From an uncultured Candidatus Rokubacteria bacterium (GTDB lineage Bacteria > Methylomirabilota > Methylomirabilia > Rokubacteriales > DASRDR01), in the NCBI GenBank assembly GCA_963826115.1, contig CAWGVS010000002.1, positions 32,001-96,000 of the forward strand: DNA of 64,000 nucleotides, in the 5' to 3' direction. The position numbers and the translations under genes were made by a program. The notes beneath the pieces were generated by a model that ran no database searches, had not been told where the DNA came from, and saw only the letters and a program-made list of their open reading frames with translations. Below are positions 1 through 64,000 of this stretch, in pieces; position 1 is the first letter of the stretch; each line of letters opens with the position of its first letter.

Positions 1-1683
1 GCGCTGGGACCACGCGCGCGGACCCTCTGGGCGGGCACCTTCCACGGCTTCGGGGCCTGGCTCCTGCGGCGCCACGCGACGGCGGTGGGTCGGACGCCCG
101 CCTTCACGATCCTGGATCGCGACGACACCCGCCGCCTCGTCGCCCGCCTCGCGAAGGACCTGCGCCTCGAGGGCGACCTGCCCACGCTCGTCGAGGCCCT
201 GGAGCGGGCGAGGACCCCCGAGGTCCCTGGCACCCCAGGCCCGGCGGCCCCGGCGCGGTCCCCGATCGCGGCGCTCCGGGTCGCCTATGAGACGCGGTGC
301 CGCCAGGCGAACGCGTTCGACTTCCTGGACCTGCTGACGGAGCCGCTCACGTTGCTCGCCCGTGAGCCGACCGTGCGGGTGGCGCTGCGGGCCCGCTTCC
401 GGGCGGTGCTGGTCGACGAGGCGCAGGACCTGTGCGCCCTGCAGCACGCGCTCATCGAGGCGCTCGCCGCCCCGGACGGGGCGCTGACCCTCGCCGGCGA
501 CGATGATCAGGCCATCTACGGCTGGCGGGGGGCGGACCTGACGCGCCTCCACGCCTTCGAGCGCACGTACCCCGGCGGCACGGTGCTGGCCGTCGGCCGG
601 AACTACCGGTCGACCCCGCAGATCGTGACGACGGCCGCGCGGCTCATCGCCCACAACCGGGCCCGGCGGCCCAAGCCCCTCACCGCCGTGCGGCGCACGG
701 GGCCCGATCCCACCGTCCTGACCTGGCCGGACGACCGGGCGGAGGCCCAGGGGCTGGCCGCCGCCTGCGCCGACTGGCTCCGCGCGAGTGCCCCGCCGAT
801 CGCGGTCCTCGCACGGGTGACCGCCTGCCTGACGCCGATCGCCCGCGCGTGCGCCGCGGGCGGGCTCAGCGTGCGGATCCTGGCGGAGCGGCCCCTCGCC
901 GAGCGCGCGGCCGTGCGCGACGTCCTGGCCGTGTGCCGCGTCCTCGTGAATCCGGCCGACTGGCCCGCGTGGGAGCGCGTGCTGCCTGCGCACCGCTGCG
1001 GGATCGGCGCGAAGACCGTGGCCACCCTGCGCGGTCGCGTCGCCGTGGTCGGGGTGACCGAATCGTTGGCGGAGGTCGCGCGGACCCGCCCCCGGCTGGC
1101 GGCGCTCCTCCAGCAGCTCGCGGACTGGCGGGCCGCGCGGCTCCCGGTGAGCCAGCTCCTCGAGACACTGGCGCGGGACGTCAGCGGCCAGCCGTCGAGC
1201 ACGGGCCGATCGACCACCGCGGAGGCCGAGGCACGCCGAACCGAGGACGTCGCCGCGCTGGTGGCCGTCGCGCGGCGATGGGACGCGGACGGCGGCGGCA
1301 GCCTGGGCGAGTTCCTCGACACCCTCGTGCTGAGCGACGACGACCCGGGCGCCCCCGCGGCGACCCAGGTGCTCGGTCTCACGCTCCACGCGGCGAAGGG
1401 GCTCGAGTTCGACACCGTGGTCATCGTGGGCGCCGAGGAAGGGCTCCTGCCCCACTACCGACACACCGTGCCCGAGGCGCTCGCCGAGGAGCGACGCCTC
1501 TGCTACGTGGGGATGACCCGGGCGCGGGAGCGGCTCGTGCTCTCCGTGGCCCGCATGCGACGCCTGTGGGGCGAGGTCGTCTTCCGACCGCCCTCGCGCT
1601 TCCTCCGCGAGGCGGGGCTCGACGTCCAGCCGGCCTCCCCGAGCGCCATCACCCCCACACCACAGGAGGTCAGTCCGTCATGA
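1..1683 (+). CDS. UvrD/PcrA/Rep-family SF1A DNA helicase, 5'-truncated by the window edge
   Basis: Frame open from base 1 (GTFHGF). SF1A motifs: VLVDEAQD, GDDDQAIYGWRGA, RNYRST, TLHAAKGLEFD, EERRLCYVGMTRA. Confidence 0.92.
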   Translation, partial: ALGPRARTLWAGTFHGFGAWLLRRHATAVGRTPAFTILDRDDTRRLVARLAKDLRLEGDLPTLVEALERARTPEVPGTPGPAAPARSPIAALRVAYETRCRQANAFDFLDLLTEPLTLLAREPTVRVALRARFRAVLVDEAQDLCALQHALIEALAAPDGALTLAGDDDQAIYGWRGADLTRLHAFERTYPGGTVLAVGRNYRSTPQIVTTAARLIAHNRARRPKPLTAVRRTGPDPTVLTWPDDRAEAQGLAAACADWLRASAPPIAVLARVTACLTPIARACAAGGLSVRILAERPLAERAAVRDVLAVCRVLVNPADWPAWERVLPAHRCGIGAKTVATLRGRVAVVGVTESLAEVARTRPRLAALLQQLADWRAARLPVSQLLETLARDVSGQPSSTGRSTTAEAEARRTEDVAALVAVARRWDADGGGSLGEFLDTLVLSDDDPGAPAATQVLGLTLHAAKGLEFDTVVIVGAEEGLLPHYRHTVPEALAEERRLCYVGMTRARERLVLSVARMRRLWGEVVFRPPSRFLREAGLDVQPASPSAITPTPQEVSPS

Positions 1684-2942
1684 GCCTGACCGCCGCCGAG
1701 ACCACGGCCGAGCGGCTGCCGCGGGTGAGCCCGTCCCGCCTCGAGGCCTGGGACCGGTGCCCGGCCGCGTACCGGTTTGCGTATGTCCTGGGGCTGCCGC
1801 AGCCGGTGGCCGACCAGGCGCCACGGCTCCTCGGGTCGGTGGCCCACGCGCTCGTCGAGACGTACGTCCGCGAGGCGCAGACGACGGGGACTCCACCGCC
1901 ACTCGATCGGCTCCCGGCCCTGGCGCGGGCACTCCTGAGTGGAAAGGCACTGCCGGAGGCGACGACGGCGGGGCTCGCTCGTGAGGCCACCGAGCTCGTC
2001 CGCGCGTGGCTGAGCCGTTGGGCCGTGCCCCTGGCCCACACCGTGGGCGTCGAGCACGCCCTCGCGATCGATGTCAGGGGTGCGCGCGTCGCGTGGGAGG
2101 CTCCGGACGCCTTCCTCCGCGGCCGGCTCGACCTCGTGGCCGTGGAGGGTCGGCAGGCCACCGTCTACGACTGGAAGAGCGGCTGGCTGACCGAGGACGA
2201 CGAGGGCCTGCGGCGCGCGTGGGCGCCGGGCTGCTACGCCGCCCTCCTGTGGGCGTGGGCGCCGCGGCTCGAGACGGTCGCCGTCGAGTACCACTACCTG
2301 CGCACCGGCCGCGTCGCCCGGACGACCTTCGCCCGGGCGGACGCCATCGAGACGCTCGCCTGGGCCCGGACGATCGCGGCCCGCATCGCCGAGGCCCTGG
2401 CCCGCCCGGACGATCCCGCCGCCTTCCCGCCCCGGCCCTCGACCGCCTGCGCCACGTGCCCCTGGGTGAACCGGTGTCCGGCCGGCCAGGCCGCCCTCGA
2501 GGCCATGGACGAGGCACCGATCCCCGACGACACCGAGGCTCGCCGGCTCGGGACGCTCCTCCTGGCCGGCGAGGCGCGCGTGGCGCGTCTCCGCGAGCGC
2601 CTCCGGCAGTACCTCCAGGACCGCGAGCCCCTGGCGCTCGACGGGATGGAGCTCGGCTTCTTCCCCACGAAGGGCCGGTACGACGCGGCGGCCGTCTTCC
2701 GCGCGGCCACCGAGGCCGGGGCCGATCCCTGGCCCCTCCTCGCCGCCGACGGCCGCGCCCTCGCGGCCTTCCTCAAGCGCCGGCCCGACACGGAGCGGAC
2801 CCTGAGCCCCGCATGGACCGCGACGCCGCCGTGGTTCGGTCACCGGAAGGTCGCCGCTTCGCCAGGCAATCGGCGAGCGAGGACGTCCTCGGGAAAGGGG
2901 ATGCCCGCAGAAGCACCAGATCGAGAGCAGCCCGTCCCCTGA
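1680..2942 (+). CDS. PD-(D/E)XK RecB/AddB/Cas4-like nuclease
   Basis: ATG 1680 overlaps the helicase stop (ATGA), RBS AGGAGG upstream. SPSRL..W.RCP, GSVAHALVE, RGRLDLV...DWKSG, and C-terminal CATCPWVNRC (4-Cys Fe-S staple pattern). Confidence 0.85.
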   Translation: MSLTAAETTAERLPRVSPSRLEAWDRCPAAYRFAYVLGLPQPVADQAPRLLGSVAHALVETYVREAQTTGTPPPLDRLPALARALLSGKALPEATTAGLAREATELVRAWLSRWAVPLAHTVGVEHALAIDVRGARVAWEAPDAFLRGRLDLVAVEGRQATVYDWKSGWLTEDDEGLRRAWAPGCYAALLWAWAPRLETVAVEYHYLRTGRVARTTFARADAIETLAWARTIAARIAEALARPDDPAAFPPRPSTACATCPWVNRCPAGQAALEAMDEAPIPDDTEARRLGTLLLAGEARVARLRERLRQYLQDREPLALDGMELGFFPTKGRYDAAAVFRAATEAGADPWPLLAADGRALAAFLKRRPDTERTLSPAWTATPPWFGHRKVAASPGNRRARTSSGKGMPAEAPDREQPVP

Positions 2943-3067
2943 TCCTCCCCGGCCACGTCAAGTGCAACCCGATCGCGCCTGGTTCGGGACGCGGGGACTC
3001 CCAATCCCCCAGGGTGACGGCTTCGTGCACGAGCTTGGAGACCCCGCCGACGACGCAAGGAGAACGC

Positions 3068-3283
3068 ATGCCCACCCTCGGCATCCGACAGGAGCCCACA
3101 GCCCCGGCAACTCCCGTTGCGGAGATTCCGGACCGGCACCAGCGACCCGGAGTCATCATCACCGGGTCGTGCTCGGACTCCGCGTTCGTGGCGGCCAAGG
3201 TCCTCATCTGCGCCGACACGCTCAGCGCCGAGGAAGCGATCCGGGTCTGGCTCGAAGCACACGGCATCCGGGTGGGCGGCTGA
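3068..3283 (+). CDS. small hypothetical protein (71 aa)
   Basis: AAGGAG RBS before ATG 3068; no family recognised. Confidence 0.4.
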   Translation: MPTLGIRQEPTAPATPVAEIPDRHQRPGVIITGSCSDSAFVAAKVLICADTLSAEEAIRVWLEAHGIRVGG

Positions 3284-3650
3284 CTCCGGCTTCGCCGACC
3301 GGTCGAGGACACGCGTGAGCCAGCCGTCGACCAACTCAGTGGAGCCGCCCTCCGCCAGCACTCCGACCGCGCTCCGGGGCCATCGGGGCAACCGAAGCAG
3401 TCAATCCGATGAGCGCCAGAACCTGTCGACGGTGCCGAAAGAGGACAGATGAGCACGTCGCCTTCCTCTCAGTGACGCGAGCCAACGGCTCAGAGCAAAT
3501 CCGCCTTCACCGAGTTTCCCTGGTCGCCGCGGGCGGCCGAGGAAGGCTTCCACCGATGGCGGGGCCACCGCCGGTGGCCGCGGACCGGCAAGCGGGACAC
3601 GGGGCGCGTCAGAGGGACGGCCGCGGGTCGGACAGGTCAGCATCGCGACC

Positions 3651-3827
3651 CTGTCACCCCGCCTCCTACCCGCTCGGGAAGCCGCGAAATACCTGGGGGT
3701 CAGCTACGACAAGCTACTCGATCTTCGCTCGGCCGGAACCGTTCGACCGCTGTCCATCCCGGGTCTGCGGAAACTCGTGTTCGACGTCCGGGAGTTGGAC
3801 GACCTGGTTGAGCGGTGGCGAGCCTGA
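3651..3827 (+). CDS. excisionase-like HTH (HTH_17/MerR-like) protein, absent from the ORF track
   Basis: Manual translation LSPRLLPAREAAKYLGVSYDKLLDLRSAGTVRPLSIPGLRKLVFDVRELDDLVERWRA*, ~95 bp upstream of the integrase. No in-frame ATG/GTG; CTG start or an indel is assumed. Confidence 0.7.
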   Translation: MSPRLLPAREAAKYLGVSYDKLLDLRSAGTVRPLSIPGLRKLVFDVRELDDLVERWRA

Positions 3828-3922
3828 CCTGACCCGGCCTCGTCCAGCTTCCCTCAAGTGACCCGTCGTGGAAGCACCAGAGATGGCAAGGCCCGTGTGG
3901 GCATGAACACGGGGGAGGAGCG

Positions 3923-4978
3923 ATGGGATCGTTGTTCAGGCGGACGAACTCCCGGAACTGGTGGATCAAGTACTGGGCGAACGGGCGTCAGCACCGGGAG
4001 AGCACGCGGACCGAAAAGGAGAGTGAGGCACGACGGGTCCTCAAGGAGCGGGAGGGGCGCGTGGCGGCGGGACAGCCCGTGCTCAACCGCGCAGACCGCG
4101 TCCGGTACGACGAAGTCGCCCAGGATCTTCGGACGCACTACCGAACCACGGGATCGAGGAATGTCGAAGAGGCCGGGTACCGGCTCGATCATCTGGACGC
4201 TTTCTTTTCCGGGTATCGCGTCGCGCAGATCACCCCTCGGCATGTCGAGAAGTACGTGGAGAAGCGCCAGGCCGGGGGGACCTCGAACGGAACGATCAAC
4301 CGCGAGGTGGCCGTCTTGATTCGCATGCTCCGGTTGGCCTACGAATCGGGAAAGCTTCTGCGCGTCCCGGTGATCCACAAGTTGAAAGAAGGCGCGCCAC
4401 GCCGGGGATTCTTCGAGCGCGAGCAGTACGAGGCCGTGCGGCGGTACCTTTCCCCCGACCTGCAGGTCGCCGTGGCACTCGAGTACGCGTTCGGCTGGCG
4501 ATGTCAGAGCGAGGTGCTCACCCTGCAACGGCGCCAGCTCGATGTCGAGGCCGGCACCCTGCGCCTCGAACCGGGCACCACGAAGAACGACGAGGGGCGG
4601 GTCGTGTATCTCCCGGCGGACCTCAAGAGCCAGCTGGTGGAGCAACTCGAACGCGTGCGGGCACTGGAACGGAAGACCGGGAGGATCGTTCCGCATCTGT
4701 TTCCGCACCTTCGAGGACGACACCAAGGCCAGCGGATTCGGGACTTCAGACGGGCGTGGGTGACGGCCTGCCGAAGGGCAGGCGTGCCCGAGATGCTACG
4801 TCACGACTTCCGGCGCACCGCCGTTCGGAACCTGGTCAACGCCGGAGTGCCGGAGCGGGTCGCCATGACCGTGACGGGCCATCGCACTCGGAGCGTGTTC
4901 GACCGGTACCACATCGTGAGTCCGGCAGACTTGCGGGACGTTGCCCGGCGGCTCACCCCGCCCGAGGACCCACGCTGA
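3923..4978 (+). CDS. tyrosine recombinase / phage-type integrase
   Basis: N-terminal arm-binding-like WWIKYWANGRQHRESTRT. Catalytic set R (GWRCQSE), K (TTKN), HDFRR, GH, Y (FDRYH). RBS GGAGGAG. Confidence 0.95.
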   Translation: MGSLFRRTNSRNWWIKYWANGRQHRESTRTEKESEARRVLKEREGRVAAGQPVLNRADRVRYDEVAQDLRTHYRTTGSRNVEEAGYRLDHLDAFFSGYRVAQITPRHVEKYVEKRQAGGTSNGTINREVAVLIRMLRLAYESGKLLRVPVIHKLKEGAPRRGFFEREQYEAVRRYLSPDLQVAVALEYAFGWRCQSEVLTLQRRQLDVEAGTLRLEPGTTKNDEGRVVYLPADLKSQLVEQLERVRALERKTGRIVPHLFPHLRGRHQGQRIRDFRRAWVTACRRAGVPEMLRHDFRRTAVRNLVNAGVPERVAMTVTGHRTRSVFDRYHIVSPADLRDVARRLTPPEDPR

Positions 4979-5033
4979 ACCGGCTACATTTCCGGGTCCA
5001 GCCAGGGGCGGGCACTCGCACAGCCCCCTGGCC
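4810..5033 (+). repeat. direct repeat copy 1: integrase 3' end, arm-like sites and hairpin
   Basis: Aligns by eye with 15341-15560, e.g. ccgttcggaacctggtcaacgccggagtgccggagcgggtcgcc is identical. Confidence 0.9.
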
Positions 5034-5347
5034 AGGCGGAGGTGTGCGTACCCACGCACAGTTGCTGAGGTACAGATGCTGCGTCTGCGCTCAGCGGTCG
5101 TCGGGCGACTCACGAGCCACTTCCCTACTATCCATATTCCGCTGAGTGCGCTAGCCGGGGCCACGCGTGGGCATCTCAAGCGCACCAGCGCACACGCGGT
5201 CCCAGCCGAATAGAATGCAGCAGGCAATTCTGCAGACGGCGGCGAGCCGATTGACCACTTTCTCGCCTGGCTGAGTCCACACGCGTCCGCCTCAGTGCAG
5301 AACGTGCACTGGCTTCGTTTGACGGCTAGCAAGACCAGTGTACGCGC

Positions 5348-7643
5348 TCAGCACTTCCACCACGACGGCGCTCCGACCACCGTCGCTCGATGTTGCCGCG
5401 TTTCGACCACGAGACCTTGCGGGGCCGACAACACCCGCCGGATCGGGTCCTTCGTACGAACTCCGCCGACGCGTCGGCCGGTGGGGCCGAACCACGAGAA
5501 CGCCTTGGACTCGAGTAAGCCGAACCCAGTATCACCAACCATCAGGTCGCCTTGGCCGAACACGTCAACAAGGGCCTCCAGACGATCCTCCGATAAGACG
5601 TACAGGCGCGTGTCGGTCAGCAAGTAGAGATGCGAGTCCGTCTGAATGATGTGGCGCGGGACCGCGCCGAGGTCGTACACACGGACCGGGACGCCTCGGT
5701 CGGACACTTCAACCACCTTTCCGGAATAGCCGGCCAGAAAGACGCGGTTGTCGCTGGAACCGAAGTTCGTGGCGTAGATCCAGTCGGAGGCATGCTTCTC
5801 GGAAACGCCCATGCTAAGGGTGATTTCCAGGCCGAGCGCCCCGCCAGGCGTGCCGCCTACAGGAACCTCCATTCGTTTGCGGCTCAGAATCTTCTCGTAG
5901 GTGACCCGCTCGACCTCGTCGGCGCCGATCCCGCGGAGATCCGCCCCGGTAAGTAGCTCCATTGCGGCCGCGAGCTCCTGGAACCGCCGGGTGGCGTCCG
6001 GATCGTTGGGATTCCTGTCCGGATGCCACCGCATGGCGAGCCGCCGGTACTGGCGGGTGATGTCCGCCGGCGCCACCGGCAGTTCGAGTTCCATCAGTTG
6101 GAGGGCTGTTTCGACGTCGCGGCTAGTGCCCAAGCGCTCCACGCGAGGAGTGGCGACCTTTGTCCACCCCTCCTGCGCCGGCAGTCGGATGCCCCACAGC
6201 ACCTCCCCAGTTGCGGTGGACATGCACCAGGCCTCGTCGACGACGGTCACCAGGTACCTGGACCGATCGGCCGAGATGGCGACGGACCTGACGTGGGTCC
6301 GTAGTTCCCGCGGGTCGATCCCGAGCCGCTCGGCTTGGGCTCGGTACTCAGGAAGGTCTTCGACGCGCTCCGTCAGGATCTGCTCGATTCGGTCCGAATA
6401 GCCGTGGAGCACCCCCTCGCGGGACATGAAAAGGATCGCCGAGCCGTCTGTATTGACGTCCGCGCGGTATACGCCGTGGGCGAGACCACGCTCGGCCACG
6501 ACTGACCCCGCCCGATCGGTCACCCGAAGTACCGCCGCCGCGTCGTCGAAGCCTTCACGGCGCCCATGGGGATCGAGCCAAAACGTCGAGCCACTGGTCG
6601 GGAAGGTGTCTTTGTAAGCGGGGTCCGGGCGCTGTTCCGGTGCGAGCTTGTGCTCAGAGAGGATCCGCCACCCTTCGCCGTCGGCCGCGAAGCGCTGCGC
6701 CGCTTGCGGAGCCGACGCGCGCCTGAGACTCGCCTCGGCAACGCGCACGGTCTCCGCCCAGACCCGGTCGGCGTGGTCCTCCGTCTCCTGCTGTTGCCGC
6801 CTCTCCCAATGCGCCGGTGCCTTTGGGAGCCGGACATACGGGAGTGCGGCGAGGTCGATTTCCCGTGCGCCCAACGGCGAACGCCGTGGGCGCGACCGCA
6901 GCACCGGCGCGATGGTACGCGTGGACGGCTGCGGCGGCGGACCCGTGCTCGTCAACGCCGTGGACACACTCACTGCCGATACGTCGGTGGCGACCGTCGG
7001 GTAGAGCTGGAGGCTCGATCCCTTCTTCACTCGTCGGATCCGACCAGCTTTTTCGAGCCACGCCGCGAGCTGAGAGACGCGGCGGCCATCCGCGACACCA
7101 AGGTGGGCTTTGAGCCCGGACTGCGCGAGTCCCGGTTCCCGGCGCACCACACCCATGATGCCAACCACGAGTTCAATATCCGCTTCCGCCTGCTCAGCCG
7201 ACGGCAACCAGTCGCGGAGCTCACGCACGCCTTCCAGCGCGGCGCGAAGTTCCCGAATACCCTCGCGATCCTCCAGGACCGCCATGAGCGTCGGCGCCGT
7301 GTGCACGGCATGTGACGTCCTGATGTCGAATCTGCCGTACTCACGCTGACACTCCCGGACGAACTGCGACATGATCGCGTAGGTCTCGCGCGCGGCGGCG
7401 ATCGCCGATCGATAGTCCTGATCTGCCTTTCCCCGCTCGATCACCGCCGAGAGCTCGAAGTAGCGGTCCGATCACCCGGCCTTCGACTTGGCCGCCTCGA
7501 GTGCCGTGCGCACTCGCTGGTTCCGAGGCGGATGCGATTGATGGCTTCGCCGGCTCGTCGACCGCTGCGGTGCTAGGGTGTGCAGACGTCGGCTTCGCCG
7601 CGGAGATGTCACCGCCGAACAGTCGCTTCAAGAAGGTGACCAT
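5348..7643 (-). CDS. J-domain (DnaJ, HPD) protein with winged-helix-like segment and beta-propeller-like repeats; frameshift near 7472
   Basis: DITRQYRRLAMRWHPDRNPNDPDATRRFQELAAAMELL is a J-domain with HPD. ORF 7341-7643 (MVTFLKRLFGG) likely supplies the N-terminus; the long frame is open up to SDRYFELSAVIER. Confidence 0.7.
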
Positions 7644-7888
7644 CGCATCGCCTCGAGGCAGGAGCGCCGAAAGAGAACAGAAGGAATCAAGCGACTTGCG
7701 AAGCGCAGAGTCGGCGAATTGGCTGCCAGTCTCCGGTGGCCTTCCGGCTCATGAACTACCCGGGCCCCCTGCCCGCCGGGTCCGATCCTTAACCCGGTCG
7801 CGACGTCGGCGATGTCCGAGGAAGTGCCAACGTGGCTCGCGCGGCATCCTCGCACGTCGCACCGAGGTGCTCCCGACCGCCGAGGCGT

Positions 7889-10800
7889 TCATCGTCGGCG
7901 CACAGCCCGTTCGAGAGCGACCGCGCGGACGAAACCGTCTTCCGTATCAGCATGAACGGGTCCGCTATCCGGCACCATGGCAGCCGCCGCCAAGTAGTCA
8001 TGGGGCCTGCACGTGAACACAACGATCTGAAAGGAGCGAGCCTTGTCTATGAGCAACGCGCGGAACCAGTCCATACGGTCGCCGTCGCTCTGGACCAGCT
8101 GATCATCCAGGACGATGGTCGTACAGAGGTACTCCCCAAGGGAGATGCGGTACAACGTCGAGAGCTGCTCTCGCGTTCCGACCGAGATCCGGTCGATCTC
8201 CCGAGCCGCCCCGGCTGCTAGTACGCCCTCTGTGGCGAGGTGGGCGGTCAGCTGCACGCCCTGGTAACGCTGTTTCGTCAACTCTTGGAAGCGACCCGCG
8301 ATGGCTGGGGCAAGGGCCTGGCCCAGATTGTTGGCTTGAGCGGCGTCGGCCTCCTTCATCTGCTCGAGCAGGAGCCGCCATGCCTCATAGTCCTCTTCGA
8401 TCTCTCGCTCCTGGCGCTCGGCGAGGTCGAATGCCTCCAAGGCGTCGCGTAGCCGCTCGCGTGCTACGGCGCCACCGACCTGCTCGAGCGCACCGTGTGC
8501 CCGTTGCATCTCACGATCGATATCATCGAGGACCCGTTCGGCGGTCGCCAGGGTATCCCGAGATGCGGACAGCTCGCCCGCGCTGATGTCCCGCGCTGGA
8601 ACCGGAAGAGCGGTGTGCCGCGCCGATGCCGTGGAGAGCATCGCCTCCGCGGCATCGAGATCGTGCGCGGCGCGCAGTTCCTGCAGATCCGCAAGGTGGC
8701 GCATCTCGGAGGCGTGTTCGGCGGTCGCCTGTGTGACAGCCTCTTGAGCAGTGTTGGTGGCCGTGCGCGCCGCATCCGCCTTGGCGCGCGCACCGGCTAC
8801 GGCTTCCTCCATCTTCCGCGTGCGTGTCTCGATCGAACGCTCCAAGGCGCCGAGCTCCGCCGCGATCCTCTCCCGATCCGAGAAGGCGGCACGGAGGGAC
8901 TCTTCGGCCGCGCTCGCCGACTCGGCGATGCCAGATGGAAACTGCCGAACGGCGGCGTCCCGCGTCTGCTTGGCGGCGTCGAGAGTCGCCCGTGCCGCCC
9001 GAACACGCTCCTCCGCGACGCTGTGCGTCGTGGCCGCCTCTCTCGCCGCGCTCCTCGACTTTTCCGCCTCCTGCGACGCTTGTTGGCGACGAGCCCCGAG
9101 GGCGGTGCCCGGATCCTTGCCCAACCGGTCGAGCTCAGCGCTCAGACTCTCGAGGGACACGTCGCCGAGGGCCGCATGGCAGGCCTCGGCACGGGAGAGA
9201 GCCGCGGTCAGCGCGTCTTTCGCGCCGGCGAGAGCCGAGATGTCCCGGCGAACGACATCCAAGGCCCGGTCCATTTCTTTGAGGCTCGCATCCAGCTCCC
9301 GCGCCTCCGCCACCCGCGTTTCGAGCACATCCAGATCAGACGCGCCGGCCGCGGCGAGGTGCGGCGCCACCTCACCCGCCCAGCGGGCTTCCAGGCGGCG
9401 GACAGTGTCCTGCGCCTCACGGCGCCCCCCTCGGACACGAACGGTGGCGAGGTCGGCTATGCCGACTTCGACATCACTGTTCGCTTCGATCTCGAACGGC
9501 TGCGCGATGACTCCCGGATCGTCGTGGGCCCCGTCCTTGCGGACGTGGAGGTCGAGGGGGGCCCGCGGAGTCACGGTCACGACGAGGCCGACATTCAACG
9601 CCCCGCGGGCACCCGCCAGGTTCGCCGCGAGGGCTCGCATCGGCGCCAGGGCTTCGGGAGCGGGGACAATGATGGCGGCACGGCGCTTCGCCGCCTCCAC
9701 GCGTTCGGCAACCGTCTTAAGCAGTTGCGCCTGAAGGCCGGCCTCCTTGTCCACGCTGGAGCGGCTGTTCACGACCTGGCCGTCGGCCGCTTGCGCTGCC
9801 AGGGCGCGTTCCAGCAGGTCATACCTTCGCAGTTGCTCACCGACCGCCCTCTCCCCTTCGTCCGCCCGGGACCACTCCTCCCGCACCTGGGCGGCCATCG
9901 CTTCCAATCTGCCGTGTTCCTCCTCGGCGCGCAGCACTTCATCGACGCACTTCTGCGCGGCGGCGACTGCATCGATCGCCTTTTGGGCCTCCATCGCCAC
10001 CTGCTCCGTTGCGGACCTGCGAAGTTCAAGGCCTTGACGCGCCACGGTGTCGGCCATGGCCGGATCCAATCCCGCTGCGCGCGCGGTCTCCTCGGCGGCC
10101 TTCAGACCATCATCCGCTGTAGCCTGGACGTCCCGAGCGATCTTCAGAGCCTGTCTAGCGTTGTCCCGCTTCCCAACAAGCAACTCGACGTTCTGACCGG
10201 CGACGACAACCTCCTCATCCATCTTCCGAATCTGGCCGACCGCCTCCCGCGCGACACGGACGCACTCTGCACCCGCCGCAAGCTCCTCGGTCTGCCTGGT
10301 GAGCAGCTCCACCGCGGCGAGCCCTTCCGTGGCGACCCTTAGGTCCTCCTGATACTGGACGCGCTTCGACACCAGGTCCCGAAGCTGACTCTCCACGCCC
10401 TCGGAATCGTGGACCACCTTCTGCCAACGCTCCTTCTCCTCTCGCGCCGCGTTCAGGCGGTCGGCGGCGGCCTTGAAGACACTCCCCCGCGCCGTCTTCT
10501 TGGCACCCTTGTCCGTGTAGGCTGCGTCTCGTCTGGACTGCACTTCCCGAAGCAAGCCGACGAACAGCGGATCCTGCGCAAGCGCCTGCAACGCCGCGGC
10601 GATCCGTTCCTTGCCCGTTGGCGCGGTGTCGCGTTCCAGGCTTCCCTCAAGGATCGCGCTGACGTCGGCCTGTGTGGACAGCAACGCGGTGGCCAGAAAG
10701 CTGGTCGGAAGACCCTTGGCGGCCCCCGAGCCGCCCGGCTCGGGGATTCCCCAGCGCAGGATCTCCCGCAGTCTGGCATCGACCCTCCGGGCACGTTCCA

Positions 10801-11122
10801 CTTCATCGAACTGCTGACCATCCCGGGACTCCTGCAGCACGGACGAACCGCCCTTCCCGAACTGCTTTCGCACGCGCCAGAAGCGCTGCGCATCCGTTTG
10901 GAACGTCAGCTCGACCATGGGGTCCTGGCCACCGGTCCAGGGCACGAACGATTCGCAATGGGTTGACGTATGGGGTAGAAGGAGCACCAACCGGATCGCG
11001 TCCGCCAGCGTCGACTTGCCGAGATCGTTCGGACCATAGAGCACGTTCAGTCCTGGGCCGAAGACAACCTCCCCCGCCCCAATGCCGGCAACATTCTCGA
11101 CGCGGAGTCGATGAATCCTCAT
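7889..11122 (-). CDS. SMC/Rad50/SbcC-like coiled-coil ABC ATPase (YhaN-like)
   Basis: Walker A GPNDLGKST, long heptad coiled coil, signature ISVGTREQL, Walker B IVLDDQLVQSD, C-terminal FTC. ATGA overlap with the upstream nuclease. Confidence 0.9.
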   Translation of the reverse strand: MRIHRLRVENVAGIGAGEVVFGPGLNVLYGPNDLGKSTLADAIRLVLLLPHTSTHCESFVPWTGGQDPMVELTFQTDAQRFWRVRKQFGKGGSSVLQESRDGQQFDEVERARRVDARLREILRWGIPEPGGSGAAKGLPTSFLATALLSTQADVSAILEGSLERDTAPTGKERIAAALQALAQDPLFVGLLREVQSRRDAAYTDKGAKKTARGSVFKAAADRLNAAREEKERWQKVVHDSEGVESQLRDLVSKRVQYQEDLRVATEGLAAVELLTRQTEELAAGAECVRVAREAVGQIRKMDEEVVVAGQNVELLVGKRDNARQALKIARDVQATADDGLKAAEETARAAGLDPAMADTVARQGLELRRSATEQVAMEAQKAIDAVAAAQKCVDEVLRAEEEHGRLEAMAAQVREEWSRADEGERAVGEQLRRYDLLERALAAQAADGQVVNSRSSVDKEAGLQAQLLKTVAERVEAAKRRAAIIVPAPEALAPMRALAANLAGARGALNVGLVVTVTPRAPLDLHVRKDGAHDDPGVIAQPFEIEANSDVEVGIADLATVRVRGGRREAQDTVRRLEARWAGEVAPHLAAAGASDLDVLETRVAEARELDASLKEMDRALDVVRRDISALAGAKDALTAALSRAEACHAALGDVSLESLSAELDRLGKDPGTALGARRQQASQEAEKSRSAAREAATTHSVAEERVRAARATLDAAKQTRDAAVRQFPSGIAESASAAEESLRAAFSDRERIAAELGALERSIETRTRKMEEAVAGARAKADAARTATNTAQEAVTQATAEHASEMRHLADLQELRAAHDLDAAEAMLSTASARHTALPVPARDISAGELSASRDTLATAERVLDDIDREMQRAHGALEQVGGAVARERLRDALEAFDLAERQEREIEEDYEAWRLLLEQMKEADAAQANNLGQALAPAIAGRFQELTKQRYQGVQLTAHLATEGVLAAGAAREIDRISVGTREQLSTLYRISLGEYLCTTIVLDDQLVQSDGDRMDWFRALLIDKARSFQIVVFTCRPHDYLAAAAMVPDSGPVHADTEDGFVRAVALERAVRRR

Positions 11123-12282
11123 GGCGCGCGCTCGATCAGGGCATCGTGACTCTGGAGAAGCTTGTACAGGTGGGCCAACGCGCGAGTCGCTTTCGTCTTC
11201 TCGGCTTCGTCGACTGAATCGCCAACGATTCGGTCGAGGCGTGCCACCGTGTCTTTGAGGACAGCAGGAAGGTCGTCTGGAAAGGCACCCGAAGACCCCG
11301 CCTGCAAGCGCAGGTTCGTGCGGTCCACGAGCAGCACGCCCGCGCGTCCGTGAGTCGCGTCGGTTCCCTGGAGATCCTGCACAATCCGCTCGAGTTCGCT
11401 CTCCTCGGACAGAGAGACGATCATGTCGAGGTGGAGCCTCACCACGTGCCGCTCGAGGTGTTGGGTGGTCAGCACTCTGCGCAACTCATTCATGTCACGG
11501 CAATGAACGTCCATCCAACGCCAAAACGCTACGGGCTCCGCATCGACCCGAGGACGGCGACCGTGCCGGAACAAGGCGACGAGCGCCACGTTGCCGGCCG
11601 TCGCCTCGTCGAAGGACGTGGCTTCTGGAGCGCCGGGATACACGGTCGGGACCGGCAGCGCCTCTGTGACGTCGCGGAACGAGTGGGTATCGCCGATGGC
11701 CAAATAGTCGAGTCCGCGCTGAACGCCGGCGTCCCGACGGATTGGGAAATTCGTCTGGTGTCCCTCGATGTCGAACGTTTGGCCGTGAACACAGCCGATC
11801 CGGAGCCGCATATCACCGGGCTGGCGCGCAGGCAGCGCCATCGCAAGGTCGTTCTCGCCCGCCTTCGAATGACACGGCCGCGCGTAAAGGACTGCATCGG
11901 GCGTGATCTCGTACTCAAAGTCGTCTCGATCGACCACATGCACCCACTGCGGAAGACGCGACCGAAAGGGATGCCCTGGAGCCCACACCGATTCCGGAGT
12001 CAGGGGGTCATGGTTGCCGGGGACAAGGAACATGGGAGCATGCGGAGGGGGCTGATCCCTCAACACCTTGACGAGCCCCTCCCAAAAGTCCGCACTCGGT
12101 GCCGGATCGTCAAACAGATCGCCCGCGCACAGAACAGCGTTGACGCTGTTCCGTCGCGCCACATCGAGGATCCTCGAGATCACCTCCATCCGCGCCCGCG
12201 ACAGCTTCTTCTGCGCCTCCTCGGGAAATGACGGGAACCGGCGCCCGAGGTGCCAGTCCGCGGTGTGCAGCAGCCTCAGCAC
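11119..12282 (-). CDS. Mre11/SbcD/YhaO-like metallophosphoesterase nuclease
   Basis: HTADWHLG, AGDLFD, PGNHD, HG, GDTH, YPGAPE motifs. Probable GTG start at 12282 overlaps the SNF2 stop. Confidence 0.9.
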   Translation of the reverse strand: MLRLLHTADWHLGRRFPSFPEEAQKKLSRARMEVISRILDVARRNSVNAVLCAGDLFDDPAPSADFWEGLVKVLRDQPPPHAPMFLVPGNHDPLTPESVWAPGHPFRSRLPQWVHVVDRDDFEYEITPDAVLYARPCHSKAGENDLAMALPARQPGDMRLRIGCVHGQTFDIEGHQTNFPIRRDAGVQRGLDYLAIGDTHSFRDVTEALPVPTVYPGAPEATSFDEATAGNVALVALFRHGRRPRVDAEPVAFWRWMDVHCRDMNELRRVLTTQHLERHVVRLHLDMIVSLSEESELERIVQDLQGTDATHGRAGVLLVDRTNLRLQAGSSGAFPDDLPAVLKDTVARLDRIVGDSVDEAEKTKATRALAHLYKLLQSHDALIERAP

Positions 12283-15221
12283 GACGTCTTCGGGTCCGGG
12301 GGGTTTATCCGGAATGCCGCTCGGAACAGCCGCGTCACTTTGGGCGCCCGATATCGAAGCTCGTGGTATTGGTCCCGCCATTTTCGGTAGACCTCATCTT
12401 GCCTGGAGTCCAGAGCGTTGATCCGGCGCTCCAGCGCCTCGTCCCTCGTTGCGAGCCGCTCGATCTCCTCCTCGACCCTCTCGCGAGCGCTCGACCCGAC
12501 GATCTGATCGCGGCGATCTCGCGCTGAGCGTAACTGTTCGGCGATCCTGGCCCGTTCGCGGCGGCTGACGAGTACCTTGTCGTCGACGAACCGCTCGAGC
12601 TGCCCGATAGCCTGGTCGAAATGCTCCTGCTCCCTCTTTTCGACTTGCCGCTGGTCGACGAATACCGCCTCGTCTACGGCGTCATCGAGCCAGGGGGGAT
12701 CGACGATGGCCTCGATCGCGGGTCCGTCCACCGCCCGCAGGCGACAGATCTCAGCGGCCAGCGTCGGCTCGATGGGAACGCCCTCCACGACGGCCGCGGC
12801 GATCACTCGGTGCACCGGCTCGAAGCCGGCGTAGTCCACGAGAGCCACTCCGAGCACACCGGTCTTTCCCGCCAGAGCCCACAGATCGGCCGACGCGTCG
12901 TGCGGCAGCAAGAATCCGACCGAGCCCCCGGCCCACGTTCGGGCGTCTGCGATCGCCGCGTGGACCAATGGATGCGACAGGTTCAGCGCCTCGGCGTCCC
13001 GAAGACCTCGCGCATCTCCGGTCGCAAACAGATGGCCACTCCCGTGTCTGGGAGTGAGAGGTCCCGGCGTCGCAACATCAAAGATGACCCGACCACGCTC
13101 GTCGGAATGCCGGTACTCCACCCCACGCGCGTCGAGGTAGCCATCCACCAGTTCGGCGAGGTCTCGGTCGAGCTGCGCGAGCGCACCGGGCAATTCCGCG
13201 CGAAGCCGCCGAAAGACCTTTCGCACGTCGTCGTCGAACCGGGATTCGATGACCTGCGAGGTGCGCTCGTACTCCTTCTCGTACGCGTCCCGCCGATCCG
13301 AGATCCTGTCGCGGAGCGCAGCGATCTCTCGGGTCATCTCGTCAATGGTGCGCGACCGGCTGTAGATGCTCCGGAGGTCGCTCTCGAGCTCGACGGATAG
13401 AGCCGACACGACGATCTCCGGGGCGTCAGTGCGGGGCTCGTGCAGTACGTGGTCCGAGGCGTCCAGGACCTTGCCGAACAGGTCGAGCTTCTGGCTCAGG
13501 ATCTCGAAGGTCAGTCGATGGGCCTCATTGTCGCGCGCGATGAAGTTGACCACCGTGACGTCATGCTGCTGGCTGTAACGATGGCAGCGGCCAATGCGCT
13601 GCTCGATGCGCTGGGGGTTCCATGGCAGGTCGTAGTTGATGACCGTCTCGCAGAACTGGAGGTTCAGCCCCTTCGCGCCGGCCTCGGTGCACACCAGAAC
13701 CTTCGACCGAGTTCTGAACTCATGGACAAGAGCCAGCCTTACCGCTACCGTGCGACTGGGTCTTGACCCGGGCGCAAGGCGGACTCCTTCCTCCTGCTGC
13801 CAGCGAGTGTAGGCCTCGGTGGCGCGCTCGTGGTCGTTGGCGCCGCGGAACAACGTGATCTCGTCGTCCTGCAGACCCATGTCAAGTAGGAGAATTCGGA
13901 TGTACTCCTGCGTCCGTATGGATTCGGTGAACACAACGGCCTTCCCGCTACCGCGCCCCTCTCGTCCCAGCTCGAGCACAAGGCCGATCGCCTCCTTGAA
14001 CGAGCGCGCCTTCGCATCGTTTGGAAGAGCGCGAGCACGAGCGACGAAGGCTTCGACGCGGGCCAGCTCCGCAGCAAGGGCCAGCCGGTCCGTTGGAGGC
14101 CGCGTCTCCTCGGGTTGCGCCTCGTCATCGTCCTCCTCTTCCAGATCGAGCTGGTTCTCGATCGCCATGTCATCGACGGGCTGACCGGATTCGAGTCCCC
14201 GAAGACGCCGCGCGACGTTCTCGAGGCTCGCGGCCAGCGCGGAAATCGATGACGCCATGCGCCGATGGAACCCGATCAGCAGCAGCCGGCGCTGCCGACC
14301 AGAGAACGCGTAGATCGAAGGCTCAAGGAGATACTGCGTCACGTCATCGTAGAGCGACCGCTCGTCGTCACTCATCGAGTACTCGTAGAGCCGGCATCGG
14401 CGCTGCGTGAAGGGCCGATCCAGGAACTCCTGGGCCTGCCGGCGAAGCGTCCGCTGCAGCACAGTCGCGAGGCGTCGCTGGAGCTCGTGCTCCTGGCCGG
14501 GCACCAGCGTCCGGTCATCCTCGGCACAAAAGACCTGGCGGAAAGTAGTGATGTCGCCGAGCAGCGTGCCCGTGGGTTCCACGTATTGGACCAGCCCCCA
14601 CAGCTCCGCGAGCGAGTTTTGTATCGGCGTCGCGGTGAGCAGAAGGACGGGGGAGGACCGAAGAAACCCGCGAACCCGATGCGCCATCATCGCCTCTTCC
14701 GAGGCGTCGTCGTAGATGCCGTCGCGTCCGTAGCGCTTGTGCAGGCCCGCGAATATCTCGTGCGCCTCGTCGATGACCACCAGGTCAAAAGGAGGCACGG
14801 CGCCCAGGGGCGTCGCCCCACGCTCGCTGCCCGCGAACTCACGGCCCACCAAGTACACCCCAGGCGCGAGGAACGTTTGGTCCTCTCGCGCCTGGACGCC
14901 GAAGAGGTTGAACAGCTCGTTCTGCCACTGGCCGATGAGCGACTTGGGGACGATCAGCAGGATGCGCTGAGCGCCTTCCGCACGTGTTTGTGCGATCACC
15001 AACCCGGCCTCGATGGTCTTGCCGAGACCGACCTCGTCCGCGAGGATGCAGCCGCCTTCCCTTAGCCGTCGCAGCGCAAAGATGACCGCGTCGATCTGGT
15101 GGGGGTTCGGGTCGATCCGTGCTTGGCGTTGGGACGCCGCATAGCGCTCCCGGTCATCTGGCCGGCGGATCCGCACAAGCTCTTCGGCGAGAAGGCGACG
15201 ATTGAATGGATGGAGGTTCAT
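12276..15221 (-). CDS. SNF2-family (RapA/DrmD-like) helicase/translocase
   Basis: NPHQIDA, LADEVGLGKT, DEAH, LTATP, GLNLQ, YDLPWNP..IEQRIGRCHR, C-terminal coiled coil. Confidence 0.92.
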   Translation of the reverse strand: MNLHPFNRRLLAEELVRIRRPDDRERYAASQRQARIDPNPHQIDAVIFALRRLREGGCILADEVGLGKTIEAGLVIAQTRAEGAQRILLIVPKSLIGQWQNELFNLFGVQAREDQTFLAPGVYLVGREFAGSERGATPLGAVPPFDLVVIDEAHEIFAGLHKRYGRDGIYDDASEEAMMAHRVRGFLRSSPVLLLTATPIQNSLAELWGLVQYVEPTGTLLGDITTFRQVFCAEDDRTLVPGQEHELQRRLATVLQRTLRRQAQEFLDRPFTQRRCRLYEYSMSDDERSLYDDVTQYLLEPSIYAFSGRQRRLLLIGFHRRMASSISALAASLENVARRLRGLESGQPVDDMAIENQLDLEEEDDDEAQPEETRPPTDRLALAAELARVEAFVARARALPNDAKARSFKEAIGLVLELGREGRGSGKAVVFTESIRTQEYIRILLLDMGLQDDEITLFRGANDHERATEAYTRWQQEEGVRLAPGSRPSRTVAVRLALVHEFRTRSKVLVCTEAGAKGLNLQFCETVINYDLPWNPQRIEQRIGRCHRYSQQHDVTVVNFIARDNEAHRLTFEILSQKLDLFGKVLDASDHVLHEPRTDAPEIVVSALSVELESDLRSIYSRSRTIDEMTREIAALRDRISDRRDAYEKEYERTSQVIESRFDDDVRKVFRRLRAELPGALAQLDRDLAELVDGYLDARGVEYRHSDERGRVIFDVATPGPLTPRHGSGHLFATGDARGLRDAEALNLSHPLVHAAIADARTWAGGSVGFLLPHDASADLWALAGKTGVLGVALVDYAGFEPVHRVIAAAVVEGVPIEPTLAAEICRLRAVDGPAIEAIVDPPWLDDAVDEAVFVDQRQVEKREQEHFDQAIGQLERFVDDKVLVSRRERARIAEQLRSARDRRDQIVGSSARERVEEEIERLATRDEALERRINALDSRQDEVYRKWRDQYHELRYRAPKVTRLFRAAFRINPPDPKTSC

Positions 15222-15340
15222 CAGACGGCCCTTGGACGTGCAGAGGCGAAACGCGACGGCCGTCGATCGCTGCCCTCAGTAGCGGCGTTTGCCCTCTTCT
15301 GGGCCAGCATCATGGGATCATGGGCCGGTGGTGTCGTTCA

Positions 15341-15504
15341 TCCGGCGTACTCCCGTTCGGAACCTGGTCAACGCCGGAGTGCCGGAGCGGGTCGCCTGAC
15401 GGGCCACCGCACTCGAAGCGTGTTCGACAGGTACCACATCCGTGAGTCCGGCAGACTTGCGGGAGGTTGCCAGGCGGCTCACCTCGTCCGAGGAACCACG
15501 CTAA
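15341..15504 (+). pseudogene. degenerate fragment of the integrase 3' end (part of repeat copy 2)
   Basis: Homologous to 4810-4978, with a 7-nt deletion (gtcgcc[atgaccg]tgacggg), a 1-nt insertion (cacatccgtg) and substitutions. Confidence 0.85.
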
Positions 15505-15505
15505 A

Positions 15506-15527
15506 CCGGGTACATTTCCGGGTACAG
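15506..15527 (+). repeat. tandem arm-type integrase-binding-like repeat CCGGGTACA-ttt-CCGGGTACA
   Basis: Perfect 9-mer repeated with 12-bp period, ~50 bp from the tRNA end. Imperfect copy at 4980-5000. Confidence 0.55.
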
Positions 15528-15559
15528 CCAGGGGGCTGGCACTCGCCCAGCCCCCTGGC
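15527..15559 (-). terminator. GC-rich hairpin downstream of tRNA-Asp
   Basis: Perfect 13-bp stem gccagggggctgg / ccagccccctggc with 7-nt loop; no clear U-tract. Confidence 0.5.
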
Positions 15560-15575
15560 AACTACCCGTCAGATA

Positions 15576-15653
15576 TGGCGGGGTCGACGGGACTTGAACC
15601 CGCGGCCTCTGGCTTGACAGGCCAGTGTGCTAACCAGGCTGCACCACGACCCC
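15576..15653 (-). tRNA. tRNA-Asp (GUC)
   Basis: Reverse complement folds as a cloverleaf: acceptor GGGGTCG/CGACCCC, anticodon arm CTGGC-CTGTCAA-GCCAG, T-loop TTCAAGT, G discriminator, encoded CCA. Confidence 0.98.
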
Positions 15654-15672
15654 GATGCGGAAGAACGCAGTC

Positions 15673-15701
15673 AGACTAGCGACTTACCGCACACCTGTCA
15701 A
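15673..15701 (-). promoter_or_regulatory. sigma70-type promoter for tRNA-Asp, inside the right-hand island
   Basis: TTGACA-N17-TAGTCT on the minus strand, 19 nt upstream of the tRNA 5' end. Confidence 0.75.
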
Positions 15702-15746
15702 CTCGCGACGTCGGTCACGCGCGACATCGGTAGCAACCGGACCAAA

Positions 15747-15766
15747 CTATGCCCACACCTATGCTT
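15747..15766 (+). repeat. arm-like tandem repeat CTATGCCC-acac-CTATGCTT
   Basis: Same 12-bp-period motif as at 16373 and 28007. Confidence 0.55.
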
Positions 15767-15820
15767 GAGAGACCACTGGCCTTTGGGGCCAGTGGCTCAG
15801 GGGAGTGCGTTGGGTGGGAT

Positions 15821-16060
15821 TCAGGCACTCCGCGCTCGTCGGACGTGTTCGGCGAGGAGGTCGTTGATGAGGGACTGATAGCCAAGCCCACGCCGCTTGG
15901 CCTCGCGCCGCACGGCATCGAGAACCTGGGGATCGATCCGAATCGCAATGAGTCGGCGGGCCGCCGCCCCCAGGGGGGGCCGCCCGACGCGCCGCATCGC
16001 CCGGAGCTGCGCGGGGGACGCCTCCGGGATATCGGAGAAGTCAATCCCGGGACGCCGCAT
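15821..16060 (-). CDS. brnA: BrnA-family antitoxin (RHH C-terminus)
   Basis: IDFSDIPE...GRPP...IAIRIDPQVL..R..A...G.GYQSLINDLL; overlaps the toxin 3' end. Confidence 0.85.
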   Translation of the reverse strand: MRRPGIDFSDIPEASPAQLRAMRRVGRPPLGAAARRLIAIRIDPQVLDAVRREAKRRGLGYQSLINDLLAEHVRRARSA

Positions 16061-16328
16061 AGCCCGCCCGCTCCTTGCGGCTCGCCCGGCGCGCGCTGAT
16101 GATGCGGATGCTCTCGCCATCGCCTTCCCTCCTCACGGTATACGCCACGATGAGCACACGGCCGGTCGCCGCTCGGCCCAGTCGGAGGAATCGCGCCTCC
16201 TCCGCGGAGTGACCCAGATCCGGGCCATCGAGGGCGTCCGGATCACCGAACACGGTCGCCGCCTCCTCGAACGAGACCCTGTGCTTGGCGCGGTTGACCG
16301 CGGCCTTCCGCGCGTCCCATTCGAACAT
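16041..16328 (-). CDS. brnT: BrnT-family ribonuclease toxin
   Basis: MFEWDARKAAVNRAKHRVSFEEAATVF.DP...HS.EE.RF..LG...IRIISARRA. TATACT lies 5 nt before the ATG (possibly leaderless). Confidence 0.92.
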   Translation of the reverse strand: MFEWDARKAAVNRAKHRVSFEEAATVFGDPDALDGPDLGHSAEEARFLRLGRAATGRVLIVAYTVRREGDGESIRIISARRASRKERAGYAASRD

Positions 16329-16372
16329 GGTTCAGTATATACGAAACTCGGTCGGCTACCGCGACGTGCTCG

Positions 16373-16402
16373 CTATGCCAGAAACTATGCCCGCGACCGC
16401 CC
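16373..16402 (+). repeat. 30-bp direct repeat (1 mismatch) of 28007-28036
   Basis: ctatgcc[a/c]gaaactatgcccgcgaccgccc at both positions. Confidence 0.85.
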
Positions 16403-16677
16403 TCCCCGGCGTCAGCAGGGGGAGTCAAGGATTCCCCGATCCAGCGCATTGGGAAAGACGACGCCTATGGGCCGAGCGACGCGAGCCGGGGGAGCCCCAG
16501 GAGCAGGTTCACGCCGAAGAACATCGCGCCCAGGACCAGCCCATACACCCAGAAATCGCAGCCCCGACGCGATCGTATGCAGGTCCCCGATGACGGCAGG
16601 CCGCTCGATCCAGCGATATCGAGCCGCTCCCGAACCCCTGGCGACCCGTTTCGCTGGTCGTCGCATGAGGTCACTTC

Positions 16678-18015
16678 TCACGCGACGCGGCGGTCCCGAG
16701 CGCGAAGTCGTTCGAGCCGCCGCGCCACTGCGTCGACATCGCGCACCGGGACCATCTGCTCGATCTCCCTGCCGAACAACAGATCCAGCGTCCAGGCGAC
16801 TAACACCCGGAGTTTCTTCGGCAGCCGCGGCAGCTTCAGCCAATACACGGTTCGCCAGAGCCCCCAGGCGACGAAGCCGGAGAACTTCAATCCGAACACC
16901 ATCGCCACGCCGGTGTGGCGTCCGATGGTAGCCAGCTGCCCTTGCGTGGTATAGGCGAATGGTCTGAGAGGACGACCCAGAATCGTTGCTTCGATGTTCC
17001 TGGCCGCCGTGCGTCCCTCGCGCAGCGCGTGTTGCGCCGTCGGCGGATGCACATCGCCCGTCGTGCCATGGGGCACCGCCGCGGAGTCGCCCGCCGCCCA
17101 CAGCCCCGGCAATCCGCGGATCCTGAGGAATTCATCGACCATGAGCCGCCCTTTCACCTTCTGACACGGCAACCGATCGATGACTGGACTGGGCTTCACG
17201 CCGGCAGTCCACAGCAGCGTTTCGGCGGGAATGGCGGCACCGTTGCTCAATTCGACCACCGAACCGTCGTACCGCTCGACGCGCGCGCCCGTCATGACTT
17301 CCACCTTGCGCTCGGCCAACTTGCGCTGGGCATACGCGCCGAGTTCTTCGCCCAGTTCTGGTAGCAGCGATCTCCCCGGATGCACGATGACGACGCGGAT
17401 CAAGGCCTCGTCCAGCTCAGGATAGTGTCGCACTGCCTCGCGCACGAAGTCGTTCAACGCGCCGATGGCTTCAACACCGGCGAACCCGCCACCAGCGGCG
17501 ACAAACGTGAGCAGCCGCCGCCGAGTAGACGGGTCGTTCTGGATCGTCGCTTCTTCCAGAAGGCCCAGCACGCGCTCGCGCAACAGCGCCGCGTCGGTCA
17601 GGCTCTTGATCGTCACGGCCCAGTCCCCCACCCCGGGAAGGTCGAAGAAGTTCGTCTCGGACCCCAGCGTGAGGACCAGATGGTCGAACTCGAAATCGAG
17701 CTCGCGTCCCGCCAGGCCGCCGATGCAATGCACGACGCGGGCCTCCACATCGATGCGCTGCACATCGGCTTCGACGAATCTGACGTGACGAAGAATGCGT
17801 CGGATCGGATTGATGATGTCGCCGGGGTAGAGATCACCCGCCGCGACTTCGTGCAACATCGGGGTAAACAGCACGAAGTTCTCGCGGCTGATGAGTGTCA
17901 CCTCCATGTCGGCCCGGCGCGCGAGTCGTTTCTCGAAATACACGGCCGCGCTGAGTCCCGCGAAGCCGCCGCCAGCAATCACGATCTTCGTCTTCTTCAT
18001 GGTCATCGTCCTCAT
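16678..18015 (-). CDS. ndh: type II NADH dehydrogenase-like FAD oxidoreductase
   Basis: IVIAGGGFAG, FTPMLHEVAAG, GGGFAGVE, WTAGV, WAAGD, PPTAQHA.REG, GQLATIGR. Start uncertain (18015-18000). Confidence 0.88.
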   Translation of the reverse strand: MRTMTMKKTKIVIAGGGFAGLSAAVYFEKRLARRADMEVTLISRENFVLFTPMLHEVAAGDLYPGDIINPIRRILRHVRFVEADVQRIDVEARVVHCIGGLAGRELDFEFDHLVLTLGSETNFFDLPGVGDWAVTIKSLTDAALLRERVLGLLEEATIQNDPSTRRRLLTFVAAGGGFAGVEAIGALNDFVREAVRHYPELDEALIRVVIVHPGRSLLPELGEELGAYAQRKLAERKVEVMTGARVERYDGSVVELSNGAAIPAETLLWTAGVKPSPVIDRLPCQKVKGRLMVDEFLRIRGLPGLWAAGDSAAVPHGTTGDVHPPTAQHALREGRTAARNIEATILGRPLRPFAYTTQGQLATIGRHTGVAMVFGLKFSGFVAWGLWRTVYWLKLPRLPKKLRVLVAWTLDLLFGREIEQMVPVRDVDAVARRLERLRARDRRVA

Positions 18016-18017
18016 GC

Positions 18018-18280
18018 TCACGACCCTGACGGGCCGCTCCACTCGGTGTCGCTGAGGCTCCAACCGCCGCCGAGCGCCTTGTACAGGCGCACGTACGTGA
18101 GGAGCCGACCGTGCCGGATCTGCGCCAACGTGGTCTGCGCCGGACAAAGCCGGGCCTGGCTCAGCTGCGACTCCGCCAGCCGGAGCTTCGCGTCGGCCTG
18201 GTCGACGGCCGTCTGGAAGGGGCGCGAATCGACCAGGAACAGGAGCAGCGAGCGGCGATCCGTCACCATGAATTCGTCCT
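18018..18280 (-). pseudogene. collapsed RND efflux remnant (adaptor fragment fused to outer-membrane-factor C-terminus)
   Basis: LLFLVDSRPFQTAVDQADAKL resembles the AcrA/MexA-type adaptor; it runs in frame into VRLYKALGGGW, the OprM/NodT C-terminal motif. Confidence 0.6.
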
Positions 18281-18432
18281 CCGTCCCCGGTGCCTCGGGC
18301 TCCTGTTCAATCTCCGACCGCTGCCGTCGGCAGCTTCGAACGCGGGGTACCGGGTGCACGGCGCGGGCCAAGCGCACGTGCACGTCGCAGGGCCGGCCGA
18401 GAGCGCGAAAGAGTCGCCGACGCACGCCGCGG

Positions 18433-18512
18433 TGTGCGGATTCACACATCTCATGTGCGGACCTGCACCAAAGTGCCTTCCACCCGGACCCTCAGCTTGG
18501 TGTGATCCTTGC
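18433..18512 (+). promoter_or_regulatory. tandem TGT-N10-ACA enhancer-like sites plus sigma54 -24/-12 promoter
   Basis: TGTGCGGATTCACACA (18433), TGTGCGGACCTGCACC (18454), and TGGTGTGATCCTTGC (18498-18512, GG-N10-GC). Confidence 0.55.
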
Positions 18513-18636
18513 CTCGCCCAAGGCAGCCGCGCGCCGGCCTTGCCAGCGTGCTGTGTGGGGCTTGGCGCCAGATCTCGTGCGTCCGCCGGCCAATGGGTTG
18601 GATGTCGGCGGAGCACGCGCGGACCGAGGAGGACCT

Positions 18637-18876
18637 ATGAGTCAGACGGATGTGGAACGCACGCTGGGTCGCTTGCTGACGGACGCCGCGTTCCGGCAGG
18701 GTTTCTTTCAGGACCCGGACCGGGCGTGTCTCCTTCTTGGAGTCCGGTTGGCGCCGCACGAGCTCGAGGCGCTGCTTCGCGTGCCACGCCGACGATTGGG
18801 GAACTTATCGGAAAAGCTCGACGACCGGATCTGTCGGCTCCATATCGAGCACGCCGACGATCGCCGAGCCCGGTGA
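18637..18876 (+). CDS. Os1348-like NHLP-clan small protein (79 aa)
   Basis: MSQTDVERTLGRLLTDAAFRQGFFQDPDRAC...L...EL.AL; strong GAGGAGG RBS. Confidence 0.7.
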   Translation: MSQTDVERTLGRLLTDAAFRQGFFQDPDRACLLLGVRLAPHELEALLRVPRRRLGNLSEKLDDRICRLHIEHADDRRAR

Positions 18877-19004
18877 CCCCCCGCGGCGGTCGAAAGGCAT
18901 CAGCAAGACGCTCGGAACGATCTCAGTGCCCAATCCACGCCCGCTGATCCCACGGGGGTCGTGAACATGGTTGAGAACGCCCCGCGAACGCTCGCCGCAC
19001 CGGT

Positions 19005-19020
19005 TGGCACGGCCCACGCA
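19005..19020 (+). promoter_or_regulatory. sigma54 promoter
   Basis: TGGCACGGCCCACGCA (TGGCAC, GG-N10-GC) upstream of the cNMP-binding gene. Confidence 0.5.
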
Positions 19021-19073
19021 TCCACGTCGTCAGACTGCCTGCGGGCAAGGACCCGCGGGCTGGGGGGTCATCA

Positions 19074-19682
19074 GTGAAGACGAACTTGACGCTCGCTGGC
19101 CTGAAGGAACTCCTGCTGCCGCGACGGCCGAACAGCGGCTCAGCAGCTATGACGGCGGTCCGGGCACGCGCGCTGGTCCTACCGCCGGAAAGCGCCATGA
19201 CAGGACGCGGCCCGAGCCTCGTGGAGTTCCTGCGGCAGGTCAGCCTCTTCGAGGACCTCGGTCGCCGGGATCTCGGGCGCCTCGCCCGGATCCTCCACGA
19301 GCGTCACTACGCCGATGGCGAGTACATCTGCGAGGAAGGCCGGCCCGGCGCGGCGCTGTTCGTCGTGCGGCGAGGGGTGGTCGAGGTCGTGCGGCGTGCC
19401 GGCGCCCCGGAGGTTCCCCTCGCCTTGCTCGAGCCGCCGGCCTCCTTCGAGGAATCCGCGGCGCTCGGGACCGGGGTGATTCGCTGGTTCTCCGTCCGGG
19501 CGCGTGGCCCGGTCTCGTTGCTGGCCCTCGGCAAGGCCGACCTCGATGCGTTGACCGCGAATTACCCGGTGCTCGCGAACAAGGTCCTCATCAGGCTGGC
19601 CGGCATCATGGCCATGCGACTGCAGATACTCATCGATGCTGAGACTGTCAAGACCGATGAGCCTGACGAGGGCAAGCCGTGA
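19074..19682 (+). CDS. cyclic-nucleotide-binding domain protein
   Basis: LRQVSLFEDL, YICEEGRPG.ALFVV..G.VEV, FEE.A....R..SVRA. Start may be 19197. Confidence 0.82.
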   Translation: MKTNLTLAGLKELLLPRRPNSGSAAMTAVRARALVLPPESAMTGRGPSLVEFLRQVSLFEDLGRRDLGRLARILHERHYADGEYICEEGRPGAALFVVRRGVVEVVRRAGAPEVPLALLEPPASFEESAALGTGVIRWFSVRARGPVSLLALGKADLDALTANYPVLANKVLIRLAGIMAMRLQILIDAETVKTDEPDEGKP

Positions 19683-20975
19683 CTCGCAGCGCACGCCCAA
19701 AGCCGGTGGGCGTCGTCATCAAGTGCGTCTTCATGGCGGCGGCGTTCGTGCTGACGGCCTATCTGGTCTGGGGACTGCGCAGCTTGATCGTGCCGGCAGC
19801 CGTGGGCGGTCTCCTCGCGTACATTTGTCGGCCCGTCGTCGCTCGCCTCGAGCGCGGGTGGATACCCCGCGGCCTGGCGGTCGGGCTACTGCTCGTCATG
19901 TTGGCCGTGGCCGGGCTCGTCGCCGCCAATAGCCTCCGCGCCGCCATGCCGAGCGAGACCGATGCGCTGGACCTGCGGGTTCGCGCGCTGCACGCCCTGC
20001 ACGATCGCTACCGGGCGCTGATGGGACGCGGGCCCTCGGGGACGGGAGGCAATTCCCTCTACCGGCTGGCGCACCGCGATCTCGACCCGTTGGTGGATCG
20101 CGTCAGTGAACTTCCTGGCCTTGACAGCCGAGGAACGGGCGCTGTTCCTCGCGTCACACGCGCGGGACGCCGACGCGACACCAGGTCGATCGACGCGCCT
20201 GCTCGAGTACGAGCGAGCCAATGCACTGGGGCTCGAGATGCCCGGCCGCCGAACGGGGCAGGGTGACCCGGGCCCGACGGCGTCCGCCGACGCCCGGCAG
20301 AGCCCCCCGCCGACCGCCGGGGCGCCGGGCGGGGCGGCCGAGCTCGGCCACATCCTGTCGAGCTGGATGATCATGCCCCTGATCTTTCTGTTCCTCCTGC
20401 GCGATACTGGGGACATCAAACGCGGCCTGCTCAGCGCCGTGCCGAATCGGCTCTTCGAGCCCGCGCTCGCCGTGCTGGCCGATGTCGACGAGATGCTGGG
20501 CGGGTACGTGCGCGGCATCTTCCTCGAATGCTGTGCGCTGGGACTGACCGTCATGGTGCTGCTCACCCTCGTCGGCGTCCCGCTCAGGTGGGCGATCGGG
20601 ATCGGGATCTTTACGGGCGCCACCAACGTGATTCCGTACATGGGCTTCGCCGCGGCATTGCTGGGTGGCCTCGGCTATGCGCTGCTGACCGAGGAGCGCC
20701 ATCCGCTGCTGCCGTTCGTGACGGCGGATACCTTCGTCCTCTGGGTCGTCGTGGCCGTGGCCGTCGCGGAGTTGCTGAAGAACATCGTCTACGAGCCCAT
20801 CGTGCTTGGCGGAGCCGTCCACCTTCATCCGCTCGTGGTAGTGATCGGGGTCGTGGGTGGCGGCATCCTGTTCGGCCCCGCCGGGATGTTCCTGGCGATT
20901 CCGACGATCACGGTCGTCAAGGTCGTCGTCGCCAGCACGGCCAGAAACCTCAAAGCGTACGGGGTGATCTCCTGA
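19679..20975 (+). CDS. AI-2E family transporter, frameshift near 20110
   Basis: N-terminal LLAYICRPVVARLER.WIPRGLA; C-terminal GYVRG, NVIPYMG, EPIVLG.AVHLHPL, GMFLAIP. Split between ORFs 19679-20266 and 20106-20975. Confidence 0.8.
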
Positions 20976-21222
20976 CGCAAACCCCCGCCTCGCGCGGATC
21001 CGGCAGCACCGTCTGAGCGCCAGGGCGACACCTATCCAAGGTCTTCCCGTGTCGGTCGTCGCCGACGACCGAGGGATGCTCGGCGGCCTCACCCGATCGA
21101 CCCAGGCGACACTCGTGCCGACCACGGAAGCTCGACGGGTCGGGGTGACGCGGCAACACGGTGGGACAGCTCTTCCCGGACGAACACCACGGCACACGCG
21201 AGTGCGTGGTGCCCAGTCGCGG

Positions 21223-23343
21223 CTAACCGCGGGGCACTTCGATGCCGTGACGTCTCAGGCGGCTGTAGAGCTGAAAGCGGGTGAGTCCGAGGAGCGCGGC
21301 CGCGCGCGACTTGTGGCCTTGCGTGCGCTCCAGCGCATCGATGATGGCCTTGCGTTCGAGCTCCTCCAGGGCCCCGGAGCCAGCGGCTGGCGGCGCCGGT
21401 TCGGGGTGCTGCGGCAGGGTCATCCGTTCCGCGGGGGAGTGAATGGCGAGGTGGGCGGCGGTGACAAGGGTCCCCTCGCACGTGATCAGGCCGCGCTCGA
21501 TGGCGTTCTGCAGCTCGCGGATGTTGCCGGGCCACGGGTGCCGCTGCAGCACCTCGCGGGCGTCGCGACTCAGGGCGACGTCTCCTTTCCCCATCCGGGT
21601 CGCCAGGGTCCGGACGAAATAGTCGGCGACGAGGAGTACGTCGTCCCCGCGGTCCCGCAGCGGGGGCAGGTGCACGTTGAAGACGGCCAGGCGGTAGAAG
21701 AGGTCGCTGCGGAACCGCCCGGCGGCCATCTCGGCCATCAGATCGCGATTGGTCGCCGCGATCAGGCGGACATCGGCCTTGAGCGTCGCCGTGCCGCCGA
21801 CCCGCTGGTACTCCCGCTCCTGGAGGACGCGGAGGAGCTTCACCTGCACGGCGGCCGAGAGCTCGCCGATCTCGTCGAGGAAGAGCGTCCCGCCCGCCGC
21901 CAGCTCGAAGCGCCCGGGCTTCTGGCGGTCCGCGCCGGTGAAGGCGCCCCGCTCGTGACCGAACAGCTCGGACTCGAGGAGGGTGTCGGGAAGGGCCGCG
22001 CAGTTGACCGCGACGAAGGCGCCGTCGGCGCGGGGGCTGGCATGGTGGATGGCCCGGGCGACCAGCTCCTTCCCCGTCCCGCTCTCCCCGGTGAGCAGCA
22101 CGGTGGCCTCGGTCCGCGCCACCTGGGCGGCCCGGGTGAGCGTGTCGCGCAGAATGGCGGACCGGCCCATGATCTGGTTGAACCCGTACCGCTGGTGCAG
22201 CTCGCTCTGGGCGCTCTTGAGACTCCGCTCGAGCCCCCGGGCGCGGCGCTCGACGGAGGCCAGCCGGCGCTGCTCCTCGGCCAGCCGCTGGTGCTGGATA
22301 CCGATGACCACCCGGTCGGCGACGACCGTGGCCACCTCGATGTCCACGTCGTCGTACCAGTGAGGCTTGCGCTTGCCGAAGAAGAGCGCGCCCCCGACCT
22401 CGTCGCCGAAGTGCATCGACACCCAGAGGCACGAATGCAGGCCCACGGCCAGCAGGGCGCGATCGCCCGCGTAGCGTGGATCGAGTTCGGTCGCGGTCTC
22501 GCCGACGAGGACCGGGCGGCCCGCCCGGACCCTGTCGGAGACAGAGTAGTCCTTGGTGGAGAGCCGGTCGACGCTGGGATCGGGCGGCTCGCCCACGGTT
22601 CCGAACAGCTCGAATTCCGGGCTGTCGGGCTTAAAGAGGATCACTCCCATGGCATCGAAGTCGAGCGCAGGCCGGATGGCCTCCCCGAGGGACGCGAGGA
22701 TCTCGCGAACGTGCAGCGTGGTCCCCAGGATCTGTGTGATGCTCTTCAGCAGCTCGACGCGGTGCCGGCGCCGCCGCTCCCGGTAGAGCAGGGCGATGGT
22801 CTCGATGAAGGGGCCGATCAGGCGCCCGACGCCGCGCAACCGCTCGACGGGAACGGGGCCGTAGACCTCCACGACGCGACTCGCCGCGCTCAGCGCGCCA
22901 ATCACTCGGTCGCCACTGAGAAGCGGCACGCAGACCGCCGACGGCAGTCCAGCCGCCCGCAAATCGTCCCGGTGGCGAGCGAAACGCGGATCGGCCAAGA
23001 GGGCCGAGGGGGGGACCATATCGCCGTCGAACACGGCGGCGAGAGCCGAGTCGGCGACGGGGAAACACGCCGGGCGGTCCAGGTCCGTGGTGTAGCGGTC
23101 CGTCGGCGGCAAGAACCCCGAGCCGCCGTGTTCGGCGAACACCGAGAACGTCCGGCCGTCGGCGGCAAGGTACCCGATGCCCAGACGATCGTGGGGGACG
23201 AGCGGGCGGAGGGCGGTCGAAAGGTCGTCCAGGAAGGCCCGCGGCTGAAACTCCGCTTGAAGCGCCCGCGCGACGGCCGCGAGGCAGACGAGAAGATCTG
23301 ACTCCAGTGGCGGCGGTCCGGTGCCTGGCATGGCGGCATCCAT
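21223..23343 (-). CDS. sigma54-dependent enhancer-binding activator with two GAF domains (NifA/FhlA-like)
   Basis: [41 protein letters not shown]-terminal Fis HTH. Confidence 0.95.
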
Positions 23344-23694
23344 GCGGCTGCTCTGGCGCCATTCTACTCGACGCTCCTGCTGCTCTACGACCCCCGAACT
23401 TACTCGGTTCGACCGCTATCAGCATCACAGGCCGCCGCGCATCTCGCGGCTCGGACCGTGCGTGACCACCGAGTGGACGGAACGTCCGTTCCCCAACTGG
23501 ACTCCGAGCGCGAGACAGGCCCCGGCCGGGTTCAGAAAGACATCCCGCCGGAACCCCGCGTCCGTCGGAGGCGACCGAGCGTCCGTTCCACGTCCCGCTG
23601 ACTCCTGCGTCCCCTCAGCCTTTGCAGCAGGCAAGGATAACGCCCGCCTTGGCGGGGCCGAGGCCGTGAGTTCGGATGCCATTCCGTGCGTCAA

Positions 23695-23732
23695 TGTGTG
23701 AGTCCACACGGCGGTCTGTGCGGAATCGCACA
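23695..23732 (+). promoter_or_regulatory. tandem TGT-N10-ACA enhancer-like palindromes
   Basis: TGTGTGAGTCCACACG (23695) and TGTGCGGAATCGCACA (23717), 22 bp apart. Downstream sigma54-like CGGCGTGCCGTTTGC (23812) and TGGCATCCGTCCTGCA (24076). Confidence 0.6.
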
Positions 23733-24323
23733 GAGGACCTGTCGCTCGCATCGCCATTCGGGCAGCCAGCTACGGATTTCCTTTTTGCCGTCGCGCGCCT
23801 CTGCCACCATCCGGCGTGCCGTTTGCCTCCGGGTGCCAGTCAGAATCGCGGAGGACGGAGAAGCGATGATGCGAGAGAGTTCATGATCCGAGACGTGAAC
23901 GTAGCGACAGGTGACGTATCCGACAGCGCCACAGAGGCGATCGAGACGGCAGCCCGGTGGGGCGACGGCGCCTCAGCTGGGTCAACGCCGTCCCAAGGAG
24001 ATCCGAGCGGTGCGTCGTCGCCGGGGGATGGGCGTCCGAGTCGAGCACTTGGCCGACGTCGGAGCCCGCATGACGTGGCATCCGTCCTGCACTCACCAGA
24101 AGACTGGAGGATAGATGCCGAGCCCAATCGTGGAAAGGGCGCGCCCTGACGTCCGGCATCTTGGCCGCGGACGTTCCGTGGTCGGAGCAGGGCTTCGACG
24201 AGCGGCACGCCGAGGCCGGTCGCGGCCGAGGGGCTGCAGGGATGACGCGGCCCGGGGACGGGACCCTCCGCTCGACCGGCATGTGCTGCCCGTGACCAAC
24301 GACGACCTTGAAGGGGGAGAGCC

Positions 24324-25124
24324 ATGAACAAGATGATCGTGACCGTGTTCAACGACGAGAGCAGCGCCTACAAGGGCGTCAACGCTCTCAAACAACTTCA
24401 CGCGGAGGGTAGCCTGACACTGTATGCCACCGCGGTCATCGCGAAAGACGCGAAGGGCGTGGTCGGTATCAAGCAAGCGGCTGATCAAGGGCCGCTCGGG
24501 ACTCTTCTCGGATGGGCGACCGGGAGCCTCATCGGGCTGCTCGGCGGCCCGGTCGGTCTGGCCGTTGGAGCCGTGACCGGCACGGCCGCGGGCTCGCTGT
24601 ACGACCTGGCGCAGCTCGGCGTCAGCGAGGATTTCGTGGCTGAAGTCTCGCGGTACCTCTCGCCCGGCAAAGCGGCCGTCATCGCCGAGGTTGACGAGGA
24701 GTGGATCACGCCGCTCGATGCTCGCATGGAGCCGCTGGGCGGGGTCGTGTTCCGCCGGTCGCGCGGGGAGTTCATCGACGCGCAGATCGAGCGAGAGATC
24801 GCAGCCTCCAAGGCGGAGCTCGCCAAGCTGGAGACGGAGTACAGGGAGGCGGGGGCGGAGGCCAAAGCCAAGCTCAAGGCGAAACTCGATGCCGCTCAGA
24901 ACCGTCTCCGGGCGCGGCGCGATCTGCTGAAGGAGAAGGTCGAAGCCATCCAGCGCCAAAACGAAGCCAAGGTCAAGGCGCTGCAGGAGCAAGCAACGCA
25001 GGCGAAGGGTGAGATGAAGGCGCGGCTGGACAAGCGTATCGCTGAGGAGCGAGGCGATCACCAACTGCGGATGGAGAAGCTGAGCAAGGCTTGGCAGCTC
25101 ATCAAAGAGGCGGCGGCACTCTGA
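24324..25124 (+). CDS. DUF1269-like glycine-zipper membrane protein with C-terminal coiled coil
   Basis: MNKMIVTVF..E..AY.G..AL..LH.EG, GSLIGLLGGPVGLAVGA, EVDEEWITPLDARM. Confidence 0.8.
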   Translation: MNKMIVTVFNDESSAYKGVNALKQLHAEGSLTLYATAVIAKDAKGVVGIKQAADQGPLGTLLGWATGSLIGLLGGPVGLAVGAVTGTAAGSLYDLAQLGVSEDFVAEVSRYLSPGKAAVIAEVDEEWITPLDARMEPLGGVVFRRSRGEFIDAQIEREIAASKAELAKLETEYREAGAEAKAKLKAKLDAAQNRLRARRDLLKEKVEAIQRQNEAKVKALQEQATQAKGEMKARLDKRIAEERGDHQLRMEKLSKAWQLIKEAAAL

Positions 25125-25231
25125 ACCCACACTCACGACTCTCGACGGTACTCATCCGCTGATTCCATTGGTGTGCTGAGCCAGTGTGCGGTGAGCGGAT
25201 GAGCGCCGCCGAGTCAATGGGAGACACAACC

Positions 25232-25525
25232 ATGAGAGACGGAATACTCGACAAAGTACCGGAGGTCGGTGTCGCGGCGGCTCAGCTTGGAGCGGGGGTC
25301 GAGCGCGTGAAGGACGCGGTCGCGGATGCGCTCGATGACCGAATCAACGCGACGAAACGCGCGGTCAAACAGGGCCGCCGCGCGGTCGAAGACTTGGTCG
25401 ATGACGGCGCGTATCAGGTCAAACGGCATCCCGTGGGCGCGCTCGGCATCTCGTTTGCTATCGGCTTGGGATTGGGAGCGGTGATCGGCACTCTGCTGGC
25501 CCACGACAGAAACGGCGGCAAGTGA
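25232..25525 (+). CDS. YqjD/ElaB (DUF883)-like membrane-anchored protein
   Basis: Amphipathic N-terminus then VKRHPVGALGISFAIGLGLG transmembrane tail. Confidence 0.7.
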   Translation: MRDGILDKVPEVGVAAAQLGAGVERVKDAVADALDDRINATKRAVKQGRRAVEDLVDDGAYQVKRHPVGALGISFAIGLGLGAVIGTLLAHDRNGGK

Positions 25526-25688
25526 GACGACCCAGCGGAGGCAGGCGACGATCGTCTGCCTCCGCGCGTGAACGTAGATCGGATGAAGTGGCTGACCCCC
25601 ACTCAACGTGGTGGCAGATGCTGCCCCACAGCGTAGGACCTGGCGCCGAACGACATTGAGGAACGGCCTGAACGAGAAGGAGAACTCG

Positions 25689-26246
25689 ATGCTCCAGACG
25701 CTGGCACAGAACTGGTGGGCGATCGCGCTGCGGGGACTGTGCTCCGTGCTCTTCGGCGTCAGCGCGTTCGTCTGGCCCGGGATCACGCTGACGGTCCTCG
25801 TCCTCTTCTACGGCGCCTATGCGCTCGCCGACGGAGTGCTTGCGGTGGCATGGGCCGTGATGGGACGGCAACGTGGCGAGTTTCCCTGGGGAGCCTTGCT
25901 GGCTGGGCTGGCGGGCATCGCCATCGGGGTCATCACCTTCGTCTACCCGGGACTCACCACACTGGTGCTCGTGTACCTGATCGCGGCCTGGGCCCTCCTC
26001 CGGGGAGTGTTCGAGATCATCGCGGCCGTCCAGCTCCGGCACGAGCTCGAGAACGAGTGGTTGCTCGGCCTAAGCGGCCTCCTGTCCATGGTCCTCGGGT
26101 TCTTGCTGTTCGTGGCCCCGGGCGCCGGAGCCATGGCGGCGCTGTGGTGGATCGGCGCCTTCGCCATCCTGTTCGGCGTCTTGACGATGATCCTCGGCTT
26201 CCGGTTGAAGGGGCTGCAGGACCGGGTCGCCCGTCGGACAGCATAG
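25689..26246 (+). CDS. HdeD-family acid-resistance membrane protein
   Basis: NWWAIALRG...FG..AFVWPGIT..VLV.FYGAYA..DG, LR.E...EWLL.LSG; AAGGAG RBS. Confidence 0.88.
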   Translation: MLQTLAQNWWAIALRGLCSVLFGVSAFVWPGITLTVLVLFYGAYALADGVLAVAWAVMGRQRGEFPWGALLAGLAGIAIGVITFVYPGLTTLVLVYLIAAWALLRGVFEIIAAVQLRHELENEWLLGLSGLLSMVLGFLLFVAPGAGAMAALWWIGAFAILFGVLTMILGFRLKGLQDRVARRTA

Positions 26247-26362
26247 ACAGTAAGCGCCTAACACTTTACTTAGGATTCACCGTCTTTCCCCTCGGCCGCG
26301 CCGACAATTTCCCCATGCATGGCACGCATCCGGCATTGCTCGAACCGAAGCGATCGGCCGTC

Positions 26363-27268
26363 GTGACGTGCATCCTGAACGACGCGGCGGGATCCGGTCA
26401 CCCGGAACCGGTGCGCCAGCGGCGCCGGGAGGCGGCCGTGGAGCAGCTGACCCGCATCGCCGGCGAGCACGGCGTGCGGACGAAGATCCTCCGGGCCCGC
26501 GACGGCACCGAGCTGCTCTCGTTCGCCACGCAGGCCGTGAGCGACAAGAGCAATCCCGTGGTTGCCGGGGGCGGCGACGGCACGGTGAACGCGGTCGCCT
26601 CCAAGCTCATCGGCACCGGCACGGCGCTGGGCGTGCTCCCGCTCGGCTCGCTGAACCATTTCTCCAAGGACGCCGGCATTCCGCAAGACGTCGAGCAGGC
26701 GGTGACCAATATCTTCACCGGACGCGTGACCGCCGTGGATGTCGGCGAGGTGAACGACCGGATCTTCCTGAATAACTCGAGCCTGGGCACCTATCCCGAG
26801 GTCGTCCGGATGCGCGAAGAGGACCAGCGCCACGGCCACAGCAAATGGGCGGCGCTCGTGCACGCCTGGGTCTCCGCCTTGCGCCACGACGCGCAGCTGC
26901 ACATCCGGCTGCGGGACGGGGGAGAGGAAGCGGTGACCCCGCTGCTCTTCGTGGGCAACAATCGCTACGAGATCGTCGGCCTGAAGGTCGGCTCGCGGTT
27001 GGCGCTCGACGCCGGCCATCTTTGGGTGTGCGCCGCGCCACGCGCGAGCAGGATCGAGCGGGTGCGCATGGGCCTCCGCGCGCTCTTCGGCCGGATCACC
27101 TATCGCGATCTGAACGCCCGCGATGCAACGGAGTTCACAGTCTACGCCCGGGAGCGCAGCCTCGACGTCGCGACCGACGGTGAAGTGACCGCGATGACGC
27201 CACCGCTGTACTATCGCTGCCGGCCCCGCGCCCTTCTGGTCATCGTGCCGAGGGCGAAAGGCGCATGA
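26363..27268 (+). CDS. diacylglycerol/lipid kinase family protein (YegS/DAGK)
   Basis: N.AAG, AGGGDGT, LPLGSLNHF, FLNNSSLG, FVGNN.Y, DGE. Start uncertain (26315 or 26363). sigma54-like TGGCACGCATCCGGCA at 26320. Confidence 0.88.
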   Translation: MTCILNDAAGSGHPEPVRQRRREAAVEQLTRIAGEHGVRTKILRARDGTELLSFATQAVSDKSNPVVAGGGDGTVNAVASKLIGTGTALGVLPLGSLNHFSKDAGIPQDVEQAVTNIFTGRVTAVDVGEVNDRIFLNNSSLGTYPEVVRMREEDQRHGHSKWAALVHAWVSALRHDAQLHIRLRDGGEEAVTPLLFVGNNRYEIVGLKVGSRLALDAGHLWVCAAPRASRIERVRMGLRALFGRITYRDLNARDATEFTVYARERSLDVATDGEVTAMTPPLYYRCRPRALLVIVPRAKGA

Positions 27269-27891
27269 GCATGGAGCACTGCGGGCGCATCGCCGTCATC
27301 GTTCTCACGTCGATCGCCGCAGCACTCTTCGGCTGGTTGGCGGTCGCGAGACGGTCCGGCGCCACGCTGGAGTTCGATCTTGGGGTCCGCGCTCGCGTCC
27401 ATGACTGGGCCTCGCCGCCGATGACGGTGATCGCGCGCAGCCTCACCGTCCTGGGTTCACCGATCTTCCTCTCGGTGCTCTTCGGGATCGCGATGCTGGT
27501 GTTCTACCGCCTCGAATGGACGCGGCCGGCGATCATCGTGGCAGAGGTGATGGCGGGGGCCATCGTGTGCAACATCGGCCTCAAGTCCCTCATCCAGCGC
27601 GCGCGCCCCGAACCGTTCTTCGGTCTGAATCCGTCGAGCTACAGCTTCCCGAGCGGTCACGCGTTGTACTCACTCTGCTTCTATGGCGTGCTCGCGAGCG
27701 TGCTCGCGACGCACGCGCCGGAGCGGGCCGCGAGGATCGGGATCTGGGGCGCGGCGGCGCTGCTGATCGTGGGGATCGGGCTGTCACGCGTGTATCTCGG
27801 CGTCCACTATCCCTCGGACGTGATCGCCGCCTATCTCAGCGCCGCGTTCGTGATCGGCGCGGTGCTCGCGTTCTCGCCCGGCTGGTCGTAG
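27265..27891 (+). CDS. PAP2-family membrane phosphatase
   Basis: KSLIQRARP, SFPSGHA, SRVYLGVHYPSDV; ATGA overlap with the kinase. Confidence 0.93.
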   Translation: MSMEHCGRIAVIVLTSIAAALFGWLAVARRSGATLEFDLGVRARVHDWASPPMTVIARSLTVLGSPIFLSVLFGIAMLVFYRLEWTRPAIIVAEVMAGAIVCNIGLKSLIQRARPEPFFGLNPSSYSFPSGHALYSLCFYGVLASVLATHAPERAARIGIWGAAALLIVGIGLSRVYLGVHYPSDVIAAYLSAAFVIGAVLAFSPGWS

Positions 27892-28074
27892 TCGACCGAC
27901 GGGGCTCCCAGCATCGAGGCACATCGCCATCGGGGCGCGGGCGCCGTTGCGTCGCTCACCGGCCAAGGTTCCATCTCGCGAACGCGTCGGGGATGGCCGA
28001 TTTCCACTATGCCCGAAACTATGCCCGCGACCGCCCCTCACAGGCCCAAACCCAGCCCCCGCCAGCCAAGGGCC

Positions 28075-28116
28075 AAAAGAAAAACCCCTCGGTAAGTCCG
28101 CGACTTACCGAGGGGT
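28075..28116 (-). terminator. intrinsic terminator downstream of the orphan tRNA 5' half
   Basis: Perfect 15-bp stem acccctcggtaagtc / gacttaccgaggggt, followed on the minus strand by a T-rich tract (TTTTCTTTT). Confidence 0.75.
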
Positions 28117-28132
28117 GTCAATCTACCCGCCT

Positions 28133-28175
28133 GCTTGACAGGCCAGTGTGCTAACCAGGCTGCACCACGACCCCG
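28133..28175 (-). repeat. att site: 5' half of tRNA-Asp (nt 1-42, through the anticodon loop) plus one flanking base
   Basis: 43 bp identical to 15612-15654. Confidence 0.95.
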
Positions 28176-28181
28176 CATTGC

Positions 28182-28210
28182 AGATTAGCTACTTAGCGAG
28201 CATCGGTCAA
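28182..28210 (-). promoter_or_regulatory. sigma70-type promoter upstream of the orphan tRNA 5' half
   Basis: TTGACC-N17-TAATCT on the minus strand, 7 nt before the tRNA-like 5' end. Confidence 0.7.
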
Positions 28211-29018
28211 GGCCGAAGGGACGTCGAAAACAACGTCCGCTCTGCTCTTGATGCACACTGTCCTTTCGGCCAGCGATTTTCTCAACCGGCTCCGCAGAGG
28301 CGCCGGTGCAACTCTGGCTAGGGTGGATCGCCTACGCCAGCTCGGTGATGTAAAACGTGATCGCGATTCAAGGGTGGATTCGGGTCGCGCCCACTCCCGA
28401 CTTCCTGCTCGCAAGGGATCTGCAGAGTGGCCTGACGTCGTGGAGACGCCTACGCCTCGCGCACCTGTCCCCGGATCAGGACGGTCACAACCTACAGTGG
28501 TTGTGGCTCCAAACCGGATTCGAACCCGGCTTGAATCGCGATCACGCTTTCGCCAATGATCTCGTCACGTTGCAGGCGGTGCAGCCCGAGAAATGGTACG
28601 GGACTCAAACCTCAGCATGCTAGGAGGTCGGACAAAGTACGGGCAAACTCACACACGAACACCCTACATTCCAATGGTTTACTGGCGCTCCCGGCATCTG
28701 AAATCCCGGGCGCGGCGCTCAGACCAGGATTGGCCGCGCCCGCATGAATCAGCAGCCGCGACTGAAGGAGGCACGAGCCATGAGGGACATCCTGACCTGC
28801 ATCACCGCCATCGTCCCTGGGCGCATCGGGGCTGCCCATTCGCAGACTCCATCCTCAAAGACGCACACGACCGTCGGACACGCGCGCGTACCAGGAAGGT
28901 CGCTGGACAGCCATGCCCGAGACATCCCACCGTTTCGTGCGGTCCGCGGAGACGGGCTACCGTCTCACCATCCGAAAGCGGCACGGACTGGGCGGTTGGC
29001 TCGGAGTGTGACCCCAGC

Positions 29019-30650
29019 GTGAAGGCGTTCCGCGACGAGCTCATACCCGGGCTTCGGTTCGCACTCGCCCTGCCCAGATTCCTCCGATGCCCGGTAACCT
29101 CGGTGGAGGCGCGAGTGGAACTGGCCCGGCGCTTCAGAGACCGAGAGACGGTTTTCATTGAGACTGTGCGCACGACCATCTACGGGCGGCCCCGCAGCCC
29201 GTACAGGTGGCTCCTCGCCCAGGCCGGCTGCGAACCCGGAGACCTCGAGGGCCTCGTGCGTCAGGATGGCGTGGAGGGCGCTCTCAAGACGCTCTACCGC
29301 CAAGGCGTCTACCTGAGCGTCGAGGAGTTCAAAGGGCGACGCCCCGCAATAAGAGGAAGCGCGAGCCTAAAGGTCGCCCTCGGCGAGCTCCGGAATCCCC
29401 TCTCGAGCGCACAGATCGTCCGCTCGACCGGTGGCAGCGGCGGGTCCGCGGTCCCGGTGGCGGCCGATCTGGCCTTCATCCGCGACCGGGCCATCAACAC
29501 GGTGCTCAATCTCGAGGCCCGAGGGGGCCTCCGGTGGCGCCACGGCATTTGGACCGTCCCGGGCGGCAACAGCCTCGTCCCGCTCCTGCGCCTCGCCGCC
29601 GCTGGCGCGCGGCCGTCGGCGTGGTTCACCCTCGTGAACCAGGCCGCGCCGGGGCTCCACTGGCGATACCGCGCCAGTGGAGCGGTGCTCCGGCTCGCGG
29701 GCCGGCTCGCGGGCCGTCCAATCCCCGCCCCCATCCACGTTCCGCTTCAGCGGCCGCAACCCATTCTTCGTTGGATGGACGCGGTCCGGATCGCGGGGGG
29801 CGTACCGCACCTGTTCACCTTCGTCAGTTCAGCCACCCGGCTCTGCCAGGAGGCGCTGGCGACAGGCCAGGACCTGCGTGGTGTCCAGTTCTCCATCGCG
29901 GGCGAGCCCGTGACCACGGCGCGCCTGGCCACCATCCACCGCTCCGGCGCCGAGGCTCAGGCCAACTACGCGGCGTCCGAGGTTGGCGCGATCGGCGAAG
30001 GGTGCCTCCAGCCCACCACCCCCGACGACGTCCATCTGCTCCACGATCGGGTGACGATCGTTCAGCCTGGCGCCGACGCCGGGGCTGGCCTGCCACCCCG
30101 GGCCCTTCTCGTCTCGGCGCTGCGACCCTACGGGCCCCTCACGCTGCTGAACGTGTCCCTCGGCGACGAAGCCGACCTGGTCGACGGGCAGACGTGCTGT
30201 CCCCTGGCGGCGCTGGGCTGGACGAGCCGGCTTCGTCGAATCCGAAGCTTCGAAAAGGTCTCGGCAGGCGGTATGACGTTCCTGGACGTCGACATCACCC
30301 GCGTGTTGGAGCAGGTGCTGCCCGCCCGCTTCGGGGGCGGCCCCACCCACTACCAGTTGGTCGAAGAAGAGGATGCCAATGGAACCCCGCGGCTGACCCT
30401 GCTGGTCGATCCCGCCGTCGGCGCCGTGACGCCTGGCGAGGTAGTGGCCACGTTCCTGGCGGCGATCGGCCAGGGCGGCGGCGCCGAGCGAGTCATGGCC
30501 CTTGCGTGGCGAGACGCGGGGATCCTCCGGATCGAGCGTCGCCCCCCGCTCGCCACACCCTCCGGAAAGATCCTGCACCTGCACGTCGCTCGCGGAGCGT
30601 CAGGGCCCGCGACTCGGTCGGATCGGCCGCCGAGCCCGCGCATATCCTGA
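29019..30650 (+). CDS. PaaK/GH3-like adenylate-forming enzyme paralog 1
   Basis: P-loop-like RSTGGSGG, AGEPVT, YAASEVG, LNVSLGD, IRSFEK...GMTF, SGKILHLH. Start uncertain. Confidence 0.72.
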   Translation: MKAFRDELIPGLRFALALPRFLRCPVTSVEARVELARRFRDRETVFIETVRTTIYGRPRSPYRWLLAQAGCEPGDLEGLVRQDGVEGALKTLYRQGVYLSVEEFKGRRPAIRGSASLKVALGELRNPLSSAQIVRSTGGSGGSAVPVAADLAFIRDRAINTVLNLEARGGLRWRHGIWTVPGGNSLVPLLRLAAAGARPSAWFTLVNQAAPGLHWRYRASGAVLRLAGRLAGRPIPAPIHVPLQRPQPILRWMDAVRIAGGVPHLFTFVSSATRLCQEALATGQDLRGVQFSIAGEPVTTARLATIHRSGAEAQANYAASEVGAIGEGCLQPTTPDDVHLLHDRVTIVQPGADAGAGLPPRALLVSALRPYGPLTLLNVSLGDEADLVDGQTCCPLAALGWTSRLRRIRSFEKVSAGGMTFLDVDITRVLEQVLPARFGGGPTHYQLVEEEDANGTPRLTLLVDPAVGAVTPGEVVATFLAAIGQGGGAERVMALAWRDAGILRIERRPPLATPSGKILHLHVARGASGPATRSDRPPSPRIS

Positions 30651-30826
30651 ACGTCGTGTTCCTGACTTTTCTCGGAGGCGGAGCGTTCGGAAACGAAGAA
30701 GCCTGGATCCATGCGGCCATACGGCGTGCCTTGAAGATCATGGCGAACTTCGATCTCGACGTGAGGCTCGTCAGCTACGGCAAGCCGACACCAACGATGT
30801 TGCGGATAGTCGAGGACTTTCAGTGA
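30651..30826 (+). pseudogene. C-terminal fragment of a conserved hypothetical protein
   Basis: VFLTFLGGGAFGNEEAWIHAAIRRAL...DLDVRLVSY reads as a genuine protein C-terminus with no start or upstream coding region. Confidence 0.5.
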
Positions 30827-31118
30827 ATGTCCCACTCGCCCCATCCATGACGACTGGGTCTCCGGAGTGCGACCGCGACTTCTGTGCCCCTCGTTGCCCG
30901 GCGAGTGAGTGGGGCGTTCAACAGCCAGCGTCAGAACGTCAACGCGATGGCGATGGTCGTTCAGGTGGCGCCGGGCCGGGTTCTGTCGTACAGGGCATGC
31001 GGGACCTCTCCACATGCATGCTCGACGACGCGCCGTTCGAGCCGTTGTTTCACGCCCAAGCGAAGGTATTGGCGCAGGCGGCCCACCACGGGCCGCCTGC
31101 GCGAATCCCTTCGCGTGC

Positions 31119-32720
31119 TTACTTGCCCACTCCCGCCCGGGCCGCCTCGATCTTCGCCTTCACGGCGTCGAGGTTGAAGCTCGCGCCCTTCTGCATCGGC
31201 GGGAACTCGATGGCGGTCGTGGCAAGCTTCACGACCTCCTCCTGGACGAACACGAAGCGCCAGAACTCGTACTTGAACCAATCGAAGTACTGCTGCGCCC
31301 CCTCTCGAGTGCCGCTGTTCGGCCACCCGGTGCGCTCGAAGGGGTCCAGGCGCAGGTTCGTGATGTACGGGACGTCTGGCCGCGTCTTGTCACCCACCCA
31401 GCCGCCGGGCTGATCGATGAATCGGAACTTGTAGTCGCCGATCCGCACGGCGCCCAGCTCGCTCTCGCCGAAGTACCAGATCTCGTTCCGGTTCGACGGC
31501 CCCTTGCCGGTGATCATGGCCGTCTGGTCGTAGCCGTCCAGATGCACCTTGTAGGTCGTGCCCTCGAGCTGCTTGCCGGCCTTCAGCTCTGCCGCGATGT
31601 TCGGGTTGCCGGCGGCGGCCACCAGGGTCGGGAACCAGTCGAGCCCGGAGATGAGCCCGCTCTCGACCTTGCCCGCCGGCACTTTGCCCGGCCACCGGAT
31701 CATCGCCGGGACGCGGAAGCCCCCCTCCATGACCGTGCCCTTGCTCTGCGCGAACGGCGTCTGCCCGCCATCCGGCCAGGTGAAGACCTCGGTGCCGTTG
31801 TCGGTGGTGAAGATGACGATGGTGTTGTCGTCGACTCCCATGTCCTTCAGCTTCTGCATCACGATGCCGATGTCGTCGTCCATCTGCGCCATGCCGGCTT
31901 CGTGGATCGACCAGCCGTTCTTGGAATTGCGCATCGCCTGGTACTTCGGCGACAGGTGCGTGACGATGTGCATGCGGGTCGGGTTGAGCCACAGGAAGAA
32001 CGGCTTCCCGTCGGCCTTCGCCTTGTCGATGAACTTCAGGGCGAAATCGCGGATCTCGTCGTCCACCGTCTCCATGCGTTTCGGGCACAGCTCGCCCGCG
32101 TCCTCGATCTTCTGCTTGCCGACCTTGCCCCAGCGTGGATCCACGGTGGCATCGTCCGCGGTGGTTGCCCACGAGTGGAGCATGTTGCGCGGCCCAACCT
32201 TGTCCCGGAGATCCTGGGGATAGTTCGGATGGCAGGGGTCTTCCATCGCGTCGAGGTGATAGAGATAGCCGAAGAACTCGTCGAATCCGTGTGCCGTCGG
32301 CAGGAACTCGTTCTTGTCGCCGAGATGGTTCTTGCCGAACTGGCCGGTGGCGTACCCCATGGACTTCAGCACCGTGGCGAGGGTCACGGCCTCCGCCGGG
32401 AGACCGCTCGGCGCACCCGCCTGGCCGACGGTGGTCATGCCGGTGCGGATCGGCAGCTCGCCGGTGATGAAGTTGGCGCGGCCCGCCGTGCAGCTCGCCT
32501 CGGCGTAGTAATCGGTGAACAGCATGCCCTCGGCGGCGATCTTGTCGAGGTTCGGCGTCCGTCCCGCCATCATGCCGCGATGGTAGGCGCCGATGTTCCA
32601 GATGCCGACGTCGTCGCCCATGATGACGACGATGTTGGGCTTCGCTTGCGCGGCCGCCGGGCTGGCGCCCCAGGCGAGCGCGACCAAGATAACTACCCAG
32701 ATTCCGATGGCTTTCCGCAT
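31119..32720 (-). CDS. arylsulfatase (signal peptide, Cys-type formylglycine motif)
   Basis: KPNIVVIMGDD, SCTAGRA (CxAxR), GKNHLG, TTDNG; RBS GGAGG. Confidence 0.93.
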   Translation of the reverse strand: MRKAIGIWVVILVALAWGASPAAAQAKPNIVVIMGDDVGIWNIGAYHRGMMAGRTPNLDKIAAEGMLFTDYYAEASCTAGRANFITGELPIRTGMTTVGQAGAPSGLPAEAVTLATVLKSMGYATGQFGKNHLGDKNEFLPTAHGFDEFFGYLYHLDAMEDPCHPNYPQDLRDKVGPRNMLHSWATTADDATVDPRWGKVGKQKIEDAGELCPKRMETVDDEIRDFALKFIDKAKADGKPFFLWLNPTRMHIVTHLSPKYQAMRNSKNGWSIHEAGMAQMDDDIGIVMQKLKDMGVDDNTIVIFTTDNGTEVFTWPDGGQTPFAQSKGTVMEGGFRVPAMIRWPGKVPAGKVESGLISGLDWFPTLVAAAGNPNIAAELKAGKQLEGTTYKVHLDGYDQTAMITGKGPSNRNEIWYFGESELGAVRIGDYKFRFIDQPGGWVGDKTRPDVPYITNLRLDPFERTGWPNSGTREGAQQYFDWFKYEFWRFVFVQEEVVKLATTAIEFPPMQKGASFNLDAVKAKIEAARAGVGK

Positions 32721-32822
32721 GATGTCCTCCACGCTACGGGTGGTGATTCCGACGTGACGCGTCCTGCCGAAACGGGGCACCTCCAGACGGGAACTCGCAA
32801 CCGGTGGGAGACGTGACGCAGC

Positions 32823-33482
32823 TCAGCTCGGAAGCGTATTGATCGCTCGCGAGAGGACGATGACCGTGGTCAGGAGCGAGATCATGCTCTCGACCATCAT
32901 CAGCATCTTGGCCCGGTGCGTCAGCGGCGAGACGTCGGTGGGACTGAACGCCGTCGCCGTGTTGTAGGCGAGGAACAGGTAGTCGAGGAACAGCGGCCGC
33001 CAGCCGGCGGGGACGCCCTCCGGATCTCCCGGCTGAGGGAACAGCCAATCGGGCCTCGGGCTCGTGGCGCTGACGCGGGCAGCCGGGCCGCCCCGATCCA
33101 TCTGCCAGTACAGCAGCGAGAAGACCACGACGTTGGTGACCCAGATCGCCACGGAGGAGGACAGCAGCGAGAATGCGTTCCGGCCCGACGGGTGGAACGT
33201 CGTCACCCCGAGCATGTCGGCGAGCTCCGCGAGCGTGTTGACCCCGTAGACCGACGCCAAGAAAAGTATGATGGCGCGCTCGATGCGGAGCCACCGGGCG
33301 TGCCCGTTCGTGATCGCGACGGCCGCCATCGAGGTCAGCGCCACGAACGCGGCCAGGTGGCCCACCCAGACCGGGATGACGAAGACGTGCCCGCGCAGCG
33401 CCGCCAGCAGCAGGATGACGGCGACGATCGCGAGCGCGGGCGGCCAGCGCGACTCGTGGAGGGTGCCGGTCGAAATGCTCAT
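32823..33482 (-). CDS. DUF1345-like membrane protein
   Basis: IWVTNVVVFSLLYW.MDRGGP, FLDYLFLAY...TAFSPTD..PL..RAK.LM. Confidence 0.8.
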   Translation of the reverse strand: MSISTGTLHESRWPPALAIVAVILLLAALRGHVFVIPVWVGHLAAFVALTSMAAVAITNGHARWLRIERAIILFLASVYGVNTLAELADMLGVTTFHPSGRNAFSLLSSSVAIWVTNVVVFSLLYWQMDRGGPAARVSATSPRPDWLFPQPGDPEGVPAGWRPLFLDYLFLAYNTATAFSPTDVSPLTHRAKMLMMVESMISLLTTVIVLSRAINTLPS

Positions 33483-33594
33483 GAGACACTCGGCGGGCCG
33501 GCGCGAGGCTCTTGCGGATCAAATCCAGGGAAATCTCGGTGTCCGAGCGCGACTCCGCCGAGCAGCGGCAGTAGGCGTTTCATCTCCGACCTGG

Positions 33595-34421
33595 CTACCG
33601 CGGGAAGAGCAGCTGGATCTGGATCCGGAGCTGCCACTCCGCCGCGTCGTCCGGCCGCACCACGTTGTAGTAGGCGCTGGCCTGCGCGTTCACGGGCGCT
33701 TGCCGATCCGCACGATCTTGCCCACGCCGACCCCGATGGGCACCGTCCACCGGTCGTCGCTGTCCGCCTCCCAGTTGGCCGTGATGATGGGTGCCGACGT
33801 CACGTACCACGCGTCGGGCAGGTTGTAGTTGACGAACGGCTGGATCAGCATCTGGTTCACGTCCCGCCGATCGCTGTCCCCCGCGAACGACCAGACGTTG
33901 TTGATGAGGGCGCCAAGCACCCACGGCCCGTGCACCGTCAGCGCGACGGCCGTCGGACCGGCCCCCCACTTCCCCTGGCCCAGCGAGTCGTCCGTCGCGC
34001 TGGGGAACTGGAAGATCGGTCCCACGCCCCAGATCAGCTTCCCGGGCTTCGCCGGCGAGAAGAACAGCGACTGCTGGATGTCGCCGAGGCCGAACACCTC
34101 GCCGACGCCCGGCGCCAGCTCCGGCTGGTAGATCAGGGGCACGATCGTCCGCGAGATGAGGTTCCAGTCCTCGGTCAGCCGGAACGGGATGACCGGCTGG
34201 ACGTTCAGGATGTACTGCACGTCGTCGTTCGGGCCCACGCCGAAGTTGACGTTGTTCTGGAACGGCACGGAGATCAGGTCCGCCACCGGGTTCTGCGTCT
34301 TCTTGGCGAGATCCGTGTCGTCCTGAGCCCAGCCAGGCCGCGGCCCGCAGGTCAGCGCCAGCACGAGCAGGAACACCGCCCCGATGCCGCGGCTCGTCCA
34401 TCGTCGCCCAGTGCGCCTCAT
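33595..34421 (-). CDS. outer-membrane beta-barrel protein (sulfatase-associated type), frameshift near 33695
   Basis: Signal peptide, DLAKKTQNPVADLISVPFQNN, QPVIPF, QPFVNYN; C-terminus WQLRIQIQLLFPR in the shifted frame. Confidence 0.78.
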
Positions 34422-34728
34422 GTGCTCTCCTATCATCCGTTTCGCCCTGGCCTCCCCGAGTCGCCGTCGCGAGTCGCGCGGCGCCCCACCGGTCGGCACC
34501 GGCTCCATCGCCTCACTTCTGGAACGGGTAGAGCGCGACCACCGCCAGGAGCTCGTTCAACGGGGCTCGCGCCAGGTCGTCGTCCAGCAAGGCCAGGACT
34601 CCACAGTCACCACGGAGGCGGGGCGCGACGCCCCAACCATAGCCACATGGCCCCCGACGGGATATAGGACTTTGGTCTTACTCGGAGCGAAGACGCCCGA
34701 GCACTTCATACGCCGGACGCCCGGCCGC

Positions 34729-35091
34729 TCAATGCCCGCCCGTGACCGTGTAGCCCTCGCGGCGCAAGTCGTCCGCCAGGTCGCGCTCCATCTGCGCGGC
34801 CGCCTCGTACGGCATGGGGTTGAGGTGAGCGTACAGCTGCGGCAGGAGACGCACGCTGTAGCGTCTGACCAGCGAGACGCTCCGGATGCCGAGTTTGTGA
34901 TTCTGGAAGCGCCTCTCGGGGTCGAGCCCCGTGAGCCCGACATACACGCTTGGCTCTGCGGGATCGCGGCCGGGATTGGCCCGGCGCACCTTTCGGAGCC
35001 CGTTGACGGCGTCGTCGAGCAAGACGACGTACACGCTGTGGTGCCCCGACGTCGATGCGATCGTAGATCGGCTCGGCTTGCGTCGCTTCAT
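34729..35091 (-). CDS. small GIY-YIG-like nuclease
   Basis: SVYVVLL...VYVGLTG..PERRFQNHK.G...ME..LA..LR..GY.V. Confidence 0.7.
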   Translation of the reverse strand: MKRRKPSRSTIASTSGHHSVYVVLLDDAVNGLRKVRRANPGRDPAEPSVYVGLTGLDPERRFQNHKLGIRSVSLVRRYSVRLLPQLYAHLNPMPYEAAAQMERDLADDLRREGYTVTGGH

Positions 35092-35166
35092 CGACCCTCG
35101 TCGGGCCCGCGACACGAGCTCGAGCACGACGCCTCGCTCGCGGAGCACGCGCTAGTATACGTAGGC

Positions 35167-37980
35167 ATGCGGAGGCCAGGCCGCCAGACGGCCGCGGGGT
35201 CGGATCGACCGCACGGTGACGAGACGGGTGTGGCCGGCGATGCCGCGCGCCCGGCCACCGTGGAGCGACGCCTCACCCTCGCGGTCTCGCCGTCGGGCCG
35301 GCTGCGGCTCCTGGAGGATCCGGACAGCCCGGCCCTGGAGGCCCTGCCCGCCGCGGCCATCGCGGCCGCCTTCGCCGCTGGCCCGGCCGCCGGGCTCTTC
35401 CATCTCGGGGCGGCCGAGGTCTCCACCCCGCTCGCGCCGGCGCTCGGGTTCTTCCGGGACTTCGCGCGCCTCTTCGTCACGCGGCTCTGCGCGATCGGCG
35501 ATCTCGAGGACCAGCGCGCCCGGGTCGCCGTGCCGGCCCCGGTCGACATCCTCGAGCGGCTGGCCCGGGAAGTGCCCCCGATCGCGGGCGCGGAGTACGT
35601 CGACCCCGCGCGCCTCGAGACGTGGTGGGCGGAGCTCGAGGCGCACTTTCGCGAGGAGATCGGCCGGCACCGGGGCACCGTCCAGTCGTACCTCCTCGCC
35701 CGGAACGCGGTGTGGAATCTCGTCGGCCGCGTCTACTTCCACCTGGCGGAGAACAAGGCCGACCCGGACCATCCCTTCGGCTTCCTGGCCACCTACACCA
35801 CCCGCCTGTCGGGCCAGGCCCGCCCGCAGCACCAGCCCCTTCGCCAGGCGCTCCGCACGTTCTCGGGCAACCGGTCCGCGCTGCTGTCGCTGCTCGCCCC
35901 GGTCGATCGGGCGGCCGCCGTCAGCCCCCTGCTGAAGGACCTCGTGGACACGGGCGACGTCTTCGAGGCGCTCGCGTGGACACCGCACGAGGCGCATCGC
36001 TTCCTCCACGACGTGCCCGCGTTCGAGGCGGCCGGGATCATGATCCGCGTGCCCGACTGGTGGCGGCGCGAGCGCCCCCGGCGGCTCGAGGTGAGCGTCA
36101 CCGTCGGCGGCAAGCCGCCGACGACGCTGGGTCTCGACGCGCTGCTGGACTTCTCGGTCGCCCTGGCCGTCGACGGCGAGCCCATCTCCGACGCGGAGTG
36201 GCGCGCGATCCTGGCGGGGACGGACGGCCTCGCCCTCGTGCGCGGGCGGTGGGTGGAGCTCGACCGCGAGAAGCTCCGCGAGGTGCTCGGCCACTGGGAG
36301 AGCGCGCGCCGCGCGGCGCGGGCGGGCCTGTCGTTCCGCGAGGCGATGCGCCTCCTGGCGGGAGCGGCCGTCGCCGACGGCGAGGCGGCCGAGGTGCCCG
36401 CGCCGGCCGGGGACTGGTCCCGCGTGGCCGCGGGCACGTGGCTCGCGACCACCCTGGCCGGGCTCCGCGATCCCCGGGCCCTGGCCGCCGCGACGCCCCG
36501 GGCCCTCCGCGCGACGCTCCGGCCCTACCAGGACGTCGGCGTCCGCTGGCTCCGGTTCCTCTCGCGCCTCGGCCTCGGGGCCTGCCTGGCCGACGACATG
36601 GGGCTCGGCAAGACGATCCAGGTGCTTGGCCTTCTCCTCCTGCTCAAGGGCGACCGGCCGCGCGCCGGGGATCGAGACGCCGCGGCGCGCCGGCCTCCCA
36701 GCCTCCTGGTGGTGCCCGCGTCCCTCATCGCCAACTGGCTCGCCGAGATCGAGCGCTTCGCCCCCGATCTCGCCGTGATCGTGGCCCATCCGTCGGCGCG
36801 GCCGAGCCGCCAGCTCGCGGCGCTCCCCGCCGGTGAGCTGGCCGGCGCCGATCTGGTCATCACCACGTACGGGCAGGTGGCACGGCTCCCGTGGCTCGGC
36901 GAGACCGCGTGGACGCTGATCGTCCTCGACGAGGCCCAGGCGATCAAGAACCCCGGGACCCGGCAGGCGCGCGCGGTCAAGCAGCTCCGCGGCAGCGCCC
37001 GGGTCGCCCTGACGGGCACGCCGATCGAGAACCGGCTCGGCGACCTCTGGTCGCTCTTCGACTTCCTGAACCCCGGGCTCCTCGGGAGCGCGCGCGCCTT
37101 CACGCGCGCCACCCGGGACATGGCCGCGGGCAGCGATCGCCACTACGGCCCCCTCCGGTCGCTCGTGCAGCCGTACATCCTGCGGCGCCTCAAGACGGAT
37201 CGCCAGGTGATCGCCGACCTGCCGGACAAGACCGAGGTCCGCGCGTTCTGCGCCCTGACGCGGAAGCAGGCCGCGCTCTACCAGCAGGCGGTGCAGGAGC
37301 TCGAGCGCCGCCTGGGCGCGACGGAGGGCATCGAGCGGCGCGGCACGATCCTCGCCACCCTCGTCCGCCTGAAGCAGATCTGCAACCATCCGTCCCAGTG
37401 GCTCGGCGACGGCGCCTTCGCGCCGGAGCACAGCGGGAAGTTCGCGCGGCTGGCCGAGCTCGTCGAGGAGCTCGCCTCGCGGCAGGAGAAGGCGCTCGTC
37501 TTCACCCAGTTCCGCGAGATGGCCGGGCCCCTGTCCGACTACCTCGCCCGGCTCTTCGGCCGGCCGGGCCTCGTGCTCCACGGCCAGACGCCCGTGAAGG
37601 AGCGCATGAAGCTCGTCGAGCGCTTCCAGACCGACGAGGCGATCCCGTTCTTCGTGCTCTCCCTCCGGGCGGGCGGGACGGGGCTCAACCTGACGGCCGC
37701 GTCCCAGGTGATCCACTTCGACCGCTGGTGGAACCCCGCGGTCGAGAACCAGGCCACCGACCGGGCCTTCCGGATCGGCCAGCGCCGCAACGTCCTCGTC
37801 CACAAGTTCGTCTGCCGCGGCACCGTGGAGGAACGGATCGACGCGCTCATCGAGCAGAAGAAGGGGCTGGCGGCGGACCTCCTCGCACCGGCCGGGGACA
37901 GCCTCATCACCGAGATGCCCGACCAGGACGTGCTCCGGATCGTCGCCCTCGACCTCCAGAGCGCGCTCGCCGAGGACTGA
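35167..37980 (+). CDS. SNF2-family helicase (SWIM-associated type)
   Basis: LRPYQ..GV.WL, LADDMGLGKT, DEAQAIKN, LTGTPIEN, GLNLT, DRWWNPAVENQATDRAFRIGQ. Start uncertain. Confidence 0.92.
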   Translation: MRRPGRQTAAGSDRPHGDETGVAGDAARPATVERRLTLAVSPSGRLRLLEDPDSPALEALPAAAIAAAFAAGPAAGLFHLGAAEVSTPLAPALGFFRDFARLFVTRLCAIGDLEDQRARVAVPAPVDILERLAREVPPIAGAEYVDPARLETWWAELEAHFREEIGRHRGTVQSYLLARNAVWNLVGRVYFHLAENKADPDHPFGFLATYTTRLSGQARPQHQPLRQALRTFSGNRSALLSLLAPVDRAAAVSPLLKDLVDTGDVFEALAWTPHEAHRFLHDVPAFEAAGIMIRVPDWWRRERPRRLEVSVTVGGKPPTTLGLDALLDFSVALAVDGEPISDAEWRAILAGTDGLALVRGRWVELDREKLREVLGHWESARRAARAGLSFREAMRLLAGAAVADGEAAEVPAPAGDWSRVAAGTWLATTLAGLRDPRALAAATPRALRATLRPYQDVGVRWLRFLSRLGLGACLADDMGLGKTIQVLGLLLLLKGDRPRAGDRDAAARRPPSLLVVPASLIANWLAEIERFAPDLAVIVAHPSARPSRQLAALPAGELAGADLVITTYGQVARLPWLGETAWTLIVLDEAQAIKNPGTRQARAVKQLRGSARVALTGTPIENRLGDLWSLFDFLNPGLLGSARAFTRATRDMAAGSDRHYGPLRSLVQPYILRRLKTDRQVIADLPDKTEVRAFCALTRKQAALYQQAVQELERRLGATEGIERRGTILATLVRLKQICNHPSQWLGDGAFAPEHSGKFARLAELVEELASRQEKALVFTQFREMAGPLSDYLARLFGRPGLVLHGQTPVKERMKLVERFQTDEAIPFFVLSLRAGGTGLNLTAASQVIHFDRWWNPAVENQATDRAFRIGQRRNVLVHKFVCRGTVEERIDALIEQKKGLAADLLAPAGDSLITEMPDQDVLRIVALDLQSALAED

Positions 37981-37991
37981 GGGCGCCGGCC

Positions 37992-38825
37992 GTGGCCTGG
38001 TACGAGTGGGCGCCCTACGTCCCGGTCGCGGCGCGGCGCCAGCAGGCGGCGTTCGAGGTCGCCCGGCTCCGCGCGAAGGGCCGGTCGATCGCGCCCGTGG
38101 TGATCGACGGTCGCGCGATCGCCCGGAGCTTCTGGGGGAAGGCCTGGTGCGACAACCTCGAGCGCTACAGCGACCACGCGAACCGGCTGCCCCGCGGCCG
38201 GACCTACGTTCGCAACGGCTCGGTGATGGACCTCCAGCCCGGCGCGGGGGCCGTCACCGCCCTCGTGAGCGGCAGCGAGCTCTACCGCGTCTCGGTCACG
38301 ATCGCGCCCCTGCCCCCGCGCCGATGGAAGGCCGTGGTCAAGGCGTGCGCGGGCCGGATCGGCTCCCTGGTGGAGCTCCTCCAGGGAAAGTTCTCGCGCG
38401 CGGTCATGGAGACGCTGATCCATCCGCGCGCCGGGCTGTTCCCGTCAGTCCGCGAGATCACCTTCGAGTGCTCCTGCCCGGACCGGGCGCGGCTCTGCAA
38501 GCACGTCGCGGCCACCCTGTACGGGGTCGGCGCGCGCCTCGACACCGAGCCCGAGCTGTTCTTCCGGCTGCGGCGGGTCGACCAGCTGGATCTCCTGTCG
38601 GCCGCGAGCCGCGCGAGCCTGCCGTCCGGCGGCCGGACGCCGCGCAAGCGGATCGCCGCCGCGGCGCTGGCCGAGGTGTTCGGGATCGAGCTGGACGTGG
38701 CCGCGCCGGACTCCAGCGCGCCTCGGCCGGCCGCGCCCGGACGAGGGCGGCCCCGGAGCCCGGCCGGCGGGACGACGCGACCGCGCGGCCCCACGCGCGC
38801 CCGGCGGGCGGCACGAGGCGATTGA
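37992..38825 (+). CDS. SWIM zinc-finger protein
   Basis: NRLPRGRTYVRNGSV, CSCPD....CKHVAA.LYGVGARLD..PEL.F.LR.V. Confidence 0.88.
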   Translation: MAWYEWAPYVPVAARRQQAAFEVARLRAKGRSIAPVVIDGRAIARSFWGKAWCDNLERYSDHANRLPRGRTYVRNGSVMDLQPGAGAVTALVSGSELYRVSVTIAPLPPRRWKAVVKACAGRIGSLVELLQGKFSRAVMETLIHPRAGLFPSVREITFECSCPDRARLCKHVAATLYGVGARLDTEPELFFRLRRVDQLDLLSAASRASLPSGGRTPRKRIAAAALAEVFGIELDVAAPDSSAPRPAAPGRGRPRSPAGGTTRPRGPTRARRAARGD

Positions 38826-38996
38826 CCGGCTTCCGCGCAACGCGCCCGATCAGCCCACGGATGGCCGCCGCGGTAGGCGGAGGTCATGGGGAACGAGATC
38901 ACGGCGGCGCCGCTGCCCGCGGGTCGACGACGCGGGCCGGGCCGGGCCCCGCATTTCCCTCGATTCCACGCGCCGGAACGCACTAGAATTCGGGCT

Positions 38997-41603
38997 GTGG
39001 CGGACCCGGTGGTCGAGGGCCGCGCCCTGGTGACGGAGGCGATCCGGTCGCTGGCGATCGCCTGCCGGGCCTGGGCGGCCTACCCTTCCGAGCATCCGAA
39101 CGTGACCCAGGCGGTGGGCGCCGCGCAGACGCGCGTCGGCGAGATGCTGGCGGTTCACGGCTCGGTGGCGCTCGGTATCTCGAAGAACCAACTCCGGGTC
39201 GGCGTCTGGACGTTCGAGTCGGCCCAGGCCCGCGGCCTCGCCCAGGCCCTCTACCGGCGCCAGGCGGCGGTCCTGCGCCTCGAGCGCGGCGTCCAGGCGG
39301 ACGAGCTCCGGGCGCTGGTGCAGTGGCTCGCGGGCCCGGCGGTGCCGCTCGAGCCGGGGGCGGCCGCCGCCGGGCCGCCGACGCTCCCCACCGCGCGCCA
39401 CCTCCACCTCCAGCCGCTCGACTACTCCGCCGTCCGGCTGACCGATCGCCTCGGCGAGGCGCAGATCCAGCTGCCCCTCGGCCCGGAGGCCGCCACGGCC
39501 GTCTCGCTGAGCGACCGCCTGCTGAACGTCCTCCTCGAGTGGGCCGTGCCGGCCGAGGCGGACTGGAGCGGTGACGAGCCCGCGAAGCCTGGAACAGTCC
39601 CGGCCGAGATCGCGATGGTCGCGTGGCTCAAGAACTTCCTGGAAGGTCAGAGCGCGCGCGATCGCGGCGAGGCGGCGGACGGCGGCGCGACCGCGGCGGG
39701 CGCCGGCGGCCCCGTCGGTGAGGGCGGCGCGGGTGGCGGCCTGGGCGGGACTGGTAACGGCGCCGGGACGGGCGAGAGCGGCACGGGCCACGGGTCCGGA
39801 GCGGGCGGCGCGGGTGACGGCTCGGGAACCGCGATCGGCGAGGCCGACGCCGCGCCCGGCGCTACCGGACAGGCGGCCGCGACGCTCTTCCCCGACGCGG
39901 GCGTGGGCACGGCGGGCGCACCGGGCCCGGCGGGCGCGGGGATCCCGGCGGCCGCCGGCACGGCCACGGCGCCGGGCAGAGACGCCGGCCCGACGCGGGG
40001 CGCCGGCATCGTGGGGCTCGGGTCAGACACGGGGGCGACCCGCGAGGGCGACGAGGGCATCGACGCGCCGGGCCCGGCGCCCCGGCAGCTCCTCGTGAGG
40101 CTCTCCGAGGCGACGACCGCGCACCTCGAGGCCACCTCGGGGGCGGGCCGCGCGCTCGCCGCCCGGCAGACGGCGCAACTCATCATGCGGCTCCCCGAGG
40201 GGCTCCGCGACAGCCTCATGCGCGCCGCGCTCCGGGTCGTCGCCGCCGATCCGGCCGGGGAGGACGCCCTCCAGGCGTTCACCTCGTCGATGAGCGCCCA
40301 CCCGGTCCTCCGCGTCATGCGCCAGCTAGGGGCCGAGGGCGTGCCGCTCTCGCGCCACGCGCAGCGGCTCGTCGAGCTACTCGCCTCCACGCGGCCCGAC
40401 TCGGAGTCCGACGAGGTGCCGGCCCAAGACCTGGAGACCCTCCGCGCGGAGCTCCTCACGCTGTTCCGCGAGGAGGACATCGACCGCTACAACCCGGAGG
40501 ACCACCTGGCGCTCCTCGCGCGCGCGATGCTGGCGTGGCCCACGCGCACGCCGGTCGAGCTCGGGACGCTCGAGACCCTCGGAGAGCGGGTCGGGACCTT
40601 GACCGAGGACGCGGTCGGCCACCAGCTCGCCGAGACGCTCCTCGACCTCCTCGGCCGCTACGCCGACGACAAGCTCGGCGCGGTCCTCGGCCGGCTCGAG
40701 CAGCTCGTCCAGGGAGCGCTCGCCCGCGGCTCGCTCGACGAGGCCGCCTTCGCCATCGAGGGGATGACGCGACTCGCGGGCGATGAGGCCGTGGCCGAGC
40801 CGACGCGGGTGGCGATGCGGAACCAGCTCGAGCACCTCGCGAGCCCGGAGACCCTGTCGGCACTCGCCGCCTCGCTCGGCGGCACGCCCAGCCCCGGCGC
40901 GGTCCGGCTGGTGCGGCTCCTCGGGCCGGGCGCGATCCGGAGCCTTCTCGACGTGCTGGTCCACGAGAAGGTCCGCGTCCGCCGCCGCCGGGTCTTCGAC
41001 CTCCTGTCCGCCCTCGGGCCCGAGGTGGTCCAGGAGGCCACGCGCTGGCTCACGGATCCGAACTGGTACGTCGTCCGCAACATCATCGCGCTCCTCCGCG
41101 CGGTGGGCGACCGCACGTCCTTGCCCGTGGTGCGACGGCTGACGGGCCACGGCGACCTGCGCGTCCGCCTCGAGGCGCTGCGGAGCCTCCTCGAGCTCGA
41201 CCCCGCCGTCGGGCAAGACTACCTCCTGAGCGCCATCGCCGATCCGGATCCGCGCGCGGCGACGGCGGCGGTGGAGGTGGCGGGCCAGCGCGGCGGGCCC
41301 ACCATGGTGGAGCCACTCCTGGGCGTGCTCGCGCCCTGGGATTTCCGGGGGCAGCGGCGCGCCGTGCGGCTGGCCGCCCTCCAGGCGCTCGGCCGCGTGG
41401 GCCGCCCCGAGGCCTTGCCGCGCCTGGCGCGCTTCTTCCGCGAGCGCTGGGGCCCGTTCCCCGCGGCCACCGAGCGCCGCGCGGCCTTCGAGTCGCTCCA
41501 GGGTTACCCGCCCGACGCGCGAGCCTGGCTCGTGATGCGCGGGCTCCGCTCGCGGGATCCCGAGATCCGCGCGGTGTGCGAGCGCCTCCGGAGTGAGGGA
41601 TGA
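38997..41603 (+). CDS. HEAT-repeat protein with a Gly/Ala-rich insertion
   Basis: N-terminal YPSEHP domain; C-terminal HEAT repeats (WYVVRNII.LL, D.RVR.EAL); low-complexity insertion ~39660-40080. Confidence 0.8.
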   Translation: MADPVVEGRALVTEAIRSLAIACRAWAAYPSEHPNVTQAVGAAQTRVGEMLAVHGSVALGISKNQLRVGVWTFESAQARGLAQALYRRQAAVLRLERGVQADELRALVQWLAGPAVPLEPGAAAAGPPTLPTARHLHLQPLDYSAVRLTDRLGEAQIQLPLGPEAATAVSLSDRLLNVLLEWAVPAEADWSGDEPAKPGTVPAEIAMVAWLKNFLEGQSARDRGEAADGGATAAGAGGPVGEGGAGGGLGGTGNGAGTGESGTGHGSGAGGAGDGSGTAIGEADAAPGATGQAAATLFPDAGVGTAGAPGPAGAGIPAAAGTATAPGRDAGPTRGAGIVGLGSDTGATREGDEGIDAPGPAPRQLLVRLSEATTAHLEATSGAGRALAARQTAQLIMRLPEGLRDSLMRAALRVVAADPAGEDALQAFTSSMSAHPVLRVMRQLGAEGVPLSRHAQRLVELLASTRPDSESDEVPAQDLETLRAELLTLFREEDIDRYNPEDHLALLARAMLAWPTRTPVELGTLETLGERVGTLTEDAVGHQLAETLLDLLGRYADDKLGAVLGRLEQLVQGALARGSLDEAAFAIEGMTRLAGDEAVAEPTRVAMRNQLEHLASPETLSALAASLGGTPSPGAVRLVRLLGPGAIRSLLDVLVHEKVRVRRRRVFDLLSALGPEVVQEATRWLTDPNWYVVRNIIALLRAVGDRTSLPVVRRLTGHGDLRVRLEALRSLLELDPAVGQDYLLSAIADPDPRAATAAVEVAGQRGGPTMVEPLLGVLAPWDFRGQRRAVRLAALQALGRVGRPEALPRLARFFRERWGPFPAATERRAAFESLQGYPPDARAWLVMRGLRSRDPEIRAVCERLRSEG

Positions 41604-42784
41604 CCGGCCCGGCCGGTGGCCCGCCGCCGCGGCCGATGGAGGCGCCGGCGTCCGCCGCCCAGGCGACCGTCGAGCGGCTCATCGCCCAGGTGGCGGGCGC
41701 GCTGACGACGAGCGCGCTCTATCCGCCGGCCCACCCCGCGGTCGGGGTCGCGCTCGCGCAGCTCCGGGACGGCGTCGTGGCGGCGTGCGACGAGCGGCGG
41801 CAGGACGCGCTCACCTTCCTCCGCCTGGACGACGAGATCGTGGTGGACGGGCGGCCCCTCCGGACCGGCGCCCTCTACCTCCAGCCGTTCATCCGCGCGC
41901 TCCGGCGGAGCGACGTGGCGCGCCTCACGCTCGCGCGCGACGTGGACCCGGAGGAGTGCCGGGACCTCGTCGACGCGCTCGCAGCCGGCCGCCGCCCCGA
42001 GTCGACCGCCCACGTCGTGGTCGGCCAGGTCGAGATCGCCTCGCCGGGCAGCGCGCCCGGCGAGCCGCCGCCCCCGGGCGCGCGGCGCGGGGGCGGCGGG
42101 GGCGGTGGCGTCTCGGGCCAGCACGTCGAGCTCGCGCGGGACGTCTTCGCGCGCATCCGGCACGAGGGCGTGACGGGGCTCGACCCCGTGGAGGAGCTGG
42201 TCTGGGGGCTCGCGGACGCGGTCGCGCGCTCGACCCAGGCCGTGCTTCCCACCGTCCCGCTGAAGTCGCACGACGAGTACACGTTCGTCCACTCGGTCAA
42301 CGTGTCGCTCCTGGTCCTGGCCCAGGCCCGCGGCTTCGGGTTCGACGGGCCGCTCCTCCACGCGATCGGCGTCGCGGCGCTCCTCCACGACGTGGGCAAG
42401 CTCCGCGTTCCGCTCGACGTCCTGAACAAGGCCGGGAAGCTCTCCGGCGACGAGTGGACGACGATGGCGAGCCACGCGGAGCTGGGCGCGTGGGAGCTCG
42501 GCGCCCTCGCGAACAGCGCGCCGCTCTCGATCCTGGTCGCCTTCGAGCACCACCTCCGCTACGACGGCGAGCCCAACTACCCGGCGGTGCGCGTCGCGCG
42601 GGCGCCGAGCCTCGCGAGCCAGCTGACGGCGATCGCCGACGTCTACGACGCCATCTGCACGGTTCGGCCGTACCGCCGCGCGCTCTCCCAGGCCGCCGCG
42701 CTGGACGTGCTCCGGGGGCGCGCCGGCACGTTCCACGATCCGTACCTGGTCGGCCAGTTCTGCCAGCTGGTCACGACCGGGTAG
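41600..42784 (+). CDS. HD-GYP-type phosphodiesterase
   Basis: HDEYTFVHSVNV, LLHDVGK, EHHLRYDGEPNYP, IADVYDA...RPYR; ATGA overlap with the HEAT gene. Confidence 0.9.
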   Translation: MTGPAGGPPPRPMEAPASAAQATVERLIAQVAGALTTSALYPPAHPAVGVALAQLRDGVVAACDERRQDALTFLRLDDEIVVDGRPLRTGALYLQPFIRALRRSDVARLTLARDVDPEECRDLVDALAAGRRPESTAHVVVGQVEIASPGSAPGEPPPPGARRGGGGGGGVSGQHVELARDVFARIRHEGVTGLDPVEELVWGLADAVARSTQAVLPTVPLKSHDEYTFVHSVNVSLLVLAQARGFGFDGPLLHAIGVAALLHDVGKLRVPLDVLNKAGKLSGDEWTTMASHAELGAWELGALANSAPLSILVAFEHHLRYDGEPNYPAVRVARAPSLASQLTAIADVYDAICTVRPYRRALSQAAALDVLRGRAGTFHDPYLVGQFCQLVTTG

Positions 42785-42816
42785 CGCCGCTCCGCCCGAG
42801 GCGCCCGGACTCCCCG

Positions 42817-45800
42817 ATGCAGTGCCCGCGGTGCCGTCACGAGAACCCGCCGCCCGCGAAGTTCTGCCAGGAGTGCGGGCAGCGGCTCCCCGCCGCCTGC
42901 CCGGCGTGCGGCGCGCCGCTCCCGGAGTCGGCGAAGTTCTGCCCGGAGTGCGGCCACCCGGTCGGGGCCGCCTCGGCGCCGGCCCCGGCGGCCGCGCCAG
43001 CGCCGGTCGCGCCGGCGGCGCGGACACCCGCCGCCTACACGCCGCGCCACCTCGCCGAGCGGATCCTCACCACCCGGAGCGCGCTGGAGGGCGAGCGGAA
43101 GCCCGTCACGGTGCTCTTCTGCGACCTCGTCGGGTCCACCGCGCTCGCCGAGCGGCTCGGGGCGGAGGGGATGCACGTCCTCGTGAGCGCGTTCTTCGAG
43201 ACCGCGCTCGCCGAGGTCCATCGCTACGAGGGCACCGTCAACCAGTTTCTCGGCGACGGCTTCATGGCGCTCTTCGGCGCGCCCCTCGCCCACGAGGACC
43301 ACGCGCGGCGCGCCGCCCTTGCCGCGCTCGGCGTCGCCCGCGCGCTCCGCGACCGGCCGATCGCCGTGGCCCCGGGCGCCGACGTCGCCCTCACGGTCCG
43401 CATGGGCCTCCACACCGGCTTCGTGATCGTCGGCGCGATCGGCGACAACCTGCGGATGGACTACACCGCCATCGGCGACACGACGCACCTCGCCGCGCGC
43501 CTCCAGCAGCTCGCCGAACCGGGCGCGATCCTCGCGAGCGAGGCCACGTGGCGCCAGGTCGAGGGCTACGTCCGCGGGGAGCGGGTCGGGCCCGCCCAGG
43601 TCAAGGGCCGCACCGAGCCCGTCGTCGTCTTCCGGCTCCTCGGCGTGGGGCCGCGCCGCTCGCCGCTCGAGGGGCTCGGCCCTCGAGGGCTCAGCCACTT
43701 CGTCGGCCGCGAGCGCGAGCTCGAGACCTTGCGCGATCTCTTCGCCCTCGCCGAGGAGGGGCGCGGGCAGGCCGTCGGCATCGTCGGGGAGCCGGGCGTC
43801 GGCAAGTCGCGCCTCCTCCTCGAGTTTCGCCGGGGCCTCGCGGGGCGCCGCGTCACCTACCTTCAAGGCCGGTGCCTCTCGTACGGGGCGGCCATCCCGT
43901 ACGTGCCCGTCATCGACGTCGTGCGGGCGAACTGCGGGATCGCCGAGACCGACGGGCCGGACGCGGTCGCCGAGAAGCTCCGCTTCGGGATCCAGGAGAT
44001 CGGCATGGACCCGGGCGCCGCGGCGCCGTACCTCCTCCGGCTCCTGGGCGGCCGGGATCCGAGCGGCGCGCTCGATGGGCTCTCGCCCGAGGTGATCAAG
44101 ACCCGGACGTTCGACGCCCTCCGGCAGATGTCGCTCCACGGGAGCCGCCGGCGCCCACTCGTGCTGGAGATCGAGGACCTCCACTGGGTGGACCGGACGT
44201 CGGAGGAGTACCTCACGTTCCTGGCCGAGAGCCTGGCGGGCGCGCCGGTCTTGCTGATCGCGACCTACCGGCCCGGGTACCGGCCGCCCTGGAGCGACCG
44301 GTCGTTCGCGACCCAGCTCTCCCTCCGGCCCCTGGCCGGGGACGAGAGCCGGTCGATCGTCCGCTCGCTGCTCCCTGCCGGCGACGCCGGCGCCTTCCCT
44401 GGAGCAGCTGATCCTCGACAAGGCCGAGGGCAATCCCTTCTTTCTCGAAGAGCTGACGCGTGCCGTCGGCGAGCAGGGCCTCGGGGCGGGCCTCCCCGTC
44501 CCCGACACCGTCCACGGCGTCCTCACCGCGCGCATCGACCGGCTCGCCGAGGACGACAAGCGCGCGCTCCAGACCGCCTCGGTGCTCGGCCGCGAGTTCA
44601 CGCCGGCCCTCCTCGCCGCCATCTGGGACGGGCCCGGTCCCGTCGAGCCACGCCTCCGCGAGCTCGCGCGGCTCGAGTTCCTGTTCGTGCGGCCGGCCGG
44701 CGACGAGGTCGTGTACGCGTTCAAGCACGCGCTCACCCAGGACGTGGCGGAGGCGACGCTCCTGCCGTCGCGGCGGCGCGAGCTCCACCACAAGGCCGGC
44801 GACGCGCTCGAGCGCCTGAATCCCGAGCGCCTCGACGAGCTCGCGCCGCGGCTCGCCCACCACTACGGCGAGGCGGAGGCGTGGGCCCCGGCCGCGCGGC
44901 ACGCGCTCGCGGCGGCCGAGGCGGCCCGCGCCGTGTTCGCGAACCGGGAGGCGCTCGTCCGCTACGACCTGGCCATCCTCGCCGCCGACCGCGCCGAGCT
45001 CCCGCCGGCCGAGCGGCTCCGGCCGCGAGAGGGGCGCGCGGACGTCCACGCCGTCCTCGGCGACTTCGAGCGCGCCCGCGCGGACTACGAGGCGGCCCTC
45101 GGGCTCGCAAGCGCGGTGGCGGACCCCCTCGCAGAGGCGCGCATCCTCGGCACGCTCGCGGCGCTCTGGGGCGGCCACAAGGACTACGACCGGGGCCTCG
45201 CGCTGAGCCGCGAGGCGGTCCGCGTGGCGGAGCGCGCGGGCGACACCGCCGAGGCGCGGCGAGTCTCCGCCGAGACGCGGCTCCGCGTCGGCCTGATGGA
45301 GCTGAACCTCGCGCGGATGACCGCGAGCCGGCAGGACCTCGGTCGCGCCCTCGCGCTCTTCCGCGAGCTCGACGACGTGGGCGGCGAGGCGCGGGCGCTC
45401 GACGCCCTCTCGATGGCGCACCTCGTCTCGGGAGACCTCGACGGCGCCATCGGGCACGGGCAGGAGGCGATCCCGCGCCTGGTCCAGGTCGGCGACCGGA
45501 ACACCGAGGCCTCCTGCCGCGCGAACCTCGCCTGGTCCCTCCTCTACCGCGGGCGCCGAACGGAGGGCGAGCCGAGCATCGCCCAGGCCCTCGAGCTGGC
45601 CCGGGCGATCGGCGCGCGGGCGATGGAGACCTACGTCCACGCGTCGGCGGGCGGGCTGGTCGAGGCGTACGGCGAGTGGGGCCGGTCCTTCAGCGAGTCC
45701 GAGACGGCGCTGGCGATCGCCCGGGAGCTCGGCCACCGCGAGTGGACCGCCGCGGCCCTCTCGGCGCTCGGGCGCGTGCGCCGGAACTGCGGCGACACGG

Positions 45801-46399
45801 CCGGCGCCCGGGCCGGCCACGAGGAGATGCTCGGTATCGCGCGCGAGCTCGGTAGCCCGCTCTGGATCGCGGACGCGCTGAGCGAGCTGGGACACGACCT
45901 CGTGGCCGCGGGCGAGCTCGGCGAGGGCGAGCGCCGGCTCGCCGAGGCGATCGACGCCGCGCGCGAGGCCCTCCAGTTCACGGTGCGCCCCAGGATCGCC
46001 CTGATGGAGCTCGCACTGCGAACCGGGCGGCCGGGCGATGCGCTCGACCAGTGGGCGAGGCTCCCGCCCAGCGCCGCCCAGTTCGCCGTGTACGCGCTCG
46101 ACGCGCGACGCGTGGAGGCCGAGGCCCTCGCGGCCCTCGGGCGCTGCGACGAGGTCGAGGCGCGCCTCCGGGCGGTCCGGGCCGACGCCGCGACGCTCGG
46201 CGGCATCCCCGCCGGCTGGCGCGCGAGCCTCGCGCTGGCGCGCCTCCTCGAGGCCGCCGGTCGCGGGGACGAGGCGCAGGCCGCGCGCGCCGACGCCCGC
46301 CGCGGGCTCGAGAGGGTGGCGGCCGGGCTCACGGGCGCGCCCGACCTCCTCCGCGGGTTCAAGGCATCGGCCCCGTACCGGGAGGCCTTCGGCAGCTAG
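42817..46399 (+). CDS. double zinc ribbon + class III adenylate/guanylate cyclase + STAND AAA ATPase + TPR; frameshift near 44397
   Basis: CPRC..N....KFCQECG, VLFCDLVGST, QFLGDG, GDTTHLAARLQ, GEPGVGKSRL, IEDLHW, GNPFFLEEL (shifted frame), FKHALTQDVA, TPR-like helices. Confidence 0.88.
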
Positions 46400-46425
46400 C
46401 CCGCCGCCGGCGGTCGGCGCCGGCG

Positions 46426-47583
46426 CTACGCGGCGCGGCGAATCGCGGGCCGCGGCCACCGCCCGAGCGCGAGCGGAACGCAGGCGAGACACGCGAGGCC
46501 GAGCGTCACGTACAGGATCGCCGGCGACGACACCGAGAGGACCGAGGTCGCGAGGACGGGGCCGATGAAGGACCCGCCGATGCGCGCCGAGTTGATGATG
46601 CCGATCGCGCCCCCGCTCCCCCGCTGCGCGGTCCGCGCGACCACCAGGGGGAAGATCGGCGCCGCGAACAGGACCTGGAGGAACCGCACGGCCGCGAACC
46701 CCCAGGCGCTCTGCGGGAGCGCCATCGCGGCCATCAGGAGCCCCGAGGAGACGAGCAGCGCCGCGATCAGCGTCGATTCCGGCAGGAGCGCCGCCAGGCG
46801 CGGCGTCGCCAGCGCGCCGAGGCCGGCGGCCACGGCCGACACGAAGACGAGGAGGCCGCCCACCTCCACGACGCGGTCGGGCGCGACGCCCAGGCGCGGG
46901 AGGATCTCGGGCAGCACGGCCGTCAGGAAGAAGAGCTGGTTCGAGACCGCCAGGACGAGCGCCACCGGGAGGACGAGGTCGCGGACGCGCACCGGCGAGG
47001 TCTCGAGCCGCGGGCGCTGGAGGTGAGGCGGGAGCCGCACCCCCCACTGCACGAACGCCGCCGATCCGAGGAGGATCACGCCGCCCAGCACGAACGACGG
47101 CCGGAACCCGACGCGCGCCGCGGCCGCCGCGCCGCCGAGTGGCCCCAGCACCTGCCCCATGGTCATCGCGAGCTGGACCGCCGCCACCTCGCGGCGCACC
47201 TCCCCGGGGTCGGTCCGCCGGCTCGCGATGATGAAGGCGAGCGTCGACGCCGCCCCCATCGCACCCAGGATCAGGCGGGCGACGAAGAGCTGCGGCAGCG
47301 TGTGGGCGATCGCCATCCCCATGAAGGCCAGGCCCTGGAAGACCTGCACCAGGGTGTACTGCTGGCGCGGATCGCCGCGCTCGCCCACCCGGCCCCAGGC
47401 CGGGCTCGTCAAGACCGTCACGAGCGAGGAGATACCGAGGATCCAGCCGGCCCAGCGGAGCGTGGTCCCGGGGTCGTAGGTGGTGATCGACTGGATGTAG
47501 AAGGGCAGGCTGATGAAGGCGAACGACCACGCGAAGCTCCCGAGGAACATCGAGATCGTGAGGGGGCCGGCGATCCGGGGCAT
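46426..47583 (-). CDS. MFS transporter
   Basis: About 12 hydrophobic segments; SPAWGRVGER, RLILG, GPLGG motifs. Confidence 0.85.
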   Translation of the reverse strand: MPRIAGPLTISMFLGSFAWSFAFISLPFYIQSITTYDPGTTLRWAGWILGISSLVTVLTSPAWGRVGERGDPRQQYTLVQVFQGLAFMGMAIAHTLPQLFVARLILGAMGAASTLAFIIASRRTDPGEVRREVAAVQLAMTMGQVLGPLGGAAAAARVGFRPSFVLGGVILLGSAAFVQWGVRLPPHLQRPRLETSPVRVRDLVLPVALVLAVSNQLFFLTAVLPEILPRLGVAPDRVVEVGGLLVFVSAVAAGLGALATPRLAALLPESTLIAALLVSSGLLMAAMALPQSAWGFAAVRFLQVLFAAPIFPLVVARTAQRGSGGAIGIINSARIGGSFIGPVLATSVLSVSSPAILYVTLGLACLACVPLALGRWPRPAIRRAA

Positions 47584-47637
47584 GCGGGGCCTCGCGCTAC
47601 GGAACGGGCGCCCGGCGGGCGGCTCGGCCGCGGCGGC

Positions 47638-48918
47638 TCAATCGCGGAGGAGCAGGCGCGGGCCCACCAGCGTGAGCCATGGCCAGTAGGTCACCACCCC
47701 CAGCATCAGGACCATGACGGCCAGGTACGGCCAGAGCGGCCGCAGGACGCGCGAGAGGGGCTCGCGGGAGATGGAGCACGCGACGAAGAGGCACGTCCCC
47801 ACCGGCGGCGTCACGTAGCCGATACCGAGGTTCGCCAGGAGGATGATCCCGAAGTGGACCACGTCGATCCCGAACCGCTCCGCCATCGGCAAGAGGATCG
47901 GCACCAGGATCACCAGGAGGGCCGTCGCGTTCAGGAAGCAGCCGCCGATCAGGAACAGGACGTTCACCAGCACGAGGAACACCCAGGGGCTCGGCGAGAG
48001 CGCGAGGATCAGGCTCGCCAGGGTCGCCGGGACGCGGTGCACGGTGAGCACCCACGCGAAGAGACCGGCCAGCCCGAGGAGGAGGCTCACGATCCCGGTC
48101 GTGACGGCCGACTCGGTCAGGAGCCGCGGCATGTCCCGCCATCCGAGCTCGCGGTAGTAGAAGAGCGCCACCGCGAGGCCATAGAGGACCGCCACCGCGG
48201 CCGACTCGGTGGCGGTGAAGATGCCGCCGAAGATGCCGCCGAGGATGATCACCGGCATGATCAGCGCCGGAAGCGCCTCCAGTACGGCGCGCCGGATTTC
48301 GGCGGCGGTTGCCCGCGGCTCGGTCGGGAGCCCGTGGCGGCGGGCATAGATCCACGTGTAGAGCATGAGCGCCGCCGCCGTGGCCAAGCACGGGAGGAAG
48401 CCGGCGGCGAAGATCGCGGCCACCGAAGCGTTCGCGAGCCAGCCGTAGATCACGCCGGTGATGCTGGGCGGGATCAGGACCGCCATGCCGCCCGCCACCG
48501 CGACGATGGCCGTGGCGAACGGCGCCGGGTAGCCGAGGCGGATCATCGCCGGGATCGTCACGGAGCCGATGGCGGCCGCGTCGGCGGCCGACGAGCCCGA
48601 GACCTCCGAGAAGAAGATCGTCGCGACGATCACGACCAGACCGAGGCCCCCGGGCAGGTGGCGCACGAGGACGTTGGCGAGGTTCACGAGCCGCCGGCCC
48701 ACCCCGCCCGTCTCGAGGAACGCGCCGGCCAGGACGAAGAGCGGCACGGCCAGCACCGGGAACGAGTCGAGCGACGTGAAGATCTTCTGCGGGAGGACCA
48801 GGAGCGGCGTGCGCCCGTCGACGACCGTCGTCACCAGCGCGGCGAGCCCCAGCGAGAAGGAGACGGGGGCGTTCAGGAGGAGGAGCGCGCCGAAGACCCC
48901 GAACAGGAGCGCCGTCAC
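47638..48918 (-). CDS. dctM: TRAP transporter large permease
   Basis: SFPVLAVPLFVLAG, SGSSAADAAAIG, LIPPS, FTATE, TPPVG. Confidence 0.92.
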   Translation of the reverse strand: MTALLFGVFGALLLLNAPVSFSLGLAALVTTVVDGRTPLLVLPQKIFTSLDSFPVLAVPLFVLAGAFLETGGVGRRLVNLANVLVRHLPGGLGLVVIVATIFFSEVSGSSAADAAAIGSVTIPAMIRLGYPAPFATAIVAVAGGMAVLIPPSITGVIYGWLANASVAAIFAAGFLPCLATAAALMLYTWIYARRHGLPTEPRATAAEIRRAVLEALPALIMPVIILGGIFGGIFTATESAAVAVLYGLAVALFYYRELGWRDMPRLLTESAVTTGIVSLLLGLAGLFAWVLTVHRVPATLASLILALSPSPWVFLVLVNVLFLIGGCFLNATALLVILVPILLPMAERFGIDVVHFGIILLANLGIGYVTPPVGTCLFVACSISREPLSRVLRPLWPYLAVMVLMLGVVTYWPWLTLVGPRLLLRD

Positions 48919-49379
48919 GGGGAGGCGGTCCCGCGGCAGCGCCGGCGCGCGCTGGCGGCGAGACTCCATGCCATCAGCAGGGCGGCCACCGGGATCGCCG
49001 CATAGGGCCAGGTCATGGGGATCTCGAGGGCCGCCGACGGCTGCTCGCGGACGCGCCATGCGAGCGACGCGCCGTGCCAGGCGAGGAGGGCGGCGAAGGC
49101 GGCGCACAGGAGGTCGATGCCCGCCGCGAGCCGGCGCGCGACGCCCCCCGGGAAGCGGGTCGTCAGGAGATCGAGCGAGAAGTGCACGCCGCGGTCGACC
49201 CCGAGGGCGGCCCCGAGGAGCGCCACCCACACGAACAGGTAGCGCGCGGCTTCCTCGGGCCAGGCCGCCGGATGCTGGAAGACGTAGCGCGTCAGGACCT
49301 GGAAAGCGACCACGCCGGTGATCGCCGCCATCAGGCCGGCCGACACCAACTCGACCAGCCGGCGGACGGCCGGCGTCAC
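48915..49379 (-). CDS. dctQ: TRAP transporter small permease
   Basis: QVLTRYVF....WPEE.ARYLFVW...LGA......HF..D. Confidence 0.9.
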   Translation of the reverse strand: MTPAVRRLVELVSAGLMAAITGVVAFQVLTRYVFQHPAAWPEEAARYLFVWVALLGAALGVDRGVHFSLDLLTTRFPGGVARRLAAGIDLLCAAFAALLAWHGASLAWRVREQPSAALEIPMTWPYAAIPVAALLMAWSLAASARRRCRGTASP

Positions 49380-50365
49380 CGGAGCGCCTGGATCTGCCGG
49401 ATCTTCTCGAGCCCGATGCCCTTGCCGTACTGCTCGTAGACGGCCTGCACGGCCTTCTGGTAGGGACCGAGGTCGTCGGGCACCACCACGGTCCGTCCCT
49501 TGGCCCGGAGCTCGGTGAGGTTGCGGTTCTCCTCTTCCTCGTTGATCTGCCGCTCGAACACGAGCGAGTCACGGAACGCCTGCTCGAGCGGCCCACGGAC
49601 GTCAGCCGGCAGCGCCTGCCATCGGGACTCCGCGATCCCCACGACCACGACCGTGATCAGGTACCGGATGTGGAGGACGTGGGGCGCGACCTCGTCGAGC
49701 TTCGAGGTCCGGTACGTCACGATGTTCCCCTCGCCCGCGTCGACGACGCCCGACTGGAGCGCCGAGTACACCTCCGGGAACGGGATGGGCGTCGGGATCG
49801 ATCCCAGCGCGCGCCAGGTCGCGGTGACGATCGGGGCCTCGAGCGTCCGGACCTTCAGCCCCTTCAGGTCGTCCATGCCGCGGAGGGGCTTCCGCGCGTA
49901 CACGCCGCGCGTCCCTCCGGTGTAGAAACCGAGGACGCGGATGCCCTTCTTCAGCGCGGCCGCCCGCATCTCGGCGCCGCCCGGGCCGTCGAGGTAAGCA
50001 TGGAGGTGGGCGAAGTCGCGGAAGAGGAACGGGAGGTCCAGCACCTCCAGCTCCTTGACGACCCGGCTCGCGACCGCGGCCGTGGGCATCGCCATCTCGA
50101 CGGTGCCCACCTGCATCCCCTCGACCATCTCACGCGACCCGCCGAGCTGGGCCGAGGGGAACACCTGGACGTCGAGCCGGCCGTTCGTCAGCTCGCTGGC
50201 TCGCTTGCTCATCACCTCCGCCGCCCGCGTGTAGGGATGCCGCGGGTCGACCTCGAGCGCGTAGCGGAGCGTGACCTTGTCCTGCGCCGTCACGCGCGTC
50301 GCCGCGGCGCCGGTCGCGCAGAGCGTCACGAGGGCGAGAAGCGCGAGCCGCCAATCGGGTCTCAT
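49376..50365 (-). CDS. dctP: TRAP transporter substrate-binding protein
   Basis: Signal peptide, VFPSAQLG, DLPFLF, DLKGLKVR, EVYSALQSGVVDA.E. Confidence 0.92.
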   Translation of the reverse strand: MRPDWRLALLALVTLCATGAAATRVTAQDKVTLRYALEVDPRHPYTRAAEVMSKRASELTNGRLDVQVFPSAQLGGSREMVEGMQVGTVEMAMPTAAVASRVVKELEVLDLPFLFRDFAHLHAYLDGPGGAEMRAAALKKGIRVLGFYTGGTRGVYARKPLRGMDDLKGLKVRTLEAPIVTATWRALGSIPTPIPFPEVYSALQSGVVDAGEGNIVTYRTSKLDEVAPHVLHIRYLITVVVVGIAESRWQALPADVRGPLEQAFRDSLVFERQINEEEENRNLTELRAKGRTVVVPDDLGPYQKAVQAVYEQYGKGIGLEKIRQIQALR

Positions 50366-50537
50366 GCGTGTCCTCCTGGTGCGGGATCCGCGCCGGCCGG
50401 CGCTGGGCCGATAGTCCGTGGCGGCGCCGGACACTGTCAAGGGCCCCGCGGTCAGCGGGCACGCGCCCGTTGCGCCCGTCAACAACCCCGTCGGACAATG
50501 CCGGCGGGCCCCGAGGCGGGCCGGAGGGAGCTGCCGG

Positions 50538-51780
50538 ATGTCGCTGACCCTGCTCAAGAACGCGAAGCTCCTCGACCCCACGAAGTCCGACCTCCAGGAC
50601 GGCGTGGCCGTGCTCGTCGAGGGCGGCCGGATCCGGGAGGTCTCGCCCCGGCCGATCCGCGCGGCCGGCGCGACCGTCGTCGACGTGGGCGGCCGGACGC
50701 TCATGCCGGGACTGATCGACTGCCACGTCCACGTGTTCCTGCCCGAGGTCAACATCCGGGCGCTCGAGGCGGTGCCCCTCACCCTTCTGACCGCGCGGGC
50801 GGCGCCCCTCATGCGCGCCATGCTGGACCGGGGCTTCACGACCGTGCGCGACACCGGCGGCGCCGACTGGGGCATCCGGGAGGCGGTCGAGCGCGGCTAT
50901 CTCCCCGGCCCGCGGCTCTTCATCGCGGGGCGCGCGATCGGCCAGACGAGCGGCCACAGCGACCCGCGGCGACGGACCGACCTCGGCGGCGGCTGCCCGA
51001 CCGAGAACGCCATGGCGTTCACCATGGCCATCGCCGACGGCGTGACCGAGGTGCGGCGGGCCGTCCGCGAGCAGCTCCGCCAGGGCGCCGACCACATCAA
51101 GATCATGGTGTCGGGCGGCGTGGCCTCGCCCTACGACCCGCTCGACAGCCTCCAGTACTCGACCGGACGAGATCCGCGCCGCGGTCGAGGAGGCCACGGC
51201 GTTCAAGCGCTACGTCTGCGCTCACGCCTACCCCGCGAACGCGATCGCGCGCGCCATCGAGTGCGGAGTCCGAGTGATCGAGCACGGGAACCTGATCGAC
51301 GCGCCCACGGCGAAGCTCATGGCGAAGAAGGAAGCGTTCCTCGTCCCGACGCTCGTGGCCTACGACGCGATCCGCCGCCACGCCGCCGAGTTCGGCATGG
51401 GGCCGGAGAACCTCGAGAAGAACACGGTCGTGCTGGAGGCGGGCCTCCGCTCTCTCGAGCTCGCCAAGCGCGCGGGCGTCCGCATGGCGTTCGGGTCGGA
51501 CCTCCTGGGCCAGCTCCAGCCCGACCAGTCGAAGGAGTTCCTCCTGCGGAGCGAGGCGCTGAGCCCGCAGGAGATCATCCACGCGGCGACGATCGTCGGG
51601 GCCGAGCTCCTCGGTCGCCCCGGCGAGCTCGGAGTGATCGCGCCCGGTGCCCTCGCCGACCTCCTGGTGGTCGACGGGAATCCCCTGAAGGACCTGGGCC
51701 TCTTCCAGGAACAGGGCGCGCACATCCCGGTCGTGATGCAGGACGGGCGCTTCCACCGGAACCGGCTCGGCGCCGGATGA
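50538..51780 (+). CDS. metal-dependent amidohydrolase (Xaa-Pro dipeptidase-like), frameshift near 51165
   Basis: TLMPGLIDCHVH, GFTTVRD.GG, IKIM.SGGV.S, AHAY, IEHG, GSD, ADLLVVDGNP. Confidence 0.88.
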
Positions 51781-51859
51781 CGGCCACCGTGGCGGTCGGC
51801 AGCTTCGCCGCGCGGCCGACGTCCTGGCCTGAGCGACGCGGGCTTCGCGAGGGCGTCAG

Positions 51860-53047
51860 CTACTCGGCGGGTACCAGGCCGCGCGCCTGTGAGGCGCGGT
51901 AGTCGACGAGCTGGGCGATGGTCGCGTCGATGGCGGCGCCGAGCTCCGCGTGCCACGGCTGCGACGCGCTGTGGGCCAGCAGCAGCCGCTCCACTCGCGC
52001 CGCGTCGAGCCGGGCGGGCACGTTCCGCTTGAGCCGGGCGAGCTTCTTGCGCCGGCGGGCGCTCAGCCGGGCGCCGTCGTTTCCCTCGCGCTCGCCCGCC
52101 GCCTCCGGATGAAATCGCCGGTCGGCCTCGATCCGGTGCAGCGCGCGGAGGCTCTCGCCGGCCACGTAGTCGGCGGGTCGGAGCGGACCGCCCCGAATCT
52201 CTCGCAGTCCGTCGTAGAAGGGCCGCAAGTAGTCGATGTCGTGGATTCGGGGCAGGTCGTTGCTGGCCATGGCGAGCCGCTCGAGCCCCACGCCGATCCC
52301 GGTGGCACCGGTCTCGAGCGGCTCGAGCCCCACGATCTCCTCGCGGCGAGGCTCCGACCCACGGAAGCGTGGCCGCCACACCAGGTACTCGGCCGTCGCC
52401 ACGTCGAGCAGCCGCGGGTGGCCGGACACCCCCATGTCGACATGGACCTCGTTCCGGTAGCCCCACGGCGTGGGGCGATGCACGTGCAGCGCGAGCAGCG
52501 TCGCGCGCGTGGCGTCCGCCGTGAGGTTCGCGTCGGGCACCCCGGCCGCGAGGAACGCGTCCCGGGAGATCGTGTCAGGAGGAATGGCGCCGTCGAACCG
52601 GTACGCCCCGCCGGTGAGGTCGGCGATCCGCCCGCCGGCCGAGTAGCTCGCGTGGATGCGCGCCGGTGGAATCCCGACCGTCTCGAGGAGCCGGATCAGC
52701 TCGGCGATCTGCCAGCGCTGGAGTGAGTCGTAGTCCGGGCGGACGCGAAGAGCGATCTCGCCGCACAGGTCGCCCATCTCGAAGACCCCCAGGTAGCGCA
52801 CCCCGTCGGCCGTCGACAAGAACGCGAAGTCGGCGAGGCGGACGCAGCTCTGGATGGTCGAGAAGACGTAGTCCCGGTGCCAGTCGAGATAGCCGCCGAA
52901 CTCCCGCAGCCAGTGGTGCTCGGTGGAGCTCAGGTTGAAGTCACCGGGGAAGGCCGCCGTGACCAGGGGCGCTCGGCGAACGGGCTGACACCCCGCATAC
53001 TTCGGCCAGCCGGCGAGGAGCGCGCGGAGGCGCGCGTAGGGAATCAT
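51860..53047 (-). CDS. stand-alone alanyl-tRNA synthetase catalytic-core paralog
   Basis: STIQSCVRLAD, RYLGVFEM, PWGYRNEVHVD, GIGVGLERLAM and DIDYLRP match AlaRS motifs Q.C.R..D, RH.TFFEM, GPCGP.SEI..D, DTGMGLERL and TDLF.P in order. 395 aa; no editing or C-Ala domain. Confidence 0.72.
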   Translation of the reverse strand: MIPYARLRALLAGWPKYAGCQPVRRAPLVTAAFPGDFNLSSTEHHWLREFGGYLDWHRDYVFSTIQSCVRLADFAFLSTADGVRYLGVFEMGDLCGEIALRVRPDYDSLQRWQIAELIRLLETVGIPPARIHASYSAGGRIADLTGGAYRFDGAIPPDTISRDAFLAAGVPDANLTADATRATLLALHVHRPTPWGYRNEVHVDMGVSGHPRLLDVATAEYLVWRPRFRGSEPRREEIVGLEPLETGATGIGVGLERLAMASNDLPRIHDIDYLRPFYDGLREIRGGPLRPADYVAGESLRALHRIEADRRFHPEAAGEREGNDGARLSARRRKKLARLKRNVPARLDAARVERLLLAHSASQPWHAELGAAIDATIAQLVDYRASQARGLVPAE

Positions 53048-54657
53048 CGCGCGGAGTTGGCCGGGGCCGCGGGCCCCCGGGCGGGGGGGCCGGAGTGGCA
53101 GTGGAGCACCTTGCCCGAGCGCTCGCCGATCGGCGCCCGGACCTCGACCCGGAACACGCCGGTGTCCCGCCAGAGAAGCGCGGCCACGCGGGCGGCGCCG
53201 GCGCCGGCGCCGACGTGATCCAGAAAGGCGGTCGCCACCGCGCGCGGGTCGACCGGGCCCACCCGCGGGCTCACGAAGAGCACGAGGCCCGGGCGGCCGG
53301 CGGTATCTTCCTCCTCGACCAGCTGGTAGTCCGCCCCGGAGCCCCCGAACCGTGCGGGCAGCACGGTCTCCAGCGCCGCGACCGCATCCGTGTCAAGGAG
53401 CGTCATCCCGCCGGCCGTGAGCTTCTCGAAGCTCCGGACCGCGTGGAGGTGGGTCGTCCACCCGAGCGCCTCCAGCGGGCACCCGCAATGGCGCCGGGTC
53501 AGGATCCCCTCATCGCCGAGCGAGACGTTCAGGAGCGTGAGGGGCGCCGTCGGGCGGAGCGACGACACCAGGAGGGCGCCCGGCGGGAGCAGCGCGCCGG
53601 AGGCCGACCCGGCCTGGACGACGGCGTGCAGGTCGTCGAAGACGTGGATCTCGTCGGGCGACGCGGGCGCCAGGCAGCCCTCGCCGATCCGGCCCACCTC
53701 CATGCTCCCGTAGTGCGGAAGGGCGTCGACACCGGCCGCCCGGATGACGGAGAGACGCGCGGGGGTGACCGGCTCGCCGCCGATGGACATCCGGCTGCCC
53801 GCGAGGTCGAGCCCCGCCTCGCGGGCCCCGTGGCACAAGGCGACGGCCGAGCTCGGGAAGGTCGCGAGGTGCGGTGTCTGGCCGGCGTCGAGACAGCGAC
53901 GCATCCACGCTCCGACCGTCCGGGTACCATCGAGCGGCGCCCAGACAGGCGGCGGCAGCCTCGTGCCAACGACGCGACCGGCCCAGCGGAGGGCCCGGGC
54001 GGTCCAGGCATAGCGCGGATCGAGCTCGCGACTCGCGGGATCGATCTGGGAGAACCATGCCTCCGTCGGGACGCCGAGCGCGGCATGCTGGAGGAGGACG
54101 ACGAGCGCGGCGCCGCCCGGTACCACCCAGAGCGCGTGGCGCCAGCCCACCCCCTGGCGAGCCTCCAGCACGAGCCGCGCGTTCACGGCCCGATCACGAA
54201 AGTAGCGGATGTCCAGCGACACACGCGTCGCCGGGCCGCGGCTCCCGCTGCTCCGGTAGACCATGTGCGAGGCGGTCAGCGGGTTCGCGAGGCTCGCCGG
54301 GGCCACGTCGAAGGTGGTCGACCCCCGGATGACCGGCCGCCGGCCCTTCGCCTCGTCCGCAGTCAGGAAGACCCCGTGGCGCGCCAGGCGGGTGAGCGTC
54401 GACTCCACGCCGTCCTGGGCGACCATCCGCTCAAGATCGGCGTACGCGCAGCCCGCCATCGCCAGGAGCCGAGCGTAGGGGCTCGCCGCCTGGCCGAAGG
54501 CCGCGCGGCGGACCAGCGTGAGGAAGTCGGCCGACCGGGCCTCCTGGCGAGACCGGAGGGCGGCACGCGCTATCGGGCCGCTCATGGGTCGGCGGAAGAG
54601 GCCGGGGAGCCGCGCGACCAGCCGCACCCCTCGTATCGCGTCGGCCGCCCAGGACAC
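53044..54657 (-). CDS. PaaK/GH3-like adenylate-forming enzyme paralog 2
   Basis: RSSGSRG, GGEPVT, YGSMEVG, LNVSLGD, VRSFEKLTAGGMT, SGKVLH; colinear with 29019-30650. Confidence 0.72.
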   Translation of the reverse strand: MSWAADAIRGVRLVARLPGLFRRPMSGPIARAALRSRQEARSADFLTLVRRAAFGQAASPYARLLAMAGCAYADLERMVAQDGVESTLTRLARHGVFLTADEAKGRRPVIRGSTTFDVAPASLANPLTASHMVYRSSGSRGPATRVSLDIRYFRDRAVNARLVLEARQGVGWRHALWVVPGGAALVVLLQHAALGVPTEAWFSQIDPASRELDPRYAWTARALRWAGRVVGTRLPPPVWAPLDGTRTVGAWMRRCLDAGQTPHLATFPSSAVALCHGAREAGLDLAGSRMSIGGEPVTPARLSVIRAAGVDALPHYGSMEVGRIGEGCLAPASPDEIHVFDDLHAVVQAGSASGALLPPGALLVSSLRPTAPLTLLNVSLGDEGILTRRHCGCPLEALGWTTHLHAVRSFEKLTAGGMTLLDTDAVAALETVLPARFGGSGADYQLVEEEDTAGRPGLVLFVSPRVGPVDPRAVATAFLDHVGAGAGAARVAALLWRDTGVFRVEVRAPIGERSGKVLHCHSGPPARGPAAPANSAR

Positions 54658-54659
54658 GG

Positions 54660-56042
54660 TCAGATCTGCCCGGTTGCGCCGCACGCCTCGATGCGTCGGA
54701 CGTACGCGGGGTCGTCGTAGCGGGAGAGGAGGAAGGCGGAGGCGTAGTCCGGCAGCGGCGCGCCGGTGACGTGGGCCGCGGCCAGCTCGCCGCCGGCGCA
54801 GCTCGCCATGATGCCGAAGCCCGAGTACGCGCTCGAGACGTAGGCGCCCTCGACCGGGAGCGGTCCGATGAGCGGCCGGTTCTCGCGCGTCTTCGCGTAG
54901 TAGCCGCCGTCGACGTAGGCGCGCGGCATCGGGTCGAGGTAGCCTCGGAAGCCCGGCAGCATGCGCGCCATCCCGCGGATCACGAGCTCGGTGTAGAAGG
55001 GCGGCTCCGGCATCGGGAACACGACCTCGGTCGCCGCCGAGTCGTACGACCAGAGCACGAGCAGCGTCCGGCTCTCCGGGCTCGCGCCCTCGGGGCGCGT
55101 GTGGACGCCCGGCGGGAACGGCTCGAGCATCCAGCGGAGCTCGGGATCCGCCGCGAGGGCCGCCCGCTCCTCGGCACTCCACGGAAGCGTCTGCCCGTCG
55201 TCCCAGATGAGGAACGGCGCGTCCCGCGGGACCGCGCCGAGCGTGTCCTCGATCGCGATCTTGTGGTGCTGCTCGGAGAACACGGGGAGCGTGAGCCCGA
55301 GGAGCCGCGCGGCGTCGGGAAGGAGCGGCCCCGCCGCGAGGACCAGGCGCGCGGTCGCGAGCGACCGCGAGCCGCCCGGCCCGTCGATCCGGACCCCGGT
55401 GACACGCCCTCCGACGACGTCGATCGCCGCGAGGCGCCCGGTGACGAGCTCGGCGCCGGCCCGGCGGGCGAGCTCGAGGAGATGCATCCCCAGCTGCTGC
55501 CCGGAGAGCCACCCACAGCGGCGCGCGTGGAGGAGCGCCACGGTGTCGTCGGCAACGTACGGGAAGTGGCGGCGGATCAAGGCGCGATCGAGGAGCAGGT
55601 CGATCCCCGCGGGCTGGGCATGCCAGTCCCCCGCCGAGGGCGGCGGGTAGACGGCCCGAGCGGCACCGCCGTCGTGGACCCGGAGCGGCCCCGCGCCCCA
55701 GCCGGCCACGGTCTCGGCCATCGCCCGGAGCTCGGCGGCGCGCGCCGGCGCCGCCGTCCCGAAGACATAGCCCCGCCGGTTCATGCGGAACACGTTGTCG
55801 CTCGCGTCGGCGAGATGCTCGAGGAGGTCGATGCTGCGGTTCATGAACCGCACCATCGCGTCGTCGGGGCCCGGCCAGAAGTTCCGGTAGGCCTCGGTCG
55901 ACTTGTCGCTCGTGAGCGACAGCGGCGGCCGCTCGTCCACGAGGACGACCCGCCGCACGCCGTGGCGCGCGGCCAGGTGGTAGGCGGCCGCGACGCCGGC
56001 GATGCCGGCGCCACAGACGACGACGTCGGCCGCGGGCGTCAC
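54660..56042 (-). CDS. FAD-dependent oxidoreductase (DAO/sarcosine oxidase beta-like)
   Basis: VVVCGAGIAG, LAAGP, GGYY.KT.ENRPLIGP, SGFGIM. Confidence 0.88.
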   Translation of the reverse strand: MTPAADVVVCGAGIAGVAAAYHLAARHGVRRVVLVDERPPLSLTSDKSTEAYRNFWPGPDDAMVRFMNRSIDLLEHLADASDNVFRMNRRGYVFGTAAPARAAELRAMAETVAGWGAGPLRVHDGGAARAVYPPPSAGDWHAQPAGIDLLLDRALIRRHFPYVADDTVALLHARRCGWLSGQQLGMHLLELARRAGAELVTGRLAAIDVVGGRVTGVRIDGPGGSRSLATARLVLAAGPLLPDAARLLGLTLPVFSEQHHKIAIEDTLGAVPRDAPFLIWDDGQTLPWSAEERAALAADPELRWMLEPFPPGVHTRPEGASPESRTLLVLWSYDSAATEVVFPMPEPPFYTELVIRGMARMLPGFRGYLDPMPRAYVDGGYYAKTRENRPLIGPLPVEGAYVSSAYSGFGIMASCAGGELAAAHVTGAPLPDYASAFLLSRYDDPAYVRRIEACGATGQI

Positions 56043-56061
56043 GAGCCCGGGACCCGCGTGG

Positions 56062-57402
56062 CTAGTCGCGGAGGCGGCGGACCACCCGGTCGACGGCGCC
56101 GACCAGCTCGTCGATCTCCGTCTCGGTGGTCATGACGCCGAGGGCGCCCGCGCACGTGGTCTGCATCAGGATCCCCTCGTTCAGCAGGCCCGTGTAGAGA
56201 CCGCGCGTCATCTCGGCGTCGTCCGCGACGACGTCGCGGTAGCTCCGGATCGGCCGCGCGTTGAAGTGGATCCCGAACAGCGAGGCGGCCCCCGTCACCT
56301 GGGTCGGCACCCCGGTCGCCTGGAGCGTCCGGCGGAGCTTCTCCCGGAGCGACTCGCCCAGCTCGGCGAGGCGCCGGTAGATCGGCGGCGTCAGCGCGCG
56401 CATGACCGCCTCCCCGGCGACGAGCGTCATCGGGTTCGCGTTGAACGTCCCCGCGTGGGCGATGCGCGCCCCGCCGGCCGCCGTGGGGTCGTACTGGGCC
56501 ATGATGTCCCGGCGGCCGCCGAAGGCGCCGATCGGCAGGCCCCCGCCGATGATCTTCCCGAAGCAGGTGAGGTCCGGCGTCACGCCGAAGAGCTCCTGGG
56601 CGCCCCCCGGCGCGACCCGCAGGCTCTGCACCTCGTCGTAGATCAGGACGATGTTGAGCTCCTCGGTCAGCTTCCGGATCCCGCGAAGGAACTCCGGGTC
56701 GCCGGGGACGTAGCCGAAGCTCGAGACGATCGGCTCCATGATCAGGGCGCCGATCTCGTCCTTGTGGGCGCGGAGGATCCGGTCGCACGCGGGCAGGTCG
56801 TTGTACGGGAGCACGACCACGTCCCGGAGGACGCCCTCGGGCTGGCCGGGGTACTCGGGGATCGCCGACGGCCCCTTCGGATCCAGGCGGTCCGCCGAGG
56901 GCCGGACGCTCACCGCCACGTGCTCGTGAGCGCCATGGTAGCCGCCCTCGAACTTCGCGAGCTTGTGCTTGCCCGTGAACGCCCACGCGGCCCGGATGGC
57001 CATGAGCGTCCCCTCGGTGCCCGAGTTCGTGAAGCGGATGGTGTCGAGCGAGGGGATGCGGTCGCAGAGGAGCCGCGCGACCCGGACCTGCACCTCGGTC
57101 GGGGTGCTGAAGGCCGTGCCCTTCCGGATCTGCTCGCCGAGCGCCTCGACGACCATCGGGTTCGCGTGTCCCACGATGAGCGTCGTCGCGTTCAGCATGA
57201 AGTCGAGGTAGCGGTTCCCGTCGACGTCGTAGACGTAGTGCCCGTCGCCGTGGTCCGCGAAGAAGGGATAGGGCGAGAAGTAGGCGGTGCCGCGGGAGCT
57301 CCCGCCGGGCAGGACCTGCTCGGCCTCGGCCTGGAGGGCCCGGGACTTGGGGGTCTTCGCGGTGTACCGCTCGATCTCTCGGGCGACGGCCTTCGACGTC
57401 AT
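56062..57402 (-). CDS. class III PLP aminotransferase (glutamate-1-semialdehyde aminomutase-like)
   Basis: DVDGNRYLD, NSGTE, GGYHG, LIYDEV, FGKIIGGGLP, HAGTFNANP; RBS GGAGG. Confidence 0.92.
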   Translation of the reverse strand: MTSKAVAREIERYTAKTPKSRALQAEAEQVLPGGSSRGTAYFSPYPFFADHGDGHYVYDVDGNRYLDFMLNATTLIVGHANPMVVEALGEQIRKGTAFSTPTEVQVRVARLLCDRIPSLDTIRFTNSGTEGTLMAIRAAWAFTGKHKLAKFEGGYHGAHEHVAVSVRPSADRLDPKGPSAIPEYPGQPEGVLRDVVVLPYNDLPACDRILRAHKDEIGALIMEPIVSSFGYVPGDPEFLRGIRKLTEELNIVLIYDEVQSLRVAPGGAQELFGVTPDLTCFGKIIGGGLPIGAFGGRRDIMAQYDPTAAGGARIAHAGTFNANPMTLVAGEAVMRALTPPIYRRLAELGESLREKLRRTLQATGVPTQVTGAASLFGIHFNARPIRSYRDVVADDAEMTRGLYTGLLNEGILMQTTCAGALGVMTTETEIDELVGAVDRVVRRLRD

Positions 57403-57587
57403 GGACTCTCCTCCGCATTCGGCGCGCTCGGACCGCCGCGCCTGCGCGGAAAAGGATTCCACGACCGTCCGCGCGCCGCAAGGCCCGCCCGGACGTCGAG
57501 GTCCGGGGTCAGATCCCGACGTTGCCTTTTTCCGCGCCGGAAGTCGAAGTCAGGGCCGGACCCCGGCGCGTGCTTTACCCTGGGGCG

Positions 57588-57989
57588 ATGGAGGCGCGGG
57601 TCCGCCGGGCCCTCGAGACCGAGCGCACCATCGACATCACCACGATCGGGCGCACCACGGGGCGCCCGCGGCGGATCGAGATGTGGTTCCACAACCTCGA
57701 CGGCCGGCTCTACCTCACGGGCACACCGGGGACCCGCGACTGGTACGCCAACCTGCAACAGCACCCGGTCTTCATCTTTCACCTCAAGGGCCGGGTGCGG
57801 GCCGACCTGCCGGCGCGCGCCACGCCCATCGTGGAGCCGGCGCGGCGCCGGGCCATCCTCACGCCGCTCCTCGACCGTCTGGGCCGGGCGGCGGACCTGG
57901 AGGCGTGGGTCCGCGAGAGCCCGCTGGTCGAGGTGGAGATCTTCGCCGTCGAGCCCGGAGCCGGCGCCGGCGAACCCCCGACGGCCTGA
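57588..57989 (+). CDS. deazaflavin-dependent nitroreductase-like (DUF385) split-barrel protein
   Basis: ITTIGRTTGRPRRIE.WF, RDWYANL..HP. Confidence 0.78.
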   Translation: MEARVRRALETERTIDITTIGRTTGRPRRIEMWFHNLDGRLYLTGTPGTRDWYANLQQHPVFIFHLKGRVRADLPARATPIVEPARRRAILTPLLDRLGRAADLEAWVRESPLVEVEIFAVEPGAGAGEPPTA

Positions 57990-58134
57990 CGGCTTCCCGG
58001 CCAACTCACTCGGCCCGGTCCGGACGGCCGGGCGGGCCGGCGCCGCCTGGACACCCCCGGCCGCGTCGGGTACCGTCGGCGAGGCCACGCCGGGATCCGG
58101 GCGCGCCCGGAAGCGGGGCTCCGAAGGAGGCGCG

Positions 58135-59016
58135 GTGGACCGGCCCCAGAGCGTGACGCGGGCGCTCGCCTACATGGTGGGGGCCGCGGTCGCGTTCGCG
58201 ATCCTGAACGCCGCGGTCAAATCGCTCCGCGGCGAGATCCCGACGGTCCAGCTCGTGTGGGTGCGGACGCTGGGCCACCTCCTCTTCGTGATCGCCGCGT
58301 TCGCCCCGCGCCACGGGTGGAAGCTCTTCGAGACCCGGCATCCCGTCTTCCAGCTCGTCCGCTCCTGCCTCCTCCTCACCTCGACCGTCTTCTACTTCAC
58401 GGCGATCGGCTTCGTCACCCTCGCGACCGCCGCCACGATCTCGTTCATGACGCCGTGCCTGATCGCGGTGCTGGCGGGGCCGATGCTCGGCGAGCGCGTC
58501 GGGCCCCGCCGCTGGGCCGCCGTGGGCTTCGGCTTCCTCGGCGTGCTGATCGTGGCGCGCCCGGGCGCGGACACCGCCAACCTCGCGTCCCTCCTGGTGC
58601 TCGGGAGCGCGGCCGCCTCGGCCCTCTACGACCTCCTCACCCGGCGTGTCGTCGCCGCGGACCCGCCGGAGACCGCCGTCGGCTACGCCGCCGTCGTCGG
58701 CACGGTCGTCCTGGCCATGGTGGTGCCGTTCGTGTGGACTCCGCCGCGGTCCTGGTCGAGCCTCCTCATCATGCTGAGCCTCGGACTCTGGGGCGGGCTC
58801 GGGCACTACCTCACCGCCCGCGCGTACCACTGCGCGCCCGCGTCGGTGGTCGCGCCGTTCTCGTACCTGCAGCTCGTGGGAGCGGCGATCAGCGGCTATC
58901 TCGCGTTCGGCGAGGTGCCGGGCGCCGGCGTGTGGCTCGGCGCCGGGCTGATCGTGGCGAGCGGGCTCTTCCTCGTCTACGCCGAGGGCCGCGCTCGCCG
59001 CGCCGCGGGCGCCTGA
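58135..59016 (+). CDS. DMT/EamA family transporter
   Basis: Ten TM segments; LGERVG..RW.AV..GF.GVLI..RPG, AS.VAPF.Y; AAGGAGG RBS. Confidence 0.92.
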   Translation: MDRPQSVTRALAYMVGAAVAFAILNAAVKSLRGEIPTVQLVWVRTLGHLLFVIAAFAPRHGWKLFETRHPVFQLVRSCLLLTSTVFYFTAIGFVTLATAATISFMTPCLIAVLAGPMLGERVGPRRWAAVGFGFLGVLIVARPGADTANLASLLVLGSAAASALYDLLTRRVVAADPPETAVGYAAVVGTVVLAMVVPFVWTPPRSWSSLLIMLSLGLWGGLGHYLTARAYHCAPASVVAPFSYLQLVGAAISGYLAFGEVPGAGVWLGAGLIVASGLFLVYAEGRARRAAGA

Positions 59017-59306
59017 CCCGCGGTGATCACGCCGCCCTCGTCCGATCTCCGACCGTCCTTGCGTGGGACTCGGACGCCGCGCTATCGTTCTGGCGCGCCG
59101 GCCCGAGGGAGACGCCGAGGAACGCGCCGGCTCGCCCGGGCTCCGGCGCTCAGAGCCAACCTGGTGACCTCGCGCACGGCTGCCCCGGCGGTCCGATCCG
59201 CGGCGCTCCCGCGGGTCGCGACCCTGCCGTCCCGAGTCCCCACCGCACGCTCGATCCACGGGCCCGCCTCGCAGGCGCCTCGCCGACCGTAACCGAGGCG
59301 CCTAGA

Positions 59307-61112
59307 TTGGCGACGAATCCGACCGGAGCCGGACGAGAGCCTGGTGCCGACGTGCAGCCGCTCGCGCGGAGGCAAGCCCCGGATCGCGTCGGCCCCTTCC
59401 GGCGGGGCGCCCATGCGCCCTTGGCGATTCGCTGGTTCGGCTCGACCGCCCTGACCGGCCACCTCCGACACCTGGTGGCGGTGGCCGCCGCGAGCAATCA
59501 GCTCGACCTGCGAGACTGGATGCGCCCGGAGGACGGGACCGCGCTGCTCGGCCGGGTGGGCAGCGTCCTGGGCGCCGCGGCGTCCGGCGCCAGCCTGGCC
59601 GAGCGCCTGGGTCGGGAGGTGTGGATCGACTTCGTGGCCGACACCGGTGACGACTACGACGTGAGCGCCGCGGTGGCGCGCATGCTGTTCGCCGAGTACG
59701 CGCTGTCGGAGGACCAGCGCGCCCTGCCTCGCGGCGACCTCCTGGTGTTTGGCGGCGACACTGCGTATCCGGCAGCCTCCGCACACGAGATCGAGCGCCG
59801 GCTGCTCCGGCCCTGGAACCTCGCCCTGCGCCACCGGGCGGATGGCCGCCCTCGTGTCCTGCTCGGGATCCCGGGCAACCACGACTGGTACGACGGCCTC
59901 GACGGTTTCGGGCGCCTCTTCCGGCGGAGCGCGACCGGCGGGCTCGCCCCCCCGGCCAGCGCCGTGGCCACCGCCGGAGAGGTGGACGATTCCTCCGCGG
60001 GGCGGACCGAGGGCGCGATCAAGCGGCAGCTGCACGTCGACGAGCTCGCGGAGTCGCTGCGCATGGCCGAAGAGGCGATCGAGTCCCTCGCGGCCCTCCT
60101 GGGCCGCTCGATGGTCCGACGAGCGGGCCGGCTCACCCTCGCGGGGTACACCGCCGTCCAGGAAGCGTCCTACTGGGCGCTGCCGCTCGCGCCGGGCCTG
60201 GACCTCTGGGGCGTCGACCGCCAGCTCCGCGGGGCGGACTTCCGGCAGCGGCTCTTCTTCGCCCAGCGGCGCGCCGAGGCCCATCCCGGGAAGATCGCCT
60301 TCGTGGCCCCCGATCCGGCCCTCGCGTACGGCGAGCCCAACCCGCCGGGCAAGAAGCTGCTCGAGGCCTGCGGCCTCGGACTGGACACGGCCCGACTCTG
60401 CTACCTGACCGCGGACTACCATCACTACGAACGCCACACGGTGGGGAACTCGCTGCACGTCGTCGCGGGCGGCGGCGGCGCGTTCCTCCACGGCACCCGG
60501 ATCGACCCGAGCCCGCCCGAGGCGCGACCTGACTGCGTCTATCCTGACGGACCCACCAGCCTCCGCCTCCTCCTCGGCATGCCGCTGAAGCTCGCGGCCG
60601 GGACGGCCGGCTTTCTCCCGCACATCACGTTCGGCCTGCTCGCCGCGCTCGAGATCTGGGCGGTGCGGCGCGGGCCGATCGCCGGCGCCCTGGTCGCGAG
60701 CGTCGTGACCCTGGTCGCCATCTTCTGCCTGAGCCTTGCGGTGCAGGCGCGCCTCGAGCGTCCCCGCGCGACCTGGGCCGCGGCGTCCCTGTTCGGGCTG
60801 ATCCTCGGGCTCGCCCCGCTGGGACTGCACCGGTTCCTGCCTCGCGTGGTGCCGTGGCTGGGCGACCTCGTGCCGGTGGCGCTCGGACAGGCCTTCCTCG
60901 GAAGCCTCGTCCTGGGGGTGTTCCTCCTCACGCTGGCCCTCACCGGGCTCGAGCGCCAGCAGGGATTCGCCGCCCTGGGTCATCCGGGCTTCCGACACTT
61001 CGTCCGCCTCTGCGTCCATCCCGGAGGCCGGATCGAGGGATTCGTCATCGGCAAGGACGACCCGCTGGGCAAGGATCCGCCCGTCCTGATCGATCGGTTC
61101 GTCTGGGATTGA
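59307..61112 (+). CDS. calcineurin-like metallophosphoesterase with C-terminal TM helices
   Basis: DFVADTGD, GGDTAYP, IPGNHDWYDGL, DYHHYER, GGGGAFLH.T. Start uncertain. Confidence 0.8.
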   Translation: MATNPTGAGREPGADVQPLARRQAPDRVGPFRRGAHAPLAIRWFGSTALTGHLRHLVAVAAASNQLDLRDWMRPEDGTALLGRVGSVLGAAASGASLAERLGREVWIDFVADTGDDYDVSAAVARMLFAEYALSEDQRALPRGDLLVFGGDTAYPAASAHEIERRLLRPWNLALRHRADGRPRVLLGIPGNHDWYDGLDGFGRLFRRSATGGLAPPASAVATAGEVDDSSAGRTEGAIKRQLHVDELAESLRMAEEAIESLAALLGRSMVRRAGRLTLAGYTAVQEASYWALPLAPGLDLWGVDRQLRGADFRQRLFFAQRRAEAHPGKIAFVAPDPALAYGEPNPPGKKLLEACGLGLDTARLCYLTADYHHYERHTVGNSLHVVAGGGGAFLHGTRIDPSPPEARPDCVYPDGPTSLRLLLGMPLKLAAGTAGFLPHITFGLLAALEIWAVRRGPIAGALVASVVTLVAIFCLSLAVQARLERPRATWAAASLFGLILGLAPLGLHRFLPRVVPWLGDLVPVALGQAFLGSLVLGVFLLTLALTGLERQQGFAALGHPGFRHFVRLCVHPGGRIEGFVIGKDDPLGKDPPVLIDRFVWD

Positions 61113-61155
61113 GCGCGCGCCACACTCGCCCGCACCCCATGCTCCGGGAGGACCG

Positions 61156-61377
61156 ATGCGCTACGTCTACCTGGTGGTGATCCTGCTCCTGACGGCCGCC
61201 GTGCTCGTCTTCACGTTCCAGAACCTCGCGTCGGTGACCGTCGCGTTCTGGAACATCCGCGCCACCCTGCCGATCGCGCTGCTCGTCCTCACCGTGTACG
61301 TCTTCGGCATGCTCACGGGCGGGGCGCTGTGGGGACTGGTTCGCGCGTCGTACCGCGGGGCATTCGACCGCCGATAG
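61156..61377 (+). CDS. LapA/DUF1049-like small membrane protein
   Basis: TM-FQNL.SVTV.F...PIALL-TM pattern; GGAGG RBS. Confidence 0.75.
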   Translation: MRYVYLVVILLLTAAVLVFTFQNLASVTVAFWNIRATLPIALLVLTVYVFGMLTGGALWGLVRASYRGAFDRR

Positions 61378-61466
61378 CCGCCCTCGGCGGCGTCCGCCCC
61401 CACCGGCTCCGACGTCACGGCTCGCAGCTTGGCAGTCCGCGGACGAGGGCTTATGCTCGAATCGTA

Positions 61467-62327
61467 GTGACACGACCGGCCATCCTGATCTCCGTCCTGA
61501 CGCTGGCGCTCCTCGTCGCGCCTGTGCTCGCGTCGGCCGGACCGGCCACGCCGAACCCGATGTGCCCGCACCTCGACACCTGGAACCCGAAAGGCATCAA
61601 GGGCCCGAACAAGGTCGACATGCTGATCGTGAAGTTCCCCGCGGGGAGCGCGTCCCAGCGCGGGGGCTCCTGCTCCGTCCTGGTCGACGCCTCCTACGAG
61701 CGAGAGCGCGAGCGGTCGTACTCGTTCATGTCCGCCGGCCAGTTCCTGGTCAACGAGCGGTTCAGCCGGTCGTCGGACCGCGACTCGGCCGTCTCGGGGA
61801 CGCGCGCGTTCTTCCTCTTCCCGCGCCCGCGGTGGTTGAAGCTCGAGCCGCAGGCGCGCGGCGGCGTGGTCACGGTCCGTCTGGACCCCGTGCGCGTGGT
61901 CGAGGTCGGCCGGTCGGGGTACATCAGCCGCATGACCGGCGCGGTCCTCGAGGAGGCGCCGGCGATCACGGCGCTGACCCAGGGCGGCGTCGTCTTCAAG
62001 CGCTTCGAGGGCGTGGTGCTGGACGCGGGCTGGGGGCGCGGGGAGGTGGCCTTCCGGAAGTTCCCGGACGCGGAGTCCACCTTCACGGACCGGGGCGGGC
62101 GCACCTGCAGCGCGCCCAACCGGGAGGTCTTCAGCTACGAGGACCGGCTCCATCCCGTGCTGGCGCACGGGAGCGACGCCGAGCTCGCGCGGTTCCTGAC
62201 GGCGCGCTGCGGACCGGAGTTCGACGTCGCGCCGCTCCGCGCGGGCCCGCGGCGGGCCGACATCTCGGTCCTCGAGCCGCCGAGCACGGTCCCGCCCCCG
62301 CCCCGGCGGCCCCAGCCGCCCCGCTAA
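61467..62327 (+). CDS. secreted hypothetical protein
   Basis: N-terminal signal peptide (ILISVLTLALLVAPVLASA), coding-like codon usage, Pro-rich tail. Confidence 0.6.
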   Translation: MTRPAILISVLTLALLVAPVLASAGPATPNPMCPHLDTWNPKGIKGPNKVDMLIVKFPAGSASQRGGSCSVLVDASYERERERSYSFMSAGQFLVNERFSRSSDRDSAVSGTRAFFLFPRPRWLKLEPQARGGVVTVRLDPVRVVEVGRSGYISRMTGAVLEEAPAITALTQGGVVFKRFEGVVLDAGWGRGEVAFRKFPDAESTFTDRGGRTCSAPNREVFSYEDRLHPVLAHGSDAELARFLTARCGPEFDVAPLRAGPRRADISVLEPPSTVPPPPRRPQPPR

Positions 62328-62329
62328 GC

Positions 62330-63904
62330 TCAGGCGCGCGCCGGCCGGAGCGCGCGGCCCGGCAGGGCCGGCGTCCGCTGACCGTCGAGCAGCACGGGCT
62401 CCCCGTTCACGAGGACGTGGTCCACACCGGCCGCGGGCTGGCGCCCGTCGGCGTAGGTCGCGCGGTCGCCCACCCGGTCGGCGTCGAAGACCAGGAGATC
62501 GGCCGCCATCCCGGGCCGGATCAGGCCGCGGTCGGCGAGCCCGAGCCGCCGCGCCGGGTGGGCCGCCAGGTGCTGGACGGCCTCCTCGAGGGTCCAGGTG
62601 CGCGCCTCCCGCACGTAGTGGCCGAGGTAGCGTCCGAAGCAGCCCCAGCCGCGCGGGTGGGGCCGGCCCCCCGCGAAGATGCCGTCGCTCCCGCCCATCA
62701 TCGCCGGGTGGCGCATCAGCGCCGTCACGTCGGCCTCGGCCCGCTGCTGGTGGGCCACGACGCATCCGACGGCCAGCGACGAGGCGACGAGCACGTCGCA
62801 GACGAAGTCGACGATGGCCTCCGGACCGCCCCGGCCGGCCGCGCGGCGCGCGGCCTCGGCGAGCGTCAGACCCTCGTAGGCCCGGTAGGCCGGCGCCTCG
62901 ACGTAGCTCAGGCGCACGTCGTCGAGTGGGCCGCGGGGCCCGGCGAATCCCTCCGCCCGCAGCCGGGCGCGGACCGCGGGATCGGCGAGCCGGGCGAGCG
63001 TCGCGTCGGCCCCGCCCTCCTGGACCCAGGGCGGCAGCGCGATCATCCCGAGGATCGTCGAGCCGGCGAGATAGCCGTACAGATCGAAGGCCACGTCGAG
63101 CCCGCTCGCGCGCGCCCGGTCCAGGTGGGGGAGCACCAGGTCGGCCTGGCTGTTGAAGTGCGAGATGAGGGCGGCGATGCCGGCCTCCCGCGCGATCTGG
63201 AACACCTCGTCCATCGCGCCGATGACGTTGCTGGGCGTGTAGCCGCGCATGTGGGTCACGTACACCCCGCCGAACGGCGCCAGCTCCCGGCAGAGCTCGG
63301 CGAGCTCCGCCGTCTGCGCGTAGCGGCTCGGGATGTAGTCGAGCCCGCTCGACAGGCCGACCGCGCCCTCCTCCATCGCCTGGCGGACGATACCGCGCAT
63401 GCGCGCGAGCTCGTCCCGGCTCGGCGGGCGGGTCTCGAGGCCCATGACGTCCATGCGAACGTTCCCGTTGGGGATCAGGCACGCGACGTTCACCGCCGCG
63501 CGGCGGTCGAAGCGCGCGAGGTACTCCGCCATCGTCGACCAGGTGCCCGGCACCTCGAACCGCCCGCTGAAGCCCGCGGTGTAGCGCCGCATGTACGCGA
63601 GGGTCGCGGGGGAGGCCGGCGCCATCGCGACGCCGTCCTGACCCAGGAGATATGTCGTCACGCCCTGCCGGATGGCGGCCTCGTGGAGCGGGTCCGCGAG
63701 CAACGCCAGGTCGGCGTGGACGTGCGTGTCGACGAAGCCCGGCGCGACCACGCGGTCGCGGACGTCGAGCCGCCGCCGCGCCTCGGCCGCGCCGAGCGCG
63801 CCGACGGCCGCGATCCGATCGCCCCGGATGCCCACGTCCGCGCGAAACCACGGGCTGCCGGTGCCGTCCACCACGCGCCCGCCTGCCAGCACGAGATCGA
63901 ACAT
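62330..63904 (-). CDS. N-acyl-D-amino-acid deacylase (D-aminoacylase)
   Basis: GGRVVDGTG, APGFVDTHVH, QGVTT, GLSSGLDY.P, GSDG, PHPRGWG.F. Confidence 0.92.
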   Translation of the reverse strand: MFDLVLAGGRVVDGTGSPWFRADVGIRGDRIAAVGALGAAEARRRLDVRDRVVAPGFVDTHVHADLALLADPLHEAAIRQGVTTYLLGQDGVAMAPASPATLAYMRRYTAGFSGRFEVPGTWSTMAEYLARFDRRAAVNVACLIPNGNVRMDVMGLETRPPSRDELARMRGIVRQAMEEGAVGLSSGLDYIPSRYAQTAELAELCRELAPFGGVYVTHMRGYTPSNVIGAMDEVFQIAREAGIAALISHFNSQADLVLPHLDRARASGLDVAFDLYGYLAGSTILGMIALPPWVQEGGADATLARLADPAVRARLRAEGFAGPRGPLDDVRLSYVEAPAYRAYEGLTLAEAARRAAGRGGPEAIVDFVCDVLVASSLAVGCVVAHQQRAEADVTALMRHPAMMGGSDGIFAGGRPHPRGWGCFGRYLGHYVREARTWTLEEAVQHLAAHPARRLGLADRGLIRPGMAADLLVFDADRVGDRATYADGRQPAAGVDHVLVNGEPVLLDGQRTPALPGRALRPARA

Positions 63905-63916
63905 TGGCGCTCCTCG

Positions 63917-64000
63917 TCAGTCCTTCGCGGTCACGCCCAGGCGGGCGAAGAAGTCGTTCCCCTTGTCGTCGACGACGATGAAGGCCGGGAAGTCTTCCAC
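63917..64000 (-). CDS. class I fumarate hydratase, C-terminal end only
   Basis: VEDFPAFIVVDDKGNDFF is the conserved class I fumarase C-terminus. Confidence 0.85.
   Translation of the reverse strand: MEDFPAFIVVDDKGNDFFARLGVTAKD

Follow-up and report, generated by a model that had tools for sequence, protein, structure and literature searches.

A horizontally mobile cassette of SNF2, SbcD-type and Rad50-like genes as a candidate DNA-targeting defence system

Introduction

Does a mobile trio of genes for an SNF2 ATPase, an SbcD/Mre11-type phosphoesterase and a Rad50/SbcC-like ABC ATPase attack invading DNA, or does it repair the DNA of its host? The question is raised by a locus of an uncultured Candidatus Rokubacteria bacterium, of which a stretch of 64,000 nt (the window) was analysed. 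In an original prediction, made from the sequence, the three genes were read as the cargo of an integrative element and as a candidate anti-phage system. Here, their coding features, the surrounding element, their spread and their neighbours were examined by computational means. The trio is probably an undescribed bacterial immune system, because it is exchanged among soil bacteria as one unit and often adjoins anti-virus genes.

Results

Gene layout and junctions

The three genes overlap and are encoded on the minus strand (Table 1). The corresponding frames in the ORF list were 12276-15221 (981 aa), 11119-12381 (420 aa) and 7889-11122 (1077 aa). At 12282-12276 the minus strand reads GTGCTGA, which combines a GTG start, one base and the TGA stop of the SNF2 gene. 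At 11122-11119 it reads ATGA, where the stop codon of the SbcD gene is overlapped by the start codon of the ATPase gene. The ORF list and the junction sequences agree with the GTG/TGA and ATGA overlaps that had been described. The genes are translationally coupled, and the overlapping stop and start codons were conserved across loci ([A/G]TGCTGA in 10 of 15, NTGA in 14 of 15).

The longest frame of the SbcD gene opens with ATG at 12381 and shares 106 nt with the SNF2 gene. The start is probably the GTG at 12282, because most relatives are 387 aa long, the aligned codon was ATG or GTG in 12 of 15 loci (ATG in L011-L013), alignments to divergent loci started only at residues 26-32, and the Metallophos domain starts at residue 35.

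Promoter and terminator sites were no more numerous than in shuffled sequence, and the only RNA found by Rfam search was the tRNA. Short contigs of an RNA-library run (X8, records 27-31) with 0-3 differences were located inside the ATPase, SbcD and SNF2 genes. Since DNA can be present in RNA libraries, these contigs are at most a weak hint that the trio is transcribed.

Table 1. Features of the trio and of the surrounding element (window coordinates).
Feature	Coordinates	Strand	Description	Evidence
Tyrosine integrase gene	3923..4978	+	intact, 351 aa	Phage_integrase E 1.6e-12, Phage_int_SAM_2 (Pfam)
Left direct repeat	4809..5034	+	3' end of intact integrase gene and 56 nt downstream	sequence comparison
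J-domain protein gene	5348..7643	-	downstream of trio, in same repeat-bracketed segment	DnaJ domain
SMC/Rad50-like ABC ATPase gene	7889..11122	-	1077 aa	ORF, Pfam AAA_23, family search
Midpoint domain of SMC-like protein	9311..9688	-	about residues 479-604, in zinc-hook position	alignment A7, HMM
SbcD/Mre11-type metallophosphoesterase gene	11119..12282	-	387 aa from GTG at 12282	ORF, Pfam, TIGR00619, PDB matches
SNF2-family ATPase gene	12276..15221	-	981 aa	ORF, translation, Pfam, motifs
SNF2 C-terminal domain	12279..13301	-	residues 641-981, about 340 aa, family-specific	21-sequence alignment A8, domain search
Right direct repeat	15341..15560	+	decayed integrase 3'-end copy and downstream hairpin	sequence comparison
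tRNA-Asp (GTC)	15576..15653	-		ARAGORN; Rfam tRNA 70.8 bits

Domains and motifs of the three proteins

In the phosphoesterase, the Metallophos domain was matched with E 7.7e-12. Its motifs I-V (DWH, GDLFD, GNHD, VHG and GDTH) were conserved in 18 orthologues and in a 50-row alignment (A5), and motif V has the form GDxH, not GHxH. Among PDB sequences, the protein was most similar to Thermotoga Mre11/SbcD and E. coli SbcD, over the N-terminal 90 residues only. The TIGR00619 sbcd model scored 61.7 bits, short of its cut-off of 77.65.

The helicase core of the SNF2 protein spans about residues 36-650 (Pfam SNF2-rel_dom E 1.5e-26, Helicase_C E 3.3e-17) and contains the motifs GLGKT, DEAH, TATP and QRIGRCHR. 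The C-terminal domain that follows shows conserved blocks in alignment A8 and is common to 390 proteins. The 120 of these that were listed are mostly about 980 aa long (range 660-1026), and none of the 120 carries a system name. Judged from the sequence, its last 120 residues or so look like a coiled coil. Comparison of the domain profile with PDB sequences gave nothing significant (best E-value 0.44), and the DrmD models of PADLOC and NCBIfam do not extend over it. At sequence level, this 340-aa domain looks new.

In the 1077-aa ATPase, AAA_23 was matched on the first 47 residues (E 1.2e-8). The N and C termini probably make up the ATPase head and are separated by two long helical arms. Rad50 models matched only the first 100 residues or so, the best of them with 34 bits against a cut-off of 847 (NCBIfam). 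Walker A (GKST), Q-loop (STQ), signature (SVGTREQLS), Walker B (VLDDQ) and H-loop were conserved, and Walker B has DD instead of DE. The family comprises 521 clusters (50% identity) at E<=1e-30, and most of the 150 clusters listed align end to end.

The catalytic motifs of the trio had been called intact-looking, and they proved invariant or nearly so in 16 SNF2, 18 SbcD and 12 SMC-like orthologues.

Where Rad50 has its zinc hook, the SMC-like protein carries a midpoint domain with the motifs VGL, DG and GG (A7). An HMM of this domain matched 128 of 133 full-length representatives of the family, with the matches centred halfway along the protein (0.50 of its length). CxxC was found in the central third of none of the 133, and nowhere in the ATPase of the window. 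The profile of the domain gave nothing significant against PDB sequences, and it too looks new. An SMC hinge was considered as an identity for the domain and was unsupported by sequence: hhalign against 20 canonical Smc hinges returned a probability of 1%, and the hinge model PF06470 matched only the canonical Smc gene in the genome of the window.

Integrative element

The trio had been predicted to lie between an integrase and its tRNA target. Both are present, but the arrangement is not that of a plain integrase-cargo-tRNA element, as a decayed copy of the integrase 3' end adjoins the tRNA. This right repeat is about 89-92% identical to the left one, with a 7-nt deletion and 1-nt insertions, and ends 16 nt from the 3' end of tRNA-Asp. 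Repeats of the integrase 3' end, and not a tRNA-derived repeat, flank the cargo, and within the window there was no second copy of the 26-nt tRNA 3' end with up to 3 mismatches allowed. The bracketed segment (5034-15340) contains only the trio and the J-domain gene.

Genes flanking the island were searched in 15 genomes of the genus for an empty site. The neighbours were not conserved, and the search yielded no unoccupied tRNA-Asp site for comparison. Orthologues of NDH-2 (16678-18147) in the genus were at most 55% identical, and the PD-(D/E)XK gene (1722-2939) was found only in G004 and G008 among the 15 genomes, in several copies. A DNA contig in X1 joins 4977 to 15505 and skips 10,527 nt, which would correspond to the cargo-free form. 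This junction was not counted, because its shorter side has only 22 letters and the repeats are about 90% alike.

The J-domain gene is split over two frames, with a switch near 7445-7470. Its relatives are mostly 700-765 aa long, and the first 58 residues of a 764-aa relative match the ORF 7344-7643. Homologues were located downstream of the trio in L071 and L020 and at a distance of 5.6 kb in L165; the remaining 19 genome loci had none at E<=1e-5. PADLOC gave no match to the J-domain protein. The gene is a possible occasional companion outside the conserved core.

At other loci, an integrase and tRNA-Ser lie beside the trio in L014, and an integrase-like match lies near it in L072.

Conservation and spread of the cassette

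The order SNF2, SbcD, SMC was kept in 21 of 21 genome loci, defined by an SbcD relative of at least 52% identity. The same order was found in all five further, more divergent acidobacterial loci (SbcD identity 49-55%) and in 36 of 36 metagenome loci with at least 4.3 kb of upstream DNA; where less upstream DNA was available, SbcD was still present in 26 of 26. After all-against-all clustering of ORFs from 22 loci, the trio were the only genes common to all, and the flanks were not conserved. The synteny analysis that had been proposed as a check accordingly identifies the trio as a strictly conserved, self-contained cassette whose gene order is kept in all scorable loci.

Of 40 other related genomes, 2 held true orthologues of the trio, as did 6 of 301 Acidobacteriota genomes. 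SNF2 and SbcD were 72-78% identical across Rokubacteria, Acidobacteriota, Binatota and Verrucomicrobiota, as high as the RecA core in the same genome pairs (64-74%). RecA served as the comparison protein; a stretch of the genome's own Smc as control query gave no match. The SNF2 protein of the window nests among acidobacterial sequences, the nearest being 81% identical. The GC content of the segment is 65.8% compared with 71.9% for the genome, below that of 99.5% of the genome's 10-kb windows. Vertical inheritance in a core chromosomal context, which would have spoken against the original prediction, does not describe this pattern: the trio is patchy, crosses phyla at RecA-like identity and has low GC. 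It is horizontally mobile and co-inherited as a unit, not vertically inherited core DNA.

Plasmid searches gave no match to the SMC-like ATPase at E<=1e-15. Only distant SbcD-like pairs were retrieved from plasmids (28-32% identity), and SNF2 was absent in the three loci inspected. Such pairs, of a distant SbcD-like protein and an ATPase, lie between a RecB-like helicase-nuclease and a restriction-modification system, for example on the Sphingobium plasmid pMSHV. Only distant SbcD relatives were found in phage records (24-33% identity) and in viral contigs (22-40%).

Gene neighbourhood

The neighbourhood is rich in defence genes: a defence-type gene directly adjoins the trio in 9 of 21 genome loci, a raw count taken without matched control loci. 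A GajA-like (Gabija-like OLD-ATPase) gene directly follows the trio in three loci (L009, L014, L017), with an adjoining UvrD-like (GajB-like) ORF in L009 and L014, and GajA-like genes occurred in 8 of 80 metagenome loci. Type III restriction-modification genes lie upstream in three (L010, L014, L017). Further direct neighbours were AIPR (L015), an AAA_15/21 ATPase (L025), an Upf1-like helicase with REase_MTES_1575 (L021), a DNA methylase (L022), and Schlafen/AlbA_2 together with nSTAND1-WD40 (L024).

Non-defence direct neighbours were found in at least 5 of the 21 loci: PAS-GGDEF-EAL in L012, a sigma-54 type AAA protein in L016, TPR/cytochrome in L023, a DEAD-box helicase in L026 and a Big_5 protein in L027. 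Flanking ORFs were scanned in two sets of 68 (136 in total). The first set contained three ATP-dependent ligases, one LigD Prim-Pol and one SRAP gene; ligase-type genes were several kb from the trio and never direct neighbours. Phage_integrase was absent from the 25 most frequent families listed for the first set and occurred in 2 of 68 ORFs of the second, in which 3 of 68 carried rve_3 transposases. At most loci, no integrase was seen within 7-10 kb.

Comparison with known systems

The trio had been said to match none of DISARM, Zorya, Lamassu and Wadjet. PADLOC, proposed as a check, was run, and no model of a named defence system was satisfied by the trio; NCBIfam gave the same result. A description of a system of SNF2, SbcD and SMC-like proteins was not found in the literature, where ABC ATPase classification work might still mention such a neighbourhood.

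With SbcCD/Mre11-Rad50, the trio shares a calcineurin-type nuclease with Mre11 motifs, encoded directly upstream of and translationally coupled to the ATPase, and an ABC ATPase whose head is split and whose coiled coil is long. Among solved structures, Mre11/SbcD and Rad50 are matched best in sequence (the E. coli, Thermotoga and Pyrococcus systems were compared). However, neither protein reaches the curated family cut-offs, the likeness extends over only about the first 90-100 residues of either protein, the zinc hook is replaced by the midpoint domain, Walker B is DD, an obligatory SNF2 gene is added, and the distribution is patchy and horizontal. The term SbcCD-like, as used in the original prediction, is only partly apt, because the ATPase has no zinc hook, a point missed at the time.

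In B. subtilis SbcE/SbcF (YhaN/YhaO), an SbcD-like nuclease is the partner of an SMC-like ATPase that lacks a hook and is described as having a 'unique central domain'. This pair is reported to be conserved in Gram-positive bacteria and to act in double-strand-break repair and competence (PMC2811018). The trio resembles this pair in architecture, as far as the published description goes, but the third gene of that operon encodes YhaM, a presumed exonuclease, and not an SNF2 ATPase.

The nearest models to the SNF2 core are those of DrmD from class 1 DISARM: PADLOC DrmD PDLC02619 scored 432 bits over profile positions 5-625 of 872, and NCBIfam DrmD_b 434 bits over positions 21-621 of 868. The latter falls below the cut-off of 950, the C-terminal domain differs, and DrmA, DrmB, DrmC and a methylase are all absent from the repeat-bracketed segment.

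Lamassu likewise couples an SMC/Rad50-like ATPase, proposed as DNA sensor, to a nuclease, and is argued to derive from SbcCD (PMC12663957). The best LmuB model, however, matched the ATPase of the trio with 44 bits over residues 1-131 only (PADLOC). The nuclease is a true SbcD-type enzyme and not a Cap4/Sir2-type effector; PADLOC gave neither an LmuA nor an LmuC match for it. LmuC is lacking from the trio, and the SNF2 motor is additional.

Wadjet (JetABCD) also pairs an SMC-type ATPase with a nuclease, and its target is foreign DNA. No Jet model was among the best 25 of the 26 PADLOC families matched by the ATPase (E<=0.01), and the trio is without kleisin/KITE and Toprim nuclease. In Zorya type I, ZorD is an SNF2 ATPase within a defence system, but ZorD models scored at most 88 bits on the SNF2 protein in PADLOC and 55.7 bits against a cut-off of 1500 in NCBIfam, and ZorABC genes are absent from the cassette.

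Discussion

With moderate confidence, we interpret the trio as an unnamed, horizontally mobile defence cassette that targets the DNA of phages or other invaders, so that the original prediction is partly supported. This reading draws on the integrity and mobility of the cassette, its defence-type neighbours, the closeness of the SNF2 core to DrmD and the intact ATPase and nuclease motifs. The SbcD-type nuclease and the Rad50/SbcC-like ATPase would form an Mre11-Rad50-type complex, whose long arms would be joined at the family-specific midpoint domain and not at a zinc hook. Such a complex may recognise DNA structure (free or blocked ends, hairpins, replication intermediates) and not sequence or methylation; the cassette holds no methylase. 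The SNF2 ATPase, attached via its unique C-terminal domain, would supply double-strand translocation, which would either deliver DNA to the nuclease or displace proteins that protect the ends. Here we infer the formation of the complex, its trigger, the role of the SNF2 motor and the protective outcome.

A stronger version is put forward tentatively. The trio could be a self-sufficient immune machine independent of modification, an end-sensing Mre11/Rad50-type nuclease driven by SNF2 that strips end-protecting proteins and processively destroys linear or replicating invader DNA. The midpoint domain would close the nuclease and the 340-aa domain would dock SNF2.

The main rival is a mobile accessory machine for break repair or recombination, with end processing of the SbcCD or SbcEF type and its own SNF2 motor, kept since the host or the carrying element better survives DNA damage and not for attacking invaders. 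We consider it a serious possibility, although not a likely one. The nuclease is of the Mre11/SbcD family and the ATPase of the Rad50/SbcC family, the lack of a methylase or toxin-like effector suits a repair role, and some flanks contain ATP-dependent ligase, LigD and SRAP genes. The genome of the window is 99% complete and contains no other SbcD homologue; therefore, the trio could supply ordinary SbcCD-type repair here. Precedents exist for the addition of a dedicated ATP-driven DNA motor to Mre11-Rad50 in end processing, namely the archaeal Mre11-Rad50-HerA-NurA operon and eukaryotic MRN with SNF2 chromatin remodellers. HerA is an FtsK-like hexamer, of a motor family unlike SNF2, and the HerA-NurA and MRN systems are core repair machinery, not mobile cassettes. 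Many defence systems travel on plasmids and phages, and against the defence reading, the family was not found on plasmids, and neither phage records nor viral contigs held a close relative of SbcD. Non-defence genes as direct neighbours and repair genes in the flanks point the same way, as does the closest studied hook-less pair, SbcE/SbcF, which is described as a repair system (PMC2811018). Repair genes of this kind are, however, usually widespread and vertically inherited, whereas the trio is rare among related genomes, crosses phyla at high identity and has a foreign GC content. Its direct neighbours are of defence type in nearly half of the genome loci, and the ligase-type genes lie at a distance.

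It is unlikely that the trio is a non-autonomous auxiliary or back-up module of an adjoining restriction or OLD/Gabija-type system, which might, for example, degrade DNA cut by the neighbour; in a variant, it would serve competition between elements and act against plasmids rather than phages. The recurrent Gabija-like and Type III restriction-modification neighbours would fit, as would the setting of the plasmid pair on pMSHV, and SMC-type systems such as Wadjet target plasmids. No neighbour is conserved across loci, however, and many loci, including the window, have no recognisable partner system in the cassette's own segment. A role in the life cycle of the integrative element, such as processing of excised or replicating element DNA, is suggested by the integrase-derived repeats around the trio and by the integrases in L014 and L072 but is very improbable, given that most loci lack a nearby integrase; surrounding genes differ between loci, and therefore the trio is cargo and not part of the machinery of the element.

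The midpoint domain and the SNF2 C-terminal domain are conserved, have no detectable relatives and are targets for structural study. If the trio were instead a mobile repair module, it would still clearly exemplify the horizontal exchange of a break-processing machine, in phyla of which few members have been cultured. If the favoured defence reading holds and the cassette is protective, it would be a widespread defence system of soil bacteria, built from an intact Mre11/Rad50-type nuclease and a motor of the chromatin-remodeller type. It would then bear on how SMC/Rad50-family machines distinguish foreign from self DNA without methylation, on the recruitment of repair machinery into immunity, for which Lamassu is the argued example, and on whether the partnership of Mre11-Rad50 with an SNF2 motor predates eukaryotes. 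Should the more specific immune-machine version be true, the cassette would parallel in prokaryotes the way in which MRN and SNF2 remodellers cooperate in eukaryotes, and would represent a second route, besides Lamassu, from SbcCD-type repair machinery to immunity.

Organisation of the trio

Three minus-strand ORFs of 981, 420 and 1077 aa make up the trio. The 981-aa ORF was assigned to the SNF2-family ATPases with Pfam (SNF2-rel_dom, E 1.5e-26; Helicase_C, E 3.3e-17). Its core is nearest to DISARM DrmD (PADLOC PDLC02619, 432 bits), and NCBIfam DrmD_b (curated cut-off 950) scored 434 bits, aligned over profile positions 21–621 of 868 only. The 420-aa ORF encodes a phosphoesterase of calcineurin type that belongs with SbcD and Mre11 (Pfam Metallophos, E 7.7e-12; TIGR00619, cut-off 77.65, score 61.7 bits). 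Among solved structures, it matched Thermotoga Mre11/SbcD and E. coli SbcD best, over approximately the first 90 residues. The 1077-aa ORF encodes an ABC ATPase, whose similarity to Rad50-, LmuB- and RecF-type heads is limited to approximately the first 100 residues. All catalytic motifs of the trio are invariant or nearly so among orthologues.

Both gene overlaps reported in the original prediction, GTGCTGA at 12282–12276 and ATGA at 11122–11119, were confirmed in the sequence. The SbcD-type gene most likely starts at GTG 12282 (387 aa) rather than at ATG 12381, because most relatives have 387 aa, the aligned codon is ATG in 3 and GTG in 9 of 15 loci, alignments of divergent relatives begin only at residue 26–32, and ATG 12381 comes from a conserved Lys-Trp pair of the SNF2 frame.

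Features of the window (window positions)
Feature	Position	Strand	Description
UvrD-type helicase and PD-(D/E)XK nuclease genes	1-2942		AddAB-like, 76% GC
Low-GC stretch	about 3000-33000		~30 kb, 65-69% GC (genome 71.9%)
Tyrosine integrase	3923-4978		intact
Left repeat	4809-5034		last 170 nt of integrase gene and 56 nt downstream (hairpin)
J-domain protein gene	5348-7643	minus	two reading frames here
Trio	7889-15221	minus	SNF2 ATPase, SbcD-type nuclease, ABC ATPase
Right repeat	15341-15560		directly beside tRNA-Asp; copy of integrase 3' end and downstream hairpin
tRNA-Asp	15576-15653		
ORF	17380-18876		C-terminal match to Frankia-type ribosomal peptide family, 34 bits (Pfam cut-off 48)
Second SNF2-type ORF	34384-37980	plus	1198 aa; ZorD and DpdE models hit the C-terminal half (at most 399 bits)
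Long ORF	41593-45450	plus	one segment matches Pycsar cyclase models, E 2.5e-21; extends up to tRNA-Arg gene, may be over-called

The PD-(D/E)XK nuclease gene at the start of the window has several copies in the related genomes G004 and G008 of the same genus. With the window gene as query, the remaining 12 genomes of this genus gave no match.

Conservation as one unit

The SbcD-type protein was searched against species-representative genomes, which yielded 23 loci. At 21 of them (SbcD identity 52–100%) the SNF2 gene lies upstream and the ATPase gene downstream of SbcD on the same strand. These loci belong to Acidobacteriota (several classes), Binatota, Verrucomicrobiota and records labelled delta-proteobacteria or proteobacteria; one, identical to the window, is a Rokubacteria record. 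The trio is cut by the contig end at L018 and L021, its genes are in pieces at L019, L020, L023, L027 and L028, and the ATPase is of a shorter form at L012 and L024. The remaining two loci, from Treponema (26–28% identity), were rejected as generic SbcD relatives.

Gene order was also kept at five acidobacterial loci with SbcD and ATPase identities of 49–55% and about 30–45%, respectively. A profile of the ATPase retrieved 80 metagenome loci. All 36 with at least 4.3 kb of upstream sequence were colinear (one was flagged by the script solely owing to an extra weak reverse-strand match), and SbcD was present in 26 of 26 with 300–4299 nt upstream. The SNF2/SbcD overlap (A/G)TGCTGA occurs in 10 of 15 loci and the SbcD/ATPase overlap NTGA in 14 of 15. 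After all-against-all clustering of the ORFs of 22 loci, the clusters common to all were the trio and shadow ORFs only, and no conserved gene outside the trio was found in this comparison. By gene order across genome, acidobacterial and metagenome loci and by the conserved overlaps, the three genes are one unit.

Conserved domains of the ATPase and SNF2 proteins

The ATPase family comprises 521 clusters (50% identity) at E ≤ 1e-30. Among the 150 clusters listed, most proteins, with about 1050–1100 aa, can be aligned over their full length (28–56% identity), and the others are longer forms or fragments. Against solved structures, the family profile matched Rad50 heads only (residues 1–94, E about 1e-11). 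In place of the Rad50 zinc hook, the exact centre of the ATPase holds a conserved domain of ~125 aa (midpoint domain, residues 479–604). Of 133 full-length representatives, 128 were matched by its HMM, with matches centred at 0.50 of the protein length; a CxxC motif in the central third occurs in none of the 133. A sequence search of the midpoint domain against solved structures gave no match; an SMC hinge was considered for it and is not detectable by sequence. Short-arm ATPases of ~910–940 aa (L012, 11263–13980; L024, 11245–14064; protein P0245) lack some of the stretch from about residue 350 to about residue 775 (numbering of the window protein). The 913-aa P0245 retains the midpoint domain, centred at 0.51 of its length.

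The C-terminal 340 residues of the SNF2 protein (641–981) define a family of 390 proteins, of which the 120 listed have mostly about 980 aa and generic names only. No match to this domain was obtained among solved structures.

Distribution and horizontal transfer

Among 40 other genomes of the genus, family and order, the ATPase was present in G004 (about 90–95% identity) and G008 (about 60–80%, with stops) only. Twelve further matches were discarded as P-loop alignments of 44–75 residues, mostly to unrelated ORFs of about 560–610 aa. SbcD was detected at E ≤ 1e-50 in 6 of 301 sampled Acidobacteriota genomes. Compared with genomes of other phyla, the window's SNF2 and SbcD show 72–78% identity; in the same genome pairs, the RecA core shows 64–74%. 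A SNF2 tree was calculated by a quick method from 16 rows, with L026 as a long branch. The window sequence fell among acidobacterial rows (nearest L011, 81%), and Binatota and "delta-proteobacterial" sequences formed one starred clade, likewise placed among acidobacterial rows in the midpoint-rooted drawing. The segment 5034–15340 has 65.8% GC against 71.9% for the genome, which is below 99.5% of the genome's 10-kb windows. Vertical inheritance in a core context, which would have spoken against the original prediction, is at odds with the patchy occurrence, the cross-phylum identity and the low GC content; judged by these sequence comparisons, the trio is moving horizontally. The low-GC stretch covers both sides of tRNA-Asp, so the variable region extends beyond the trio segment.

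Integrase, repeats and J-domain gene

The left and right repeats are 89–92% identical, differ also by one deletion of 7 nt and by insertions of single bases, and enclose a cargo of 10.3 kb, consisting of the trio and the J-domain gene. The likeliest history would be a tandem of two related elements at tRNA-Asp, the inner integrase having been largely deleted. The trio had been described as lying between an integrase and its tRNA target. Integrase and tRNA-Asp do flank it, but a tRNA-derived repeat at the far border was not found in the window. No unoccupied site was found in relatives.

Relatives of the J-domain protein have mostly 700–765 aa. One relative, of 764 aa, aligns with ORF 7344–7643 over its first 58 residues; the frame changes near 7445–7470, and some metagenome contigs have one base missing at 7470. 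Because homologues are found downstream of the trio at L071 (37% identity) and at L020, and at L165 at a distance of 5.6 kb, the J-domain gene may be an occasional companion. The protein had no PADLOC match.

Neighbouring genes at other loci

The neighbourhood scan covered 136 flanking ORFs, selected by length and a GC3 rule from the window and 20 genome loci (L020 excluded); ORFs of less than 150 aa were dropped. Pfam was run on both halves of this set and on 20 direct neighbours. With PADLOC (E ≤ 1e-10), the first 68 ORFs gave matches to Type III methylase models (3), OLD/AriA-type ATPase (4) and GajB (3), and the second 68 to GajB (1), PglX (1) and other single models; these counts are upper bounds, because housekeeping-looking genes of the window match RtcR/GajB models in the second set.

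A Gabija-like GajA-type ATPase gene lies immediately 3' of the trio at L009, L014 and L017, with a GajB-like ORF next to it at L009 and L014. Ahead of the trio are Type III restriction-modification genes at L010, L014 and L017; L010 also has a UvrD helicase there. Defence-type direct neighbours elsewhere are AIPR (L015), an AAA_15/21 ATPase (L025), a Upf1-like helicase with REase_MTES_1575 (L021), a DNA methylase (L022), and Schlafen/AlbA_2 and nSTAND1-WD40 (L024). Of the 21 genome loci, 9 directly adjoin a defence-type gene, and at least 5 (L012, L016, L023, L026, L027) do not. GajA-like genes occur at 8 of 80 metagenome loci. Enrichment was judged solely against the general expectation that defence genes are a few percent of all genes. 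At L014, tRNA-Ser and an integrase stand at the edge of the island. At L024, a tRNA-Ser called by ARAGORN (16103–16177) falls inside the ORF taken as nSTAND1-WD40 (14225–17953); both calls cannot be right, unless the ORF is over-extended.

Comparison with named systems and interpretation

The trio satisfied none of the PADLOC v2.0.0 and NCBIfam models for DISARM, Zorya, Lamassu, Wadjet, Gabija, Septu, PARIS and the PDC/HEC candidates, in agreement with the claim that it fits none of the known Lamassu, Wadjet, DISARM or Zorya architectures. A description of the combination was not found in the full-text literature searched, and "unnamed" applies within that literature and these models. SNF2 is not mentioned in the accessible part of the Lamassu-family preprint (10.1101/2022.05.11.491447).

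On balance, we lean towards the trio being a mobile, self-contained, DNA-targeting defence cassette. By analogy with known SbcCD and SNF2 enzymes, the SbcD-type nuclease and the ATPase would form a complex of the Mre11-Rad50 type, with the midpoint domain closing it. The complex would recognise DNA structure, and the SNF2 motor would be docked through its own C-terminal domain.

A less likely reading, and the chief rival, is a repair module that is traded horizontally. The window's genome, 99% complete, is without any other SbcD gene, which would suit a repair role, as would a precedent in B. subtilis. As reported (PMC2811018), SbcE/SbcF is a repair system with a hook-less SbcC-like protein that has a "unique central domain" and an adjacent SbcD-like gene, the nearest studied parallel to the pair seen here. 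Ligase, LigD and SRAP repair genes occur in some of the flanks but do not directly adjoin the trio.

Distant pairs of an SbcD-like protein (28–32% identity) and an 880-aa AAA ATPase were found on plasmids at L036, L037 and L038, standing alone or preceded by other helicases. The pair stands alone at L037. At L038 (Sphingobium plasmid pMSHV, 4610–18900) it comes after a WYL regulator and a TM0106 RecB-like helicase-nuclease and before a restriction-modification system. These plasmid pairs suggest that modules of a helicase and an SbcCD-like pair may be a wider theme.

Follow-up and report, generated by a model that had tools for sequence, protein, structure and literature searches.

A paralogue of the AlaRS aminoacylation domain, free-standing and with an apparently rebuilt alanine pocket, closes a four-gene operon in an uncultured Rokubacteria genome

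Synthetase cores perform adenylate chemistry or sensing outside translation in AsnA, HisZ, EpmA/PoxA, BirA-type ligase-repressors and amino acid:carrier-protein ligases, which derive from the Asp, His, Lys or Ser synthetases or from the biotin-ligase branch; in BirA, the adenylate serves as co-repressor. In the ascamycin pathway, the available description of AcmF (PMC12945691) is of a truncated protein resembling alanyl-tRNA synthetase (AlaRS), with the aminoacylation and tRNA-recognition domains only and the changes N219Q and D232E, which acylates an amine using Ala-tRNAAla. Shortened natural AlaRS are known from Tupanvirus (mini-AlaRS, PMC10036535) and from CPR, DPANN and Asgard genomes (small-AlaRS, bioRxiv 10.1101/2023.05.29.542759), and as far as these sources describe them they are PF01411-positive and the true alanine-charging enzymes of the virus or cell. 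The accessible text of the latter study also gives the bacterial GlyRS alpha subunit (PF02091) a common ancestry with the AlaRS catalytic domain.

Here we describe a further shortened relative of AlaRS, which we refer to as AlaL, encoded in a 64,000-nucleotide stretch of DNA (the window) from an uncultured Rokubacteria bacterium. AlaL shares synthetase-core reuse as a general principle with the AsnA, HisZ, EpmA and BirA-type enzymes, but these descend from other synthetases or the biotin-ligase branch. Its gene is the last of a closely spaced run lying wholly on the minus strand:

56062..57402, minus strand: gene 1, class-III (GSAM / beta-transaminase-like) PLP aminotransferase (AT), 446 aa
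54660..56042, minus strand: gene 2, DAO-family FAD oxidoreductase, 460 aa
53044..54657, minus strand: gene 3, divergent PaaK-like (ANL superfamily) adenylate-forming enzyme, 537 aa
51860..53047, minus strand: gene 4, AlaL, stand-alone AlaRS aminoacylation-domain paralogue, 395 aa

The close packing reported in an initial annotation of this DNA was confirmed from the sequence: the AT gene starts with ATG behind a ribosome-binding site (GGAGGAG, 57408-57414), 19 bp separate it from the DAO gene, 2 bp separate the latter from the GTG start of the PaaK-like gene (TGA-CC-GTG), and the PaaK-like and AlaL genes overlap in ATGA. Two of the upstream enzymes are as previously named. The aminotransferase matches PF00202 (2.6e-59), whilst among NCBIfam models it reaches 1e-109 with hemL-type models, yet under their own cut-off, and 5e-91 with GntE; its nearest solved structures are 6k8h (3e-113), GSAM, ForI and beta-Phe aminotransferase. 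The DAO protein matches PF01266 (2.1e-33), has GxGxxG at its N-terminus and shows weak structural matches only, to sarcosine oxidase beta and dimethylglycine dehydrogenase; there is a single full-length copy in the source genome, the sole further tblastn match being 29% identical over 265 residues. The PaaK-like assignment stands on its family profile, which matches two structures at 5e-4, AjiA1 (6wuq) and the PaaK-like ligase 6siw, with phenylacetate-CoA ligase following at 6e-3, but it is weaker than had been implied, with no match in a Pfam search and a sole NCBIfam match to NF041878 (E 0.0025). Homologues of this protein number at least 1244; among the 120 matches listed, not one carries a family name.

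Purifying selection acts on each of the four genes, with dN/dS of 0.18-0.27 against an 86%-identical relative (0.19 for AlaL). Two metatranscriptome runs have contigs, 95-99% alike, that extend over portions of every gene and span the AlaL/ligase and ligase/DAO junctions; DNA carry-over may have contributed to them. AlaL is thus a real, maintained gene.

AlaL has no match in Pfam or NCBIfam at E<=0.1, and PF01411, the model of canonical class IIc AlaRS, matches 19 of 27 rows in an alignment of distant relatives that takes in the window AlaL, itself a non-matching row, and one canonical AlaRS as a control. By profile comparison, AlaL is a homologue of the AlaRS aminoacylation domain: residues 1-287 align with canonical AlaRS over 259 columns (hhalign 97.3%, E 2.3e-11), and ten of the eleven PDB matches to the family profile are AlaRS, which bears out the earlier call of a stand-alone catalytic-core paralogue lacking an editing domain and C-Ala. 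Via an intermediate profile (E 1.1e-8, then 1.6e-16), the tail corresponds to the stretch where the tRNA-recognition domain of AlaRS begins; of that domain AlaL has the first half but not the second. The GlyRS alpha subunit, as far as it is described, is likewise a short protein with an AlaRS-related catalytic domain, but AlaL carries the AlaRS-type helical tail, and a PF02091 search of the whole source genome, AlaL included, gave no match. The AlaL gene is single-copy in this genome.

The class-II motifs of AlaL were examined in 46 aligned members covering bacteria and archaea:

52775..52858, minus strand: AlaL residues 64-91, class-II motif 2 equivalent (TIQSCVR ... VFEM); R70, D73, F89 and E90 invariant in 46/46 members
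52274..52294, minus strand: AlaL residues 252-258, motif 3 equivalent (GVGLERL); G254, E256 and R257 invariant

QSCVR (66-70), FEM (89-91) and GLERL (254-258) are present as originally noted, motif 2 aligning with AlaRS QKCVR ... FFEM, and the FTNAGM counterpart is diverged, reading FNLSSTE. AlaL and canonical AlaRS have in common the motif-2 Arg, FEM, the Glu of the GPxG..E loop and the motif-3 GxER; Q66 and E200, together with the seven residues given above, are invariant or nearly so in all 46 members. The alanine pocket differs. E. coli AlaRS binds alanine or lactate through M43, R69, W170, N212, D235 and G237, according to the available description (PMC12467997), and in AlaL four of these six positions are replaced, with the Arg retained and the Gly position still occupied by a small residue. 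The Met has become an invariant Glu43 and the Trp Leu185, the Asn position is variable, and the Asp position holds Ile, Gly, Val or Leu across the family (Gly250 in the window, four residues ahead of the first Gly in GLER). The GGKHND insert of AlaRS motif 2 is deleted, and the AlaL-specific invariant residues N38, S40, W195 and R198 line the same motifs. Judged by this alignment, the pocket has been rebuilt, so AlaL is not a second AlaRS, and the non-translational or non-alanine role proposed earlier is likely.

A rare, stripped-down core with a rebuilt alanine pocket in an operon with three enzymes probably carries out chemistry other than loading alanine onto tRNA. As the class-II machinery is kept whilst the pocket is rebuilt, AlaL most likely activates an acid other than L-alanine, and our leading, still tentative, reading treats it as a ligase that forms the adenylate of a non-alanine acid and has here been recruited into an amide-type pathway. 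Such an enzyme would use its class-II apparatus to bind ATP and form an acyl-adenylate, would activate a small carboxylic acid such as an unusual amino acid or hydroxy acid, and would then transfer the acyl group, with an amine or possibly the 3' end of an RNA as acceptor. In the source lineage it would have become translationally coupled to the divergent PaaK-type adenylating ligase, the pair following the genes of a GSAM/beta-transaminase-type PLP enzyme and an FAD amine oxidoreductase, and the four genes might plausibly make, or break down, an amide-linked amino-acid derivative. The motif-2 and motif-3 arginines could alternatively bind an adenosine or phosphate that does not belong to ATP, such as the A76 end of a charged tRNA.

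With 251 clusters in 1.84 billion, the AlaL family is rare; it has its centre in DPANN archaea and CPR bacteria, and 2 of 251 genomes of the source phylum carry it. Our leading reading takes it to be old, and the tree suggests its transfer into a few soil bacteria with large genomes. The check for a full alaS elsewhere in the source genome found one of 898 aa on a separate contig, and all ten further carrier genomes tested also have one; because full alaS co-occurs and so few genomes of the phylum carry AlaL, the latter is an accessory and no housekeeping enzyme, whereas canonical AlaRS is universal. It is highly improbable that AlaL is a working second enzyme charging tRNAAla with alanine, as in Tupanvirus. 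As far as PMC10036535 describes, natural AlaRS forms can be active even when they lack the editing domain and C-Ala, and AlaL retains an aminoacylation domain along with some of the domain for tRNA recognition, but the Asn and Asp of the pocket are among the positions lost, PF01411 does not detect it, and canonical AlaRS was co-present in all ten carrier genomes tested. The small-AlaRS, as described, fit the canonical AlaRS of the DPANN and CPR carrier genomes (roughly 565-605 aa), with which AlaL coexists, and not AlaL itself. A transferase of the AcmF type, activating no acid itself but binding aminoacyl-tRNA from the normal synthetase and acylating an amine that the neighbouring enzymes make or process, is unlikely, although several features recall it. 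Compared by description, AcmF and AlaL share the two-part truncated architecture, changes at the Asn and Asp positions and surrounding small-molecule enzyme genes; in five distinct deep-branching loci (L029, L031, L033, L089, L091; scan covering 57 of 97 loci), a tRNA gene lies within 130 bp of AlaL on the same strand, and in L089 and L091 tRNA enzymes are also near. However, AcmF has reportedly lost most ATP-binding residues, whilst the motif-2 and motif-3 Arg, Glu and Phe persist in all 46 AlaL members; AcmF is recognised as AlaRS-like by domain BLAST, in the accessible account, whereas AlaL is missed by Pfam, and AlaL has half a tRNA-recognition domain. The dedicated AlaRS (AcmD) described alongside AcmF also has no equivalent with the window AlaL, an AlaRS search of the source genome finding only a 64-residue fragment match beyond housekeeping alaS.

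AlaL partners vary by clade, and the strongest across the family is a TrmBL2-like DNA-binding protein, no enzyme, which fits sensing or regulation at least as well as biosynthesis. Of 62 dereplicated groups outside the bacterial clade, 29 have a TrmB-family gene no more than 2.5 kb from AlaL, mostly divergent at 26-135 bp; the profile of this neighbour matches TrmBL2 over its full length (E 9e-9), and in five members (L034, P0103, P0238, P0252, P0271) the C-terminal, non-DNA-binding domain of such a protein is fused to the end of AlaL (E down to 8e-27). By analogy with a split BirA, AlaL might bind or adenylate a small ligand and signal via the winged-helix regulator, its gene in soil bacteria being a transferred remnant inside an unrelated operon. 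We consider this distinctly improbable: a search of the source genome found no TrmBL2-like protein or domain, none of the ten bacterial-clade groups has the neighbour, a divergent regulator with a common ligand-binding domain fits an ordinary inducible enzyme equally well, and the strictly conserved catalytic-type residues speak against a purely non-catalytic role. It is doubtful, too, that AlaL works independently of the three upstream enzymes, the packing being a lineage-specific insertion accident that is silent on substrate; the varied partners are, however, in keeping with this. The consistent linkage to ligase, oxidase and aminotransferase genes expected in the initial annotation fails for the family as a whole, because homologues lack it: the PaaK-like gene adjoins AlaL at only 4 of 94 loci (L003, L047, L048, L049), all in the window's shallow clade, 78-97% identical and syntenic, with DAO in two and AT in one, the remaining contigs ending before those genes. 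As the DAO and AT linkage is limited to near relatives syntenic on both sides, it provides no independent evidence of joint function, and as the PaaK-like gene is one of 17 paralogues in the source genome, in varied contexts, it may have become a partner of AlaL recently and by chance. Against mere accident stand the tight gene spacing (an ATGA overlap, gaps of 2 bp and 19 bp), the similar dN/dS of all four genes, and seven more AlaL/PaaK-like pairs, which we infer from a longest contig of equal size in both protein searches and which extend to about 63% AlaL identity. In the sister bacterial group, AlaL is partnered by an unknown protein, sometimes together with a classical PaaK-family ligase (NF045666, 1.6e-37), one to two genes away in L004, L050 and L094; the PaaK-like gene is thus not family-wide, but the association of AlaL with adenylating ligases recurs. 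Unlike amino acid:carrier-protein ligases, AlaL had no adjoining carrier-protein gene at any of the 97 loci.

Two plus-strand genes flank the operon:

50538..51780, plus strand: convergent amidohydrolase, PF01979 on the C-terminal half
ends 59016, plus strand: EamA/DMT gene near the operon

The latter is the opposite-strand DMT transporter mentioned in the initial annotation. The amidohydrolase gene is broken in the window by a frameshift near 51164-51166, its N- and C-terminal halves corresponding to residues 14-222 and 223-425 of a single intact open-reading frame in L003. Its membership in the pathway is uncertain; the gene is syntenic in all close relatives, and was also found in L048 and L049.

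The four genes lie on the minus strand in a region of 72–76% G+C, in which raw ORF lists are full of spurious frames owing to the high G+C, and we delimited them by third-position G+C as follows:

56062-57402, minus strand: gene 1, class-III aminotransferase (PF00202, 2.6e-59), ATG start with GGAGGAG ahead
54660-56042, minus strand: gene 2, DAO-family flavoenzyme (PF01266, 2.1e-33), 19 bp after gene 1
53044-54657, minus strand: gene 3, PaaK-like protein, GTG start 2 bp past the gene 2 stop
51860-53047, minus strand: gene 4, the 395-aa protein with an AlaRS-like core, referred to here as AlaL, in ATGA overlap with gene 3

These coordinates, with their gaps of 19 and 2 bp and the ATGA overlap, agree with the tightly packed layout described in the initial annotation. 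Neither gene 3 nor gene 4 matched a Pfam family at E ≤ 0.1. Divergently upstream of the operon are genes of the EamA-transporter and PNPOx/F420 types, and downstream lies a convergent amidohydrolase gene followed by TRAP-transporter genes. All four operon genes have a dN/dS of 0.18–0.27, measured against L003, the locus of an 86%-identical Rokubacteria relative. Metatranscriptome contigs from two runs of one study, 95–99% alike, covered parts of all four genes, with one contig bridging the junction of AlaL and gene 3 and two bridging that of gene 3 and the DAO gene; as DNA carry-over is possible in metatranscriptome libraries, this is weak evidence of transcription, and level, strand and transcript ends are not readable from such contig sets. 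Promoter and terminator scans of 51000–58500 returned nothing that beat shuffled controls. Across the whole window, Rfam at gathering thresholds recovered only a tRNA-Asp (15579–15653), with no riboswitch or T-box found near the operon. ARAGORN additionally called a tRNA-Arg(CCG) at 45452–45532 (−), which is probably false, since it is missing from the Rfam results and lies inside the frame of a TPR protein (44258–46399 (+)).

Searched as a single sequence against solved structures, AlaL reached human AlaRS at no better than E ~1. Searching 5.8 billion proteins with a word index gave 103 relatives, which are called hypothetical protein wherever a name is given, and which carry no Pfam domain except in the weakest match (PF01411). 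We aligned 46 of these relatives, and the resulting profile matched AlaRS fragments in 10 of its 11 PDB matches (best E 0.005). Compared using hhalign with eight canonical AlaRS sequences from the window's genome and other carrier genomes, the same alignment matched over 259 columns at 97.3% probability (E 2.3e-11), placing AlaL residues 1–287 on AlaRS residues 4–269. When 1.84 billion representatives were searched exhaustively with HMMER, 251 proteins were retrieved at E ≤ 0.001, of which 149 were at ≤1e-10 and 89 at ≤1e-30, and among the best 150 of the 251 most full-length members of the family are ~350–410 aa in size. We also aligned 25 of the weaker matches to the family with the window AlaL and one canonical AlaRS; 19 of these 27 rows matched PF01411, the control counted in and the window AlaL not among them. 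The hhalign alignment, the profile matches in the PDB and these PF01411 counts together bear out the proposal that gene 4 encodes a stand-alone paralogue of the AlaRS catalytic core.

Approximately 125 residues trail motif 3 in AlaL. Aligned directly, this tail showed no significant match to the recognition domain of AlaRS (hhalign E 0.19); it matched the tails of the distant short proteins in the 27-row alignment (95.6%, E 1.1e-8), and these in turn matched the AlaRS tRNA-recognition domain over its first ~120 residues (98.7%, E 1.6e-16). Linked through this intermediate profile, AlaL consists of an aminoacylation domain and the first half of a recognition domain, and it is without a complete tRNA-recognition domain (the G3:U70 reader), an editing domain or C-Ala. 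The ESM Atlas held no structure for AlaL or for its database homologue P0094, and its features for the two proteins led only to clusters of hypothetical proteins of 348–412 aa, in which 15–23% of members matched PF01411.

Eight residues are invariant in all 46 aligned family members: R70, D73, F89 and E90 of motif 2, the loop glutamate E200, and G254, E256 and R257 of motif 3. For E. coli AlaRS, a review (PMC12467997) gives M43, R69, W170, N212, D235 and G237 as the residues that bind alanine and lactate; we located these in the genome's own AlaRS by motif alone and transferred them to AlaL via hhalign. The equivalent of the alanine-site Arg is retained in AlaL, and in 43 of 46 members a small residue (Gly, Ala or Ser) occupies the position of the Gly. 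The Met is replaced by Glu43 in all 46 and the Trp by Leu185 in 45, the position of the Asn (225) is variable (Arg in 14, Lys in 7, Asn in 6, others besides), and that of the Asp (250) holds Ile in 19, Gly in 14, Val in 7, Leu in 5 and Ala in 1. This Asp is also missing from the distant short AlaRS-like proteins. Within the same motifs, N38, S40, W195 and R198 are new invariants of the AlaL family. Judged by its residues, AlaL looks to have an intact adenylate machinery and not an intact alanine pocket, and this combination of kept ATP/adenylate residues with a lost pocket argues for an acid substrate other than alanine and against a second AlaRS.

A canonical alaS is present alongside. A PF01411 search of the whole genome returned a full alaS on contig C12 (898 aa, with all four domains) and a fragment on contig C5, and did not report the window AlaL. 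A PF01411 gene above cut-off was also found in each of ten other carrier genomes tested (five DPANN, three CPR, one deltaproteobacterial MAG and one Rokubacteria MAG), so that AlaL is an extra gene wherever examined. In the small carrier genomes alaS is ~565–605 aa, a size which fits the small-AlaRS described in the available text of a preprint (10.1101/2023.05.29.542759). The bacterial-type GlyRS alpha family (PF02091) was not found in the window's genome.

Scans for AlaL yielded 97 loci, 34 of them from species-representative genomes and the other 63 from metagenomes. One other Rokubacteria MAG, which shares its genus with the window's genome, carries an 86%-identical AlaL, a small number of MAGs from Myxococcota, delta-proteobacteria and Pseudomonadota carry it at 52–61% identity, many Woese-, Pace- and Nanoarchaeota at 36–50%, and CPR bacteria at 29–36%. 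Carriers make up two of the 251 genomes of the window's phylum, and one of the 14 other genomes of its genus. We built a tree of 52 rows from ORFs of ≥330 aa (34 genome loci, five metagenome loci and 14 database proteins; other loci excluded), in which a single clade holds all AlaL of large-genome bacteria (SH-aLRT 100), nested among DPANN with a Woesearchaeota sequence as its sister (95), and CPR sequences take the deepest position under midpoint rooting. Our reading is that AlaL moved from small-genome archaea into soil bacteria, a direction which we infer, because the tree is midpoint-rooted and its root is not established. A Nanoarchaeota MAG (L024) has two AlaL copies in tandem (6871–8004 and 8001–9194), the branch of the first being very long in the tree (length 3), and in two further loci (L028 and L104) AlaL is broken into two ORFs.

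The companion enzymes differ in how closely they resemble described families. Gene 3 had no match above cut-off to PF00501 or to PaaK models (16 bits vs. a cut-off of 700 for NF041878), and the profile of its family gave weak structure matches to AjiA1 and to the PaaK-like ligase 6siw (E 5e-4, profile positions 257–401), and to phenylacetate-CoA ligase (6e-3). The family consensus contains SSGSRG (P-loop-like), YGSxE, GD and an invariant C-terminal lysine (K516), which may correspond to the core motifs of ANL enzymes. Gene 3 is one of 17 full-length paralogues in the genome (46–55% identical, three at 38–42%), and another lies in the window at 29037–30611 (+); they occur on six contigs (C1, C4, C5, C6, C10 and C12) in diverse contexts, four of which include a classical PaaK-like gene. 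The family, whose members are unnamed and without family assignment, is present in 27 of the 251 genomes of the phylum; within the genus it has undergone expansion throughout, and 13 of the other 14 genomes carry it. For gene 1, the closest solved relative is an omega/beta-type class-III enzyme (6k8h, 3e-113), followed by GSAM, ForI and beta-phenylalanine aminotransferases. It scored below the cut-offs of the hemL equivalogs (365 vs. 527 bits for TIGR00713, 367 vs. 398 for NF000818), and the genuine hemL could be a paralogue on C12 that is 44% identical to gene 1. Gene 2, the DAO gene, shows weak similarity to sarcosine oxidase beta and to dimethylglycine dehydrogenase, and has a single full-length copy in the genome.

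ORFs were called in all 97 loci, and the four window proteins served as queries against them. AlaL was recovered in 94 loci, the gene-3 protein in four (L003 and three short contigs, L047, L048 and L049, with AlaL 78–97% identical), the DAO in two (L003, and the contig end of L047) and the aminotransferase in L003 alone; the three short contigs show no further genes because they stop within gene 3 or the DAO gene. The downstream amidohydrolase is common to all four, and the upstream PNPOx-like gene is also present in L003; the four loci represent one syntenic lineage and are not independent. Seven AlaL homologues (63–83% identity) and seven gene-3 homologues (61–81%) have longest contigs of the same sizes (3133, 17902, 6158, 4224, 7228, 8665 and 2837), indirect evidence that the pairing extends to deeper relatives. 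A 684-aa database protein (P0095), at first sight AlaL joined to the PaaK-like protein, proved to be a frameshift-ridden read-through and no true fusion, and shows only that the two genes are adjacent on one further contig.

Among loci of the sister bacterial group, all six that include downstream sequence have an unnamed protein of ~350 aa (protein X) beside AlaL:

L004, 4690-5895, minus strand: protein X
L005, 4712-5581, minus strand: protein X
L006, 9211-10284, minus strand: protein X
L050, 8220-9362, minus strand: protein X
L051, 7148 onward, minus strand: protein X
L052, 1356-2396, plus strand: protein X

Protein X has the invariant motif GRIDY ... QVWEINTNP and at least 873 homologues, with 120 of 120 unnamed among those listed, and it was not found in the window's genome. 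An ATP-grasp ligase, guessed from GRIDY..IQVWEINTNP, is unsupported, as there was no match in Pfam, NCBIfam or PDB profiles. In three loci of the sister group a classical PaaK-family ligase lies one to two genes from AlaL (NF045666 at 1.6e-37 and 3.7e-32; PF00501). The suggestion of a biosynthetic operon stands only in part: the operon itself is lineage-specific, and coupling to a PaaK-type ligase recurs in the sister group.

A different association emerged in the DPANN loci, where the recurring neighbour of AlaL is a TrmB-family protein of ~248 aa. We counted 43 TrmB-family ORFs in AlaL loci, 38 of them divergent upstream, and 23 of those 38 at a distance of 26–135 bp. After dereplication at 95%, a TrmB-family gene was located within 2.5 kb in 29 of 62 groups outside the bacterial clade vs. 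0 of 10 groups within it. The profile of the neighbour matched TrmBL2 over its full length (E 9e-9). Five longer AlaL members of 522–543 aa (locus L034 and the database proteins P0103, P0238, P0252 and P0271) carry a C-terminal extension of ~140 residues, as in the fused AlaL of a Berkelbacteria MAG (L034:7944–9575), and this extension shares homology with the C-terminal domain found in the TrmB-like neighbours (e.g. L010:6716–7453 (−)), with E-values down to 8e-27. Of the functional links that we found across the family, this fusion of AlaL to a TrmBL2-like domain is the strongest. The window's genome has no TrmBL2-like protein, and the short ORFs that separate AlaL from the TrmB-like gene (clusters 3, 7 and 15) showed no carrier-protein features.

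A tRNA scan, which covered 57 of the 97 loci, located a same-strand tRNA gene ≤130 bp from AlaL in five distinct deep-branching (CPR-type) loci; the sites flanking AlaL are listed below, the three tRNA-Ser genes having two different anticodons:

L029, 7889-7976: tRNA-Ser
L031, 7796-7884: tRNA-Ser
L033, 7745-7832: tRNA-Ser
L033, 9141-9213: further tRNA site
L089, 6863-6937: tRNA-Asn
L091, 1432-1504: tRNA-Arg, ahead of AlaL
L091, 2809-2992: two tRNA-Lys, behind AlaL

A gene for a CCA-adding enzyme follows in L091, and genes for a TtuA-like thiolase and a TrmI-like methylase precede in L089. Directly upstream of the tRNA-Ser and AlaL in L029, an ORF at 7256–7804 (+) contains a PaaX central domain (PF20803, 2.4e-22); PaaX is, in known systems, a regulator family tied to phenylacetyl-CoA sensing.

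These observations establish the AlaL family as a new, unnamed AlaRS-derived branch which keeps adenylate-type residues around a rebuilt pocket. As to function, we tentatively favour AlaL as an ATP-dependent ligase for a non-alanine acid, which in this lineage might act on an amide-linked amino-acid derivative together with the PaaK-like ligase, the DAO and the aminotransferase. Conceptually, its nearest described relative is AcmF, the AlaRS-like transferase of ascamycin biosynthesis, which in the available text of PMC12945691 has a truncated aminoacylation and tRNA-recognition part with the Asn and Asp changed, and AlaL is alike in this. The same text describes AcmF as using Ala-tRNA, and AlaL could by analogy acylate from an aminoacyl-tRNA, for which the tRNA genes beside AlaL in CPR members offer modest support; however, AcmF is reported there to be without most ATP-binding residues and to have lost ATP binding, whereas the motif-2 and motif-3 residues of AlaL are invariant, and AcmF has a partner AlaRS (AcmD) in its cluster, whereas no second AlaRS was found in the window. 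We regard such a mechanism as less probable than the ligase reading, but as a rival to be taken seriously. A sensing or regulatory role, to which the TrmBL2-domain fusion points, appears more doubtful still. That AlaL is a true mini-AlaRS, as reported for Tupanvirus in the available text of PMC10036535, is very unlikely, the loss of the alanine pocket arguing against it.

A broader scenario would make AlaL a third lineage of the AlaRS/GlyRS-alpha superfamily, ancestrally forming a non-alanine acyl-adenylate or charging RNA 3′ ends, with the TrmBL2-like protein as a reader through the shared C-terminal domain (a split BirA-like switch), and with later co-option in soil bacteria, together with PaaK-type ligases, for amide bonds; we consider this a long shot. 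The openly available main texts of the literature yielded AcmF, small-AlaRS and mini-AlaRS, and no stand-alone paralogue from DPANN or CPR and no link to TrmBL2, a result which does not prove that an earlier description is absent. AlaL belongs to a known kind, the synthetase-derived enzymes, whose members with unusual chemistry include AcmF, EpmA, AsnA and carrier-protein ligases, and AlaRS itself has reportedly been shown of late to activate lactate. The AlaL family escapes recognition by Pfam and NCBIfam and is named everywhere only as hypothetical protein, and its conserved adenylate machinery with new invariant pocket residues offers a defined target for a new substrate of the class-II core. 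Its concentration in DPANN and CPR, the TrmBL2-like fusion and the apparent transfer to large soil genomes with PaaK-type coupling provide testable handles in lineages which are hard to study. Should it prove inactive, AlaL would add a rare case derived from AlaRS to the non-catalytic synthetase paralogues, of which HisZ is one.

In the amidohydrolase gene downstream of the operon (50538–51780 (+)), a frameshift near 51164–51166 splits the reading frame. The two halves correspond to residues 14–222 and 223–425 of one intact ORF in L003 and L048, and the split represents either a pseudogene or an assembly error. Elsewhere in the window, a ~30-kb block (4000–34000) has a G+C content of 64.5–69.6% vs. 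71–77% on either side and is a possible foreign island, in which the window's second PaaK-like paralogue is located.
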